DNA of 62,953 nucleotides, the filler included, from Hausera hauseri (taxonomy: Eukaryota): NCBI GenBank assembly GCA_046269625.1. It is 10 parts of 10 records of this genome, joined end to end, with 100 filler letters (N's around TTAATTAATTAA, not from the genome) between each part and the next. Parts side by side here need not be neighbours in the genome. Positions count along the whole stretch, not along the records: positions 49,271 to 54,128 come from JBJURY010413256.1; 9 more parts are not named here. One strand, 5' to 3'. This document shows, one piece after another, positions 1-62,953 of this stretch; within the stretch, counting starts at the first letter, position 1, and every line of letters starts with the position of its first letter. The translations under genes and the position numbers were made by a program. The notes below the pieces were generated by a model that was not told where the DNA came from, did not search any database, and saw only the letters and a program-made list of their open reading frames with translations.

Positions 1-630
1 TATTTAAAGAACTTTCTTTTTTTCAATCAAAAATTAAAACAAAAGGGTCGGGTGAACTCGGCAATAATGAACAAAACCAAACAGATCCGTTTATAAAAAT
101 TTTAATGAAAGCATAAATAGACAGATCAAATAATTCGTCAATTCTGAAAATATTTTTTCTGTATCATAGTTACTGTTGTTTAACTTGCGTATCTCTGACG
201 GGATATAATTGTACATATTGACAGTTCTTTTTCGTATGAAAATATTCAAATAAGTCTATTTTTCGTGATTATATTAATTTTATTCTTTTAACAATGTAAT
301 CTTTGTTACTAATTGCATAGAAAATCTGGCAAATATGTATTGATCATTCACTTGTGTTGATATCTTTTGGATGTTCGTCGGTTGAGAGAAATTCATTGTC
401 TAGTATGGATATTACGCTTTCGTAACAGCAAAATAAACTTTTCTTTTGACGCTATTTGATAAGAATAATTGTTTTTAATTTGGGTGAATTCAAATTCTTT
501 AGTGCATCTTCGATTGAATTATAATGTTTGAAAAAAGAAAAAATTCCTGATAAACAGTTTTATCATGCATGTTTCTCTGAACGACAGCGGTATAATCTTT
601 TAGACATTGTCAGTTGTTAATTTCGTAGGC

Positions 631-700
631 CAGTGGTTCATAATCGGTGTTCCGCAGAACATTGGTGGTCCGCCTAGTTAATGACAGTGTTCCACCAAAA
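631..700 (+). mobile_element. Possible hAT-type DNA transposon terminal remnant
   Basis: CAGTGGTTCATAATCGGTGTTCCGCAGAACATTGGTGGTCCGC resembles CAG-starting hAT/Charlie-type ends with GTTCCGC subterminal motifs; no partner end found. Confidence 0.3.
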
Positions 701-733
701 TTTAAAATTCAATGAAAATAAATATCAAATAGT

Positions 734-1830
734 GTGCACATCATTCGTAATACTAAGAACATGCTTAATTCTTTCAAGTCTTGCACAATCGTTGACGGTG
801 TGGCTTTAGACACTTCCAAACCAGGTCATTCATTAATAATTCTCGCACCATCATTGCAAGGGCAAGCATTTAATAGCGTTCATTCGCTACACCACCTTGG
901 TGCTAAAGCCACTTTTCGTTTACGCCATCAACTAGTAATTTGGTCGTCAATGCGTTCTGATGTGCAGGAATGGGTTAAGGAGTGTGTGGCTTGCCAAAAA
1001 CACGAAACAACTAAGCATTTAAAGCCATCACTGTTCCACTTTCCCTGAATATCGCGTTTCGAGTCTGTGCATATCGACATCGTTGGCCCTCTTCCTCCAG
1101 ACAACGGTCATCAATTCATTCTTACTATGATGTGCCGTTCCTCGAGATGGCCAGAAGCCATCCCTCTGCGGAGCACAAATACCGATACTATAGCTGACGT
1201 TTTTGTCCGTACATGGATTAGCAGGTTTGGATCACCGCGCTTCATCATCAGGGACCAGGGTCCACAGTTTGAATCCAATCTGTTCAAATCCCTTGATAAC
1301 CGATTGGGGATCCATCACATACATACTGCGCCTTACCATCCCCAATCGAATGGCCCCCTAGAACGCTTCCGCCGAACACTGAAAACGTCACTAAGAATCC
1401 TTGCAGAGTCCAACACTAGTTGGACAAATCTTCTTCTGTTTGTTCTGCTTGGCTGGCGAAACACTCCGTCTACCTCTACGGGATGCTCACCTACCGAAGC
1501 CTTATTCGGAGCTCGTGTACGATCATTGTTCGAACTAACTGCCCTAGACGACAGTCCTACAGATGAACCGATAAGGGCGGCGCAAAACCACTTCGTTACG
1601 GTCAGCAAAGATTCTTTCTGCAAGATACTTTACAAAGACAAAACATATTTACCCGAAGACTTGTATTCGGCAAAATTCGTATGGCTAAAAAATCGGACAC
1701 CGTGCGGTTTTCAGCCGCGTTATCTGGGGCCCTATAAATAGATACAATTGCATTCACATAATGCAATTATCTATAAAGACGGCAAAAAACTTACATTACA
1801 TATTGGCAACTTAAAGCCCACTTTCTTTGT
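734..1830 (+). pseudogene. Ty3/Gypsy integrase remnant (H2C2 zinc domain, rve core, GPY/F module)
   Basis: HSLHHLG...ECVACQK zinc motif; VHIDIVGPLP, RWPEAIP, DQGPQFES, YHPQSNG..ER core; YLGPYK then ...HIGNLKP. ORFs 734-1048 and 1067-1741 are in the same frame, with stops at 1046-1048 and 1739-1741. Confidence 0.93.
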
Positions 1831-2444
1831 CGACGACACTTCACCGATTGACACGCCAACCTTTTTCTCACTCCTACACTTCCTGCTGCTCCTTTATCTG
1901 TTGCTAAACTAGTTTCACCTCCTCCTTCTGCTTCTAGTTCTACTTCATCATTCTATGCACCTTCTAATTCTATTTCTATCTCTTTTCCTTTCTCTACCAC
2001 TCCCTCTGTTTCATTTTTTACTTCTACTCTTCCGCCTAACACAATTCCAATTTCTACTTCAATGATCGTCTCTCCACCTTCATCCGCCATTTCACCTCTT
2101 GTCACTCCTTCGTCTTCTAACACTCTTGAATACTTTTAACCATCCGACTCCAGCAATCTCTCTCCCTTCTTCACCTTCTTCTTCTCTTCATTCTGACTCG
2201 TCTTTCAATGACACAACACTCACAACAAAATCTGATAATTTTTTGCCCCAACTTCAACCTCTAAAAGCAAACACACCGCGTAAAGACAAAACACGCAGGG
2301 TCACATTTAGCAAGTATAGGAAGCACAAATCAGTAGAAGGCCCCCAACGTCTTGTTCACACTAAGATTAACTGACACAGACACTTTTCGTTTGGCGATTT
2401 TTTCTTTTCGTCTATTTTGATCTTTATAGTTTTAACTTTGCCAC

Positions 2445-2560
2445 GGGGGGTGGTGATATTGTGCCCATCGCGGCCGGTGCCTTTGGCCCATTTGGTCGGG
2501 CACGGTGGAGCGTCCGTTGCCGTCGCGTTGGATCCATAGTCGGACCCGATGTTCTGCCTC
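2445..2560 (+). repeat. Polypurine tract and start of 3' LTR of the Gypsy element
   Basis: GGGGGGTGGTGA (2445-2456) downstream of integrase, followed by TATTGTGCCCATCGCGGCCG..., which aligns with TGTGGTGCCCACAGCGGCCG... at 32258 (canonical TG start). Confidence 0.7.
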
Positions 2561-4085
2561 AAAATTTCACAACTTTCCTATGCTGACGTGTACACGTGTC
2601 CGAAATGCCGAGATGGATTTGTATTTGTGCAAGCATCACTTTGATTTTGCTGCCCAAATAAACAGCAGATGTACAATGTTAATACTACAAAACTGATATC
2701 CCGTGCAATGACGCATTACGTCAGAAACAAAGAAGATCGAGTCGATTTCTCGCGTTTAAGAATGCTTCCTCGGAAAAAGAAATCTTATGTTAATGTCACA
2801 ATGTTGAAAGAAATTTCGTTGACAGCGATTAACAATCCTGTCTTCAATTGTTTCATCGAATGTACTGAACATCGATTTTCTTTTGAACACTAATACAACA
2901 AAAGTGTACGATGCCAAAAGTTCTACGGAACTCATCGATTATAAAAATTTAAACTTTGAAAATCTGTTAATTGAAATGGGACCAAGGAATGATTGATTAT
3001 TTTTCAACGGTCAAGAGTGTTAAAGAAATATTAGACGGTAACAATCCAACGACCAAATAGGCACTAGATCAGGTGCTCCAAGAACTATCAAATGGTCAAT
3101 CAAACCGATTTTGGCAACTCTCGAATCAAACAGCCTGTCAGAAATCATCTGTAGTCCATGAGAAAATCGATTTAACACCACTAAAAAAGACGTTATCATC
3201 TTCAAGTCTAGAGTGCTACAAATTTCCTATTTGCGAAATTTTCCTATTTCAAAAAATTGCGCAAAATTCGTTCACTGATCGTTACATCCGGCCGTCTTAA
3301 CACCCCGGTAATTAAGTTGCCTCTAACGGCCCGACTAGACGAGCTTTTGAATAATATACTAGAACTTTTATTTCGACTATATCTTTAAAAATAGGAAAGT
3401 TTTGCATAATATTACAAACGAGCATTGAAATACTCCCTATCGTTGAGTAATGCTTAATTATTCACTTTTGTGAATAATTAATGTGAATAGGCATTATAAC
3501 AGCAACACATTGTCGCATAAACAAAGGACATCTTTTGAATCATCGACGGAAGATATTATAAGGAAAGCTAAATTGATATTAAAAATAACGGTGCGTCATA
3601 GGTCTGACCAATCTAGATAGAATTAAGAACAATTTCATTCATAATCAATTAGTATATATTGTAAGAAACTAAAGAAAAAACCGTTTTCTATTTTAAGAAT
3701 GACAGCATTTATCAAACTAATTCAATTAACTTCCAAATGTGACAATGTTCAGACCAAATACATTAACATTAATTTCAATATAGTTTACCGTGCATGTATG
3801 CGACCGTATCAACAACGCACGCAATCAATTGTCCACTTCAAAATTTGTATGTGATTACAAATAGACATACACATAGTTCTTCATTCTGATAGGCCGTTCT
3901 ATAATATACATTACAACCAATTCTTATTAACAAATTGACAATGAAAAAAATCCTTTTGAAAATGGTAAATCGTTTACTACGGGGTAAAGAAGCATTCGTC
4001 ATTCTAATGATCGTTCTGTTTTTCTATATTATCAGTGCCAATTTCACCCAAGGAACATATCATTCAAATATCGTCAAGTTTAATA

Positions 4086-4185
4086 NNNNNNNNNNNNNNN
4101 NNNNNNNNNNNNNNNNNNNNNNNNNNNNNTTAATTAATTAANNNNNNNNNNNNNNNNNNNNNNNNNNNNNNNNNNNNNNNNNNNN
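4086..4185. other. Artificial contig spacer (N44-TTAATTAATTAA-N44)
   Basis: 100-bp N run with a central stop-in-all-frames linker; identical copies recur through the window. Confidence 0.98.
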
Positions 4186-4205
4186 TCTAGTCTTCCTTAA
4201 TAACA

Positions 4206-6562
4206 ATGGCGCAGGGACACCAGTACAACACCCGATCCCGAGGACGATTAACACAGGGTCAGACAACAGTAATCAATGAGATTGATTTAGATGAAGGAAA
4301 TATTAGCCCTACTAATAGTTCAGATACTTTGAGTACAACATCAGCTCCAGGAATATTAATTGATATAGATCCATTACAATTGTCTCCCGCGCCAGTACAA
4401 TATCAATGGGTAAGAGGAGTTAATGGTCGACAAAGGCCATCTTGAGGACAATATCGTGATGCATTTAAATCACGACAATTGACACAAAGAATAACTAATC
4501 AGGAATTAGAATGTCGAACACGTTATGAAATACATAATGTAAATGTAAACAATTTAAGACCAAGACAGAATCGAACAGACGACAGTATACGACAACTAAT
4601 AGAAGAAATACAAGGTATACCTCGACAAGGAGTAACTATAGAGAGATGTTATGAATAATGATATAAGATTGGACGAAGTTGAAGGAAGAATCACCCAAAT
4701 AGAGCAAAACTTGAATGATAATAGTATGGGTTTAAATGAATTGGATGAGAAAACTGTTCAACTCGCACAAGAAGTTAGCATCTATTCTAGACAAATGCGT
4801 GATATTCGACAACAAACTATTGATAATATAGCCACAGTATATAGAAACAGAGAACAGATAGATAACAACGAAAGTCAGGTAAGAAAAAAGATAAATGATG
4901 TGAAAAACCAAGTAATAGTTATAGTAAACGAACAGGAACAAATTCAAGAAGGAAATAATTGTACGCCTTGAGCAAGTAAGGACAGAAGGAATAATAACTT
5001 GACGTCGGCAGGAGGTACATACACCCGAATTCTCAGTAGAGGTAAGTTCAATGTCTTGTGAAACCTCTGATATCGATAGCGGCAACATGGAACCACAAGG
5101 AGATAATCGAGGGCCAGTGGCTCAACAAAACAGATATGACTGCGACCCTAATAATAATAATGTCGTCTACGATCCACCGATCTATAACGAAGGGCGAAGA
5201 GAGGAGAAATACCAAACACTTCCCCGTCTTCAACCGTATGAAGGACGCGTATAGAATTTGGAAGACTTCTTGGACGAATATGATTCTCTAGCCATAGCCA
5301 TGCATTGGAATGATGCTAAAAAATCACTTCTACCAGTGCATGTGAATAATGACTTAAGAATGGCAATAACACGCCTACCGCCACAAGTAAACGAAACTTG
5401 GTTGCAACACAGAGAAAGGATTTTACAAAATCAGCAGGTTAATGTACAAGAGAATCGATATTCAAAATTTCAAAATTGCAAACAGAAGCCAAACGAAGAA
5501 GTTTTGACCTATATTAATAGATTTAAAACAGAAATGACTAGATATTTTGGCCATAACGCCAACGCGTTTGGCGCCATGATAATGAAACAATTTGTACTAG
5601 GACTTTTATCACCATTAAGAGAAGAAGTTAAGTTCCATACTGCTAATAATGTTAACGAATTGGTAGATTATACTAGAAAAATGGCAACTCGGATATATGA
5701 GACACCGTTATGGACTAACCAAACGCAAATAGCAGCAGTGGCTTCAACACCATTATTGGTTAGACCAGACGTACCAAATCGTAGTAATTCACCTTGGGGA
5801 GACTCTTCAAGAAACCAAAGCCCTAATCGTCAAGGCGCCAATACCCCCCAGCGAAGTAATATTCCAGAGAGAGGAAGTTTTAACCAGTCATCTAGAAACT
5901 ATCAAAGAGACATACACTATCAGCAAAGTAGGGGAAACTACAATGATCGACAGTGGAACGATATTAGATATGATAGAACGCGAGGTGACTCAAGAGAAAG
6001 AAACGATAACAGAAGCCGATTCCCTAGTAGAGAAAGATATAGCAACGACCGAAACTTTGGGCGTTACGATGATAGAAACTCATACTATAGACGAGATGAT
6101 AGTCGAATACGACACCCAAACAATCGCTGGGAAGAATCAAGATCCAATTATCCTAACGACAGGCGAAGTGAAAGTCGCAAAAGGTTTAGAAGAGACGATA
6201 GTCGAGAAAGATATAATAGCTTTAATAGAAATGATAATAGAGAATGAGATAATCGACGGAGCGATAGCAAAGAAAGACACAATTCCAGAAATGAAAATAG
6301 AAATGTTTATAATGAATCAAGATTAGGAAATTACGATAGAAGACGTGACTACACTCCACCTCGACGAGAGTTGGATAGATATAATAAAAATCCTAGTCCA
6401 TATCCTCCAAGAGACAGAAATCGAACTCCTTCTCCCGGACAAAATAGTAATAATTATAGATATAGTCGATCATCAGATTACAATTTCAGACGAAATGAAG
6501 CATCATCAAATAGAAACACTTCCCCATACAGATACGATAGGAATGCGACGCCAGAATATTAA
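4206..6562 (+). pseudogene. gag: Gag-like region: N-terminal YNTRSR motif, coiled coil, capsid (Retrotrans_gag-like), Arg/Asp/Ser/Asn-rich C-terminus
   Basis: LQPYEG...LEDFLDEYDSLAIAMHWNDAKK; FQNCKQKPNEEVLTYINRF; KQFVLGLLSPLREEV. Fragments 5051-5254, 5258-6247 and 6371-6562 are in one frame. No CCHC knuckle seen. Confidence 0.8.
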
Positions 6563-6633
6563 AGAATTTCAATGAGAGAAAACCGGATTCGGCAATACCA
6601 TCTTATAGTAGTCCTACGAAAGAGAAAGGAAAT

Positions 6634-7668
6634 TTGTCAGATAATAGAAAAAATAATAACGACGAAAGAAATGTGTCGCCTCGTCGTTCAGTAACTTTTA
6701 ATGAACAAACTAAATCAGCTTTTACGGGTTTGTTAATGGCAAAACCCGTAGAAGGATCTCATCAACTAACACCTGAACTGCCAACCAATAATACTATCCT
6801 GGAAAAACCCTTCATAACTAGGAAACAGTTGGATCAGGCAGAACGAAAAGTACCAGATATCCAAAGAAATACACTTCCATACATGTTATGGCCAGAAACT
6901 AAAGAAATTAAAGATTTACTTTCAACCTTTGTAGCAATAGGAAAAACTAATGAACAAGAAAAAGAATCAAAAATTAACCGAATAAGAATAGAGAATATCG
7001 AAGGAGATCTGATAATTGAATTAGAAGATGTAAAAAAGGAAAAATAAAAATGCTATGAAAACCTTAGACAAATACTCTGTGGAAAACTTGTAGTTGGAAT
7101 AGAATTGCCATGGTTGTTTAAAGAAATACAATTGAAGGAAACCGATATTTATGGTACGTTTAGTGTAGATCAGAATTTTAACTTACCAGATGATCAATGG
7201 AAAATAGAAAATACATTGTTACAACAATTGAATAATTTACGACAAGAGTACCAGATTAAACTTAACCGTCAAGGATCTGCCTACTTCATTTTTCCCAGTA
7301 GACCTTTATATAAGAATGATGGATATCCCCAACGTGAAATGACATGTAATACTACTTTAATTCCAGAGGCAGTATTGCAGCGCATGGACATAAGTATCGT
7401 TCAGAAATGGGATAAACTACTTGCATACAAGAAAACTGACAGAATAGAGTTCGCGGATATAGCTGAACAAGGATCGATTTGTATGGGAGGCATTGATAAA
7501 ATCTACCGTAAAAGGACTGGTATTCAAATAAAAAGAAAAGATCCACCGTGTGCTATAATCACCAATCAAGGAGAAGCCAGATTGCAAATTAATAATAGAA
7601 CAGCAATAATCTCCAAGAAAACTAAGATACTCCCTAACTATCCTTATGAAGGAGATTATCAGATTTAA
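6634..7668 (+). pseudogene. Accessory coding region of element A, unknown function
   Basis: ORFs 6634-7047 and 7105-7668 are in the same frame as 7672-8475 and separated only by stop codons; no motif recognised. Confidence 0.5.
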
Positions 7669-7752
7669 CCTTTGGATAACTGCCCATTATATTTGATACA
7701 ATTGCTTAAGAATACACCCGCGTTAGCTGTGGATGAACCTGTGACACAAGAC

Positions 7753-8205
7753 AGAGAAATAATTCTTACTGGTAGATGTATAACCAAAGGAGACCAAAAA
7801 GGACTTACTCAGGTCACTGCTAAAAATCTGGAAGGAAAGACAATCCTTAATATTCATGTATATCCAAATATGCCAGATAATACTAAGTACACTGAATATA
7901 GTAGACGGTTCAATCCACAACGACAGGAATCGGTAAGCGAATTCATGAATAAATATTTGTCAGGAAAAATGATCATTGGACGTCAGTTACCAGAGCTATT
8001 AAACACATTGAATATAAAACCAAAAAATCTAACTGCCGTATATGTTTTGGAACAAACAAACAGGAACTACAAATGTTTGGACCTATATAATGGCCATAAT
8101 TTGAAAATAATGGCACAGAGATGTTTAGATGAATACCAAAAAACGATGCGAGTGGAATATAATGTACCATGGGTAATAGAAAGTCGAAAGACGTTACGAA
8201 TAGCT
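7753..8205 (+). pseudogene. Degenerate REX4/ISG20-like DEDDh exonuclease-fold domain within element A
   Basis: GLTQVTAKNLEGKTILNIHVYP ~ LARVSIVN..G..L.D.YV.P; FMNKYLSGKMIIGRQLPELLNTLNI ~ ..LL.GRILVGH.L..DL..L.L; HNLKIMAQRCL ~ SLK.L....L. Catalytic acidic residues appear lost. Confidence 0.45.
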
Positions 8206-8861
8206 TTTCCAGCAATAGGAGAATTAAAGAAAACTGAGGAAGCCAGAGCAATCCCGGTAATTGAACCAATAACTCAAAGATATTCAGATATGGATGCTGA
8301 TGAATATTCACAGGAACTTGTTAGAATTAGACCAACAGGAGAATGGAGAGACCCATGTGATGATAGATTAGTTGCACCATTTATCCAACCACGGCTCCAC
8401 CACAATGACCAACGCTATTTGAAAATATACGAGATACAATACAACCGAGTACATCCCAGAAGAAACCCCAAATAATAAACGAATATAAAATGCTTGAAAT
8501 TTTATATTATAATCTTATATCTAACTCAGACATTTTACAACAATCGGAAACTGCATTGATACCAATTGTGAACCAAGGGTTTATCCCAGAAATAAATATC
8601 CCACCAGGATCTATAGTATACGGCGAACTTCTGGAATCAACAATCGAAACAATTAAAGCTAAATTACAAATGTTCGATTCAGCACCCAATGAGGTATGGG
8701 AAGCTTTACGACAATATGAAATACTACCATTAATCAATCGAATACAATGCGCACCATTGCTTATGCCACTAACAAGGGACGATATGTTTTGCTTTTTAGT
8801 CGCAAGAAAATTATTAAAGACTCTAGGAAAAGACTTAAGACGGAAACATAGAAGAAAGCAA

Positions 8862-9105
8862 CCATATATTATAAATATAGAAATTAAAACCAATAAGCGA
8901 GAACAAATGATTGAAGTTACAACAGGAATGTTTACTAAATTTACGGATCTCCGAAGAAAAGTATTCGATGAATTAGATCTCGAAACCAATATAATAGCGA
9001 AAACTGATGTTTATGGCAGAATGGCCTTCGATAATGATTATGTTGTAGATTATGGACTACTTACTGGAAATAGGTACTAAGAAAAAAGGAGGAAAACCGA
9101 GGAAA
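8862..9105 (+). pseudogene. Ubiquitin-like (beta-grasp) domain followed by a basic AT-hook-like motif in element A
   Basis: INIEIKTNKREQMIEVTTGMFTKFTDLRRKVFDELDL...YGRMAFDNDYVVDYGLLTG follows the ubiquitin pattern (G..L.D...L.DY.I); after a frameshift, KKKGGKPRK. Confidence 0.5.
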
Positions 9106-9343
9106 TGCGATTTTAACCCAGTAAGCGATGATGAAGAAAAACCCGAAGAAGAAAAACCAGAAAAACAAAGAAAGAAAAGACCTTTACAACCAAAACGCAA
9201 GGAACAACGAGAAACATTGGAATATATACTATACGACAATATTTTAACGAATTACCATTAGTGACGATGAAAATGAACCAACACAAAATCCAATTCCAGA
9301 AACATCAAACCAGAACGACATAAATATACCAAATGTGACACTA

Positions 9344-9739
9344 ACGACTCATGAACTTCTATAACAGTTAATCAAGAAAGCAAATCCAAAACAACTTAGG
9401 AAAATACCAATAATTACAACAATTCAACTACAATCCATAATAGAAACTGCTAGATATGTTTCGTCACAAATTACGAAATTATTACGCAAATACGAGATGA
9501 AAGGAGGTTTAAATAAAGCACTGACACGGTTATTAAAAGACTGTGATCAGAATCGATTATTGATGGCACTAGGATGCATAGTGGTTAGTTTTAAAAATCA
9601 AACGGAGATCGATGCTAAACTACACCACACGGTAAGGGAATTAGCTTACCATATGGATAAGTTAACAAAAGATTGGGTAACTAAACATGGTGGTTGGGAT
9701 GAAATTCTCAAGAGATTCGATCCAAACACACTAATATAA
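9344..9739 (+). pseudogene. Bcl-2-like domain in element A
   Basis: DWVTKHGGWDEILKRF matches the BH2 motif (W...GGW..F); LNKALTRLLKDCDQNRLLMAL sits at BH1 spacing; THELL*QLIKK sits at a BH4-like position, with an in-frame stop at 9362. Confidence 0.55.
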
Positions 9740-9759
9740 CCCAAGGATACCAACATCTC

Positions 9760-11690
9760 AGATTAGGTAGTGCAAATCATTCATTTGCTATTATACATAA
9801 TGCCATGAGCAGTTTGAAAACGACCAAAGCATTGGAAGCTTATGATTGTTCCCAACCAGAAATAACGGACAGACTTTCGTTAGTGGACATAGGCAAGTGT
9901 CAAAACGCGAATCCAATATCAGTGAAGAAAGAAGGTCCTTACAATTACAATTTGCATCAGAGAATCAGTTATCAACTAGTGCAAGTAAAGGAATGCCAGG
10001 TTAACAAAGTAATATTCGCTTATAACTGTGGTCATAATTCATGGAATTCGGTGATTATCCCACCAGGATTACCTAAACCTGTAACAATAACAGCTGAAAA
10101 TTGTAGAAAGGCTATAGATTTAATTCACGTAGGTCTAAAACAACCAGTACAAGCAGGTATAGGAAAATGAGTTCACTCACAAATAGTTATAGCCGGAAAA
10201 ATATGGCCTGGATATGGAGGAGGTTGTGATGGAGGAAAAATAATGTTACACGAAAAGAATACAAAGTAAACTTTGATGCGATTACAGGAAAAATGTTGAC
10301 TGCCCTATCCTGCACGTACTCTGATGGAGTGTGTATGTTGGGAGAATCCACATTAGTTTGGGAAAAGACGATTATGATATGTCCATTGGCTTTCCTGAAA
10401 CAAGTATCTATGTATGAAATGCAAGGCGATTTATATTATGATGATGAATACCAAGAACCATAACACAATCATAACATAAGTTTACCCACTCCACGAACTC
10501 TGAAACAAACCCCTTCCCTGAAAGTTTTAATGTCATCCAATGACAAAGATGGAATAGTATTAGCACGCAAAGGAGCAGTATCGACTTGTGGATCAAATGC
10601 GGTTTATTCAACATTTTATGAAGATTTGTTTGTAACGAAAGAAACGCTAGTGAATACTGGAAAGTTACCAACTGAAGATATAAAATGGTACCTATATAAG
10701 AATAACAAGATAGATTATATTTATCATACTGCGAAAATGGATTTGGTTGAGTTGTATAACATGATGGTGATAAGAGATTGTAAAATCACTCAAAAATTAA
10801 ACCAGCACGACTTGATATTGGCTAGAGAATTTCCTGAACAAATTGCTTCAGTTATGGGATATCGCTCCGGAACATTCGGTAGAGTACGAGGCGAAATATT
10901 TCATGTATACCAATGTCCACCGATAGAAGTAATGCCTGTAACATCTAAAAAGCAAATTACACGAATGAATTAATGGTTCAATATAATGATAAAAATATGA
11001 TCAAATATGGATATCTAGACCCTATTACTCGAAAATTATTATTACCTACGGGAGTTACCTTCGCACCATTCTATAAAGGATTCTATCCAGCTTCTAAGCT
11101 TAGTGAAGAAAGATGGACTAAAATCCGCCCTCCAACCATGATGAACGTACCACAGACAATTGGACTATTACCATTGGATAAAGGTATGAAATTTAAGGTA
11201 AATTGAGAACTTCCCAATAGTGGATTGTATTCGCTAACTGATCTAGAAGCGGTAAGAAAACGAGTATTATTTCAGAATATTCGAGAAAAGGTAATAACAG
11301 AATTTGTATATACTGTTACAAAAGGATCGGATGGCACTCCTAATTATGGAATGTGATTATCAGTTGATCATTTGGAGACAACAGCTAAGAAGATTCTTTA
11401 TGATTTTTGGAATAAATTCCTTATTTTGGTCACGTTATATCCGGAATTTTCGGCACATAAGTTATAATTACTAACATATTGGTTATATTAAGACAAATAG
11501 GAGCTTCCAGAAATATAAAGAATGTACGTGAATGTACATGGCAAATTATGTTGAGATGTATTCCATCAATGGCTCAGTCAGTATTAATATACTGGCATGC
11601 AAAAGGATTAGACAAATTGAGGAATGAACTTTGTTTAGCTCCAGAACTGAAACAACAATTACAAGCTTTTATTAAATTAACTGTAGAAAA
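9760..11690 (+). pseudogene. env: Chuvirus-like / gB-type (class III) envelope glycoprotein, frameshifted
   Basis: Hydrophobic leader VVQIIHLLLYIM; AYDC...LSLVDIGKC; KECQV...YNCGHNSW; ENCRKA; RDCKI...LAREFPE...GTFGRVRGEIFHVYQCPP; GLYSLTDLEAVRK; hydrophobic segment near 11410-11490. Confidence 0.8.
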
Positions 11691-12027
11691 ANNNNNNNNN
11701 NTATAAATTGCTAAGAAAGAAAGCTAGAAAGCATTTTGAGCCAGACGTACCAACATCCTATAAATCTGAATCACTGATGAATACCCAGAAGTAGATCATA
11801 GAGACATGAAAGCTACATCTATGTATGAACTCCCAATAATAAGGGATTCGGATGAATACACCTGCTTACCGAGTACTGCTTACCGACCAAATTTATTTCG
11901 ACAACATAATACTGCGGATAACAGACGAAATAATACGAAATTTATTTTTATGAATCAAAATACAAAGCAACGGGAAATAACCCATACAGTGCAGTACAAT
12001 TCAATGGATGGAATATTATGGCACTAC

Positions 12028-12127
12028 NNNNNNNNNNNNNNNNNNNNNNNNNNNNNNNNNNNNNNNNNNNNTTAATTAATTAANNNNNNNNNNNNNNNNN
12101 NNNNNNNNNNNNNNNNNNNNNNNNNNN
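12028..12127. other. Artificial contig spacer
   Basis: Same N44-TTAATTAATTAA-N44 linker. Confidence 0.98.
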
Positions 12128-13442
12128 AGGACACAAAAGTGACAGCTTTCATGGCACGGTTCAGTCCACAATGACTTCACAAACGGAGATTAGAGCTGGA
12201 AGAAAAAGGTTTTGCATGAAGGTAGCTGCTTTTGTTGGCGCCAGATTGGATTATTAGCATCACAAATGTAAAAAGTCTCAGATTGATAAAACCACTGAAT
12301 TTTGGAGAACATTAGAGAGCAAGCATTAAAGAGTCAGACAACACAGACAAATGAAGTCCTATGTTAGTATGATAATCCCTTAGATAAAATATGGATGGAA
12401 ATTGTGGGCATACTTTCAACCATAGACAATACCACGTTGGTTTCCTTGAGTTATTATCACCATGTGGATATCGATGAACAAACATATGAGCTGTAGGGAG
12501 AAACACGTAAAGAGAGAAAGAATAATGTCCACAAAGGATGAAAAACCACAAGAAACCATTAGAAAGACCAACAGAAATACATGAACACAAATAAGACAAT
12601 GGCTGTAGAATCCATAAACTGTAATTGTTGCAACGTATTAAAAATGTCATGGAATAAACATTTTCATTTTCAAGCATGTTGATTGGCTGATTACAAATGT
12701 TACTATTTTTAGTTACTTCCCATTAAAACATTTGTTAATAAGCGTAGAAATTGGATTTCATGTGAAAATTTCATTGCATAGAGTGAGAAAAAATCCATAA
12801 CGACCAATAAAACAAAAATATATCCCGATCATTTCTACTGATAACGTGCGATAACAATGAAATTTGGTGAAACTAACATGACATACAGCCGATTAATAAT
12901 CACAATGACGTAACAGCGGAAATGCAGCATTTCATTTGCCAGTTTTCGTACAGGGAGGTATGTTTGTTGTCTATAAAATACAAAGTCACTGAATTTTGTC
13001 TGAATGCATGGTAAATTATTATTGGCTCATATGCAACAAATGTTCTATTTCTAGTAACGAATTTCATATAACTGCGCCAGACGTAACAGACAACGATTGA
13101 AAATAAATTATTATTTTTAAAGATTACCAAAAAATCCTTGATTGCGTATCACTCGACACGTACACAAACACAGAATGGCCGCTTTTTAAAGAATTTTCTA
13201 TTTTAGTAACAATTTTGTTTAATTATTGAAAATAAATGGACAATTCCCAGACAATTTAAAGCTATCTTGTAGAATTAAATTAATCGTAATTATATAAATT
13301 ATAAAAATGAAATAAGAAAATTACATTTGATACGAAAGCTCCTTCTCCAAATGCAGCCAGATCAATACCGGAGAAACATTTAACATTATTGACTTTATAA
13401 TTGGATGTAACTTTATTTATCAATTATTAAACGATGTCGTAC

Positions 13443-13737
13443 CTCGAGTTCGACCGACGTCTAATTTCGAGTCAAACGTTGGTGTATTACTACTATTATT
13501 TGGCGAGTCAAATAAATCCAAACCGCTACTGATTCTGATATAGTTTTTTGAATCTAATTCCGAATTATCACACTGTTTTATCGTCGATATTATGCTTTTA
13601 TCGTGATCTAAATAAATACCAAACAAAATAGGTAAAACCAACAAATTATCGCCAAAAGAACATTACAAATTTCTTTTACCAAGTGAAATCTCTGAAAAAT
13701 AAAACTCACCTGACGTTTGTATTCTGACGGTTGCCAT
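13443..13737 (-). CDS. Possible first two exons of an unidentified spliced host gene (exon 1 13737-13710, exon 2 13607-13443)
   Basis: ATG at 13737, donor G|GTGAGT, T-rich acceptor TATTTATTTAG, phase-compatible join MATVRIQTS-D-HDKSIIST..., second donor G|GTAC. No protein family recognised. Confidence 0.3.
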
Positions 13738-14639
13738 TGCAGAATTGAAATAAATTGAAAATGGCATTACCGATATTTTATATGATCAATATCGCGAAAG
13801 TGGGTCAATCTCAGTGATATGTTTTTCCATGAATCGACTATTGCTTCTCACTATTATTGTAACCAAATAAAGGGAAGTTTTGTGTTGAGACAATTTTTCG
13901 TCATGATAGAAGTAAGAAATGACATCACATTTTTAATTACATGGCCTTTTAATTATGCAACAGGTGTTTATATCCCAATGTCAGTGTACAAGTCTACATG
14001 TGCAGGTGCAAGGTGTAAACAGTGTAGCAAATGGTGTGGGATTTTTAATATTTTTCTCTGTCTTGACTTTTGTTCTGACCAAAACATTACCAGTTTGTCT
14101 ACTAAACATGCAAAGATCAAGCAGTCAGTAAATGATAACGCTATTTAACTGCAATCATTCTGGTGGTGGTGGTAGATCTCCTGGTAGCTGTGAGCTATAA
14201 ACTCTTGCCAACTGCCCCAATAAAAAACTTTCATGTCTTTCATGAGCTGGATCAACATCACTGCACTCTGGACTGGTCCATAGGTGCTCAGATTGCTGCA
14301 TCACTATTTGCTCAAGCATGTCATGCTCAACCATTCTGTGTTAACTGACAAGTCATCTGGTATGTCTGATGTGATGTTTACATTTGGCGTGGTCATTTTC
14401 AATCCTTAGTTTTCACATTCTGGAGATTGTTGTTGAATCACAATTAGTGAGGTCCTCAGTCCATACGTACTTTCTGTGAGCACTGATGACTTCAGCCAGA
14501 TTCATTGGCTGACTGTAGGATATGACAGCAGAGCTGGCCAGTTGGTCCGTTCTCTCATTACCCTCCAGACCGGCATGGCCTGGTACGAATATGAAGGTGA
14601 CACTGCGGACTGTGCACCTCTGCAGTGATTCAAGCCAAG

Positions 14640-16930
14640 GCCGACGTGTCCAGCCAGGCTTTCCACCTCCATAGTCAGGCTGCTGGTAGTCACGGCAAAG
14701 GCGCCACTAGCCTCTTTGACTGTTCTTTCACATGAGCGGGCTGTGAATGCACATGCGCACCGATGATGAAGAATTACCGAGCCGTCTGTGTATATGACAG
14801 AATCTTCTTGAGTGGAATATCCGCTGATAAGTGTTTGGACTTCAGCCTGTACAGCGACAGGACTTTACTCTTTGGATTGGCTGTCAAGAGTGATGATGAC
14901 TGAGGTGTCTCGAAATATGGGAGGGATCGATACCCATTCCTCTCCTGGTACTATGACGTTATCTTCTGCTCTTCCCATCCAGACTTGCCTCTCTTCTGTC
15001 TATTACCCTTTTTCTTAATGAGCTATGGGTATGGCCGTTGTTCCACAACAGCACTGATCCTCAGAAATGCAAGTGTTCTGCAATTTTTGATCCTGTTTTC
15101 CATAGTTGAAAGGCATTCTATCAGGTGGGGGAAAACAGGGTCACCAAAAGAAAAAATGGGAGAATAATATCAAGGAATGGACAGACATGACGTTCAGCGC
15201 ATCACATAACACAGAAACGAACCGATACGAATGGAGAAGAGTCCTACGAGGGTCAATCAATTTTCCCCAACGACCATTATTGGTTGTGGGACTGATGATA
15301 ATGGTGATCCAAAGTTGGACAGTCTAAAAGATATCGCATGGCAAGACAGGTGTATCTTTTGTGCATATGTTGCGCATGGCCTCTTTCCGAATTCTTTTGA
15401 GTTTGCCAATCTGAGTGTGGCTGATGGTGAGGATCGGCAGCGCGTATTCAATGACTGACAGGACTAGACCGTGATACAACAACACAAGAAGTCGCTGTTC
15501 AATATTGGCAGCTGCCATGACTTTATTACGGACAGCTCCTTACGAACCTTGGATATTACATGCTCCACGTGATCTTTGAAACACAGACTGCCATCAAATT
15601 TCACTCCCAGGTATTTCATTGAGACAGACCTAGCAATATCTCTGTCTCCAGTTCTCACCACAGGCGTATCAATGTTGACAATGTGGTTGTCATGTGGGAG
15701 TACAACCATGTTATTGCCACCTTTGTTGGATTTATAGATGATTTGAGATTTCGCAACAGGATGTCAGGCGATTCAGTTCGTCATGCAATAAGTTGGTTAC
15801 CTCGATTCTGTTGTTTCCCTGTCGATACACGAAAATATTATCAACAAAGGATAGTGTTCTTTCCCTCCCATTAAGTTGATGTTCAGAGACAGCCAGTATG
15901 TATGCATTGAACATGATTGGTGATGGCGTTGAGCCCTGTTGGGGACCTGGCCAAATTGTTATTTTCTGAGATGTTCAGCTGCCACACCTGAGTGCTACCT
16001 TTCTTTCAAATAGAACTGCCCCTATTGACCTTACGAGGAGAGGGTCTGCATCGAGTTCCAAAAGTTTGGATATCAACTACTCGAATGGTATCCTCTTGTA
16101 TGCATCTTTTTGGTCGATTGTGCACGTTTCTACTCCTTCATGAAATCCTTCGTATACGTCGTAGGCAAGGACTGCAGCGTTACACCATGTCTCTCTGTTG
16201 TATCGACCGCCTCCTAGTGTGGGTGCGAGCAAGTGGTTGGATTCAAGGTGCCAGGCCAGTATGCGTGCGACAATCTTTTCAAGCAGTTTGCCGATGGTGT
16301 TCTGCATCGTGATTATACGGAAGCCGCTGATATGGGAGTGGTCTTTGTAGCTATGTAGCCAAGTCTCCTTGATCACACCGTCTGTAATGCTGTTGTTGAA
16401 TTCTGTGGCCAAGTCATTTATATCTTCATCCGCTAGATTGCTTATGTCTGCGTATCGAATGCCGTCAGGCCCTGAGGCTGTGTTGCGAGAACCCTTGAGT
16501 ATTCTGCGCAGCACCTCAATTGTAATGAAGTCATCTTCACCTAGCGCCATACCTTCAGACAGCTTTGCAATCTTGGCTCTGTTCTCTAGTCTCGTGGCTT
16601 CATTCTTCTGGTCGGTCTGCTCAATGAAGCGTACAAGTAAGACCTTTCCCTTGCTTTTATCGGTTCGCTGCCAGTTCATGTTCGTATTCTTGAAATCTGT
16701 GACACCTCTGTGTGTAGTATTGATGTTCATGCTCCGATGTAGGCGCCAGAATAAACCGAGAAACGTTTCCGAACATGTCTTGGCTTGTTTAGCGCAGGTC
16801 TTGAAGTGCATACCCTTGTCATTCACGCCTTGCTACAATCTCTAGTGCATCCTAGAATGATGCGCATGGCCTCATTCTGAATCTTTTCTAGTCTCTGAGT
16901 TTGTGTCTTACTGAGCGTCAGAATTGCCAG
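14640..16930 (-). mobile_element. Decayed non-LTR retrotransposon with RT and RNase H (I/Ingi/R1-like group)
   Basis: TASGPDGI, FRIITMQNTIGKLLEKIV, D.KDAY (16077-16826); LSFVDNIFVY (degenerate FADD); MKYLGVKFDGSLCFKDHV; RNase H motif SVIYTDGSV...SGAFAVTTSSLTMEVE near 14660-14800. Confidence 0.85.
15095..15310 (+). mobile_element. RTE-clade LINE 3' fragment nested in the minus-strand LINE
   Basis: GGGKQGHQKKKWENNIKEWT...NRYEWRRV...PQRP is the typical RTE ORF C-terminus, followed by a TGATGATAATGGTGAT tail. Confidence 0.75.
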
Positions 16931-17030
16931 NNNNNNNNNNNNNNNNNNNNNNNNNNNNNNNNNNNNNNNNNNNNTTAATTAATTAANNNNNNNNNNNNNN
17001 NNNNNNNNNNNNNNNNNNNNNNNNNNNNNN
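16931..17030. other. Artificial contig spacer
   Basis: Same linker. Confidence 0.98.
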
Positions 17031-18055
17031 GTCTTTGCTCGGTCTATGTCTTCTTCGTCCTTCGCAATGATTGATTTATATCGACATAATAATTCGTAAA
17101 ACTGGCATTAAGCTTCTGGTGAAAATTTCGTATCTAAGTATGGTGGAAATTCAGTCTATTTATACGGTTTCTCTTCAACCGTTATTGCTGATCCTTTGTA
17201 AGTATGCCCTAGAGTAGTGTTAGCATATAATCTTACTGAAATTTTAGCCTTATTCACTATCCTTACGGGTATTCGCCCGGATGCTACTCGGGTCAGTACG
17301 GTGCTTAATATTATACTTGGATTTAGCGTTTCTTTCGGCTCAAAGTATACTGGAAAATCACCATCTTGACAGATTTGCGCGAATATCAACAATTCCGTTC
17401 TAGGCGGAATGTTCTTGTCGACCGGAATCCATACTTCTCCGGATTCTCTTTCATTATTAATCTTAATTTGTTTTATCGGTCGGATCTCGATTAACTTAAC
17501 GTTTGGTAGACGTCTTAATATATCACACCCTAGTACTACGTCGTCTGTTAAGTGTTTTATTATAGAAAATTCATGTTGAAATGTTTGTCCCATTATTTTA
17601 AGATTAGGATTCCACTTAAATTTTGGTCTTGATTCTTGTCCGAAAGCTCCTATACTTCCGGGATCCGTTGCTATTGGTAGACGTGGCTTATTCCGTAGTG
17701 CTTTTGGTATCGATCCGTCCTTTATAAATGATTTCTCTGATCCGGTATCTACTAGTGCGTATACTTCCCAATCGTTACTACTAATTTTGGTGAAAGGCCT
17801 ACCTTTTATTTTAGGTTGTTTAACGACGGATATCTTGTACCCATTTATACTGATTTCGGGTATCTTATTTTCGACTACTTGCCTTAGTTCTTCAATGGGG
17901 TATAACCCATTATTTACGACACTCTCGTTGTTCCGTTCTGGCGTACTAATTAACGGTTCTCGATTGTTTGTGCTATGGAAAAATGGCATTTGTGGATTAT
18001 CCCAATTTGATGATTTAGTTTTTATATTCCGTGAAATCCTGGGAGAGTATATCAC
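17031..18055 (-). pseudogene. pol: Retropepsin aspartic protease and Gypsy-type PR-RT spacer
   Basis: VYALVDTGSEKSFI and DVVLGCDIL; spacer IPPRTE...GRIPVRIVN...NTTLG. In frame beyond the stop at 17156: FSPEA*CQFYELLCRYKSIIAKDEEDIDR, typical of the segment just before Gypsy RT. Confidence 0.88.
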
Positions 18056-18286
18056 TCTGTGGTCATCTACTGATTGGCGGCATAATTCAGATTTTTCTTT
18101 AATTCAGTACATTTTCCGTAACATGCCGTAATGTTTTGTCCCTTCATAGGGATCTTCGTAACTGAAAGGCTTTCGATAGATTTCCGAACTATAGGAGTTA
18201 ATAGATCTCGTATCGCTGTGTTCATATTGCGGTGCCGAAGGGGGCAGCATTGGCAAAGGCGGCCTAAGTGTCTTACGATTGCTTAT

Positions 18287-20259
18287 CTAAGAGACCGCGT
18301 CTCTTGCCTTAGACTCATCATCATCCGAATCGTTTCTTCGAAATTTTGTATTTCTTTGTCCTATAGAAAATATAGGTTTTCTCTTTCGTTTCCGATTATA
18401 ATAACCAACGTGTCTCTCCACGTTGCTTTTCCATTTGTTTTCTTCGTAAGCTTTCAGAAATTTTACAAACAGCGTTATGATCGCGGTCAAAATTTTGCAT
18501 GAAAATCCGGTTAGAATAAATATTTCATAGCCATTTATGATAGATTGAATTATAGCCTTTACGAGTTGTACTAAGAAGTAGATGGCTAAAAATACTGATG
18601 CAGCTTGTCCAAAAATTAAAAATCTTCCCAAGATTTTATATAGTATTTCTGTAGTGACGCTCTGATAATGATTGACGCCAAGTAGGGATTCCCATTTTGT
18701 TTGATAGCTTGTGTCATCCGTCACCGTTGACACGGCTCTATTTAGCTCATGTGTACGCTATCGAGTGAAGGTTAGGAATTGTCTGAAGGCTTCAATTTCC
18801 TTTGTTCTCTAAATCCCTTTACTTGCAGTGTCGGCGAACTTATCGTCTGTTATGCCTTTTAACAAATTTGTTCCAGTTAATTTATCCGGCGTGGATATTA
18901 TTCCTCCATTAAGCAGACTTAACCAATCTGTCTCACTCCTCTTGAACATATGTTCGCCTAAACCTGCTTTGCATTCTTTCAAAACAGTTGGCTGTGTCGG
19001 GTTTTCTAGCAAGACTCTAGTGAGTGGCATAGCCAATCGAGGTACGTTTTGATATATGACTGGCAATTCTTGGATACAACGTTTTTCCTCCATGCGATAC
19101 ATCTCGTTTTTCGCATTCGTAGGTCAACAGGACTTCTCCGGTAGCTCGTCCGAAAATGCCTTCTTTCATTGGAATTACGGGCGATGGTAATTCTGGATTT
19201 GCGTATATTAAGGCTAATTTGGTCCTCATGATTTCCATATCCAATTTACAGTCATTTGCGATCATCTTGTGATATAACTGCTAGTCCAATTTGCCCTTTA
19301 TAATAGAAGTAATTATCTCTATTCTTTAAGTAATCTTCTATTCTTACATTTTGTGTTTCTAGTGAAAAGGTAGTTATTGCAGCTTCTTCTACGAAGAGTG
19401 CTTCATAATTGGTGGCGTACATTACTACATTGCATCGAGAAAGCATTTGCTTCTTAATGAACTTCAACCAATGATCCTCGGAGATCAATATCGTGGGTGT
19501 GGGCTGTTCAGCTACGTCCTTCCTTGACCTAGCATTATTGTCAGTCGTGTCTACATATCTTTTTCCAGTGGTTTCATTAAAATTTATTTCTTTTATGTTA
19601 ATAGTTACAATCGTTCATAGGTGGTGGGGTCCAAATAACTATCGAATTTCGGAAAGTACAGGCACCATCTTGGATATGTCACTTATGGTTTTCGGTATGT
19701 TTTTGTAACACTATGGAACATCACCTTTTGGTTCCTCATTTCTGTCTCATAGAAAATCGACCACTACTATTCCTGCTTCTCTTCCTTTTCCTGTATTGTA
19801 CTCACCCCCTTTACAGTATCCGGTATGCATATCTAATTTCCCAATTGCTACTTTATACACTCGAATTATCTTTCCTGATTGGGCTTCTAACTCCATCCCA
19901 TCCCATCTCAATATTTCTGTTTCCTTGGCTTGTTTGCATTGTTGTTGATCTAAATCCATAGGAATTAGCGGTGTCGTTGGTTTTACGATTGACGAATGTC
20001 CGTGCATATTTTCACAGTGAAGAATGCTTCGCGATCGTCGTAACGTACACTCTATCCCATCGATTGCAATTAGTTCGCGTTGTTGGTACGAGAAATACTT
20101 TTTCTCAATGGTTACTAACTTGTGAGGGCGGGCGTCTTCGCATAGTTCAAGATCCATAAAGGAATATCTTTGTCCAACCTTAAACTTATCGCAGTCATAT
20201 ACTGTGATTGCACCGAGCTGTCTTATTAACACCATAAGTGTTATTAGTTTAATCATCCA
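18287..20259 (-). pseudogene. env: Chuvirus-like / gB-type (class III) envelope glycoprotein, frameshifted
   Basis: Signal-like WMIKLITLMVLIRQLGA then ITVYDC...YSFMDLELC; IECTLRRS...HCENMHGHSSIV; QQCKQA; NDCKLDMEIMRTKLAL...NPE...GIFGRATGEVLLTYECE; CIQELPV; TM FLIFGQAASVFLAIYFLVQLV; basic tail. Confidence 0.85.
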
Positions 20260-20767
20260 ACTTGATTCACTATCTCGCGCTGAGTTAGTTAGTATTAAAT
20301 TTCTTACCACATCTTCAATTCTAGTGGTCGGCCTGTTTCCATCTTCGTCGTCAAATAGCTTAGACCAATTTAACTCTCTAGGTATCTTCCTAGCAGCTGT
20401 TCTGATCAATCCAATGGTTCGATTGAATTCATCTTCCTTTACAGGATTTGTTTTGATTGCCAAGTACAATATTACTTTCCTTAATTATTCCTTAGTATTC
20501 TCTACCATAATTTTCTCGATTAAAACTTCGTCAGGTAAGTTGCTTTTGTTCATTTTGAACCGAAATGTTCTCATTATTCTCGCATCATCATATATTGCTT
20601 TTTCTTTTCCATCTAACATCTCTTTTCTTGATCCCGAATAGTTCACTATTTTGATAATGTATCTCAGCAACTCGTTTAACTCTTCGCTATCGGAGTTAAT
20701 CGCGGGCATGGATAATTGCCTTAATTCTCATATCAGGGCTGCACTTTGGTCAATATTATATCTTATT

Positions 20768-21204
20768 TTTCTTGGCCTTCCAACTGGTCGTTTTTGTTTT
20801 GGCGAAGTTGTTATAGCTTCGTTCATCGGTACTAGATTCTTATCGTATTGTTCCTTATCTTCCTCACTTTGGAGGTAGTCAAAATACACGACAGGGTCTC
20901 GGATTCCCATAATTCGTCCTACGCAGTGTTCGTCTCGCACTTTTCTTACAGCCTCGTTTTTTGTCTGTTCGTCGCTAATTATAGCCACTATTCGATTTGA
21001 TTTCTCTGGAATAATTCCAACATCTATTAGTAGCTCAGGTTCGTCCAGTATTCTACCTTGAAAATATAATCGGTAATTTATTTCGTCTTTTCCACTGTTT
21101 TGTACTATCCATTGTTTTACTTCTCTAACCGATGTTATCGTTGTGCATTCAATTTCTCTCTCTTCTATCCATTCAGTTGATATTTTTACCTTAATCGTCG
21201 TTTC
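20768..21204 (-). pseudogene. Ubiquitin-like domain (approx. 21204-20975) plus AT-hook (approx. 20794-20768) in element B
   Basis: IKVKIS...TSVREVKQWIVQNSGKDEINYRLYFQGRILDEPELLIDVGI closely follows ubiquitin [40 protein letters not shown]; no C-terminal GG; downstream KRPVGRPRK. Confidence 0.75.
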
Positions 21205-24034
21205 GGGTTTAGCTTTCAAGAAATCAGCATATTTCTTTATCAATAGTCTGGGTACTGAGCTATAAACGGTATTTTCGCTAGATAGTTTGGTTAATGTAAG
21301 GATCAATTGTCTCAGTTTGCTCTCCGTCATGTTGACGTTAATCTGCTCAATTAATTCTCTCGGCCCGTGCGGGATCCAAGAGCATCTCCATATCAAATCG
21401 TCGGTCTGTTGGCAGAATATCCTTTTGTTGAAGTTGGATGGGTGTTTTTGGGTTTTGGTTGTACACATCTTCCAAATAAGCATCCCATCCTGAGTCGTCT
21501 GTGACGTCTGGAAGCCCATAATCCAACAATACCGTGGACTCTTCGTACAGTTTCGCGTATCTCGTTTAATCTCAACTGTACGTCTCTCATTAAGTTGGTT
21601 CGAAACACTGCTCCGTTTCCACACGCTAGTTGTATCGTTTTTAATGTCGTTCCTACTTCATCTGTAGAGAACAACCCTTTTCTTTCGTAATCTGTTAATT
21701 CGGTTGTTACATCCGTTAACCATCTTTGTACGAAATCTCTTTTATTCGTTAAGTCTGATTGCGTGATCTTATATTTATTCTTGAGTCTCCAATTCTTTGC
21801 CTAATTAATCTAGCTTCGTAGCTCTGCTTTGTGCGAATTTGCAATTCTTTTATATCTTTAACTTGAGTTGTCAATTGTCGCGTCTTGTCGTCATTTATCT
21901 CTGCCATTGTCGATAGCAGCGATATTAGTCCGTGCATTTCTTTTAGAGTTCTCGAATCTGGATCTATTTCTTCAATCAGCTTCTTTAAGAATTTAGCCTC
22001 GTCTGGTGTGAGGTGACAATCTTTCGTTATTTCTATCAACTAAGCAGGGCAATTTTGGTCGGTACCCGATGCCCACTCAAAAGGACCATGCGGATATTTT
22101 AGTACTTCTAACGCAATTTGATGATTTGGGCAAATATCCAACGTCGATAGATCTCATGGATATTTCATCTATGGGCCTTGTTGCCAAATGTCGTACACCT
22201 TCTAGGCGGACACCTTTTAGTCTCATCGATAAGGAGGAGATCTTTTCCTGTTTCACCGATTATTCCATTTCTTCGATCATGGTATACACTTCTTCTGTGA
22301 GTTTTATTTCCTGATTTTTACTCGTAAACCTTTGTCTCGATAATGCGTTAAATTCAACCCGAAGGTTTGCCTCTATTTTGTTACGGAGTATTTCCTTTAA
22401 CTGTTGTTTTAATATCGGTTCACATTCTGAATATTTCCTTAGACGATATTTCGTTAGACTCGCTAATCTGTCTAACAGTTCAATCCATTCGTTGAGTTGG
22501 TTATCTATCATTGGTTTTGCGTTTATTACGTTTTCTAATCGTTCGTATGCGTCGTTCAATTTATTGTCTGGACCTTTAATATAGTCCATTACTCCTTTAA
22601 CGTAGTTAATTTTCTTTTTGTATTCGTCCAGTTCTAAATACAGGTTTTCGTTATGTTTTGTACTTCCTGGTTCTCTGCATACGTTATTTTATTCCTATAT
22701 CTGTAGATTTCGTAGCGCCTTTTATCTTGCGAGGCTATGCGAATTCCTATGTCCGCATATTCTTTGGGTGCATTAAACGCGATCGTGCACATTTCCATTA
22801 TGAGAGGAATGTCTGCAAGTTCTATGCCTAATATTTAAATTCGTTTTTATCCAATTCGTTTATTGGTTTATTTTTGAGTTGATGGATTACTGCACTCTTT
22901 ATTTCTGCCATTAACCCCTCTAAATTCCGTTTTGTTCGCTTCTGTTTTGGATCCGTCTCTAACGTCTTTAGTAATCCTTAGGCAGTCGCCGCTTTACTTT
23001 TAATTTCTATCTCTTGATTATTCCATGTGTCAGTGAAGTCGATTTCGCTTTTCATCCATGTATCTAGTTTTGTCTTCCATTCTTCAATCGATTTCTCCAC
23101 AATGTCATCTACTTCCTCTAGTTCTTTTTCCCTGCTAACGTCTTCTTCAAGGTATCGTTTAAATTCTTTATACATTCTTTTGGCGAACTGCTGTTTTTTT
23201 CCAGATACATCTACTTGAGTTTTTATATGCCTTAATTCTTCGAGGTTGTGACGTATCGTCTCCGTATCTGTTGGCGCTATCCTAATTTCTTTTAATTTAT
23301 CTGCATTTTTCCAGGACTTTTTGATCCTCCATTCTTTTCCGACTAGCTTTTTAATTCGCTCTGTACAATCAGTTTCGCCTTCACTATCGGGCAGTGGACA
23401 TATCTCGTTTATCTCACTGTTCGCATCTCTTACTGTTACGCTTGTACTTGGAATATCTGGAACTTCAGTAAGCACCACGTCTGGAGTGATTAAGTTCGGG
23501 ATGTACTCTACGTCAGCATCTCGGAATTTGATCTTTCCTGCGTTGTCTCTTTAATGGCGATCTGGATCGACCCTTTGGTTTCTTTTAATCGATGGGCTAC
23601 GACCTCTATTTTTCGTTATTTTAAGTACTAATGGAGCTATATATTCACTCTCTATTTCGTCAGCCACATCTTGACGTCCTTCTGTCAGGTTTTCAGATTC
23701 AGCGTCCAAGTCTACGCTGGGCGATGTCTCTGCTACTTCCACCTTGCTTGCCCCTTCTGTTGCTACGGACTTTACAGGCACGTTCTTCTTGCGAACCATA
23801 TTACTGTTATCTGGCGCTATTAAGTACTCATTTCGTTCGAGGTTCAACTAGTCCATGATATACTTTTAATATTCGTACGTTGTCTTCATATTCCTTTCGA
23901 GCCTTCAGGATTTGCGGATTATTTGTTTCTCGTTGGCTTTTCAAGTATCGACGTGAATCTTGAATATCCAAAATTGCGCCTATGTCGCCTCTGGGACCGT
24001 ACTTCGTCTCTAGATCTTCCTGCGTCTTAATCAT
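21205..24034 (-). pseudogene. Accessory coding region of element B, charged and likely helical, unknown function
   Basis: Run of minus-strand ORF fragments (23828-24034, 23551-23847, 22978-23478, 22260-22589, 21749-22039, 21347-21529) with E/K-rich composition. Confidence 0.5.
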
Positions 24035-24041
24035 ACTTGCC

Positions 24042-24955
24042 TTAGTCGGTTCGGTAAATGAAACGCTTCGAGGATTTTGGCATGACCGTGCTATGTGGCC
24101 TTCCTTGTGTGCATGTATAGCATATTAGATTCCCGTTTCTACCAATCCTTTGTCGACCGTCTTCATTTATGGGCGATTTTGAGCGGCTGTCGCTCCTAGA
24201 GTAGCCTGCGTCTGAGGATTCTATTCGACCACTTCCACCAAATTTGTTTGCATTGCTTCTAAAATCATTGTATCTATTTCCATCTTTGGATTTGAAACTT
24301 TTGTTATTGTTTCTGTAACCATTTTGGTTCGAGTTGTAGTTCGACTTCGCGTTCATGTTATTTGAATTTCGATTATTGTCTAAACTTTTGTTCCCGTAAG
24401 GTGGATTCCTATCCATCCTATTATCATAGTTCCGATTTCAACCGCTTTCTTGGAATCGTCCACCATTTCTATTTCTATCGCTACACTCATTTCGTTTGGT
24501 GTTTTTGTCGTATCGTTCATTCTGTCTAGCATATCTGTCTAACGCCATCTCTAGGTCTTGTGCTAGTTGCAATGTTTTCTAAAAATTTTCTGGTCTCGCT
24601 AGAATTAATTGTTTCATCAGGCCTCTTGACTAAAGACCATTAATTAATTGCGTTGTCATCATTACATCCAAATCTGACGGAACTGCCTTTTACGCGGCTC
24701 TACGTTGGGCGTCATATTTTGCCTTGGCTATGTTCGAAATTCTTAGTGTACTAATGTAACTATTTGCTAACTTTTTTAAAGGCAAACGCAAACTGGGTTA
24801 CCGATTCGCCCTTCTGTTGCATCCTATTTTGAAATGCCATCAACTTTTTCTCTGGGGTTACCGTCGGCAGTAATTTCCTATTTAATGCTCCTACTAATGA
24901 CGACCAATCTCTCTTTTCTTCGTCCGTTAACTCTGCGTAGGCATCTGCGGCCAGA
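24042..24955 (-). pseudogene. gag: Gag (capsid C-terminal part, N/R-rich linker, frameshifted CCHC zinc knuckle)
   Basis: Manual translation: AADAYAELTDEEKRDWSSLVGAL...FQNRMQQKGESVTQFAFA...QLINGL...LILARPENF; knuckle CYTC-(frameshift)-HKEGHIARSC at approx. 24122-24080. Confidence 0.82.
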
Positions 24956-25055
24956 NNNNNNNNNNNNNNNNNNNNNNNNNNNNNNNNNNNNNNNNNNNNT
25001 TAATTAATTAANNNNNNNNNNNNNNNNNNNNNNNNNNNNNNNNNNNNNNNNNNNN
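24956..25055. other. Artificial contig spacer
   Basis: Same linker. Confidence 0.98.
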
Positions 25056-25279
25056 GGTTATAGTAAAATGAGAAAACTTTAAACATGTATCGTTGATTAT
25101 GTTTCAATATTAATTCTATTCCTTCTGGTAGTTCTGCATAATTTAAAAATATGGTATATAAGGCTTGTCCTTGGATGGAGGTTGAGGTTAGGTTTCGTCC
25201 TGAGCGAAGTACTATGGTCAGTTGTGCCAATACACTGGTCATACATAATGTTAATATACATGCAAATAAGGCTACTTTA

Positions 25280-28200
25280 CTAAGCTTTTGTTGTATGTCT
25301 TGACCTTGAGAATTTACTTAACCATTTTCGATAGTTTNNNNNNNNNNGACCGTGAGGGTTTGTTGGATTACTTTCAACATTTTGGTAATTATCTAATTCG
25401 ATAGAATTTTCATTTTCAATGGACTGGTTATTTAACGTAGGATTCGTGTTTCGTTGGTCATCCGATTCAAATGCATTTTGGTCTTCAATGAACCGATCAT
25501 TTAGTGTAGAATTCAAGTCATCTGATCCAGTTGGATTTATGTTGGTAATGGGTTCCGCTTCTTCTGATATTGGATTTAATTCATTTGTGTCGGTAAGGTT
25601 TTCGATGGCAATGGGTTCTTCTTCTAATATTGGGTATAAGTCATCTGGCTCATTGATGTTTCTAATAATAATAGATTCATTCTCCAGTGTAAGATTTGAA
25701 ATAATTTGATGCAACTTGTTAATATTTTCTTCCATTCTGGCCCATGTTTCCTTATCTCTGGTGGGACCTCGGAATTTATTCCTTTTATTTTTCAAATATT
25801 GTTTTATATTAATTATTTGTTTATACATTTTTGTAAGATATTATTGACAAGACATCCGGGTTACTGGAACTTCTTCCTCTGGTGTTTTCACTAAAAATCT
25901 TATTAGATGTATTTTTTTCTTTGGTAATAAATCCACTTGTGTTAATCCTAAGTAGGCCGTAACTCTATTAATCCATCTAGTGCCATATACCATTTTGCGA
26001 TCCTCTCCATATTTTTGAGCGAGTATATCCATTCTTTCATCATTCAATTGTATTGATCGATGATAAATTTCTAGAACGTTTGCTTGCGTTACGTCAATTA
26101 TCTCCTAATCGGTTACTTTTATCCCTTTAGGTTGATCCTTGTTTCGATTAAAACTATGAAAAAGGACTTATATCATATATTTTCTGATTTCTTCTGTATT
26201 AAAGTCGGGTGCTAACACGAAATTGTTGATATGAAAATGATCTACTATTTGTTGTAATAAGCTCTGTTGATGATACTTATTAAGGTAGTAAAGGGGTTTT
26301 GTATATTGACTGCGAATCCACCTACTAACACTGTATGATACATCGCGATGACTTATACCCAATTCCCATACAACTAAATATACCCATCTATCTGTTGCTG
26401 TAGATGGTTTCAATATTGCTTCTATACTCTTATTTAAAAGTTTAGTCCAAATAACTTCTCGTCGGGTTATCTGCGCAACACCTGGTTTTATGCACGAAAA
26501 AAATCTTCTGTTATTGTTCCTCTTAGATATAAAATATTTATATAATTAACGGCACATCTTCTCATCATTTCATAATATTCGAAATCTTGACATATTAAAG
26601 GATTATACGATCGATATTTCTTTATGTCAAATAGGTAATTTAACACAACTTGTTTCTCTTTAGTGATTTTAAGATTTTCCTCCTCTATCCAATGGATAAA
26701 TATCCTCTGCCATTCTCTTTTTATTGTTTGATCTATTTCCAAATCTTTAGCCTTATCATAATAAACTTAATGGTCAGGATCATATATTTGACTAGCTGAT
26801 CTTGGATTTCGACGTAATACTAATGGGTTATCTTGACTGATCTCATTGGAAGGCTGATTAAACCCTTTATGGAAATCACTGATTACTGTTCGAATCATAT
26901 GATTATATCGGGAATATTTAGAGTATCCTTGGAACTTAAATTTGGTATTATTAAAAGCATTTAAACATAAATACATTTGCATATATTGTTTCTCGGTTGC
27001 TTTATATATCTGTATTTGATGTAATAAACGATTTGTCCAAATTTTATTTCTATATTCTTTACAATCGTAACCGCTTCGACAGGCTATGGCAGTAATTTTT
27101 CCATCATAATATTTTCGTATTCGTAACCTATAGCTATCCTCAGGAAGTTGTCCTCGTTCAAAGATTTCCTTTTCTATCTTTAAGTGTGGAGTGCTAACAC
27201 CTATTAGCATTCTTGTCTTATATAACCGTCTAGCTTTCGCTCTCATCCATTTTCTATCCAAATGAACAATTCCTAGTGTTCGTTTATCCTTTAAATAATC
27301 ATCGTACAATATTTCCACTTCGTACCGAAGTTCTTCTAATATTTGTAATTTTGACTTTATTAGTGTCTTATAATGCTCTGTTTTCTCCATAATGTTGGTA
27401 ACTACTTCAATTAATTCTGTTGTAAGAGGTTCGTCTTCCAATCCGGCTTCCCATAATAACCAATCCATCCATATAAGCTTCTTATATTCTTCAGTATCGT
27501 TTTCAATATTCTGAATTTTGTGTGTCCATAATCCGTTAATCACATGGTCACTACCACAGTCTTCTATTAAATCGTCGAGAATTTCTTCATCCTGAGTTGA
27601 GATTTCTGATCGCTTGGGTTTATGTAGAGCTATATTGAGTAATTGGTATAGAGATGTATCCCATGTAACGAAAGATGTAAAAACACCTGCGTGTAAATTA
27701 AGGGGATTTGTCTTCAGGTATTATTAAGCTTCTAATGCTATAGTTTTAAGAGCATAGGCGTAGCCTTGTGCAAAATATTGTTTTTCGGGGTTATAAATGT
27801 GTAATTTCAAATTGTGATACTCAAAAGACTGTTGTTTATCTGGAGGCCTATTGATTTCCAATAAGAATATACGTATCCAGGTTTGCTTATGAGTTAGCCC
27901 AGTGTCTGATTCTGTTACTGGTTCTCTATTTAATTCAATTTCATTATTTTCTGTTTTCAGATTCTTTATATATTGTTGCCGAAGGAATGCACAATTTCAT
28001 GTAGATTTTGCTTTGGGTATTGTTGTTTGAGTTTAACAATTTCGCATTCCACATTCAGATCCTGTTTTTTGTAATAGATGTGTTACTTCATGTACCTCAA
28101 TTGATCTATCAACCTCGTTCTTATTGTAAAATTTAAATCTTTTTATTACTGCAGTGATATTTCTATAAGATGAACTATCCCACGTGTTTTCCTTTACTAT

Positions 28201-28649
28201 TTCATTATTCCTTATTGCATCACATAATTTTAATGGTAAGAACTTATCTTCTGCTGACATTTCCTCGTAAGTTTTTCGAATTCTATTAAAATAGTATCAA
28301 TAATTGATTTAAATACATTGTCTTCTGATATTATATATCGATCTATGGCTATTCTATTAAGCTCCATCTGTACTTCTTCATTATCCATCCAAGGTATATA
28401 ATCTAATTCTACTCTTGGCCACGTACGGCTTTTAACTATTTCTTTTGTAGGGATGGTCGACGATTCCTTTAATAAACGTTGTATATGAGGATCCTTTATC
28501 CATTGGTTTTCAGTTATTTCTACTTTAGGTATCATGTAATTTAAGACTGTTTTAGGAGCTAATATAAGAAATTTTACCCAAAACTTTTCCCTATTAGCCT
28601 GTTTTTTCTTTTCCCATTCTCGTCTCGTGAATTGAATTAACTCAGCCAA
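25280..28649 (-). pseudogene. Decayed long coding region of unknown, possibly viral or TE, origin
   Basis: Series of minus-strand ORF pieces (28230-28649, 28033-28260, 26767-27543, 26488-26742, 26168-26413, 25841-26047, 25280-25828) with A-rich sense strand like elements A and B; no family recognised. Confidence 0.45.
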
Positions 28650-28799
28650 TTGCTCAACCGCATATATTGCTAGTATATATGATATGAATGTACGTACCTT
28701 GTATAATTCTGTTCATTTGAATGAGTTGGTTGGGCAGTGCAGTTTCCAATTAAACAACATATCACCGAAGAAGATAGAAGTATTGAATTTGGTCTACTT

Positions 28800-29250
28800 T
28801 GGTTTTCTTGTTTTTTTTCATAATCAGGAGGTGGCAATTGTTTGGCCATCCTTTGATAGTATTTTTCTACTCGGAAAAATTTGTAACATCATATTACTAC
28901 TACTGCAACTATCGTGCTACTGGCTAAACTGATTAAAACATCAGTAATAGGAATGATCTATAATCTACTACAGGTAGTACAGGAATAACTGCATATTCGT
29001 GTGGGTTTCTTTCGGTTGAAGTTACAGTAAATGCTGACAAGACCATGGGTATCGCCATTCGTTTATAAATATGTGGTTATTTGGTTGAAACTTCATCATA
29101 CTTGGGAGGCGATTCTCTATTTGCTGCTTCCACATCCATAATTAGTTGTTCTCGTCTTGTTGCTTCTTTCCATATTTTATAAGATTTCCTAATCCATATT
29201 GAGATGTAGCAAATCAATGCGATAATGAATGATATTAATCACATTAGCAT
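28800..29250 (-). pseudogene. Two tandem small single-TM, PPxY-tailed ORF remnants
   Basis: MLM*LISFIIALICYISIWIRK...ESPPKYDEV* and ...VLISLASSTIVAVVVI*CYKFFR...QLPPPDYEK (manual translation). Confidence 0.4.
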
Positions 29251-29420
29251 ATTACTTCTATCGTTTGATTATGGGTATATGTTTCTTTGTTGCATGTTCT
29301 AGCTTTAACCACCGGTATTAGGCTACTTCCGATCATACGTTTACTAGTTGTTGGCAATATATTTCGTCTAGTAAAATTACACGATTATATCGGTTCAGTT
29401 TCTTGTTAAAGTATACTATT

Positions 29421-29520
29421 NNNNNNNNNNNNNNNNNNNNNNNNNNNNNNNNNNNNNNNNNNNNTTAATTAATTAANNNNNNNNNNNNNNNNNNNNNNNN
29501 NNNNNNNNNNNNNNNNNNNN
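29421..29520. other. Artificial contig spacer
   Basis: Same linker. Confidence 0.98.
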
Positions 29521-30179
29521 GTTCAAAGATTTCGATAATGTTGTGGATTCGTGTTTTGATGTTGTTAGGGAGTAAGAAGAGGAGGTTGTGTGCCTTAATT
29601 AAGGAATAGGTGACGCTATTGGCTTGTAGCCACAATTTGTGGAATTGCAACAAAGTTTTGCTAGAGCCTTGTTTGTCAATGAAGAATTCAGTGCAGTGAG
29701 GGAAAGGAGCGGAAGAGGTAGTAGGTGAAAGTTTATTAGCGGAAGTAGGGGTGAGTTTTTGAAGGAATATTACAAATTTTGGTTTCGTGGTAGTTTTATC
29801 CGTGGTGTCTATAATTGGCGATGAATTCACTCCACCACGGATGCGGAAGTGTATATGGAGGTGGATATAAGTTGAAGAAGATTGTAGAGTTCCAGCGATG
29901 GGTACTGTAGAGCCATTGTGTATGATATAAAAGTCAGATGAGTGAAGAAAAGTGGTGATTGCGTTGTAGAAGTCTGTGGCGTTTGAATGTGTTGATGCAA
30001 TTGTGTAAATATGTTTATTATTAAATAAAAGAGAGAGAATAAGGTGGGCGTATAGCCAGGAACGTGTCGTCGGGCGTCAGCGAACGGTACCGTCCGACCC
30101 AATGGTATAGGGTAAGTGGCCTGGACTTCAACCCTGCCGCGGCGAATCCTAAACTTTGGGGTGACCGAATTCCCCGCAT
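29521..30179 (-). mobile_element. Possible LTR (approx. 30179-30002) plus gag-like remnant abutting the calsyntenin pseudogene
   Basis: Abrupt GC-rich segment starting TGCGGGG and ending AATAAACATATTTACACA where calsyntenin similarity has stopped. Downstream LWLQANSVT...LLFLLP only weakly resembles Gypsy gag. No clear PBS. Confidence 0.4.
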
Positions 30180-30229
30180 GCAATGTTTCCTCATCAGTAT
30201 TTTTATCTTGCATATATTTTGTAAAATTG

Positions 30230-31900
30230 TCAATATCATTGATATTTACGTTAATGATCTTCTCATTTGTGAGCTCATTTTCATTAACCGAACATCTCAG
30301 TCCGAATATGTTACCATCATCGTTTGGAGATGTTGACTGAATCGATATAAAATACGTGTGTGATAATAACTGCTGGTAGACCTTCAATGATTGAACCCCG
30401 TAAATCATAACTCCGCATGTGTTATTGAGACTTGTCAGATGGTAATCGACTGCCAGATTTATTGGCCATTGTACATGTTCCGATTGCTGCAATTTGCCAT
30501 TCATAGAACAAATGATACTTGATAGTAGTTGGGTCGAGTAGCCATTATCTTTGATAAGCTTAAAATTTTGAAGGAGTTGAACCTTCTGACTAACCGAGCC
30601 GGATATTTCTGAATTGGTTGATATTTTTGTATGAGACATGGTGATTTTTGGTTCGGTTTTGCTGGATTGCAAATAAATATGGAAAAAATGTTGCGATAGT
30701 TTTACGGTGGTTTCATAATAACATCTAATTTCCGCACCGATTTTCAATGACTGTATGGGATTTTTTCTGCCAATTAACTTTTCCTTCACATTGTTATTCA
30801 GGCTAAACAATTTTGAGAACATTTGTAACGCATGAAAAATATTATGATAGCGCGTTGCAATCGAGTCATTGAGCAATGTTACCGAAGATCTGGAATTCAT
30901 CAACTTGAGAATGTGCGATAACAAAATAGGTTCTCCACATATGGCCAAACATCAAATACTGTTAGCGGCTTCGTTATCATGCGGTAAAAACCGAAGACCG
31001 GCAAGATGGCCATGAAGGAACCTTATTCCTTCAGCATCCGTGAGTATTGCATGCGGTGGTTTATTGTCCGGTATCTGCGGAATACCTTTAAACATTCCGC
31101 CGTCAATCTGTAGATACAGTTTCGGTACAGTATATGATAATGCAAAATGGTGCCATATGTTGTCACAAATTTCTAGCATTGGACCGAATCGCCATTCGGT
31201 AGGTTGGTACTTGTCTGCGATTGACTGTTGAAATTCCTGACGAATGAGTACAATAGATTTGCGGTTGTGGAGGAATATACTGAAGTGATGGTGGTTCATT
31301 TCGTGGGCATCAGAACTACACAAAACTTGTTCATTTGCAGAATTCAACATCGTCAATCCATGCTTCATCCTAAACATCGGAGAAGACCTTTTATCAAGTT
31401 TCATGTTATTTATATTAACCCCGTCGATAACCTTCTTGGTATTTTGATCATTCGCCAATAAGTCAAAGGTTTTCTCTGACGCATCGCAATGTTTTTGTTG
31501 CAGGTTCAGTGAAACCTGATCCTGTCGAAAAAATTTAGCTGAAGCCGGTTGGATTTCCCTACCGATGAGTTTTGATGATATTACCACCAGAAAATTGGAG
31601 CAGGTGTTCGAACAGCGAGACAGCGAGGGAATCCGAGGTCCACGACCCCTAAGGATAACAACACCGTTGGTTTCAGTGTAATTTATTGTTGAGGGTAATC
31701 CTGTCCAATGAGGCTCACACTCATTAAATACATCAAAAACAACCGACGCAGATGTCGTTTGTGGGAATTTTATATTGCAATTGGTGACTCTAAAGTAAAA
31801 TTTATACCTGAACATTTTTGACCTTTGGACTGTTAAAACATTTGTCATTATAAAATCAATGTAATCTGGCACGTCAAACAAAGCCAGAAAAGCGACGACG
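30230..31900 (-). pseudogene. CLSTN: Intronless calsyntenin (CLSTN)-like pseudogene: end of cadherin repeat, LamG-like domain and downstream region
   Basis: CEPHWTG, RMKHG, EQVLCSSDAHEMNHHHFSIFLHN, YQPTEWRF...ICDNIWHHFAL...LQIDG, GHLAGL...SI*CLAICGE (in-frame TGA at 30952-30954), GVMIYGVQS...YQQLL, FGLRCS...NE. TM and cytoplasmic tail absent. Confidence 0.85.
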
Positions 31901-32257
31901 CGGTCGTGTACAACAATATGGCACAAAAGAAAAATACGAGGATTATTAAAATCGAATTTTGTAGTATTGGAAGAATTTTTAAAAATCGAACTGGATAGAA
32001 ACAGTAATATTACCTTATCCAAAACGCCCACATTCGAGTAACACGAAATAGCTGGTAAAATTTTTGACACCATTTATTAGGATTAAAGTTCCTATCCAGC
32101 AGACCTTGCAGAGACCACCGCTGTCGACATTTCCGACAAACTTTCGCCAAATTTCCGTTATAAACAAAAAAATGTAATCTCCGCGTTTCAGCAAGTTTCT
32201 GGCGAGCAAAATAGTTAAATCTGGTATTTGTATCGTAACGGATTCAATTATGTTTCC

Positions 32258-32362
32258 TGTGGTGCCCACAGCGGCCGATGCCCTCTGGCCCATTTGGTTG
32301 GACACAGCCTGACATCCGTTGCCACCGCGCCGGGCCCATGGTCGGGCCCGATCTTCCGCCTC
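32258..32362 (+). repeat. LTR 5' fragment, same family as 2457-2560
   Basis: Clear alignment over about 100 bp (GTGCCCA..GCGGCCG.TGCC..TGGCCCATTTGGT.GG.CAC...TCCGTTGCC..CGCG..GG..CCAT.GTCGG.CCCGAT.TTC.GCCTC). Confidence 0.8.
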
Positions 32363-33469
32363 GGGATAACCACGAGATAGCGGTATTAGTTCTCACTCGT
32401 TCATTCAAAATTCATCTGCTCCTGTATTTTTGGACAGTGGAAAAATTCGAATTCCATTCACAGATAATAAACTTAACGAAACCATAATCGCTAAAGGCGA
32501 AGCCTGCAAACATCGTCTTTTACCAGAAAATTCTTATTCAAAGTGCAAAAGAGCTCAGTCGATAACAAAAAGCCAATATATTCCGTTAATACAATTATTG
32601 AAGAGACAAATGGAAACGCCTTGATATCTGCTCGATTACCTTTCGGTTCCTCTAATCTGTATGTAAACAAATGTTTGCTGACGAAGGTTAACAAAAAAGG
32701 TTTTATTCTTCACAAGTTGCCAAAAAAACCTCTGATCAAATCAAAATTACTCTCACAAACTTTCCGCTGGTAGGTTTTTAAATTTATTTTGAGCAATTAA
32801 CTACACTTCTTTACAGTAGAGTACAAAATATAGAAAACAATTTAAACAACACAAACCGTTTTAGAGGTTTTATCGACACGTCAAGTCAAATTTCTTACCA
32901 CCATAACTTTTTCACTGTATGAAAAACAATACGATAAACGCCCGTCCCCAATGCGTCTCAAGATAATCAGCAAACATTGTATGAAGAACTTGAACTGATT
33001 GGAAAACCAATGAATCTAACCCATCCTGGACAGAGCGGTTTGGGTCACTACTTTTAGGACCGGCGTGTTCATCAGGAGAGCATTTCTACCACCAGTTGTG
33101 CTCTCAGTAGTTAGCTCTCTCTCGCCTAATTTGGCGTAAAACTGATGCACTACTATGTTTTGTGGTATTTTACTATCTCCCAATCAGTGGACTATATCGT
33201 ATGACACCAGTAGCCCCACTCACTGAAGCAGGAATGGTCTGTTTTGGGCCAGGTGTATGGGCCGCTTTTATAATGGAAACAGACAAAACAGTGTACAGTG
33301 TACCGACTCACACCATACAGCACAGTGAAAATAAGGCATTAGCTTTATTAAAGAACTTTTTAATTTTTCAATAGTGGGGACACTTCATATGAGTGGCACA
33401 TACGATCAAAAATGCTCATTATTTTTCCTATGCTGCAGACTCTGTATATAAAAGATTAATGAGTTGAAC

Positions 33470-33620
33470 ATATATATCATCTTTCCAGTCATACTAACCA
33501 GTCAAAGCACTTTACAGTACAGACACATTCACCCATTCCCACTAACACATTTATACACTGCTATGCAGATTCAGGCAGTTTGGGTTTAGGTGACTTGCTC
33601 AGCTGCGCATCCAAATACGA
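33470..33620 (-). repeat. Possible SINE fragment (V-SINE/Mermaid-like)
   Basis: CAAAGCACTTTACAGT...CACATTCACCCATTC...GGCAGTTTGGGTTTAGGTGACTTGCTCAG resembles the reverse strand of widespread metazoan SINE cores; recognition from memory only. Confidence 0.3.
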
Positions 33621-33720
33621 NNNNNNNNNNNNNNNNNNNNNNNNNNNNNNNNNNNNNNNNNNNNTTAATTAATTAANNNNNNNNNNNNNNNNNNNNNNNN
33701 NNNNNNNNNNNNNNNNNNNN
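33621..33720. other. Artificial contig spacer
   Basis: Same linker. Confidence 0.98.
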
Positions 33721-34176
33721 GGCAGTAAGAACCACCAGCTCATGACCATCACATCAAAAAAGAAAGCACTGGATCCCTTCGATGATAAACGACACTGAGT
33801 TGATAAAAACCATAGTGTCGCCTATAAACATTATTCATTGCTTATGTAAAAAATTTTTTATGTCTTATGCTTTTCTCATTATTACTGCTTTGTTCCAGGG
33901 TACGACTTTGTTCTAAGGGTGGAAAAACCCAATCGGCTTTAGAATGCTTTGTTCTGGGGTGGGAATAGTGAAACCCAATCGGCGTCAGATTGCTTTTTTC
34001 CGGGAAAATCCAATCGGCGCCACCTTTCTTTCTGATTGGTCAGTTTTCCTTACCCCGCCATTATCTGCTCTACTCCCATTGGCTAGTTTCCCTTCCCACG
34101 ATGACGTGTTCTCCTCCTATTGGCTTCCTTCCTTCTCTGGAGGGGGGTTGGCGCGAAGTCCTCCCTTCTAACTACT
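33721..34176 (+). mobile_element. Polinton/Maverick-like element end: C-terminus of protein-primed PolB and terminal region
   Basis: GSKNHQLMTITSKKKALDPFDDKRH*...HSVAYKHY matches the pPolB C-terminal motif (K.ALS..DDKR...GHY). It is followed by a CCAAT/ATTGG-rich segment ending ...CTAACTACT (34168-34176), the reverse complement of the AGTAGT-type Polinton terminus. Confidence 0.75.
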
Positions 34177-35762
34177 TCTAATCATAAGTCTCCCGCTGGG
34201 CCCATTCATTTTCAAACTTTTTATTTTCGATGTCGACTCGTTTTGTTGAATACAAAATCACCTGATAGAAGCGTCTTCCCACGAATTTATTTCCCGTTCC
34301 GACCATTATGGCCCCTCCAGTCTCACATTCCCTTCTCCTATTTCCCAGTCTGCTCGTCATGACCCTTCCAGACATACAAATAGCTCCCCCCGTTATACAT
34401 CCCAATTCGACACCCGGAAAAACAACATAATAACAGTAATCAATGATATTATTAAATTTAACTTTAACCAAAATCACCGTCATAATCCCTGTTTCATCAC
34501 CGACACCAAGTCTCGCACAGTAACGACGGCGTCAATCTCGACATCTCGTATGTAAATCGTCGGCTCAAATTCTTGCTGCTCTCGAACACGGAGAGGAATA
34601 CTGACGACCAAATGAAGGCTTTTGGAAGAAACGGCTGTTGACTATACTGTTAATAAATTCCATAAAACTAAGGTTGACTATGAGTGACTAATGAGTCAAG
34701 CTTGATATCCTGGGTAACATGCTACGACAGTAATGGATCTTGTCATCTTCCCCATTTTGCTGGTGCATTCTCATTGATCGTAACATAGAATGGTAAAATT
34801 TAGATGAGAATTCACTCATTATAGGGGAAATATAATCTACTAAACTCCGGTGGCCTCGCACAATACATTCCACATTTAATATCAATTGTTCTGTTGGTGG
34901 AGTTCTAACAGAGAGACATAGCCTTAAAGGTAACTTAAATCATTTTACATTACCCTGAATTTCCTGGCGAAACGAACTTCCTATGCATAACCCCATAGAT
35001 TTGTGTTGTACCTCTCTAGATGTGAGAGAATAAATCGCAAAGATCGAACTACCCATATTAGGTTGCCACATGATAATATAATTCCAGCGTTTTGCATTTT
35101 TTACTATCAATTTCACTTTTCTTTAATTTTTTACCAGTATTTAACCCTTGACTCCTCGTTTAACAATATCGAGTATCATATCATCAGAATTTCGCAGTGA
35201 AATGCTAGGTGGAGGGAACGATTTCATCTCCTTTACCATGATTATCACATGCAGCGCGGATTTTTCAGTATCTATCTTCATTATAATAACTGACATTAAA
35301 ATTTCAAATTTCTAAATATTTGAATTCATTGATTTTTGGTTTCTTTGATATTTTTTTATTAATTTCTTGTATTTACTATTAATGGGCCATCGCCAAGTCT
35401 CCAGCCCTGGGTGAGAAACTCAGAGAGATAGTAGATACATGAATCGATATATGGGCTTATAGCACGTGTAGTGTTGGCGAATTAATTATCTGAGTTTCCC
35501 GGATGTCGACAAGGGATCTCACATACACTTTGTTTATTTTTCATAATTATTTATATACTTAGACACATATGTCTCCCTCAACCAAACTCTGCCTCTCATA
35601 ACTCAAATCTTTGTGTACAAATTAATTTTACACACACAAACATACATACATACATACATTCTATATACATGCATACACGCACGCACATTTTTATTTACAC
35701 TAATTTTGACTTTTGAACGGACTTTTGCTTGATTCCCCAACTAATCAGTCGGGTCTAAACAG

Positions 35763-35892
35763 CTTCTATCAAACTATCATCAGTTATAAAATGGCGCCCA
35801 TAGATCTTACGCTTTTTTGTATGGAGCTCAAGATTAGGCATATTACAAATTCACAATATTTAGCAATTGTATTTTTGGATAATTCAGTAGTG
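35763..35892 (+). repeat. Dispersed repeat copy 1 (~130 bp)
   Basis: CTTCTATCAAACTATC...GTTATAAAATGGC.CC.ATAG.TCTTACGCTTTTTTG...ATTAGGCATATT...TTGTATTTTTGGAT.ATTCAGT.GTG, also at 40425-40556. Confidence 0.85.
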
Positions 35893-36815
35893 CAGTGCCG
35901 CGGTCGTGGGCGCAGTCCAGGCCCTCTACCCTTATGGACCAAAGCCAAGTGAGAAAAATTTGAGGACTTGTATTTAAATGTAAATCACACTAAATTTCGC
36001 TACAATAATTGCATCACGCTATGAATTGACATTTTGAAAACTTTATTTTTAAAGTGTAATCCAAATATAATTTTAAGGGTAAAAATTTTAAATTCTTCAC
36101 TTGAAAATAAAAGATCATGTCATAGAGTTGTATTGGCACAGAACCGTCCCTATGGATTCAGAGTATTTCTGATTCACCAAATACTCGACACATTTTCGCG
36201 AATAATATTTTAATTGACTGATGAAACCATTCTGAAATTTTCTATGGCATTATTTGTTAACTTTTCCTGAGCTTTAATGACCCTGGTTTTTAATGAATAC
36301 TTTTTCAAAGACAACGTTTATGATAAGAAAGTTTAAATAATCGTCAATACATAACAACAAGTATATAACAAAAAATAAATCTGAACTTTGACAAAATTTT
36401 CTATTTATGAACTTTCTAATCTCATTGTATTATGATCACAGACAACATAAACAACGAGTACTTTTTGTTTGAATTTAAAACTAAAACAATATTTTTTAGA
36501 AAATTAAAACAATTGAACATAAAAATGAATTATTGCAATTAAAAATTTTCCTAAATTGTTTATCTAAGTATTATATATCTTGTAGTATAGTTTTAATAAA
36601 TTTGGTGTGTAACAGTTTGTAAATGTTCATTGATAGAAAATCGTGTATTTCACGTCAGAGATGGAACTGGGTCAATGTGTCTGAATCAAGTATCGTTATG
36701 TTGAAGTTCCGTCTCTGTTTCGTGTAACGTCTGAAATGTTCGGATGTTAATGAAAGGAATTAATAATCAGAGACAAATCAGAGAAAATCATTTATTCAAA
36801 AACTTTATTCAAAAA

Positions 36816-37685
<870 letters not shown>

Positions 37686-39227
37686 TTGTTGCAGAGTTGC
37701 CAAAATTTACAAAATAACCCTCCTTTGTTTTCCAGATTGGCTAAAGTAAAGCAGCTGAAGTAATAATTAATTAAAATGAATTAATCCGAGTTTATAAATA
37801 TTTATTCGAGACATTTTTCGAGAGATATCGGAGAAATATTTCTATTTCCCTGTCTCGAATAAATTTTATAAGAAATTAAAACTAAAATAAAATTAAATCA
37901 ATAAATTAGTTATTTAAATCGGTTATTTTAATGTATAAGTTTGGAAATTTTTTATAAACTTACCTTGGTTACAAAGTTACCAATAAAAGATTTTACCACA
38001 TTACATCACGCATATTTTTCAAAATTAAAACCTTATTAAGATTGGAATTTGGGTAATCGATTTTTCAAATATCTCAGTTAACAGGCAAACCCGAAACCTA
38101 ATTAACAGTTATAAATTCGATAATTAAATTTTCAAATATGAATTTCTTTCAATCGCTGAGTTATGCAAAGGAGTTCAAGAAATCAATTAACGAATTCCAA
38201 ATTGCAATGAGAATTTCAGAATTCTAAAATCAGAAAAAATGGTATATAAGCCATAGCCAAAAACACAAAATAACCAATATATTCCGCACTGAAAATCAGA
38301 GCAAATTTTTCGGAAATTAATTCAGAAATAAGTCTTGACCTGAAAGTAATATCTCATTATCACTTTTTATAGTTACGAAGACTATACATAACATAATTAT
38401 TACACAAAAAAGACCAGCAGGTTACAGGATTCGATCACAATTGTCTACGGTATATTGTTGAAATACTGAATTGATCGAATTATTGTCTATTAGTAGTAAT
38501 CCCATTTCCCAATGTACCAATCACTGAATTCACTGTATTCAATTGACATATCTGTGAATCGTCACATAAAATCGACAAAATATAATACTGCACATGTACA
38601 CATATTCTTATTTATAAATTGCTTTTTGCGTTATATATCATCATTAAATCTCAAAATATCCACAATTTACTTTTACACAATCACTAGGTCAAACGTTCAC
38701 TGAAGAGACGATTTCATACACATCGATTTGATTCCAAACTTGTTTAGTATATTAACTAATCTGCACTTTGTTCGACTTTGTAAAAGTTTTTCGTTTGACG
38801 ATTCTGCTATGCTCATTAACATCTTTGAGATTGTTACGTGATAAATCGATCATTTTGCTTCTTGACTAACTTTAATTTTGATTTAAATTTAAAACTAATT
38901 TAAACTCAATATTTAATTTGAATAAAATTTAAATTTAAATGTACACAGATATATTAATTGCTAAAATGACAATTATAATTGAAAATACGGTAATTGAAGA
39001 TAGCAATTTCCATTCTGAAATGGCAATTTTAGACAGAAACATCTGTATTTAATGAGTGAGATACATTTTCCATACATTGAAATATATATTTTATTTATAT
39101 TTTTTATTACTGTAAAATAAATAAAAAATTCTGTGCAATTAATTAAATAAAATTATCAATTAAAAAATTAATTTGTTTCATTATCCATTTTAAACAAATC
39201 CATATAATATCAATCAACCAACAAAAG

Positions 39228-39773
39228 ATGTCAAACAGAAAACCAAAAGGAGCCAAAAACGCCTATTCATGTTTCGTAGAGTCAATTTCAAATGAACTGA
39301 AACAATCCAATCCAGATGAGAAAATTATTATTTCTGAATTAGCAAAAAAATGTTCAGAAAAATGGAAAGAAATGTCAGAATCGGAAAAAGAAAAATTCAA
39401 AAACATCGCTGCTCAAGATAAAGAACGATTCAATAAAGAAATGGAATCGTATGTTCCTACAGAAACAAGGAGAAAGAGAAAAGCAAAGGACCCGAACAAA
39501 CCGAAGAAACCGAAAAGTAGTTATATGTTTTTCTGTGATGAAAAGAGACCGAATGTCAGAGAATCAAATCCTTCTTGGAGCATTCTGGAAGTGACAAAAG
39601 AATTGGGTCGATTGTGGAGAGAAGTGCAGGATAAAAGTAAATATGAAACCTTAGCCAAAGCAGCAAAGGAAAAGTATGTTGAGGACATCAACAATTATGA
39701 AAATGGAAATTCAAATTCGAAGAAGGCAAAAGTAAGCAGTCAAAACAGTGAATCAAATTCTGACGACATCTAA
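39228..39773 (+). CDS. HMGB-like protein with two HMG boxes and a short tail, intronless
   Basis: KPKGAKNAYSCFV...KKCSEKWKEMSESEKEKF...DKERFNKEM (box A); KDPNKPKKPKSSYMFFC...VTKELGRLW...KYE (box B); AATAAA near 39793. Confidence 0.92.
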   Translation: MSNRKPKGAKNAYSCFVESISNELKQSNPDEKIIISELAKKCSEKWKEMSESEKEKFKNIAAQDKERFNKEMESYVPTETRRKRKAKDPNKPKKPKSSYMFFCDEKRPNVRESNPSWSILEVTKELGRLWREVQDKSKYETLAKAAKEKYVEDINNYENGNSNSKKAKVSSQNSESNSDDI

Positions 39774-40424
39774 AATTTGTCTTTTAATTTGTAATAAAAT
39801 TATTTCTTAATTTTTTGCTCTTCTGCTGTATTTTTATTTCTAATTAATTTTGAATTATTATGAAGATTATTATGAAAAATTCTTATGAAGACAATGTCAC
39901 ATTATCAGCGATTCTTTGAGTTAAGCTGTGTCGCTTCATGAAACACATAAACCAGTCAGTGCCAGGTAAGTTATTTTGGAATCGTGAATCAGTAATGCCT
40001 AATTTAACTATGAATTCTAACAAGGAACATTTCGTTAGAGCAGAAAGGGATGGCAATCTATTAAATCAAATGAAACTTAGCTTTAAGATAGGTTTACAAT
40101 TTTATCAAAATATACAGCTGCTTTTGGTGGACACCTAAATAAAAAAATTTACCTGACATGACTATAATAGATTTTGTTGTATCACAAAATTTTATTCGAT
40201 GTTTTAGTCGATAAACGTTCATGCGAGTGTGTATGATTTGATGCGTATTCATACTTTAAAATTTTTTCTATGAATGCAAATTTTAACTATGAATATTTTC
40301 TGCAATTTTGCAAGAGTATCAAAAAAGTATTAAATTTTAACGTACTAATTGTTGGACATTGACTAATTCAGATGCGATTCGGTGAGCACTTAAGAAACGA
40401 TTTTCTTCACATTTTCGGGTTATG

Positions 40425-40556
40425 CTTCTATCAAACTATCACGAGTTATAAAATGGCACCAATAGTTCTTACGCTTTTTTGCACTTGGCTCAAAATTAGG
40501 CATATTGACAAGTTGACAACATCCAGCAGTTGTATTTTTGGATGATTCAGTTGTGT
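40425..40556 (+). repeat. Dispersed repeat copy 2 (~130 bp)
   Basis: Direct match to 35763-35892. Confidence 0.85.
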
Positions 40557-40774
40557 TCGACGCTGTCCGCCCTGCTGGAACATTTTTTGCGTTTTGAAAA
40601 TTATCGTCACACCACAGTGTCATGCAATCTTCGTAAACATATTGTTGAAGTCGGTATGTTTCGCGGTTTCGAGGAATAAATTGATGTGGCAATAACATTA
40701 CCGCTGCGTAATCGTCCAGACCAGTTCTCGTCAAACCCATTTATTACGGTTATAGATTTTAATTTACAAAATTC

Positions 40775-40963
40775 CTAATATGTCAGACTGGACTTTCTTT
40801 CATCACCATCATCATTACCGGAACCCTGATGCCAGTAAATATGATTGAACCGCGGTAAATGAAAAATGTCACGATAATTCTGCAGTAATTTACAATCAAA
40901 GTGTGTTTTGCCACTTCCACTGGGACCTACAATCTGGAAAATTGCATTATTCTCTAGCTTCAT
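40775..40963 (-). pseudogene. N-terminal fragment of Polinton-type packaging ATPase (A32/FtsK-like)
   Basis: FQIVGPSGSGKTHF..KLL...DIF...FNHIYW matches the Walker A region of Polinton ATPases; truncated before Walker B. Confidence 0.7.
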
Positions 40964-42315
40964 GTTAATAATAATAAGACACTTTTCGCCTCATGTTTTT
41001 GTTTATATTCACGCCACCCACATATAAATATTGCTACAGCATGAACACTGTTTCCATAATGTTAGACAATATCAACTATCGCGGACATGTTACAGAGTGT
41101 TTTGACGCGTTGCCATTTAATCAATGGAAGCCGAGGCAGTATGTCCACAAATGTCCACCGGATTTTACGTGCATCATATTTCAATAGGGCAAGTGTCGTA
41201 TTACTGGTTGTTGCAAACCAATCACAACTGAAAATAATACAACAACAACAATTACCATTCGGAATTGTCATTGACCGAATTCAATCAATAACGGTAACGA
41301 CTCAGTTAGATTTCCATCAATCAATCAATCTGTACAAATTAGCAATGGCTACAGAACGTATTTATGAGATCGATCTGTTTTCCGCACTGAGACTGACACT
41401 GTTTCGTCCATTGTATGTCAATGTGTTTAGCAATTGAAAAATTGTCATACTTGGTATTCCGGCAATAGATTATGAAACGACTGTTAACCAAATTAAAAAC
41501 CATGTAAATGTTTAGTGAATCAAAATAATGTACTGTGCGCAACAAACTGCAAATACCACTCTCATGTTCGTTCAGACATTTCTACTACTATGGAAGACGA
41601 CAATAAAACAATACTACTCACTGGTGATAATCATGAAGAGGAGAATTCAGATTGGTCGTGGTTGTCTGGTGGGAAAAGGACAATGTCAAAATTTTGGAAC
41701 CGAAAATAGAACCTGCCTAATAATCAATAGCAAAACCGTTGCCAAAGTGGCAAGTGGGAATGATTGGCAGTGGTAGAATGTGCAAACAAAAATTAAAGCT
41801 ATCGGCTCGTCAAACACCGACATTTTTACCAAAACGACTTTTCCGAAAGTATGAAATGCATTTTCTGCAGTCGTCCGTACAGGTTTCGTTGAATGATCCC
41901 ATGTCGTTGAAGGCAACCACGTACAGTTATCGTGTAAAACGGCTGTCGGGTGAAAATTTGGATAAACTCACTGATGCATAGCATGAATTAAACGTCGATT
42001 TAAAATTGAATGAAACGGCCCTACAACAGCAATCTGTCGTTTTACTAGCCGTAAAAGCTAAATTGCTTGATTTTTTCGGTCGATAAATGTCTAATGTACT
42101 TAATGATGATTTAAACTGTCGATTGAACATTGAATTTCAAGGATATAGAGAAAAAGACTGTCAAAAGCCCGATCTGGAGTATGGCCGAAGCATATTTTAA
42201 TTATCATTAAATGTTGTTGTTGTTGTTGTTTTACTATTTTTCGTTCTTGAACCAAATTGTCAATTATAAATATACGTGTAATTTTAATATTGGTATAGGA
42301 ATAAGAATAATGATA

Positions 42316-42402
42316 ATGAATGATATAAAAATTATTTTGACAGACGAACGTGCTTCTGTGCCAAGACGTGTTACGGTAAACAGTGCCAGCTACGTGTTTT
42401 CT
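42316..42402 (+). pseudogene. Possible N-terminal dUTPase fragment
   Basis: MNDIKIILTDERASVPRRVTVNSASY resembles the dUTPase start (..A..P.R.T..SAGYDL); cut off by the repeat starting near 42425. Confidence 0.4.
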
Positions 42403-42424
42403 AATGTCAATACGACAATTGCAG

Positions 42425-43275
42425 ACATATATTTCCCATATATTACAGATATCACATATATTTCCCCACATATTAGCCATGTCACATATATTTTAATGGT
42501 AGGGTAAATTCGGCACTGTATATTGTTGCCGACATGTTGCACTTGTATTGCCAACATACTGCATTTGTACATTTGTTTTAATGCATTAATTGCATGAACT
42601 TGCCACATAATTTGAAAATTGATTAATTTAAACAAAACTCAAGGTAAACCTTACTCACATACACACATGCATGAATCCGTGATTACGCTACTTGTATTAC
42701 CATCGTATTGCATTTGTCTTGTTAACGTGTTGCATTTGTGCATTTGTTTTAATGCAACAAGTGAATAAAGTTGTTTTGCCCGCCAAATTTGAATTTTGCA
42801 TCATCACCTCGAAATTCACAGTGTAACAACATATGCACACCTGAATTTATCGATTTTCGAGTATTAAATTATTAGAATATTGGACTTGTGAACCGATATT
42901 TGAACTTCTGACGTCATAATCAAATTCCCCATAGGTAATTTCCTGTCTACCTACGCTTAAAGATTTATCGACTTTTGCACCCTCCACCTTGAAAATCACG
43001 GTTTAAGTTATTTAAAACACAGGTTAAATTTGATTTTTTTAATGTTAATTTACTCGGTAACGATTCATCAAACGTGGCCCATTTTGCTTGTGTAGAAGGT
43101 TTTGTAACATGGGGAATCGAACGACGTCATCAGATTTTTCGATTGTCGGACGCTTGACCAAGTTTTCGAGTTCGAATCGATAATTAATCGATTTTGAATA
43201 ATATATTCGATTATGTGGCATCGATTTCAGGATCTCTATATACTGTTTCCTATCTATCTGCGCTTAAAGATTTTT
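42425..43275 (+). repeat. Non-coding interspersed repeat, copy 1
   Basis: Collinear, diverged match to 48290-48935 (e.g. TATTAGCCAT..CACATAT, GCATTTGTGCATTTGTTTTAATGC, TTTTTTAATGTTAATTTACTCGGTAA..ATTCATCAAACG, GAGTTCGAATC.ATAATTA). Confidence 0.88.
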
Positions 43276-44831
43276 CTATTTTCAACATTTAAGTACAATT
43301 TTATCGATTTTTATACTTTTTGACTAATGAAAACCTTGTTCAATTGATTATATCTTAACACCCATTCAACTTGCAGAAATGGTCAGTATCTCATTTTATT
43401 CACCTTGAAGTGCCTCATCCTCCAAAATGGGTGTCGATCCATTTCCTATAAAGATGATAAAATCAATGTGGGTAATCGATTTTTTTGCATAATGTTCTTT
43501 GAAATACAAAAGTCACCCCCGAACGTTGACTTGGATGATGTAAGTCGTTCAGAATCAACGTGATGAGGATAGTTCGATGATCAGTGTCGACTGAAAAGTT
43601 CATAGATCACATGTTTATTAGCGCAAATTAATTATAGGAATATTGAGGTTGTTCTAATGAATTATTAAAGTCATGTCAATGCCTATTGACAATGCCTGTT
43701 TTGTAGATGAAATTCATGAAAACGTTAAACTGGTTCAAGACGTAATTGTCAAATCTCTGTCAGACACTCTTTCCCGTATTATTTCCAAACGAAATGAAAT
43801 TTGTTTTACAGAAATGTTAAATGCTTATTGGTATAGCAATCAAAAATCAACTATTGAACAGGAATGTTTTGAAGTATAGTTTTCGTTTAATATAATTTCA
43901 CTGTATTTCAAATCGGCCTATGATGAATAAACTTTTTATCATCAATTTACATATTTTAGATTTCACCTATATCATCCGAATATATCAGCCATTTATATGT
44001 TGGTTCCTATTCAACATAAACTGTCAGCATAAAAGTAAAAAGCGCTGTTTAAAATTTGAATTGAATTTACAATTCTGAACGCATTTTGTATGCTCGTTTG
44101 ATTTTAATAAGGTACCTGGATTTTTTCAAGTTTTTGTGTTTTGTTTACTTTTCTGTAATTTTATATTTTTATGCAATTTTTTATAATTACTATTTAGATT
44201 ATTCGACTTTATTATGGGACTATTTTATTAAAAAAGATTAAGTTTTTTATGATTTTATTAAATGTATTCTGAGTTTTGTTCATATGCTGTACTAGAATTT
44301 TGTTCTGGTTTAGTTTGTTATAATAATTTGGTGTAAAAATCGATGCAAAAATCGATAGGGTAATTAATTCTTATTCGTATACACTTAATCGCATTAAATT
44401 GCCTTTAATCAGTCCAGAGATATGTCGATTTTACGTTATTACACAATTACAAATATCTCTGCATGTATACAACATTTTGTGTGGATTTTGGATGGTGCGA
44501 TCGCAGGATAGACATAGGTGATTAACTATAAAGTAAATTTTTGCACACATCGTACAGAGAACATGTTGACAGGGAAGGACAACAAATGTATTCATCACCA
44601 ATGTGCCACATATTGAGCAAAATTCGCATTCTCGTCTACAACAAGGGCAAATAGACTGTCCAGCTAACCATGTTGATATACACTGTTGGCAATATTAGTG
44701 GTTACAAGGTAATATAATTGATGCCGATGGCATGTCTTCGAAACAGATAGGGCAGATTTCTATAAAATATTTACACTCAAATTTCATATTAATACATTAA
44801 ATCTTATATTTATTAAATATCACGTTATTAT

Positions 44832-45059
44832 TCATAATTCCTTTAGTTCATACAACAATATGTTTAATTCTTCAATATCTCGACATAAGAGATGATAATC
44901 TTTATCCAATGTAGCAATATCCAATTCAATACCTTCTTCACAGGAGCTGCATTTGAATTGGTGATCCTCTTCTCCTAATTCCGTGATGAATCTACATAGG
45001 GGGCAGGAATTCCGTTTTTCAATTATGGTCGAATGTCTCCGGCATATGATACAAACTAA
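44832..45059 (-). pseudogene. Cys-rich zinc-finger/RING remnant
   Basis: Manual translation LVCIICRRHSTIIEKRNSCPLCRF...KCSSCEEG...YHLLCRD; no start codon in frame. Confidence 0.5.
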
Positions 45060-45514
45060 AATTTAATATTATCATAATATTATTCGTATGACAAACATAT
45101 TTAAATGGATATCGACATATATCTATTCATATTTTATCGACTACTAGTAATTTTCATTGTCTGCCTAATTAATGGATTTTACTCCTGATATCAAAACATA
45201 AACTAAGTATGGTGACTGTCCTCCCTCATCTATTATTATCAAACCCAAGCACCAATATTCTGGTATAATATACTATATCCTTTGTTACTTGATTCTATCA
45301 ATACATGTTCCTTTGGATCCCAACACATGAAACTTACTAAATTACTTTCCATTAAATTAATACGTTAATTACACGATTTTTATTACCACACCAGTTGCAT
45401 CCATGACATCAAAATAGGCATGTTCTAACCTTGTTTTTCTTTTCCAATTGTTAATTTCAATTATCAACTATCATTAACCACCAAAACAATATAGGATATT
45501 TATTATCATATATT

Positions 45515-45877
45515 TCATATGATCATATGTATCAACCCATTCGGGCCAACCAAGTAGAGGGGATTTGGGTCCTCCTCGATTCTTTCTTCTTCCTCATCCG
45601 GAATGACTACAACTGTGTTGCCAAGACAGTTAAAGCTTGTTACTTTCCGCCGACAGAATGGGCAATTCTGATGCCTGCTTAACCAGGTGTCGGCACAAAA
45701 TACACAGGTGAAGTGCGTGCATCGAATAAAAAGGGCATATCGAAGGCATATCGGGTGGAAACATATTCCACACTCCACGGCGTTGGACTCTGTAATAAAG
45801 AAAAACAAATCAAAATGTTTCCTCTGTTTTACTTCGATATCACTATTATGTGAAGGGATGCTCCTCACTCGGGGCAC
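45515..45877 (-). CDS. Small intronless C3HC4 RING-finger protein
   Basis: CGIC...RCTHFTCVFC...NCPFCR gives a complete C3HC4 pattern in a 120-aa ORF (non-ATG start in the track; true start uncertain). Confidence 0.7.
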   Translation of the reverse strand: MPRVRSIPSHNSDIEVKQRKHFDLFFFITESNAVECGICFHPICLRYALFIRCTHFTCVFCADTWLSRHQNCPFCRRKVTSFNCLGNTVVVIPDEEEERIEEDPNPLYLVGPNGLIHMII

Positions 45878-48289
45878 CAGATTATATGTTATGGACTTTT
45901 GTTCGTTTGTCCAAAAACTGTTAAATTATTTTGAAGTCGAATCCATAACATATAATGTTAAATTTATGAGAAATAAAATTGTCTGAAGGTAGTGAATTCA
46001 TGTGGCGGTTTGGTAAACATTGTTACCTGCGCCTATAACAAAGGGTTTTCCTTCAATTTCCTTAATTATAAAAGTTTCCTCTAATTAATACGCCGACCAT
46101 TTTCCTTATCAAATTTATGTCCAATAAGTCCTTCAGGTAATGCTTCGGAAAACCCTTATACCTCTCTTCTTTAAATTAATTCATGTTTGTTTATAATTCT
46201 CCTCCAACAATTTCTTGTTCACTCATTCGTCTTGAATATTCTATGGAACGACTAAGTTCTATAACATAATTCATTATCTCTGATGTTTATCTTCTGGTAT
46301 CATATATTACTATCCCATAAATATATTTCAATTACTGAGGTTGTTAGTATTTAGGGAGTACCTTGTGTAACCTTGTTATCTGACATTCAACTTTCGATCA
46401 TATTTAAATGACTATCTAATATTGATTCTGTTTTGGGATTTTGTGTCAAAGCAGACAATATAACTATTACGATTTTTGATGAAAGAATTATTAAACCCGC
46501 ACAAATATAATGCTAACCGTAATATTTTTGCTTAAAATACAAGAGTTATTTGTTCTAATTCACACATCAGTTCATAATATGTTATTTATATAAGACTTTA
46601 ATTATCATTATACATAATAAAATTTAATTCCACCTTAGATTAATTGTTTTATTATGAATTCAATTTTACTAAAGTTCCTTGATTTAATCCTTTTAGTCCA
46701 TAATTCGTACTAACAATTATTCATTTATACTCTGTACTCATAATAGATAAATATGTAAGCAGAGAAATCTTTCATCTTGCTGTAATCCACATTGTATTGA
46801 AATCCATTTGCATTCTCTTATCCTTCGGTTTACTTCTTTACAATATAATGATCAGGCATTCTATTCTTTCGAACTTTATTAAATTTTAGAGAAGATAATT
46901 GTACAATGACGTCAACTTTCCACCTGATTGATTCTGTATTTCTTATACATACCGACCTGCAGGAATTGTTTTATCATGATTTATCAGTAATTTCTGACCA
47001 TACTACGGATCATTGCTGAATATACCAAATCCACTGAAATTTGCTATAATAGGTCATATTCTTTTGAATGGGTTATCTGTACAAAATTTCTCCCACAATT
47101 GTACATTGCAACTAAGAATAAGGCTGAAATTCATTAAAGTTATTCCAATCAGCAATGTACTGACAATTTCACATTTAATATTATTTATTATATAACAAAA
47201 ATTTACATAAGTACACAATTTGAGACGGTTCGAATTTATTTTATGATGTGATATATATAAAATAAAAAGGAATATAACTCTTTTATTACCATGACTTTCT
47301 TCTTGCTGTTCCGGATTGTTCCTTTGTTGATCGGACATTTTCAAGTTAATATCGAGTATCAGAAATGAAGTAGCAGTTCCTCAATTAATCTATAATTCTA
47401 TTTTTCTTTAAAATTATTTTCAGGTCAATGATGATATTAGCTTCTTCAGTATCAATTCAAATATATAAGTATTCAGGAAGAATATTTTTCGTTGTCTGGT
47501 TTTGTGTCCTGTAAATATAGGTGTTACTGATCGGTTTATATACTGGTCTTCTAGTTCTTCTAGAATTTTCCTAATAGATTGTAACACATGTTCTTCTCTA
47601 TTTTCTATTCAATCTAGCAATTACCAAATTGCTTTTATCGATTTTTTAAATTGCAATTCGCTTTGTAACGTGTGTTCGACCCAGTAATTACCAATTTGCA
47701 TTTATTGATTTTTAAATTACAATTTGTGCTTCTTAATCGAATCACTAATTTTCCACTGTATTTCGTAAAATGACATATGTTACTTAATCTATTGTATTTT
47801 CGCAAAATAACATATGTTGCTTAATTATGTTTAAATTATAAATGGTGTTCTTATTTTATTTAATAATGTTCCTAAATTTATGTGCGATTTGAAACCGAAT
47901 ATTGTTTGCTTCCAAATGAGTTTCAATCCATAACCGTCCCTATTCAAGATTTTGGTTCACAATATACATGTACATGAAGCAGTTATTTTAAGATACCCAT
48001 CAAAAGCTTTGACAAAAGAAAAGGTAAAAGAAATAAAGACAAAATGGTCTATTTAATCCAAAATTTAATTACAATTTCAAGTAAAATTGTCAAGACATAA
48101 AATAATGTGATCGAATCAATCGAACTGAGTATTGTCAAGTCATAATGTAATCACGACAATCAAGTCACATCGAATTGTTAAATGAATGTAATTGTTAAAT
48201 GAATGTGATCGAATCGGTTGAATCGGGTAGGGTAACGACCTCTTACATGGCTCATATATTGGCCATATTTTACATGTATTATCCATATT

Positions 48290-48935
48290 TTACTTGTATT
48301 ACCCATATATTTCCTATATCACATATGTTTCCCTTATATTAGCCATATCACATATTTTAACGGTAGTGTAAATTAGGCATTATATATTGTTGCCAACATA
48401 TTGGACTTGTATTTCCAACGTGTTGCATTTGTGCATTTGTTTTAATGCGTCAATCAAATTGTCTTGTCCGCCAAATTTGATTAATCACCTTGAAATTCAC
48501 AGTGAAACAACATGTACACACAACATTATCGATTTTCGAGTATTAGATTATTCGACTTGTGAACTGATATTCGAATTTCTGACCTTATTATCGGACTCCA
48601 CATACATGTTTTCCTATGTACGCACGCTTAAAGATTTGTCGACTTTGGCACTCTTCACCTTGAAAATCAAGTTAATTAAAGCACTCACACTTGTGAAATT
48701 TTTTAATGTTAATTTACTCGGTAAGCATTCATCAAACGGAGCCCATTTTATTTTCCTACAAGGTTTTGTCATATGAAGAATCGAATGAAGCCATCAGGTA
48801 CTTCGAATAATTTACGCTTGATCGAGTTTTTGAGTTCGAATCAATAATTATTTGATTTTGAATGTTCAAATATCTGGTATCTGATTGGGATTCCCTATAT
48901 ATTGTTTCCTATTTACCTATGCTATTAGATTTATC
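48290..48935 (+). repeat. Non-coding interspersed repeat, copy 2
   Basis: Direct-orientation match to 42425-43275, lacking an internal duplicated block. Confidence 0.88.
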
Positions 48936-49170
48936 CATGTCAGTGTGATTCACTTTCATATTCGCAATTTAAAATTGCCCAATTAATTAAAACAAATAAG
49001 CACCGTTATATTATATAATATTTATTACATAATTTTAACATATTAACAAACCTTGTTTTAATCGGCAACGGTGCACTGCATGGCGCTAACTTTGATTCCT
49101 TTATAGGCTTTCGCATATCGAGAATCTATTGTACTGATCACATTCTTCGAATAACGTATGCTTGATCAAG

Positions 49171-49270
49171 NNNNNNNNNNNNNNNNNNNNNNNNNNNNNN
49201 NNNNNNNNNNNNNNTTAATTAATTAANNNNNNNNNNNNNNNNNNNNNNNNNNNNNNNNNNNNNNNNNNNN
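49171..49270. other. Artificial contig spacer
   Basis: Same linker. Confidence 0.98.
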
Positions 49271-49386
49271 GCCAACCAGAAAGAAGCGCAAAGAGTTTCT
49301 ACCAATCAGCGCAGACCACGGTCCCATTTATACGCGTGTTGCTCGGTAGTGTGATCTAACTGAAATGGCGCGCACAAAGCAGACAG
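49271..49386 (+). promoter_or_regulatory. Histone H3-like promoter and first 7 codons (MARTKQT)
   Basis: CCAAT at 49302-49306 (CCAAC variant 30 bp upstream), TTTATA at 49327-49332, ATG GCG CGC ACA AAG CAG ACA G at 49365-49386 = H3 N-terminus plus the first base of the Ala codon. Confidence 0.65.
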
Positions 49387-50588
49387 AAATTGACTCCTTG
49401 ACTGTTTTTGCTGAGGAGGCTCTGGAAGATGGACGCGTCCATAAACCTGGAACCGTCTCTATAACCTTGTCAGGCGCTCAGGCCACCAAAGTGACATACA
49501 AAGACATGGCAGCTTTCCTGCTAGGACCAGTAGGTATAACTCCAAGCGGACTGGCGACGCTATACCGGTTCGAAAATCCAAATAAATGGTACATTACCCT
49601 GACACAAGCTGCGCACATCCGCCTGTACGAACAACTCCACGGCCAGAACCACCAATGGCATAGCCATAACCTCAACGTACAGCTCGAGCATTACGAAAAA
49701 GAAAGGACAAAAGGAACCCTACACTGGCTACCACCCGGCCTAAAAGCCCACATTGCCAAACGAGTTGCTGCCCAAATCTCCGGAGACACTGACGCTGAGG
49801 TCACCCCTGTCAACAACTACAGCGACAAGTGGAATTTTACTTGTCGTCCAACAAAAGAGATACCGTATAACTTTTACCTGCGAATCCCTGACACTCCAGA
49901 CAAAGAATTTAAAATATCAATCACAATACCAGGCAGACGAACCCCATGTAATATATGCGGCACGACCGAACACTGGACAAACCAATGTCCACACAAAACA
50001 AGACGTCAACCTGCTGGCCCAGCTACAACACAGCCAGAGACAGCCACGAATATCCCAAGGACATCCAGACACACAACAACCCAATCAGCAATGACCAGCC
50101 AGGAAGACGCGGAAAACACTGAACGATCGGACTTCAAAGACAACCCACAAGGTCTCCTCCTAGAAAGCCTTAATAAAGAAAACAATTTGGACATTTGCCC
50201 AATTACACCATCGTTGCAGATCAGCAGTGAAAGTGAAGACGAAGACCCACCAAGAACCAGAGACACAAACTTGGATAGATTTACAGAGGTGCTCTCCAAG
50301 AAGGCGAAGAGAGCCCGTCAACGTTCTGCACAACGACAAGCCCCTGCCACGAAGTGCAAAGCGGTGTCCAACAGAACAATATCACCAAGCCCGTCACGAC
50401 GCCCCTCAAACGGAACCAGGTCACAGTCCAGACCGACACGGAACCTACCCAGTGAACAGCCAACGACTACAGAGCCAAGCACGATTGACATGGAAGCAAT
50501 AATAAACTTTGATCCAGATACGTACGACCAACCAATCCAGCCAAGCAAGCCATGGGACAACCAGATGGACCAAGAAGAACCCGAGTAA
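49365..50588 (+). CDS. L1/Tx1-type ORF1 protein (RRM-like N-terminal region, CCHC knuckle, disordered tail)
   Basis: Intact 407-aa ORF upstream of an APE-RT ORF2; CNICGTTEHWTNQC zinc knuckle; low-complexity S/T/P/R tail. Confidence 0.85.
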   Translation: MARTKQTEIDSLTVFAEEALEDGRVHKPGTVSITLSGAQATKVTYKDMAAFLLGPVGITPSGLATLYRFENPNKWYITLTQAAHIRLYEQLHGQNHQWHSHNLNVQLEHYEKERTKGTLHWLPPGLKAHIAKRVAAQISGDTDAEVTPVNNYSDKWNFTCRPTKEIPYNFYLRIPDTPDKEFKISITIPGRRTPCNICGTTEHWTNQCPHKTRRQPAGPATTQPETATNIPRTSRHTTTQSAMTSQEDAENTERSDFKDNPQGLLLESLNKENNLDICPITPSLQISSESEDEDPPRTRDTNLDRFTEVLSKKAKRARQRSAQRQAPATKCKAVSNRTISPSPSRRPSNGTRSQSRPTRNLPSEQPTTTEPSTIDMEAIINFDPDTYDQPIQPSKPWDNQMDQEEPE

Positions 50589-53500
50589 CAACGAGCACCG
50601 AACGTAGCCAAAAAAAAGGATTTCAATAAGGTCAGATATTTTAAAAATTATTTGAACAATGTAAAGTAGTACTACTATAAGAACACTGTAGAAATGTTTT
50701 ACTAAATTATACTAGAATGTATGCCTCCCATTTAAATTTACCAACCACATGCCTCACCCGCTATCTGTAATTACGCTAAATATCCATGGTCTCCGGAAAA
50801 AATTAGCGGAGATCATTTCGCTGCTCCGAAGCCAAACACCCGATTTTATCCTACTCCAAGAAACACATATCACCACCCAATATGAAGCAGACAAAATAAC
50901 GACACAGTTAGGACTCAGGCACGGCATTTTTGCCCGAGGAACCCAATACACAGGAGTAGCCACACTCCAAACATCGGACAATTGGGAAATAACAGAACAT
51001 GAAACAGACACAGAAGGCAGAATAGCTATTGCTAAAATCCAAAACCCAGCAGATACAAAAGAGACCATCACTTTGGCAAACATTTACGCACCAGCACAAT
51101 ATAAGGAAAAACCCCTCTTTTATGATAAACTATTTCAAATTCTAGATCAACGATATAAAAACACTACCATAATAATCGGAGGAGATTTCAACTGCGTCCT
51201 ATCGCCGCTGGATGTCAGATGTGGAACGGTCAACAGGACACCATATGGGGATGAAATGCCACACACAATAACCTTACAGGCAATCCTGGACGAACATGAT
51301 TTGGTTGATACCTATAGGAAAACAAATCCGACAGGTACAGAGACAACCTTCAGCGACCCAAGCCGCACGAACAGAACTTCTCGACTAGATAAGATATACG
51401 CTCCAAAAAGCTTCACCGTAACAAAAATCCAACACCTACAACATACATTACGGTACACGGACCACAAAGCCGTTCAGGCACACTTCCATACATGCCCTAC
51501 ACATACACATTCAAAAACACCCCACTGGAAATTCAACAATAGTCTATTAACCAACCAGCGCTACACGACACAAATAGGAACATTAATACAAGCATACGTG
51601 CAAGACATACCCGAAGACAACGTGTCGGATTACTGGGAACTCCTTAAACGAACAATAGTCGATAGAACACAATCAATAGCTACAAAAATAAACCGGGAAT
51701 ACAAAAAGATGGAAAACATCATACTGTCTGCAATCAAAGAAACAGAACAAAACGACCGATCTTCGCCACATTTGCACACACTACGCGAAGAATTAGACCA
51801 ACACCGGAAAAAGAGATACCAAGGCGCACAGATAAGAACGAGACTGCCATCTACACCACACGAAACCCCAAACAGCGAGTATTTAGCACTAGAACAGAAC
51901 ATACACAGAAACAGACAGATACATCGCATAATAGACGCAGAAAACCAGACCCAATCCACGAATGATAACATCCTCACGGCATTCCAACAGTTCTACACAC
52001 AACTGTACACAGGACAACCGACACAACCGCTGGCACAAAGCCTTTTCTACGAACACACCAAACAGATCAACAATCAAGACAAAGCTATCTTAGACCAACC
52101 GATCACGACACAAGACCTTACGTCTGCCCTACACTCCTTCCAAAACGGAAAAACACCTGGACCAGACGGTCTATCAAAAGAATTTTACACTTACTTCTTC
52201 GTCCTATTAGGCCCCCTGTTCCTCAAAATGGTAGAGGAAATCGTGGAAAAACAGGAACTTCCGACCACACTACGACAATCATATATCACTTTAATACCCA
52301 AGAAAGACACCGACAGACAACGCATGGAAAACTACCGCCCTATCTCTCTACTAAATGTAGATTATAAAATTATTGCGAAGACCCTAGCCAATAAACTGAG
52401 ACCCTTCCTCCACTCACTAATACATGAAGATCAAACTTGTAGCATACCACACAGAAGCATTACACAACACACACACCTTATCCGAGATATAATTGAATAT
52501 GCAGAACAGAAGAATACTCCAGCCGCGATACTGTCACTAGACCAGCAAAAGGCATTCGACAGGGTCTCCCACGAATATCTACATCAACTCCTGGACAGAA
52601 GCAACTTCGGTGAATATTTTAAAACTTGGATAAAAATATTATATAAAGCACCCGAAAGCCGCCTCCTCATCAATAACAACCTCAGCGAGCCTATCCGACT
52701 AACACGATCCGTGAGACAAGGATGCCCCCTATCACCCCTTCTATACATCCTGACATTAGAACCGGTACTAGAAGCTATAAGGCAAGATACCAACATCAAA
52801 GGCTTTCACATACCAGGGGCAGGAGAACGGAAACTTACTGCCTATGCCGATGACACAACGCTGTACCCAAGCAACCTCAAATCCATACGTAACATCTTAG
52901 AAATTTTCATAGATTTCGGAACAATCAGTGGATCTAAACTTAACGTACAGAAGTCTACGATCATGGGCATCGGCCAATGGCAGAACAAAACGGAATACCC
53001 CCTGACACTAAGACGAGTGCAAGAAATGAAGGTATACGGAATCGAATATTACCCAACCAACAAAAGGAACAGGCACCGGCGCTGGAAACCAATAATGACC
53101 CGAAGTGAAGACATCTTAAATAGATACAAACACAAGACATTAACCATTTTTGGCAGAAGCGTGGTGGTAAACACGTATATACTCCCTCTGTTGTTTTACA
53201 AGGCCAACGTATACTCGCCACCAAAAGAAATAGTAAGGAAAATAAACCAAATGGTCAGACGGTTTATTTTCAAAAGCTCGATCAGCAACATACAACATAA
53301 AACCCTAATTCAGAAGAAAGGCGCAGGAGGGATTGGACTACTTGACATTGCAGCAAAAATAACAACACTACGAATTAAGTACGTAGGGGAAATTATAAAA
53401 CACTCACCAAGACACCCCCTAGCCCATTACTATTTGGGCATGAGAATAACCAAATGGCACAAACCTAGCAATACAATACCACACCACTACGGACCACCAC

Positions 53501-54128
53501 CACCCTTCTACCAGGAATGCATTACTGCCATTCACCAGAACGAAAACCACCTGCACGCAACAACCAATCAAATTTATACTCACATCGTGCAAACACAAGC
53601 ACCCTCATTACTCTTCCGGATCAAGGTAGGCTACAAATATTTCATTACAGACCACACCCAAATCTTTGAGAACCTGCACAACTTACCAGTCACACAGGCA
53701 ACTAAAGAAATCACGTTCCGATTAATTTACAACATGACCCCCATTAAATACCGGGCTAGACCATATGCTCAGAAGACAACCTTTTGCAAACTATGCCCCG
53801 AGAAGCACCAGGAGACAGAGGAGCACCTCTTCTATTCCTGCGCCGTGATGACCCCGACCATACGACATATGGAAAATTTGTTCTCCAAATACACACCCAA
53901 TTGTCCAATGCATAAAGCCATAATGATAAATATCATTCCGACCACAGAAACCGCTGCATATAAGTACATGTTGACAATTCTGGCCCAATATAGACACCTC
54001 GCATGGACGGCTCGGAACAGCGCAGTTTTCAAAAACGGGCGCTATACCCCGAAGACATTCCTGACAATATTTTGTCAACGAATTACCTATATTCCAGAAC
54101 CAAAGTACACCAAACCCGCCGTCAGTAA
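49387..54128 (+). mobile_element. Apparently intact Tx1/L1-clade non-LTR retrotransposon
   Basis: Two uninterrupted ORFs with a 160-bp spacer; 3' end not visible. Confidence 0.92.
50749..54128 (+). CDS. L1/Tx1-type ORF2: AP endonuclease, reverse transcriptase, C-terminal CCHC; runs into the contig gap
   Basis: TLNIHGL, LLQETH, NIYAP, GGDFN, SRLDKIY, TDHKAV, WKFNNSLL; KTPGPDGL, NYRPISLLNVDYKI, LDQQKAFDRV, SVRQGCPLSPLLY, AYADD; CKLC...ETEEHLFYSC. No internal stops. Confidence 0.96.
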
Positions 54129-54228
54129 NNNNNNNNNNNNNNNNNNNNNNNNNNNNNNNNNNNNNNNNNNNNTTAATTAATTAANNNNNNNNNNNNNNNN
54201 NNNNNNNNNNNNNNNNNNNNNNNNNNNN
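54129..54228. other. Artificial contig spacer
   Basis: Same linker. Confidence 0.98.
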
Positions 54229-54661
54229 TTACTAAATATTATTAATTATTTCATGACTAAGTACGAAAAATTTGCATAATACTTCATAAAAGAATTCTAT
54301 CGAAAATTTTTTAAATTCTTTTTAATAAATTCTCATAATTTTTTTAATTTATTTCAATTGTGTACTTTTATTAAACTTGTAATTAAATTATAATAAATTA
54401 TTAAAATTTTAACAATCAAAATATAATTTAAACTTATTCAATCCGTATTTTGATTCCCTTGTAATTTTATCGGAGTTGTATTTAACACTAGATTTCAATA
54501 AAGACAAGAAAACAAAAGTAGATCATTTTTATAATACTCATAATAGACCATTAATACAAACAGAAACTAATTCATATAGATATAAATATAAATATACAAA
54601 CAAAAAATCCAAATCGTTAAAAGAGAAAAACCTTTATTTAACACATAAAATGCTAACAATC

Positions 54662-57115
54662 TTAAACAATTCGAAATTGTTTTTCTATGGTTTTCGCTTC
54701 ATCGAATGAAGCAATGAGATAATAAAAAATCATCTCCGATTTGTAGCAATTAAATTTACCACAATCAACTCCATGGGATTTGCGTTTTTTATTCACAAAA
54801 ATGTGTGTAACATTTGGATGATTTGATAATTGATTTACTGAAACGACCTGCCCACCACCACATTCTATTATTTTACTCAACATTTTTCTATGTGAATCTG
54901 AGTCTAAGATGCATACAATCCAATCGTTAAATGCCTTCCCACCTGCCTTTCGCCATCGTATTGCTGCTGTAGCCAAACATTTTTCCTTTTTACTGATCCG
55001 TTTTCCACACTGTTCCAAAAATAAATTCGTGTTCAAACCACCCCATTCGTAATTGGCTTCGTCCACCCATTTACCTTCTTTGATAGATTGATCGAGATAT
55101 GACTCATGAATGATCCATTTCCCGGAACTGATTGCTGCTAAGTACTTTTCATTTCGAACTGGGAATGATGTAATCAAGTGAGTCATTTCATTTAAATCAT
55201 CTGGAAATTGGACAGTTTCATCAAATTTGGATATTTCTGACTGATAAAACACCTGCTTTTCTTTGTCAATGTTGGAGAACATCATAAATTTGTGTTTATT
55301 TCTGGTCGTAGAATCATATTGTGGTCGTAGTACATAATTTAGACCTAAATCAGACAAGACTTTTGATTTCTTTGTGGCTAATTCTTCACAAACACATTCT
55401 TCCATTTTACGTTTCCTACATTTTGGTAAAATTGGATTTTGAACTGCGCCTTCTCTTTTATCAAATATCTTAGATTTAATTTCGTTATTCTCTGTCACTG
55501 GAAGACCTGACAGCAGCAAAAAATTTGTGGTTTCGACTAATTTTTGACTAGAAATGCATGTTGTAACCCAATGTCTACTAACTGCTGGAATACTATTCTT
55601 AACGGCATATGAATAACGCTTATCGTCTACTTTTGAACAGATCAAGTGAGTTGTAGCCAAAATATTTCGATTGGGAATGGGTTTTACCGACAATATATTT
55701 TGGCAAACTGCTCCAAAAGCTTTGCATATAGTCTTCAAAATATTCAGTTCGTTCGATTGATAACCACAAAACGTTATCACACAATTACTGAATAAATCGT
55801 GGGGAATATTTTGACAAACAATTGGCTGGTACAAAAAGTCTTCAGATGGATTAAGAAATCTGTTAGATTTTTCACATTCTTGTACATAATATTCTGTCAC
55901 TAAAACAACGTTACATGGGAATTCTGAAGTCCCATTGATGATGGAATTGCAAATTATGAAACATTCTTCAACTGAATCTTCTGAAATCCTACCACCATTC
56001 ATATTGATTAGGCTGGTTAAATTTTCCTTGGCTGTCGTAGCAATGTTTGTAGAAAAAATAAATTTCTTTTCACGAAATATTCCAGCCCGAATTATGTCAT
56101 ACTCCTGGCACTCCTTGTTAGGTTTTAAATAATCTTTTAAAACGTCAAACATTTCTAAATTATATTTCTCGGGTGGCACACTTTTATCATAATTATCTTC
56201 AACACTTTCTTCATCATGTGTTTCATTATTTTGATCATCTTCGTCGTAATTATCTGCTACGTGAGCTACAACACTTTGTCTATTCTTCACTAGATAGTTC
56301 TTTTCGTTTTGTAGAAATCCCTTCGAAACAGAATCAGATAACCAAGAAACATTTACTACAGCGATTTTCCATTTCTTCGCCTGAGCTACTATTTTTAATG
56401 ATTCACTTTTAGCAATGAGATGGGTGCACTTTCCAACAACAAGTTCAGAGTTGTACTCACCACCGTTGTTTTCAATAAGATTTATTGCAATCTCTTTCTC
56501 TTTGGTACCAAATTCACTAAGACTAATGCAGAGTGAAGTAAACACCCCAAGCTTGTATTTATGAACAATCGATTTATCTAAACCCCACAGAGAATATGAA
56601 TGAAATGATGACGACCACATATTATCAATCCAGTCAGACTTCAATATGGGCAATTGTTTCACACCGGCCATATTATATTTCACACTTCCTGCATGGTTGG
56701 TTACTAAAGCATTCACAGTATCCGTTAAGTCACCACTTACACAACCATTCATGTATTCCACTAATATTGACAGTCTGTCTCTTTCACCCTTATCCATGGA
56801 TGTGAAGCAGACTGTAATTCCAGTCATTGCACCACTATAAATGCATTTTACAGGCAACGGCTCATCATTACTAAAGCAGTGCATGATAATCTGGGGTCCA
56901 ATAATCTGGGCTTCCAGCTTTCGTAAATGATTGAAAACACTCCCTTTGAATAATGATAACACAAAAATGCAATTAAAATGATGGAGACAAAATTTTTTAA
57001 GGACTTCAGTTTTTGATATCATAAATGTACGGCATTCTGGTAATCTTGATAAAATATTGTAGGCTTCTCTAAGCATGTCACATTCTGCGTTGTTTACAAA
57101 GTAAACATCCAACAT
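54662..57115 (-). CDS. TOPBP1: TOPBP1-like multi-BRCT protein, compact (817 aa), intronless
   Basis: FNHLRKLEAQIIGPQII (BRCT0), MTGITVCFTSM...YMNG...GSVKY (BRCT1), NNGGEY...KCTHLI (BRCT2), GIFREKKF and CVITFCGY...ATTHLIC (BRCT4/5), RNEKYLAAISSGKWIIHESYL...YEWG and AAIRWRK...AFNDW...GGGQV (BRCT7/8). Confidence 0.88.
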   Translation of the reverse strand: MLDVYFVNNAECDMLREAYNILSRLPECRTFMISKTEVLKKFCLHHFNCIFVLSLFKGSVFNHLRKLEAQIIGPQIIMHCFSNDEPLPVKCIYSGAMTGITVCFTSMDKGERDRLSILVEYMNGCVSGDLTDTVNALVTNHAGSVKYNMAGVKQLPILKSDWIDNMWSSSFHSYSLWGLDKSIVHKYKLGVFTSLCISLSEFGTKEKEIAINLIENNGGEYNSELVVGKCTHLIAKSESLKIVAQAKKWKIAVVNVSWLSDSVSKGFLQNEKNYLVKNRQSVVAHVADNYDEDDQNNETHDEESVEDNYDKSVPPEKYNLEMFDVLKDYLKPNKECQEYDIIRAGIFREKKFIFSTNIATTAKENLTSLINMNGGRISEDSVEECFIICNSIINGTSEFPCNVVLVTEYYVQECEKSNRFLNPSEDFLYQPIVCQNIPHDLFSNCVITFCGYQSNELNILKTICKAFGAVCQNILSVKPIPNRNILATTHLICSKVDDKRYSYAVKNSIPAVSRHWVTTCISSQKLVETTNFLLLSGLPVTENNEIKSKIFDKREGAVQNPILPKCRKRKMEECVCEELATKKSKVLSDLGLNYVLRPQYDSTTRNKHKFMMFSNIDKEKQVFYQSEISKFDETVQFPDDLNEMTHLITSFPVRNEKYLAAISSGKWIIHESYLDQSIKEGKWVDEANYEWGGLNTNLFLEQCGKRISKKEKCLATAAIRWRKAGGKAFNDWIVCILDSDSHRKMLSKIIECGGGQVVSVNQLSNHPNVTHIFVNKKRKSHGVDCGKFNCYKSEMIFYYLIASFDEAKTIEKQFRIV

Positions 57116-57221
57116 TTCCTATTTCTGTGCATAATATTTTTCTTGTGTGGCTGATCCAGTGTTACGTCGATGTGTAATTTAACAGTTCATTGCATTTTCA
57201 TTTCTTAAAATTCATCCCCAG

Positions 57222-57464
57222 AACAAAACATCACGCAATTTATTCTCATGACCAATGGTCAGCAAGGGATGGTTCACAGTATTTCAACAAACTGGAGTGA
57301 GGCACATCAAGATGTTTACCCCCCAATTGCAAACTTAAAGCGACCCAATGCAGTTGACTTTGATGCTTTGGAGCAGTATATCTACTTCTCTGATGTAGCC
57401 AAACACACAGTTGGACGAAGAAAATTTGATACGGATGACGAGCCTGAGTTCTTTATGCAACGAG
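57222..57464 (+). CDS. Internal exon of an LRP1-like LDL-receptor-family gene (YWTD beta-propeller)
   Basis: Acceptor ...TTCATCCCCAG|, donor G|GTAATA, phase 1-1; QFILMTNGQQGMVHSI...PIANLKRPNAVDFDALEQYIYFSD...VGRRKFD resembles LRP1 (PIENL..PRALDFHA..GFIYFAD...IGRQKIDG). Confidence 0.8.
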
Positions 57465-58162
57465 GTAATACTAAATAAAATAGCCAACTGTATATTTGTT
57501 AAATGCAGTATCACAAGGTGTGAGTGATTATGTCTGTTCATGATATGCAGTGTTCAGATGTTCACTTTATAGTCATCTTTGCATAGAAACAGTCAACATT
57601 ATACTGATGATTAAAATGATAATAATGCAGCTTTAGCTGTGAACGGGTTGTTCTTGACAGCCCATTGTCTTTGGGACAAAGCAACTACCCTTCTCAGTGG
57701 TAACTACAATAATAGCGATTAATATTGTATTTTAGTGATTCATGTTTTTTGTTAACAGGGAACTAATGGCAGTCAGCTGTGGGATACAGCATTCGCTATA
57801 CATGCATTTCTAGAGGTAAGTTCTAAGTATCATACAGTTATCCTTATGACAATAATTAGTAATTTATGACTGTTGCTGTTTGAATGTCTAGACCATTTTC
57901 TGCATTGAACCATGTTTACATGCTGATGAGCTGTGTGGCTATCAGTCTTTAACGTGGAATGGATCATGTGGTCACTACAGTGCTTGTGCTGAATCACAGT
58001 GATCTGTGTTGCTAGTACCCCATCATCATGGGACCCAAGCAGTATCAACAAAAATATCAACATGGTCATTTTAGATTTTTTTCTAACAGATTATTTATTT
58101 GGCCATTGTTGGAAAATTTTAAGGAAGAAGAGGAAGAGCAAAATAAAGGGAAGAAGAAGGAA

Positions 58163-58226
58163 ACTTCAGATGGCAGATGTGACACGAAAATCAAAAGTAG
58201 AATTGCGGAGGCAGAAACAGCATTCT
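58163..58226 (+). mobile_element. RTE-clade RT fragment at contig end
   Basis: TSDGRCDTKIKSRIAEAETAF is typical of the RTE thumb region. Confidence 0.65.
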
Positions 58227-58326
58227 NNNNNNNNNNNNNNNNNNNNNNNNNNNNNNNNNNNNNNNNNNNNTTAATTAATTAANNNNNNNNNNNNNNNNNN
58301 NNNNNNNNNNNNNNNNNNNNNNNNNN
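58227..58326. other. Artificial contig spacer
   Basis: Same linker. Confidence 0.98.
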
Positions 58327-59852
58327 CATGACACGCTCCCGCTTGCCCTTTGAAGACTTTGGTGCACAGGTACTAGCATCAAAGTCTTAACTCCCTAATT
58401 CTGATACTATTCTGTCACCCTCTGTTAAGCAATGCAATGGAAATGTAAATGCAACAAAAAAAGCATCAAATTCATACTAATGCATAATAGTCGACATTAA
58501 AGAAAATTAGTACACCCAATATGTCGCCTGTCTGTCAATAGTATATACACAAGAAATCATTATATTTCACACAAGCCAAAAGTTACCAATCATGAAGACC
58601 ATCTAAGTAATTAGGAACGAGCATTTTACATTGTAAATCAATCACATGAAACACAATAGTTTACCCTTGATCTGAAAACAGAATATACGTACATCCTGAA
58701 AAAAAGAAGGGATGGGGAAGGGAAATAAAGATATGCGAGGTGCAGCATGAAACTGTACCAAGTTTTCCCTTCATGTATTTCAATTATTTCCTGTGTTCCA
58801 CCATGTTTCAAACAATCTTTAAAGCCATGAGATCCTTATGTCTTTCAAGCCTCCACGTCTGGTGTGTCCTACGACTTGAATGTCACTCAGGGGAATTGCT
58901 GTTTGTAATTTTTGCCCCTGCATGTCTACTGCAAATCCCAAAACTAAAAGTAGCAATACAACAATTGCATGAAATAATATATGCTCATTAAATGGTCAGT
59001 AAAATTGAAAACACAACATACACATATTATAAATGGTATAACATGTTCCACATGCATGAACAAAAATAAAGGATATACTGTGTATAGAAATAACATGAAA
59101 TATTGTCATCCATACCATAAATAAATAATTAACACAAGTCAAAGGATGTGTTTTATGTGTTGGCTATTTCTTCCGTTGAGTTGTCAGCCAGTACCAATAC
59201 CCACACATGATATATAAAAAGTGACCAATCATACACACATCACTCTAAAATTGCAAACAAGAATCAGTCAAGTATGAGACCACTTGTCCATTCACACAAA
59301 CACCAATATGTTGCAACAACAAAATAACTATAATAACAAAGTGTTGCAATCCTATATCATCATATATCAGACATATTAAACATTGAAACTATCATAACCT
59401 CAAACATGAGTATTTTAAAAATGAAAAATACCAATACATTATTACAGTCAAAACCAAAATTTTAAATGGTGGGATTCAAGCAAGTATCACCATTTAATAC
59501 AAAATGTATCCCATTAACAAACATTTCAAGGATGTTTCAAGGACATTACCACCCATTAAATCCTATATTCAGAAACAATTGAGTGTACCAACACTCTTTA
59601 CAAACCCATATTCAATAAAATCACCAATATACTATTTCTACTCCTTTCTCTCCACATATATTAAACTGATCATCTGTCAGTATTAAACTGTCTGCTAACC
59701 GCATAATTGTTTTAATATAAATCAAAACGTGACAGTAAAGAATACACATCAATCAGCTATCCGCCTGTCACTGACTATTAGGTATCCATTATAGTTACTA
59801 CTAGGCTATGCGCTTATAACTTGTGTCTCAACTTTGGGTAAACATTTTGTTA

Positions 59853-60329
59853 CTATGATGATATATCAATATCATATGCTTTTGCAGAATTGCATACAAA
59901 ACAGCATTTATATCCTCTCTCCTTGGGTACCCGAGCATGACACTTCATTTTCATGTTGCGTATTGCTCTGTAGTGTTCTGTGAACTTTGAATCTATTTTG
60001 TCAGCGAAATCTTTCTTTTCCTTGAGTAATTTATTCTTATCCTGCAATTTTTGCTTCAACGCATTGTTTGATTTCGATAGGGTATCGTTCTTTTCCTTGA
60101 TTTCAGTGATCAGTTCATCTTTTCCTTCCAGAGTTTCCTTAAATTGTTTCAGCTGTGTTTCTAAAGCACCTTTGGAATTTTCATGGCGATCGCAGGACAT
60201 CCGCAGTTTTTCATTTTCAGCCGACGACTGTTCTGCCTGCTTCTCGCATTCCGATAATTGTTGTTTGAGACATTCAATATCATTTCCCAGTCTCTGTTGC
60301 ACATCATTCGAATTTGACTGAAGCTTCAC
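59853..60329 (-). CDS. Coiled-coil ORF inside the putative LTR element, unknown function
   Basis: 158-aa E/K/Q/L-rich heptad-like ORF ending in CCFVC; coding-like sequence continues upstream to about 60660. Confidence 0.4.
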   Translation of the reverse strand: MKLQSNSNDVQQRLGNDIECLKQQLSECEKQAEQSSAENEKLRMSCDRHENSKGALETQLKQFKETLEGKDELITEIKEKNDTLSKSNNALKQKLQDKNKLLKEKKDFADKIDSKFTEHYRAIRNMKMKCHARVPKERGYKCCFVCNSAKAYDIDISS

Positions 60330-60667
60330 AATTTGGTCATGTAATTCAAGGATGGTTACCTCTTTCTGCCGTAAAAGTTTCTCTAAATCTTTAATTTTTG
60401 TCAGTGCTATCTTAATTTGTTCATCCTTCTGATCCTTTTTCGCTCTTTCGGTTTGTATTTCTCGACTTATTGTATTAACGGCTACTGATATTCCTATGTC
60501 TCTAGTATGAATTTCGCTCGGTTTGGTCTGAGTTTGTATGTCCTGACATACCTTATGCGCAGCTGCAATTATTCCTATATCTCTAGTGTGTATTATGCGT
60601 GTACCTCCTTCTTCAAATCTTCAACTTCTCGCACTAGCCTATCTACTATTTCATACACCCTATCTTT

Positions 60668-61072
60668 TCAGCCTCTCCCGCTTCTATGTTCCTGGCTGTG
60701 TTTAATAAATGTTTCTGCAGAATTCCAATGTCCCAAAAAGTTGTTTCCCTCACTTTTCCTGTTATTTCTACTTAAATTTCTAACTTCGTTTCGTTGTCCT
60801 GTGCTTACATAGAAGCTTGGATTATTATTTCTGGTGTACCTTATTTTTTTATCCTTAGTCCGCCAGTTATTTGTCCTTGGACCTTTTCTTAACCAACCCG
60901 CTTCCAGATGATTTTTCGACCTACAATAGAAACACTTGTAAATATTTTTCTTTCTTTCTCCCGTCCAACGTTTAATAGAAGGTTCCGTTATGGAAGCATA
61001 ACCCATATCTCTGATGTAATTTCTGTTAAACTGATTCCTTTGCCAGTTGTGACTTGCTGGTCTAAATTCCAT
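60668..61072 (-). pseudogene. Gag-like remnant with degenerate zinc knuckle
   Basis: CFYCRSKNHLEAGW = CX2CX4HX4(C>W) in an N/R-rich context. Confidence 0.5.
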
Positions 61073-62953
61073 GTTATACTCAAAACTAAGCAGTTAGCTA
61101 TCTAAATCAGTATTAGTGTCTTGATGTTCTGTTTCTTTCTTGCCTAAAAAAATGAATAAAACCACTACACATGAATTGTTTATCCCACAGGTTAATTCTT
61201 TCCCAATTTGCTATTGCTAACTATTGTTAATGCATCTGGTGATGCCTGTACTATGTGCGACTCTGCAGTCAACCGTTCCGCACAAATGACTTTACCTGTG
61301 TTCTATTGTTCTGTTTGCTAACCCTGGAGTAACAAACTCGTCTCATAAAATGTTAAACTACCCTAAATAATACCCCTTTCAACTTGAAAAGTAATAACTG
61401 AAAATTTACGCTAAAATTAAGCGAGTGACTAAAGCTGAGATTATATGAGTTTACAATTTTAAAAATTAAGCAACAAAAAATTAAGGTACAAATTATACCT
61501 AAATTCACTAAAGAAATAACTAAATATAATACTTAACTAATTAAGGTCTTACATTTAGCCTCCCGTCCGTCCTGGTTTCTTGGAAGTTGTCAGAACACAC
61601 ATGTAGAAAAACAACATCATACACAGCACATTGATTGTTAATTTTCAAAGATTGTCTGAGGTCATCAACAGTTATTTTTCATCTTCATTGTCAATCTCCG
61701 TCGGCAAGAAAGTTATTTCTCGTGTAGACTCACATGCATGGGCTGGCGTTGGTCACCTCAGATGTAGTCATTACGTTTCCATTCATTGATGATGTTCGGC
61801 AGGCACAGTTCTTCGTTTACGTGGATTCAAACAGATTGGCTTTGGTTGTCTCAGCTGTGGGCAACTTTTTGTCAGGTAGCAGAGTTCTGTTATTTTGACA
61901 TGATGAAACAGTTCGATATGTGTCAGTAGTTGCGGGTCGTCGCCAGGTCACAAATACAACTGGATATTGGCAACGGTTTTGACAAGAGTAACAAACAAAA
62001 TTGTTCTGGTGCTAAATTGATGAAGTTGACTACAATTACACTGAAGAAAAAGCTGTTATTATTTTGCTGCCTTGGTTCACTGGATCACGGACACCACTTG
62101 TAACAAAGAAGCTGAGAGTTGTGTCGAACTATGTGAGGTGATGACACACCAATCCGTGACAGCTATGAAGAACTGAATAGAGTCAGAACTCAGCTCAACA
62201 AGTTAATAATGTTTATTTCCAGCAGTACACGTTAAATAAGGACAATGCTGCATACATACAAATCATCAGCAACATATGATAATATCTGGCCGTAGAGATC
62301 GTCTGTCGTATCTTATAGTAGTCAGTACTTCGCTTTGTGTGGCAGCTACTGTTACGACTGTCTCTAATAATCTGGAGGCTCTGGCTAACTCTGCACTAAC
62401 TGACTCATCGACTGACTTCTCGCTCTGACTGCCTTCTTGCTCTCCTCATCCTCTTGCTCCTCGCTCTGTCCCAGTCTGAATTATCCTTGAGTGAGATCTC
62501 TCCTCCTTTATATAATGGTCTGATTCTTTTAATTTTCCTTTATTTGCCAACTCTCCTTTGTGTCTATTTTTGGGTCAGCGTCTGACTTTAACCTTAACCT
62601 AAATATTTATCGAATTTACTGTAATTACACCGATGTCTGAACATAGAACCTTAACTGATGTTATCTTTTGATCCTGTCATAATAACTGCGTCTTTGTACC
62701 TATCTGCCGAATGGTTGCCCCACTATTATCCGGCCCGTCTAATACATTCGCATTCCATCAATGGTGTTGTTCTATTGTTAAATATTCGGGGCCATTGTGT
62801 CGTCCATTCAGATGTCGCCCTGACTGTAATTATCCGTACCCATTTAAAATATATCTCCAGAGGCAATCTCAATGTTTCTTTTACTGCCTACAATTATTCT
62901 ATTGTGGGCCAAGGCGTCCAGCAGTCTGACCTAGGTCGTAAAACTAAATAAAC

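Follow-up and report, generated by a model that had tools for sequence, protein, structure and literature searches.

The closest described systems are the giant gypsy-like Burro/GYPSM1 elements of planarians, in which, according to the available portion of PMC6431247, Env sits between gag and pol in the same frame and follows a ubiquitin-like (Ubl) and a BCL2-like domain. Their single polyprotein is ordered Gag (retrotrans_gag), accessory domains, ubiquitin-like (Ubi2/SUMO-like) domain, BCL2-like domain, mononegavirus-like fusion glycoprotein and protease, with 2-3 CCHC knuckles and AIR1/RING, MATH, BIR and ankyrin modules as cargo; a dUTPase-like domain separates protease and reverse transcriptase (RT), ORF1 has 4,873 aa including pol, and the elements exceed 30 kb with LTRs, reach a very high copy number and commonly occur as decayed copies (PMC6431247). 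Burro1 reportedly protects planarian stem cells via a captured anti-apoptotic RING/BIR module (PMC13465017, summarising Lee 2026). GAG-ENV-POL elements with a gB-type Env are described from nematodes, bryozoans and flatworms and are not monophyletic; among them, Smed_errantivirus_1-6 (Platyhelminthes_C1a) carry the gB-type Env before pol (PMC13524379, available portion). BEL/Pao elements with a chuvirus-derived glycoprotein, hence the same broad glycoprotein family inside an LTR retrotransposon, are also described (PMC7642597, available portion).

The locus studied here has a layout that is already known. A sequence-only reading had implied that it was new, whereas Env between gag and pol is already published (PMC6431247, PMC13524379, as far as the available portions go). 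What differs from the published Burro descriptions is the cargo.

The contig at 4186-12027 and its relatives

We analysed one stretch of DNA of 62,953 nt (the window), made of contigs joined by N44-TTAATTAATTAA-N44 linkers, so that the element considered here (element A) is confined to 4186-12027 and the sequence on either side is foreign to it. The contig starts 20 bases 5′ of the Gag ATG, contains a 10-N gap and ends inside the protease. The features of element A, and of a second element in the window (element B), are the following:

4206..5700, plus strand: Gag, a low-complexity and coiled-coil N-terminal part followed by a capsid-like Retrotrans_gag part, with stops and frame changes (PF03732; collinearity with P0002)
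5700..6560, plus strand: R/N/S/D-rich Gag tail of ~300 aa in the nucleocapsid position, no CCHC knuckle (P0002 composition)
6853..7230, plus strand: accessory repeat 1, first copy of a duplicated alpha/beta domain of ~130-150 aa (repeat comparison; 52% identity to P0001)
7231..7725, plus strand: inter-repeat domain (55% identity to P0001; no Pfam match; pLDDT <50)
7726..8190, plus strand: accessory repeat 2, putative RNase-H-like topology (structural matches of a low-confidence model)
8616..8858, plus strand: predicted five-helix bundle, TFIIS-N-terminal/LEDGF-IBD-like or ARM/HEAT-like, the two being tied (structure model)
8862..9077, plus strand: probable Ubl (78% identity to P0001; weak alignment to the Ubl of B)
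9332..9739, plus strand: probable Bcl-2-like helical domain with a BH2-like WxxxHGGWDE, stops at 9362 and 9737 (74% identity to P0001; weak structural matches)
9740..9831, plus strand: internal hydrophobic leader, a signal or signal-anchor by prediction, with a stop at 9764 and a change of frame near 9802 (hydropathy; 77% identity to P0001)
9832..11425, plus strand: broken ectodomain of a gB-type (class III) fusion glycoprotein (PF24664)
11425..11592, plus strand: Env membrane anchor region (hydropathy peak at P0001 1911-1929; 64% identity to P0001)
11593..11981, plus strand: tail between Env and protease, across the 10-N gap (X2 contig; A-rich strand bias)
11982..12027, plus strand: start of a retroviral aspartic protease (first strands), which the contig end truncates ahead of the expected D(T/S)G (15-mer comparison with B)
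17031..24955, minus strand: element B, with Gag tail, helical accessory region, Ubl, leader, gB-type Env, anchor, tail and protease, followed by a stretch where Burro has its dUTPase-like domain, the contig ending before RT

The sequence at 4186-12027 represents one decayed genomic copy of a gypsy-type element that is present in high copy number. This copy is dead. Along the frames that match its relatives it carries 17 stops (of which some fall in overhangs of the alignment), and 10 frame changes occur from 4206 to 11592. An X2 contig covering 11633-11891 bridges the 10-N gap; an X2 joint skipping 4954-11938 was left out, having a 22-base side and a single contig. Neither RT, integrase, LTR nor PBS was seen for element A within its contig, and no tRNA genes were found. 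The contig of element B likewise has neither RT nor integrase. No direct repeat >30 nt occurs in element A or B, so there is no LTR in them. An integrase at 1049-1738 is on a different contig, with no link to element A.

Two natural open relatives, P0001 and P0002, overlap across 4206-11592 and are collinear with element A at 36-70% identity. The open frame of P0002 runs from the Gag Met to accessory repeat 2 and that of P0001 covers the Gag tail through the Env anchor; together they hold gag, an accessory region of ~1000 residues, the leader and the gB-type Env (PF24664) in a single reading frame. Two runs (X1 and X2) gave 28,203 and 3,453 pieces of family A, filling 30 of 30 bins each, with identities from <90% to >99%. 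The open relatives and these thousands of diverged pieces support the earlier claim of a lineage with this architecture rather than a one-off rearrangement. The contig is short, with a gap and many breaks, and PF24664 covers chuvirus glycoproteins too, so one may think of a chuvirus-like glycoprotein gene, or host genes, having landed by chance in a gypsy element, or of an assembly chimera; however, P0001 and P0002 cross the junctions as independent open proteins, which refutes this origin unless both are identically chimeric, the distant element B has the same order, and the X2 contig bridges the gap. We consider it extremely improbable.

As for Gag, the Pfam search gave PF03732 (E 3.2e-5, 24.5 bits against a cutoff of 24.1) in 5255-6244, and the N-terminal part is collinear with P0002 residues 1 to ~520 at 36-52% identity. 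There was no match to BEL-type Gag families in Pfam. The BEL/Pao elements with a chuvirus-derived glycoprotein go by the name of Anakin, and element A differs from them in its Gag of Ty3/gypsy type (Retrotrans_gag). The Gag tail (P0002 541-850: R 22%, N 16%, S 13%, D 11%) may have an RNA-binding role. CCHC patterns had 0 matches in P0001 and P0002, and for the lack of these knuckles in its relatives we filed element A as Burro-like and not as Burro1.

The cargo between Gag and Env

Gag is followed by about 3.2 kb of coding DNA (6571-9765), in line with the sequence-only reading, which had seen there coding sequence devoid of protease, RT and integrase; the motif patterns of these three gave 0 matches in the six frames of the element A contig. 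In a search among 1.84 billion representatives the accessory region had 2 relatives, one of which was the source of the query. For its domains, PDB searches with profiles and with single sequences returned nothing both meaningful and significant, and the structure models were poor (mean pLDDT 47.8 and 33.6). The domain names used here, Bcl-2 included, thus stand for probable assignments from sub-significant matches.

The duplication of the alpha/beta domain was recovered in P0002 (z 10.7, 0 of 1000 shuffles), in the window copy (z 5.8, 0/1000) and in P0001 (z 3.4, 7/1000). In a low-confidence model, repeat 2 was superposed on HIV RT 319-391 (VIA Z 4.7, rmsd 3.1, 72 aligned) and matched the ERI2 nuclease (Foldseek E 2.1). 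It may resemble a DEDDh exonuclease devoid of the catalytic acids, their loss being judged by eye against the DEDDh pattern. Neither repeat had an exonuclease sequence match in Pfam or PDB, and these fold hints do not exceed Z 4.7.

The helix bundle (residues 674-741, pLDDT 63-79) is the sole confident part of the accessory model. It was comparable to an LW domain (Z 8.7, rmsd 2.3, 74/84), to the MED26 TND (Z 8.3, rmsd 3.3, 78/90) and to adaptin (Z 9.0, rmsd 2.0, 67/587), and TND/IBD entries were 7 of the 50 structural matches listed.

The probable Ubl is the part of element A most conserved with respect to P0001; Pfam and PDB searches gave no direct ubiquitin match. For the Bcl-2-like domain, 13 of 24 Foldseek rows were Bcl-2-family entries, all at E 3.8-9.8, another Foldseek listing had BCL2A1/BFL-1 in 4 of 48 rows (E 1.3-2.4), and phmmer against BCL2A1 gave E 0.22; in Pfam the Death domain scores better (E 0.006, 17.1 bits, cutoff 22.6), and the VIA 3D superposition reached Z ≤3.3 on a model with pLDDT 48. 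A small-model VIA-wide search returned generic helical hairpins only (best Z 5.7) with no Bcl-2 row, and the best ESM Atlas scores (0.75 and 0.77) were uninformative. On the whole, no significant match to Bcl-2, to Ubl (in A) or to exonuclease came from sequence, profile and structure searches. Conservation suggests that these domains are under selection: identity to P0001 is 78% in the Ubl, 74% in the Bcl-2-like domain and 77% in the leader versus 40-59% in the linkers. Two kinds of candidate were dismissed, namely a designed-repeat PDB match for the accessory region (E 0.0011), of which no stretch passes, and two rows of a viral structure library at E <0.001, meaningless with an rmsd >40.

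In comparison with Burro, element A is without CCHC knuckles and without a match to AIR1/RING, MATH, BIR or ankyrin, none of these being among the Pfam matches of P0001, P0002 and the window pieces, and it measures ~2,600 codons from Gag Met to protease. Judging from the sub-significant matches, its cargo would differ in the duplicated domain of RNase-H-like fold, in the TFIIS-N/LEDGF-IBD-like bundle (TND/ARM-like) and in the R/N/S/D-rich Gag tail; the duplicated domain and the bundle are not listed for Burro in the available portion of PMC6431247. The text of PMC13524379, in its available portion, has 0 occurrences of Burro, Bcl-2, ubiquitin and exonuclease, and nothing on these domains occurs in 7 supplements; the paper does not describe the accessory region. 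In the literature searched we found no description of the cargo of element A, which may be in Grohme 2018, in Lee 2026 or in their supplements.

Env, element B and the position of pol

The leader (motif VVQIIHLLLYIM at 9767) sits ~15 residues past the Bcl-2-like domain and corresponds to a hydropathy peak at P0001 1337-1355, where the frame is open. It had been described as in frame with the Bcl-2-like ORF apart from a single TAG; the frame holds, whereas two stops (9737 and 9764) lie between. The idea that the TAG arose by mutation stands insofar as the 9764 stop is damage to this particular copy: X1 has another letter in 11322.9 of 11354.3 depth and X2 in 127 of 127. In this copy the leader does not continue directly into Env, being out of frame with AYDC owing to the change near 9802. 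In P0001 two hydropathy peaks (leader and anchor) border the gB-type ectodomain.

Env matches PF24664 in window pieces of element A (E 2.6e-13 and 1.4e-16), in element B (E 8.5e-14) and in P0001 (E 1.9e-63, profile 5-591 of 653). All the motifs quoted earlier as common to A and B were found in place: AYDC 9838, RDCKI 10773 and FGRVRGEIFHVYQC 10875 in A, VYDC 20202, NDCKL 19256, FGRATGEVLLTYEC 19154 and ESSWMIKLITLMVLI 20268 in B. The 4 of 4 pairs of Env pieces aligned with z 8.8-19.1 (0/1000 shuffles each). As regards the errantiviruses, Env domains I-II of Smed_errantivirus_1-6 are by eye collinear with those of A and have motifs in common. Counted by hand, the N-terminal block has 20 of 37 positions identical between P0001 and Smed_errantivirus_6, whereas the window copy reaches 14 of 37, and the YATNY motif of B occurs in 2 rows of the supplement, both Schmidtea (PMC13524379, available portion). 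By eye, over 60 of 229 sequences, the Env of A appears most like the Schmidtea errantivirus Envs and unlike the bryozoan and nematode rows compared.

The claim that A and B have the same layout holds for the order and for Env and fails for the accessory regions, which on domain-by-domain alignment are mostly not alignable. The only weakly positive accessory pair was the helix bundle plus Ubl of P0001 against B (z 3.4, 9/1000 shuffles); the same part of the window copy (z 0.7) and the Bcl-2-like domain plus leader of A (z 0.0-0.5) were not positive, and the alignment with A detected no Bcl-2-like domain in B. The Ubl of B (20989-21210) has a PF00240 match at E 3.6e-4 (20.7 bits, below the cutoff of 25.4) and matches ubiquitin/ISG15 chains as well. 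Its Gag tail has one broken CCHC knuckle (about 24122-24080), its 5′ end does not align with the family-A capsid in any of 3 frames, and none of 9 frame pairs between the two tails exceeded z 1.8. A and B share the order and Env, while the accessory cargo largely differs.

A protease had been predicted after env, and its start is at the contig end. The last 15 codons score 37 against the 15 residues preceding the VDTG of B, a stretch within the PF00077 match of B (E 8.1e-6; DTG at 17749); the next best of the 15,488 15-mers of the contig scores 18, and among 123,019 window 15-mers the protease start of A is second only to B itself. These codons are the beginning of a retroviral protease, whose catalytic Asp is not contained in the contig. 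Hence pol follows env in A, as in B, with gag at 5255, Env at 9832-11592 and the protease start at 11982, and the architecture is not pol-less. Neither a PPT/LTR directly after env nor intact copies with pol between gag and env were seen.

Is pol then complete in family A? No relative of A with pol attached was found in protein searches or in metagenome, viral and genome contigs: in the searches for longer loci, 0/46 and 0/160 (metagenome), 0/3 and 0/60 (viral) and 0/73 and 0/82 (genome) pattern matches were confirmed, and no longer protein had the tail of A or the protease region of B. Moreover, X1 depth is 592 in the last bin versus about 11,000-28,000 in most bins, and P0001 ends ~35 residues after the anchor peak. 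All this would suit a non-autonomous derivative with gag, cargo, env and a protease stub, which lost RT and integrase and relies on complete partner copies in trans. We hold this to be quite improbable, since the protease start is present, 60 X1 and 14 X2 pieces extend past one end or the other of the stretch, a terminal bin is bound to be under-covered, the tail is poorly conserved, and B has a protease plus pol-like sequence downstream. The stretch of B in the place of the dUTPase-like domain (~75 aa, 17240-17470) has no dUTPase match.

Frames change within the tail of A (11593-11981), which keeps the A-rich strand bias of the rest (A 0.40). This, the cargo unlike that of Burro1 and the non-monophyly of GAG-ENV-POL elements (PMC13524379) would suit Env and pol as separate or frameshift-joined ORFs, as in compact nematode/bryozoan GAG-ENV-POL errantiviruses, with a convergent likeness to Burro. 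This too is improbable: natural copies are in a single frame from Gag to Env, in B the anchor motif (18622) and the protease (17755) are in one frame with two stops between, the succession Ubl, BCL2-like, Env is the Burro order (PMC6431247), and Env resembles the Schmidtea group and not the bryozoan/nematode rows compared.

Preferred reading and its meaning

Our preferred reading, with a probability of about 0.8, is that element A has decayed from a Burro-like, enveloped Ty3/gypsy LTR retrotransposon of high copy number, whose intact members encode one polyprotein. This would run Gag, accessory domains, Ubl, Bcl-2-like domain, leader, gB-type Env, anchor and protease, then RT, RNase H and integrase. 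Gag and cargo would be made in the cytosol, the leader would send the Env ectodomain into the ER, and the anchor would bring protease and pol back to the cytosol, a topology for which the two hydropathy peaks of P0001 provide the needed leader and anchor. Signal peptidase would free Env and the element's own protease would cut the remainder. In Bcl-2 proteins a tail anchor follows the Bcl-2 domain; standing in that place, the leader would after cleavage hold the Bcl-2-like domain at the membrane, where it may delay cell death in the producer. The two nuclease-fold repeats and the helix bundle may be modules taken from the host that act as binders or decoys.

A more specific version is doubtful. 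Precisely, element A would be an enveloped Burro-related retroelement with cargo that the available literature does not describe: a LEDGF-IBD/TFIIS-N-like binder of integrase or of a transcription factor, a pair of inactive exonuclease-fold domains serving as decoys to divert RNA sensing, a Bcl-2 homologue in which the tail anchor is also the Env signal peptide, and an RS-type tail replacing the zinc knuckles, with the gag-env slot as an exchangeable cassette and possibly a non-planarian host.

If true, the slot between gag and env would be an exchangeable cassette of captured host modules, as in complex viruses. The value of the finding is comparative: two distant elements keep the frame of Ubl, leader, Env and protease, and their cargo differs mutually and from that of Burro1, which suggests a modular accessory slot. 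Being without a RING/BIR module and having a well-conserved Bcl-2-like domain, element A may serve to test whether anti-death cargo is a general requirement.

Element A and its surroundings

Element A, a decayed Burro-like enveloped retrotransposon copy, is a real feature of already known architecture, with apparently different cargo. The window consists of separate contigs in series, with linkers of the form N44-TTAATTAATTAA-N44 between them, and the non-LTR retrotransposons and eukaryotic genes on the other contigs point to an AT-rich animal genome as the source. Element A and element B, a diverged element used for comparison, were placed as follows:

4186-12027, + strand: element A, occupying one contig, with a 10-N gap at 11692-11701
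17031-24955, - strand: element B, on another contig

A non-LTR retrotransposon at 49350-54128 (+) is apparently intact: its ORF1 matches CCHC weakly, and its endonuclease-RT ORF, 1137 aa long, reaches the contig end; another, at 14500-16930 (-), is decayed (RT fragment PF00078, E 0.012, and by eye an RNase-H-like stretch). At 722-2450 (+), on a contig separate from that of element A, a different gypsy-type element is represented by its 3′ end: an integrase core (PF00665, E 6.2e-11) with a purine run after it, near 2445. About 4 kb of A-rich decayed coding sequence at 25056-29420 (-), with no convincing Pfam match, might represent the accessory region of a further large element. Two ORFs of 373-374 aa at 29827-32073 (-) share a frame with one stop between them and have no Pfam match, and at 59853-61093 (-) a 255-aa coiled-coil ORF adjoins a gag-like stretch in which a CCHC-like motif is broken. 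The uninterrupted 818-aa ORF at 54665-57118 (-), with five BRCT matches, is TopBP1-like; no introns were seen, and it may be a retrocopy or else a captured gene. The contig at 33721-49170 holds a two-box HMG ORF without introns (39147-39770), RING ORFs and a VCP/p97-like AAA fragment (36819-37652). A P-loop fragment on it (40778-40990) has a weak poxvirus A32 match (E 0.035). The contig may be a decayed element, Polinton-like or otherwise resembling a DNA virus, that carries captured host genes.

Decay, open relatives and the position of pol

Every motif quoted in the sequence-only reading was found in the sequence. In Pfam, Gag of element A matched PF03732 and two Env pieces matched PF24664; the Env pieces aligned with those of element B at z 8.8-19.1. 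The copy is heavily decayed: 17 stops were counted in the collinear frames, and the reading frame changes 10 times. The leader (the internal hydrophobic segment before Env) had been read in frame with the upstream Bcl-2-like ORF, across a stop attributed to mutation. The lesion was borne out: nearly all the read depth at 9765 has a letter other than the window's, hence the stop is private to this copy. The continuity held in part only, as two stops lie between the Bcl-2-like ORF and the leader, which is out of frame with AYDC, a motif early in Env.

With an Env piece as query, one protein was retrieved from 128 candidates (P0001, ENA, 1963 aa, on a contig of 7573 bases). Its reading frame runs unbroken from the Gag tail to the anchor, taking in the accessory region, the leader and Env, and it matches window 5870-11592 collinearly at 47-70% identity. 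Its accessory region, searched against 1.84 billion representatives, found two proteins, P0001 itself and P0002 (1339 aa), the latter with an unbroken frame that starts at the Gag Met and extends to accessory repeat 2; window 4206-8070 is collinear with it (identity 36-62%). Since the two proteins overlap, a single frame in family A encodes Gag, cargo, leader and Env. Pieces of this family numbered 28,203 and 3,453 in two sequencing runs, covering 30 of 30 bins; in the run X1, possibly kin of the window's source and not counted as fully independent, 1,999 pieces had at least 99% identity and 9,119 less than 90%. One contig from the second run, X2, bridged the N gap.

Motif patterns of protease, RT and integrase were absent from all six frames of the contig of element A. 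The contig end holds the start of a protease: the last 15 codons (11982-12026) are in register with the 15 residues preceding VDTG in element B (score 37, 5 identities), the next best score among the 15,488 15-mers of the contig being 18. Among the 123,019 in the window this 15-mer ranked second, behind only element B itself, and the third best scored 32. The matching stretch is the beginning of element B's PF00077 match; the 31-residue end of element A alone had no Pfam match, and its catalytic Asp position falls just past the contig end. In element B, anchor and protease are in the same frame, with two stops between. On this alignment, pol probably comes after Env in element A. No relatives with pol attached were found among metagenome, viral and genome contigs or in longer-protein searches.

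Accessory cargo

Identity to P0001 was 78% for the Ubl-like (ubiquitin-like) domain, 77% for the leader, 74% for the Bcl-2-like domain, 67% for Env and 40-59% for the linkers. The Gag tail of the family is R/N/S/D-rich and has no CCHC. An accessory domain of 130-150 aa is duplicated (repeat alignment z 10.7, 5.8 and 3.4 in three copies). Repeat 2 gave, in a poor model, an RNase-H-like topology (Z 4.7, rmsd 3.1, 72 aligned) and a weak ERI2 row in Foldseek (E 2.1); it may resemble REXO4-type exonucleases without the catalytic acids.

The sole confident fold was a five-helix bundle (pLDDT 63-79). It matched TFIIS-N/LW/IBD domains over nearly the full length (Z 8.7, rmsd 2.3, 74/84; 7 of 50 rows), and ARM/HEAT rows did equally well (Z 9.0, rmsd 2.0, 67/587), all these matches being under the level trusted for helical bundles.

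The Ubl of element A is probable, from its position and a weak alignment to that of element B, which has a PF00240 match under the cutoff and also matches ubiquitin chains; Pfam and PDB sequence searches gave no direct match for the domain of element A.

The domain at 9332-9739 is, we consider, quite probably Bcl-2. Mcl-1, Bcl-xL, Bcl-2 or Bcl-w entries were in 13 of the 24 listed Foldseek rows, each non-significant, and three of the family entries may have a designed partner as the matched chain; matches to BCL2A1/BFL-1 recur, in searches that draw on common sequence signal and do not count as independent. Pfam favours Death (E 0.006), and superposition on Bcl-2 chains reached Z 3.3 at most. 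Alignment to element B detected no counterpart. Separately, a GWDAYL string in element B at 21560-21620 (-), ahead of the helical bundle and the Ubl, recalls by eye the BH2 motif; if real, the Bcl-2-like domain would be placed differently there.

Known elements and a proposed topology

The GAG-ENV-POL order with a gB-type Env is reported in nematodes, bryozoans and flatworms by Chary and Hayashi 2026 (PMC13524379). Among the 60 of 229 Env sequences of its supplement compared by eye, the six Schmidtea rows were collinear with P0001, and the bryozoan, nematode and branchiopod rows were not; one N-terminal Env block had 20/37 identities between P0001 and Smed_errantivirus_6 by hand count. Over the whole 229-Env file, YATNY was present in 2 rows, each from Schmidtea; HCGH was likewise present in 2, a Schmidtea row and a wasp element that has it at another position; of the other Env motifs three had 0, 0 and 0 rows and one had 1. 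From Env, a planarian or other flatworm seems a fairly probable host. The word Burro has 0 occurrences in the text of PMC13524379, where the Schmidtea elements are not stated to be Burro.

Like Burro (giant gypsy-like planarian LTR retrotransposons with env between gag and pol), element A has the same order, one frame from Gag to Env in its family and, ahead of Env, domains that are probably Ubl and BCL2-like. Unlike the named member Burro1, it has no CCHC knuckles and no RING/BIR/MATH/ankyrin cargo, both tested for, and for this reason we did not file it as Burro1; the filing uses order, frame and domains. A literature search, with the main Burro papers outside its reach, found no description of the cargo of family A.

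The hydropathy of P0001 peaks at 1337-1355 and 1911-1929, and these two hydrophobic peaks fit a polyprotein with cytosolic cargo, luminal Env ectodomain and cytosolic pol. Gag and cargo would lie in the cytosol and the Env ectodomain in the lumen, with protease and pol back in the cytosol after the anchor. Signal peptidase and the element's own protease would cut such a polyprotein, Gag, Env and Pol would be produced in equal amounts, and the leader may double as the tail anchor of the Bcl-2-like domain.

What the first reader, a model, noticed from the sequence alone, without database searches (positions are those of the whole stretch)
49271..50588. Tx1-type LINE apparently inserted in a histone H3 gene, using the H3 promoter and start codon for ORF1
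Seen: ORF1 begins MARTKQT+G, identical to the H3 N-terminus (MARTKQTA...), then switches in frame to element sequence (EIDSLTVF...). Upstream are CCAAT (49302), a CCAAC variant 30 bp earlier and TTTATA (49327), a layout typical of replication-dependent histone promoters. The next Met (about residue 48) lies inside the RRM-like region, so no alternative ATG precedes the domain. Both ORFs are intact, suggesting a young element. Established: the Tx1 clade includes target-specific families for multicopy genes (e.g. Keno/U2 snRNA, Mutsu/5S rRNA, Dewa/tRNA arrays). Inference: a histone-cluster-specific retrotransposon with no 5' UTR of its own, gaining S-phase or early-embryo expression and an ORF1p with an H3K4-containing histone-mimic tail (ARTKQT).
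Basis: partly seen in the sequence, partly recalled or inferred. Interest (0 to 1): 0.87.

Follow-up and report, generated by a model that had tools for sequence, protein, structure and literature searches.

The report
LINE fused to histone H3 start
An intact jumping gene (a Tx1/Keno-type LINE) sits inside one copy of a roughly 120-copy histone H3 gene, 22 bases after the start codon and in frame, so the H3 gene supplies its promoter, start codon and first seven residues; whether its whole family targets H3 could not be shown.

Summary
ORF1 (49365-50588) starts MARTKQT, preceded by CCAAC, CCAAT and TTTATA. In contigs of a public run that holds this DNA, bases 49271-49386 lie on a contig of depth about 1500-1700, against 13.8 for the element. 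After 49386 that contig continues with ordinary H3 codons 8-17 (ARKSTGGKAP). So this is a true insertion into one member of a roughly 120-copy H3 family, after base 22 of the coding sequence.

At least ten ORF1 relatives have their own start Met exactly where our H3 part ends (M-E/G/D-I-P; ours T-E-I-D). The element body therefore begins at ancestral codon 2, with no 5'UTR or ATG of its own.

ORF1p is a flexible tail, two RRM-like domains and a CCHC knuckle. ORF2 has endonuclease, reverse transcriptase and a zinc motif, and is nearly complete at the piece's end.

More distant ORF2 relatives sit in U2, U1, U5 and 5S gene arrays in the Keno manner: same strand, about 40 nt into U2, very short 5'UTR.

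H3 specificity of the family is not shown. There is one junction at single-copy-like depth, the 3' junction was not recovered, and no flank of a close relative could be fetched. The histone-mimic idea is untested. No histone-targeting LINE turned up in the papers searched.

The parts
49271..49364 (+). 5' flank: histone H3 promoter and short leader (CCAAC 49272, CCAAT 49302-49306, TTTATA 49327-49332)
   Evidence: Read directly. Lies on a contig of depth about 1500-1700 that is an uninterrupted H3 gene, with one difference at 49348.
49365..49386 (+). First 22 bases of the H3 coding sequence (M A R T K Q T plus the G of codon 8), now the start of ORF1
   Evidence: The high-depth contig is identical up to 49386 and then continues with H3 codons 8-17. 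Kozak-like context ACTGAAATGG.
49387..54128 (+). Body of the LINE, cut by the piece's end within the last residues of ORF2; 3'UTR, tail and 3' junction not available
   Evidence: Contig 49357-52178 and further exact pieces at depth 12-16; ORFs.
49365..50588 (+). ORF1 (407 aa): H3-derived heptapeptide fused to ORF1p from its ancestral codon 2
   Evidence: Alignment A2 puts the start Met of at least 10 relatives in the column of our T7.
49452..49925 (+). Two tandem RRM-like domains of ORF1p (about residues 30-110 and 115-187)
   Evidence: AlphaFold model, mean pLDDT 90.7. Foldseek hits to tandem RRM proteins IMP3 RRM12, HuR and Sxl, E 2.5e-5 to 8e-4.
49947..49988 (+). CCHC zinc knuckle of ORF1p (CNICGTTEHWTNQC, residues 195-208)
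   Evidence: Pattern C-x2-C-x4-H-x4-C; column conserved in relatives.
50022..50585 (+). T/S/P/E/R-rich C-terminal half of ORF1p; the modelled start of it (to residue 240) has low confidence
   Evidence: Composition; pLDDT falls after residue 210; not alignable among relatives.
50589..50748 (+). Spacer between ORF1 and ORF2
50749..54128 (+). ORF2 (1126 aa, still open at the piece's end): endonuclease 50770-51465, reverse transcriptase 52294-52998, zinc motif CKLCPEKHQETEEHLFYSC 53785-53841
   Evidence: Pfam Exo_endo_phos 2.1e-14, RVT_1 1.8e-37, zf-RVT 0.0023 (below cut-off); motif; relatives of 1122-1125 aa cover 99%.

Best explanation
Shown: one copy of an apparently intact Tx1-clade (Keno-related) LINE lies in sense orientation inside one member of a roughly 120-copy replication-type histone H3 gene family. 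It is joined after base 22 of the H3 coding sequence. The element part starts exactly at codon 2 of the ancestral ORF1, so it has no 5'UTR, promoter or ATG of its own. The H3 promoter, cap-proximal leader and start codon are the only visible route to an ORF1 protein, which would read (M)ARTKQT-ORF1p. Inferred: this is the working arrangement of a lineage adapted to H3 genes, as its Keno relatives are adapted to U2 genes. RNA polymerase II would start at the H3 promoter and ribosomes at the H3 ATG. ORF2p (endonuclease plus reverse transcriptase) would nick another H3 gene near the same site and copy the RNA. The co-transcribed H3 leader would let the cDNA end pair with the target, so that the in-frame 5' junction is rebuilt. 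In-frame fusion is then a necessity rather than luck: an element placed 22 nt behind a strong ATG can make ORF1p only in that frame.
For: The H3 flank is genuine and multicopy, and the junction is present in the reads. ORF1 runs in frame with no stop or other usable ATG before the domain. The start Met of at least 10 relatives aligns with our T7, followed by E/G/D-I-P against our E-I-D. ORF2 relatives at 25-32% identity lie in the same strand as U2, U1 and U5 snRNA genes. In five loci the first 38-51 nt of U2 abut the element; a 5'UTR of only about 20-85 nt then precedes the first long ORF, which is ORF1 in four of them (L018 has only ORF2). In L010 the 3' junction reads A(n) followed by ATCTGTTCTTATCAG. 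This matches the published Keno site 37 nt into U2 (PMC6136364). Promoterless co-transcription with the target is thus the habit of the wider group (discussed in PMC4494074). In the ORF2 tree our element sits in a well supported clade beside these snRNA-resident clades. Both ORFs are intact. A random LINE insertion would need all of the following at once: landing in about 50 kb of H3 coding DNA, in sense, near the 5' end, truncated exactly at ORF1 codon 2, and in frame.
Against: Only one junction is seen, at depth 13.8, which looks like one copy, so site specificity is not demonstrated. No diverged copy of the 5' part (85% or more alike) is seen in the same run. The 3' junction, tail and target-site duplication lie beyond the piece. 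No flank of any member of the closest clade (P0002-P0022) could be fetched. None of 132 ORF1 relatives starts with the H3 peptide. No RNA data. TTTATA lies only 38 nt before the ATG, which implies a very short leader. The finding was picked from a very large scan, which favours rare coincidences.
Confidence: 0.55

Rival explanations
1. One-off insertion. A Tx1-type element with its own short 5'UTR and ATG, either non-specific or normally aimed at another target, landed once in an H3 gene. It was 5'-truncated just after its ATG and happens to be in frame. There is no adaptation to H3.
For: Single junction at single-copy-like depth. All relatives have their own Met. 5'UTRs in the group are short, so a near-full-length truncation close to the ATG is less improbable than for long-UTR LINEs. 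The scan selects for oddities.
Against: It needs several independent coincidences: H3 coding DNA, sense strand, 5' end of the gene, truncation at codon 2 and the correct frame. Relatives are habitually target-specific for multicopy genes. Both ORFs are intact.
Confidence: 0.33
2. Co-opted host gene. An old LINE insertion in an H3 gene copy is kept by the host as an H3-promoter-driven RRM/CCHC protein, with or without the reverse transcriptase, and no longer transposes.
For: Apparently single copy with intact ORFs under a host promoter. Features of the ORF1 part resemble clusters holding the vertebrate host gene ZCCHC3, which has two RNA-binding domains plus CCHC (a lead only).
Against: Both ORFs, the spacer and the whole endonuclease-RT-zinc architecture are intact, as in an active element. 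The H3 flank differs from the main H3 repeat by only 1 of 116 bases, which argues for a recent event. No orthologue was found: the best ORF1 hit has 42% identity.
Confidence: 0.06
3. Not a true genomic insertion: either an assembly chimera, or a retrocopy made by template switching from LINE RNA to H3 mRNA.
For: The piece is a short contig that begins inside a high-copy repeat. The run used may be the same data as the assembly.
Against: The 31-mer words spanning the junction occur at the same depth (13.8) as 2.8 kb of element, so the reads carry the junction. A template-switch chimera would begin at the H3 cap site, yet the flank includes about 85 nt of untranscribed promoter (CCAAT, TATA) matching the genomic H3 repeat.
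Confidence: 0.03

Closest known systems
Keno (U2 snRNA gene-specific LINEs of the Tx1 clade; Kojima and Fujiwara 2004, as cited in PMC4494074 and PMC6136364)
   Same: Endonuclease-RT-zinc ORF2. ORF1 of distantly related type: profile hits to ORF1 of U2-flanked loci at E 1e-6 to 1e-3. Sense insertion a few tens of bases after the start of a multicopy, polymerase II-transcribed gene. Little or no 5'UTR, hence presumed dependence on the target's promoter.
   Different: The target here is a protein-coding gene, H3, not U2. ORF2 identity to the U2-resident loci is only 25-32% and it falls in a separate clade. It has no ATG of its own, whereas the Keno-like loci keep theirs 72-126 nt after U2 +1. 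Only one copy is seen.
R2 and R1 elements of rRNA genes (co-transcribed, promoterless site-specific LINEs)
   Same: The inferred strategy: transcription from the target gene's promoter, with co-transcribed target sequence helping to form a precise junction (PMC4494074).
   Different: R2 has a restriction-like endonuclease, a single ORF and a self-cleaving ribozyme at its 5' end. No ribozyme or any other Rfam family was found here. The target here is translated, so the host start codon can be used.
Chimeric LINE or SVA copies that carry host 5' exons (for example the MAST2-SVA subfamily, mentioned in PMC4494074)
   Same: Host promoter and host 5' sequence joined to a retroelement.
   Different: In those, the host part is transduced and moves with the element to new sites. 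Here the untranscribed promoter is present and matches the resident H3 repeat, so the host part is the insertion site itself.

Membership tests
Tx1 clade of LINEs (L1 superfamily) | ORF2 with N-terminal apurinic-type endonuclease, reverse transcriptase and a C-terminal Cys/His motif | tested here: met
   Pfam Exo_endo_phos 2.1e-14, RVT_1 1.8e-37, zf-RVT 0.0023 (below cut-off); motif CKLCPEKHQETEEHLFYSC.
Tx1 clade of LINEs (L1 superfamily) | RT phylogeny groups it with named Tx1 references (Tx1L, Keno, Mutsu and others) rather than L1 proper | tested here: inconclusive
   No named reference sequences were available. In a tree of 106 ORF2s it lies next to clades whose members sit at the Keno site of U2 and beside U1, U5 and 5S genes. 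There was no outgroup and no L1 reference.
Tx1 clade of LINEs (L1 superfamily) | ORF1 with RNA-binding (RRM-type) domain(s) and a CCHC knuckle | tested here: met
   Model at pLDDT 90.7 with two RRM-like domains; CCHC at residues 195-208.
Target-specific LINE family (any target) | Several independent copies at the same position of the same target sequence | tested here: inconclusive
   One junction type only, at depth 13.8 against about 1700 for H3. No second copy and no alternative 5' flank.
Target-specific LINE family (any target) | 3' junction with the remainder of the target, with or without target-site duplication | not testable with these tools
   The piece ends at 54128 inside ORF2. The single read-laying run listed only 6 of 71 loose ends, none at the 3' end.
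Keno (U2-specific) | Insertion about 37 nt into U2 snRNA genes | tested here: not met
   The flank is H3, and Rfam finds no snRNA in the piece.
Replication-type histone H3 gene (as the host of the insertion) | Uninterrupted copies in the same genome share the flank and continue with the H3 protein | tested here: met
   The high-depth contig continues with ARKSTGGKAP after 49386.
Replication-type histone H3 gene (as the host of the insertion) | High copy number; promoter with CCAAT and TATA; 3' stem-loop | tested here: inconclusive
   The depth ratio of about 120 and the CCAAT/TATA boxes are met. The 3' stem-loop and the cluster context lie outside the piece.
Promoterless, co-transcribed LINE | Transcript that starts at the target's promoter and runs into the element | not tested
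   No RNA run holds the stretch. Anatomy only: zero bases lie between the H3 part and ORF1 codon 2.

The most novel reading that the evidence does not exclude
A LINE lineage specialised on histone H3 genes, the first with a multicopy protein-coding target. It has given up its own promoter, 5'UTR and start codon for those of H3. After Met removal its ORF1 protein would carry a free ARTKQT N-terminus. That tail would work as a histone H3 mimic, read or modified by H3R2/T3/K4 readers and writers, or used for histone-type chaperoning or import. It could link the particle to S phase, chromatin or the histone locus.
Probability: 0.12. Interest if true: 0.9.

Novelty: new variant of a known kind. Interest (0 to 1): 0.62.

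Why it matters
In the papers I could search, site-specific LINEs are described for rRNA, snRNA and tRNA genes, microsatellites, telomeric repeats and other transposons, all of them untranslated targets. An element resident in a histone gene that borrows the host's promoter and start codon would extend the 'safe haven in a multicopy gene' strategy to a protein-coding family. It would tie LINE expression to the tightly cell-cycle-regulated histone promoter. It would also give a natural example of precise in-frame targeting by an apurinic-type endonuclease LINE. The N-terminal H3 heptapeptide on an RNA-binding ORF1 protein is a directly testable candidate histone mimic. If it proves to be a one-off insertion, it is only a curiosity: one disrupted copy among about 120 H3 genes.

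Tried and rejected
- The look-up of encoding contigs and the search of earlier findings were closed, so no flanks of exact or close relatives and no earlier notes on this genome could be used.
- ORF1 against the 5.8-billion-protein set gave one hit, P0001, which has its own Met. ORF1 against 1.84 billion representatives gave 132 hits, none with ARTKQ or another histone N-terminus.
- The metagenome scan gave 80 loci, all distant (26-32%). None has an H3 motif; one (L002) has an intact H2A gene.
- The viral-contig scan found nothing. The genome-contig scan found only distant copies in contaminated MAGs, with no histone motifs.
- Rfam on the piece found no ribozyme, histone stem-loop or snRNA.
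- ORF1 has no Pfam family.
- Template-switch chimera: rejected because the untranscribed promoter is present.
- Assembly artefact: rejected because the junction words have the element's depth.
- Similarity between the H3 site and the Keno U2 site: none seen by eye.
- Seven literature searches found no histone-targeting LINE. Repbase Reports and subscription journals were not searchable, so prior description cannot be excluded.
- The organism stayed coded. The best named ORF2 hit is a land snail at 46%, and distant relatives come from MAGs, two of them labelled bivalve or SUP05-type symbionts. A mollusc or another invertebrate is only a guess.

Full report
**What is in the sequence.**
- The piece 49271-54128 holds two sense ORFs.
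- ORF1 (49365-50588, 407 aa) begins MARTKQT and continues EIDSLTVFAEEAL.
- ORF2 starts at 50749 and is still open at the piece's end after 1126 residues.
- Pfam finds an apurinic-type endonuclease (residues 8-239, 2.1e-14), a reverse transcriptase (516-750, 1.8e-37) and a weak zf-RVT match (0.0023) in ORF2. It finds nothing in ORF1.
- Upstream of the ATG lie CCAAC (49272), CCAAT (49302-49306) and TTTATA (49327-49332).
- The ATG context is ACTGAAATGG.
- The next ATG (49429) is out of frame and opens 11 codons. The next in-frame Met is residue 48.

**Is the flank really H3?**
- One public run holds 95% of the piece's sampled words.
- When its contigs are laid on the piece, the first bin (49271-49432) has a summed depth of 1509, against 13.8 over the element.
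- A contig of depth about 1700 matches up to 49386 with one difference (49348 A>G). It then runs on for 255 bases beginning CTCGCAAGTCAACCGGAGGCAAAGCTCCAC.
- In frame with the G at 49386 this reads ARKSTGGKAP, exactly the continuation of H3.
- So the same genome carries uninterrupted H3 genes at roughly 120 times the element's depth, sharing promoter, leader and the first 22 coding bases with the piece.
- The element's contig (49357-52178, no differences) starts 30 bases (k-1) inside H3 at the same depth of 13.8.
- This means every read-supported copy of this 5' end is joined to H3 at this point. It rules out an assembly chimera.
- A retrocopy made by template switching onto H3 mRNA is also excluded, because about 85 nt of untranscribed promoter are present.

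**Where the element begins.**
- The large protein sets hold one ORF1 relative at the 90% clustering level (P0001, 42% identity) and 132 among the 50% representatives.
- None starts with an H3 or other histone peptide.
- In the alignment of 30 of them (A2), the start Met of at least ten relatives stands in the very column of our T7. It is followed by E/G/D/N/S then I (MEIP, MGIP, MDIP, MNIK and others), where ours has E-I-D.
- The element part of this copy thus starts at ancestral codon 2. The H3 gene has replaced the start codon and everything before it, in frame.

**The proteins.**
- An AlphaFold model of ORF1 residues 1-240 built on A2 has mean pLDDT 90.7.
- The first 15 or so residues have no secondary structure and the first ten have lower confidence (68). 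Two beta-alpha-beta domains follow, which Foldseek matches to tandem RRM proteins: IMP3 RRM12, HuR and Sxl.
- A CCHC knuckle lies at residues 195-208. The rest of ORF1p is T/S/P-rich.
- ORF2's closest named relative is a hypothetical protein of the snail Bradybaena similaris (46%, 1125 aa). Relatives of 1122-1125 aa cover 99% of ours, and ours runs about 13 residues past their ends. ORF2 is therefore essentially complete, and only the 3'UTR and tail are missing.

**What the relatives do.**
- A pattern scan of metagenome contigs gave 80 loci with 26-32% ORF2 identity. A scan of prokaryote genome bins gave 55 more at 25-31%, evidently animal DNA in contaminated MAGs.
- Rfam finds snRNA or 5S genes beside many of them: same-strand U2 in 13 loci (L002, L005, L006, L009, L010, L012, L018, L019, L025, L027, L060, L083, L095), U5 in three, U1 in four, and 5S in two (both on the opposite strand).
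- In L006, L010, L012, L018 and L025 the first 38-51 nt of U2 abut the element.
- A 5'UTR of only about 20-85 nt then precedes the first long ORF's own ATG, at 72-126 nt from U2 +1. This ORF is ORF1 in four of these loci; L018 has only ORF2.
- In L010 the 3' junction reads A(n) followed by ATCTGTTCTTATCAG.
- This is the published Keno site, 37 nt into U2 with 3' target TCTGTTCTTATCAGTTTAAT (PMC6136364). Keno is a Tx1-clade family (PMC4494074).
- An ORF1 profile built from A2 detects the ORF1 of several of these loci.
- In an ORF2 tree of 106 rows, our element falls in a fully supported clade of 21 with P0002-P0022, whose flanks are unknown. That clade lies next to a small clade (P0023-P0030, L015) and then the snRNA-resident clades.
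- The tree was made with the 'quick' method, has no outgroup and includes no named L1 or Tx1 references. Clade membership is therefore supported by these neighbours, not proven.

**Mechanism.**
- Shown: the position, orientation and frame of the insertion, and the absence of any 5'UTR or ATG of its own.
- Inferred: transcription starts at the H3 promoter and ORF1 translation starts at the H3 ATG.
- Inferred: retrotransposition proceeds by target-primed reverse transcription into another H3 gene, with the co-transcribed H3 leader guiding the 5' junction. This has been argued for R2, R1 and Keno-type elements (PMC4494074).
- For a target with a strong ATG 22 nt upstream, only an in-frame element without intervening stops can make ORF1p. 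An H3-resident lineage would therefore be selected to look exactly like this copy.

**Why I stop short of calling it H3-specific.**
- Only one junction is seen, at a depth similar to other single contigs laid (about 4-16).
- No diverged second copy of the 5' half exists at 85% or more in that run.
- The 3' junction is outside the piece.
- A single mis-aimed, 5'-truncated insertion remains possible (I give it about 0.33). It would need many coincidences, but the scan selects for rarities.
- Expression and the histone-mimic idea are untested: no RNA run was listed.

**Comparison and novelty.**
- It works like Keno, R1 and R2: a promoterless resident of a multicopy gene.
- It is not Keno, because the target is H3 and the ORF2 clade is separate.
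- Seven full-text searches found no LINE described as targeting histone genes or using a host start codon in this way.
- The reviews by Kojima that I could search name U2 genes, microsatellites and other transposons as Tx1-clade targets and do not mention histones.
- Repbase Reports and non-open journals could not be searched.
- I rate it a new variant of a known kind, conditional on specificity being confirmed.

**Limits.** The single calls of the look-up of sequencing runs and read laying were used on the whole piece.

Noticed in passing
L002:202-579 and L002:6717-6863: A metagenome-collection contig (JACSEG010000556.1) carries an intact histone H2A gene about 1 kb upstream of a Keno-like element, which is followed by a U2 gene. 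Histone and U2 genes therefore lie within 7 kb of each other there, a setting in which a U2-resident LINE could meet histone genes.
   Followed up: partly
window 53140-53180 (difference at 53175): A contig of depth about 1733, nearly the depth of the H3 contig (1702), matches roughly 37 bases of ORF2 with one difference (53175 G>C). It may be a high-copy related LINE or a LINE fragment carried in a high-copy repeat.
   Followed up: no
L091-L134 (CAXXMW01 contigs, e.g. contig_18): A MAG labelled 'uncultured Arenicella sp.' holds head-to-tail arrays of a distant relative (25% ORF2 identity) spaced about 5.3-6.6 kb apart. Rfam found no RNA gene in L101. This looks like animal DNA binned as a bacterium, with an unknown tandem target.
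   Followed up: partly
L082, L083, L084, L095: Bins labelled Metamycoplasmataceae, Anaerolineae, Sedimenticola and a Taylorina symbiont contain eukaryotic U1, U2 and 5S gene arrays with LINEs. This is host contamination of public MAGs.
   Followed up: partly
P0147, P0131 (ORF1 relatives): Two relatives carry other short leaders before the conserved E-I-P start (METPLNMQSNV|EIP and MCA|MEIP). They are formally analogous to MARTKQT|EID, and their DNA context is unknown.
   Followed up: no
window 49365-50084 (ORF1 residues 1-240): Language-model features place the ORF1 domain near clusters that include vertebrate ZCCHC3 (two RNA-binding domains plus CCHC; score 0.91). This hints that ZCCHC3-type host genes and this ORF1 type share an origin. 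It is a lead only.
   Followed up: no
window 54065-54094: In the last 60 bases of the piece, the only contig laid differs at six positions (depth 9.5). The exact 3' end of the piece is not represented among the listed contigs of the run.
   Followed up: no
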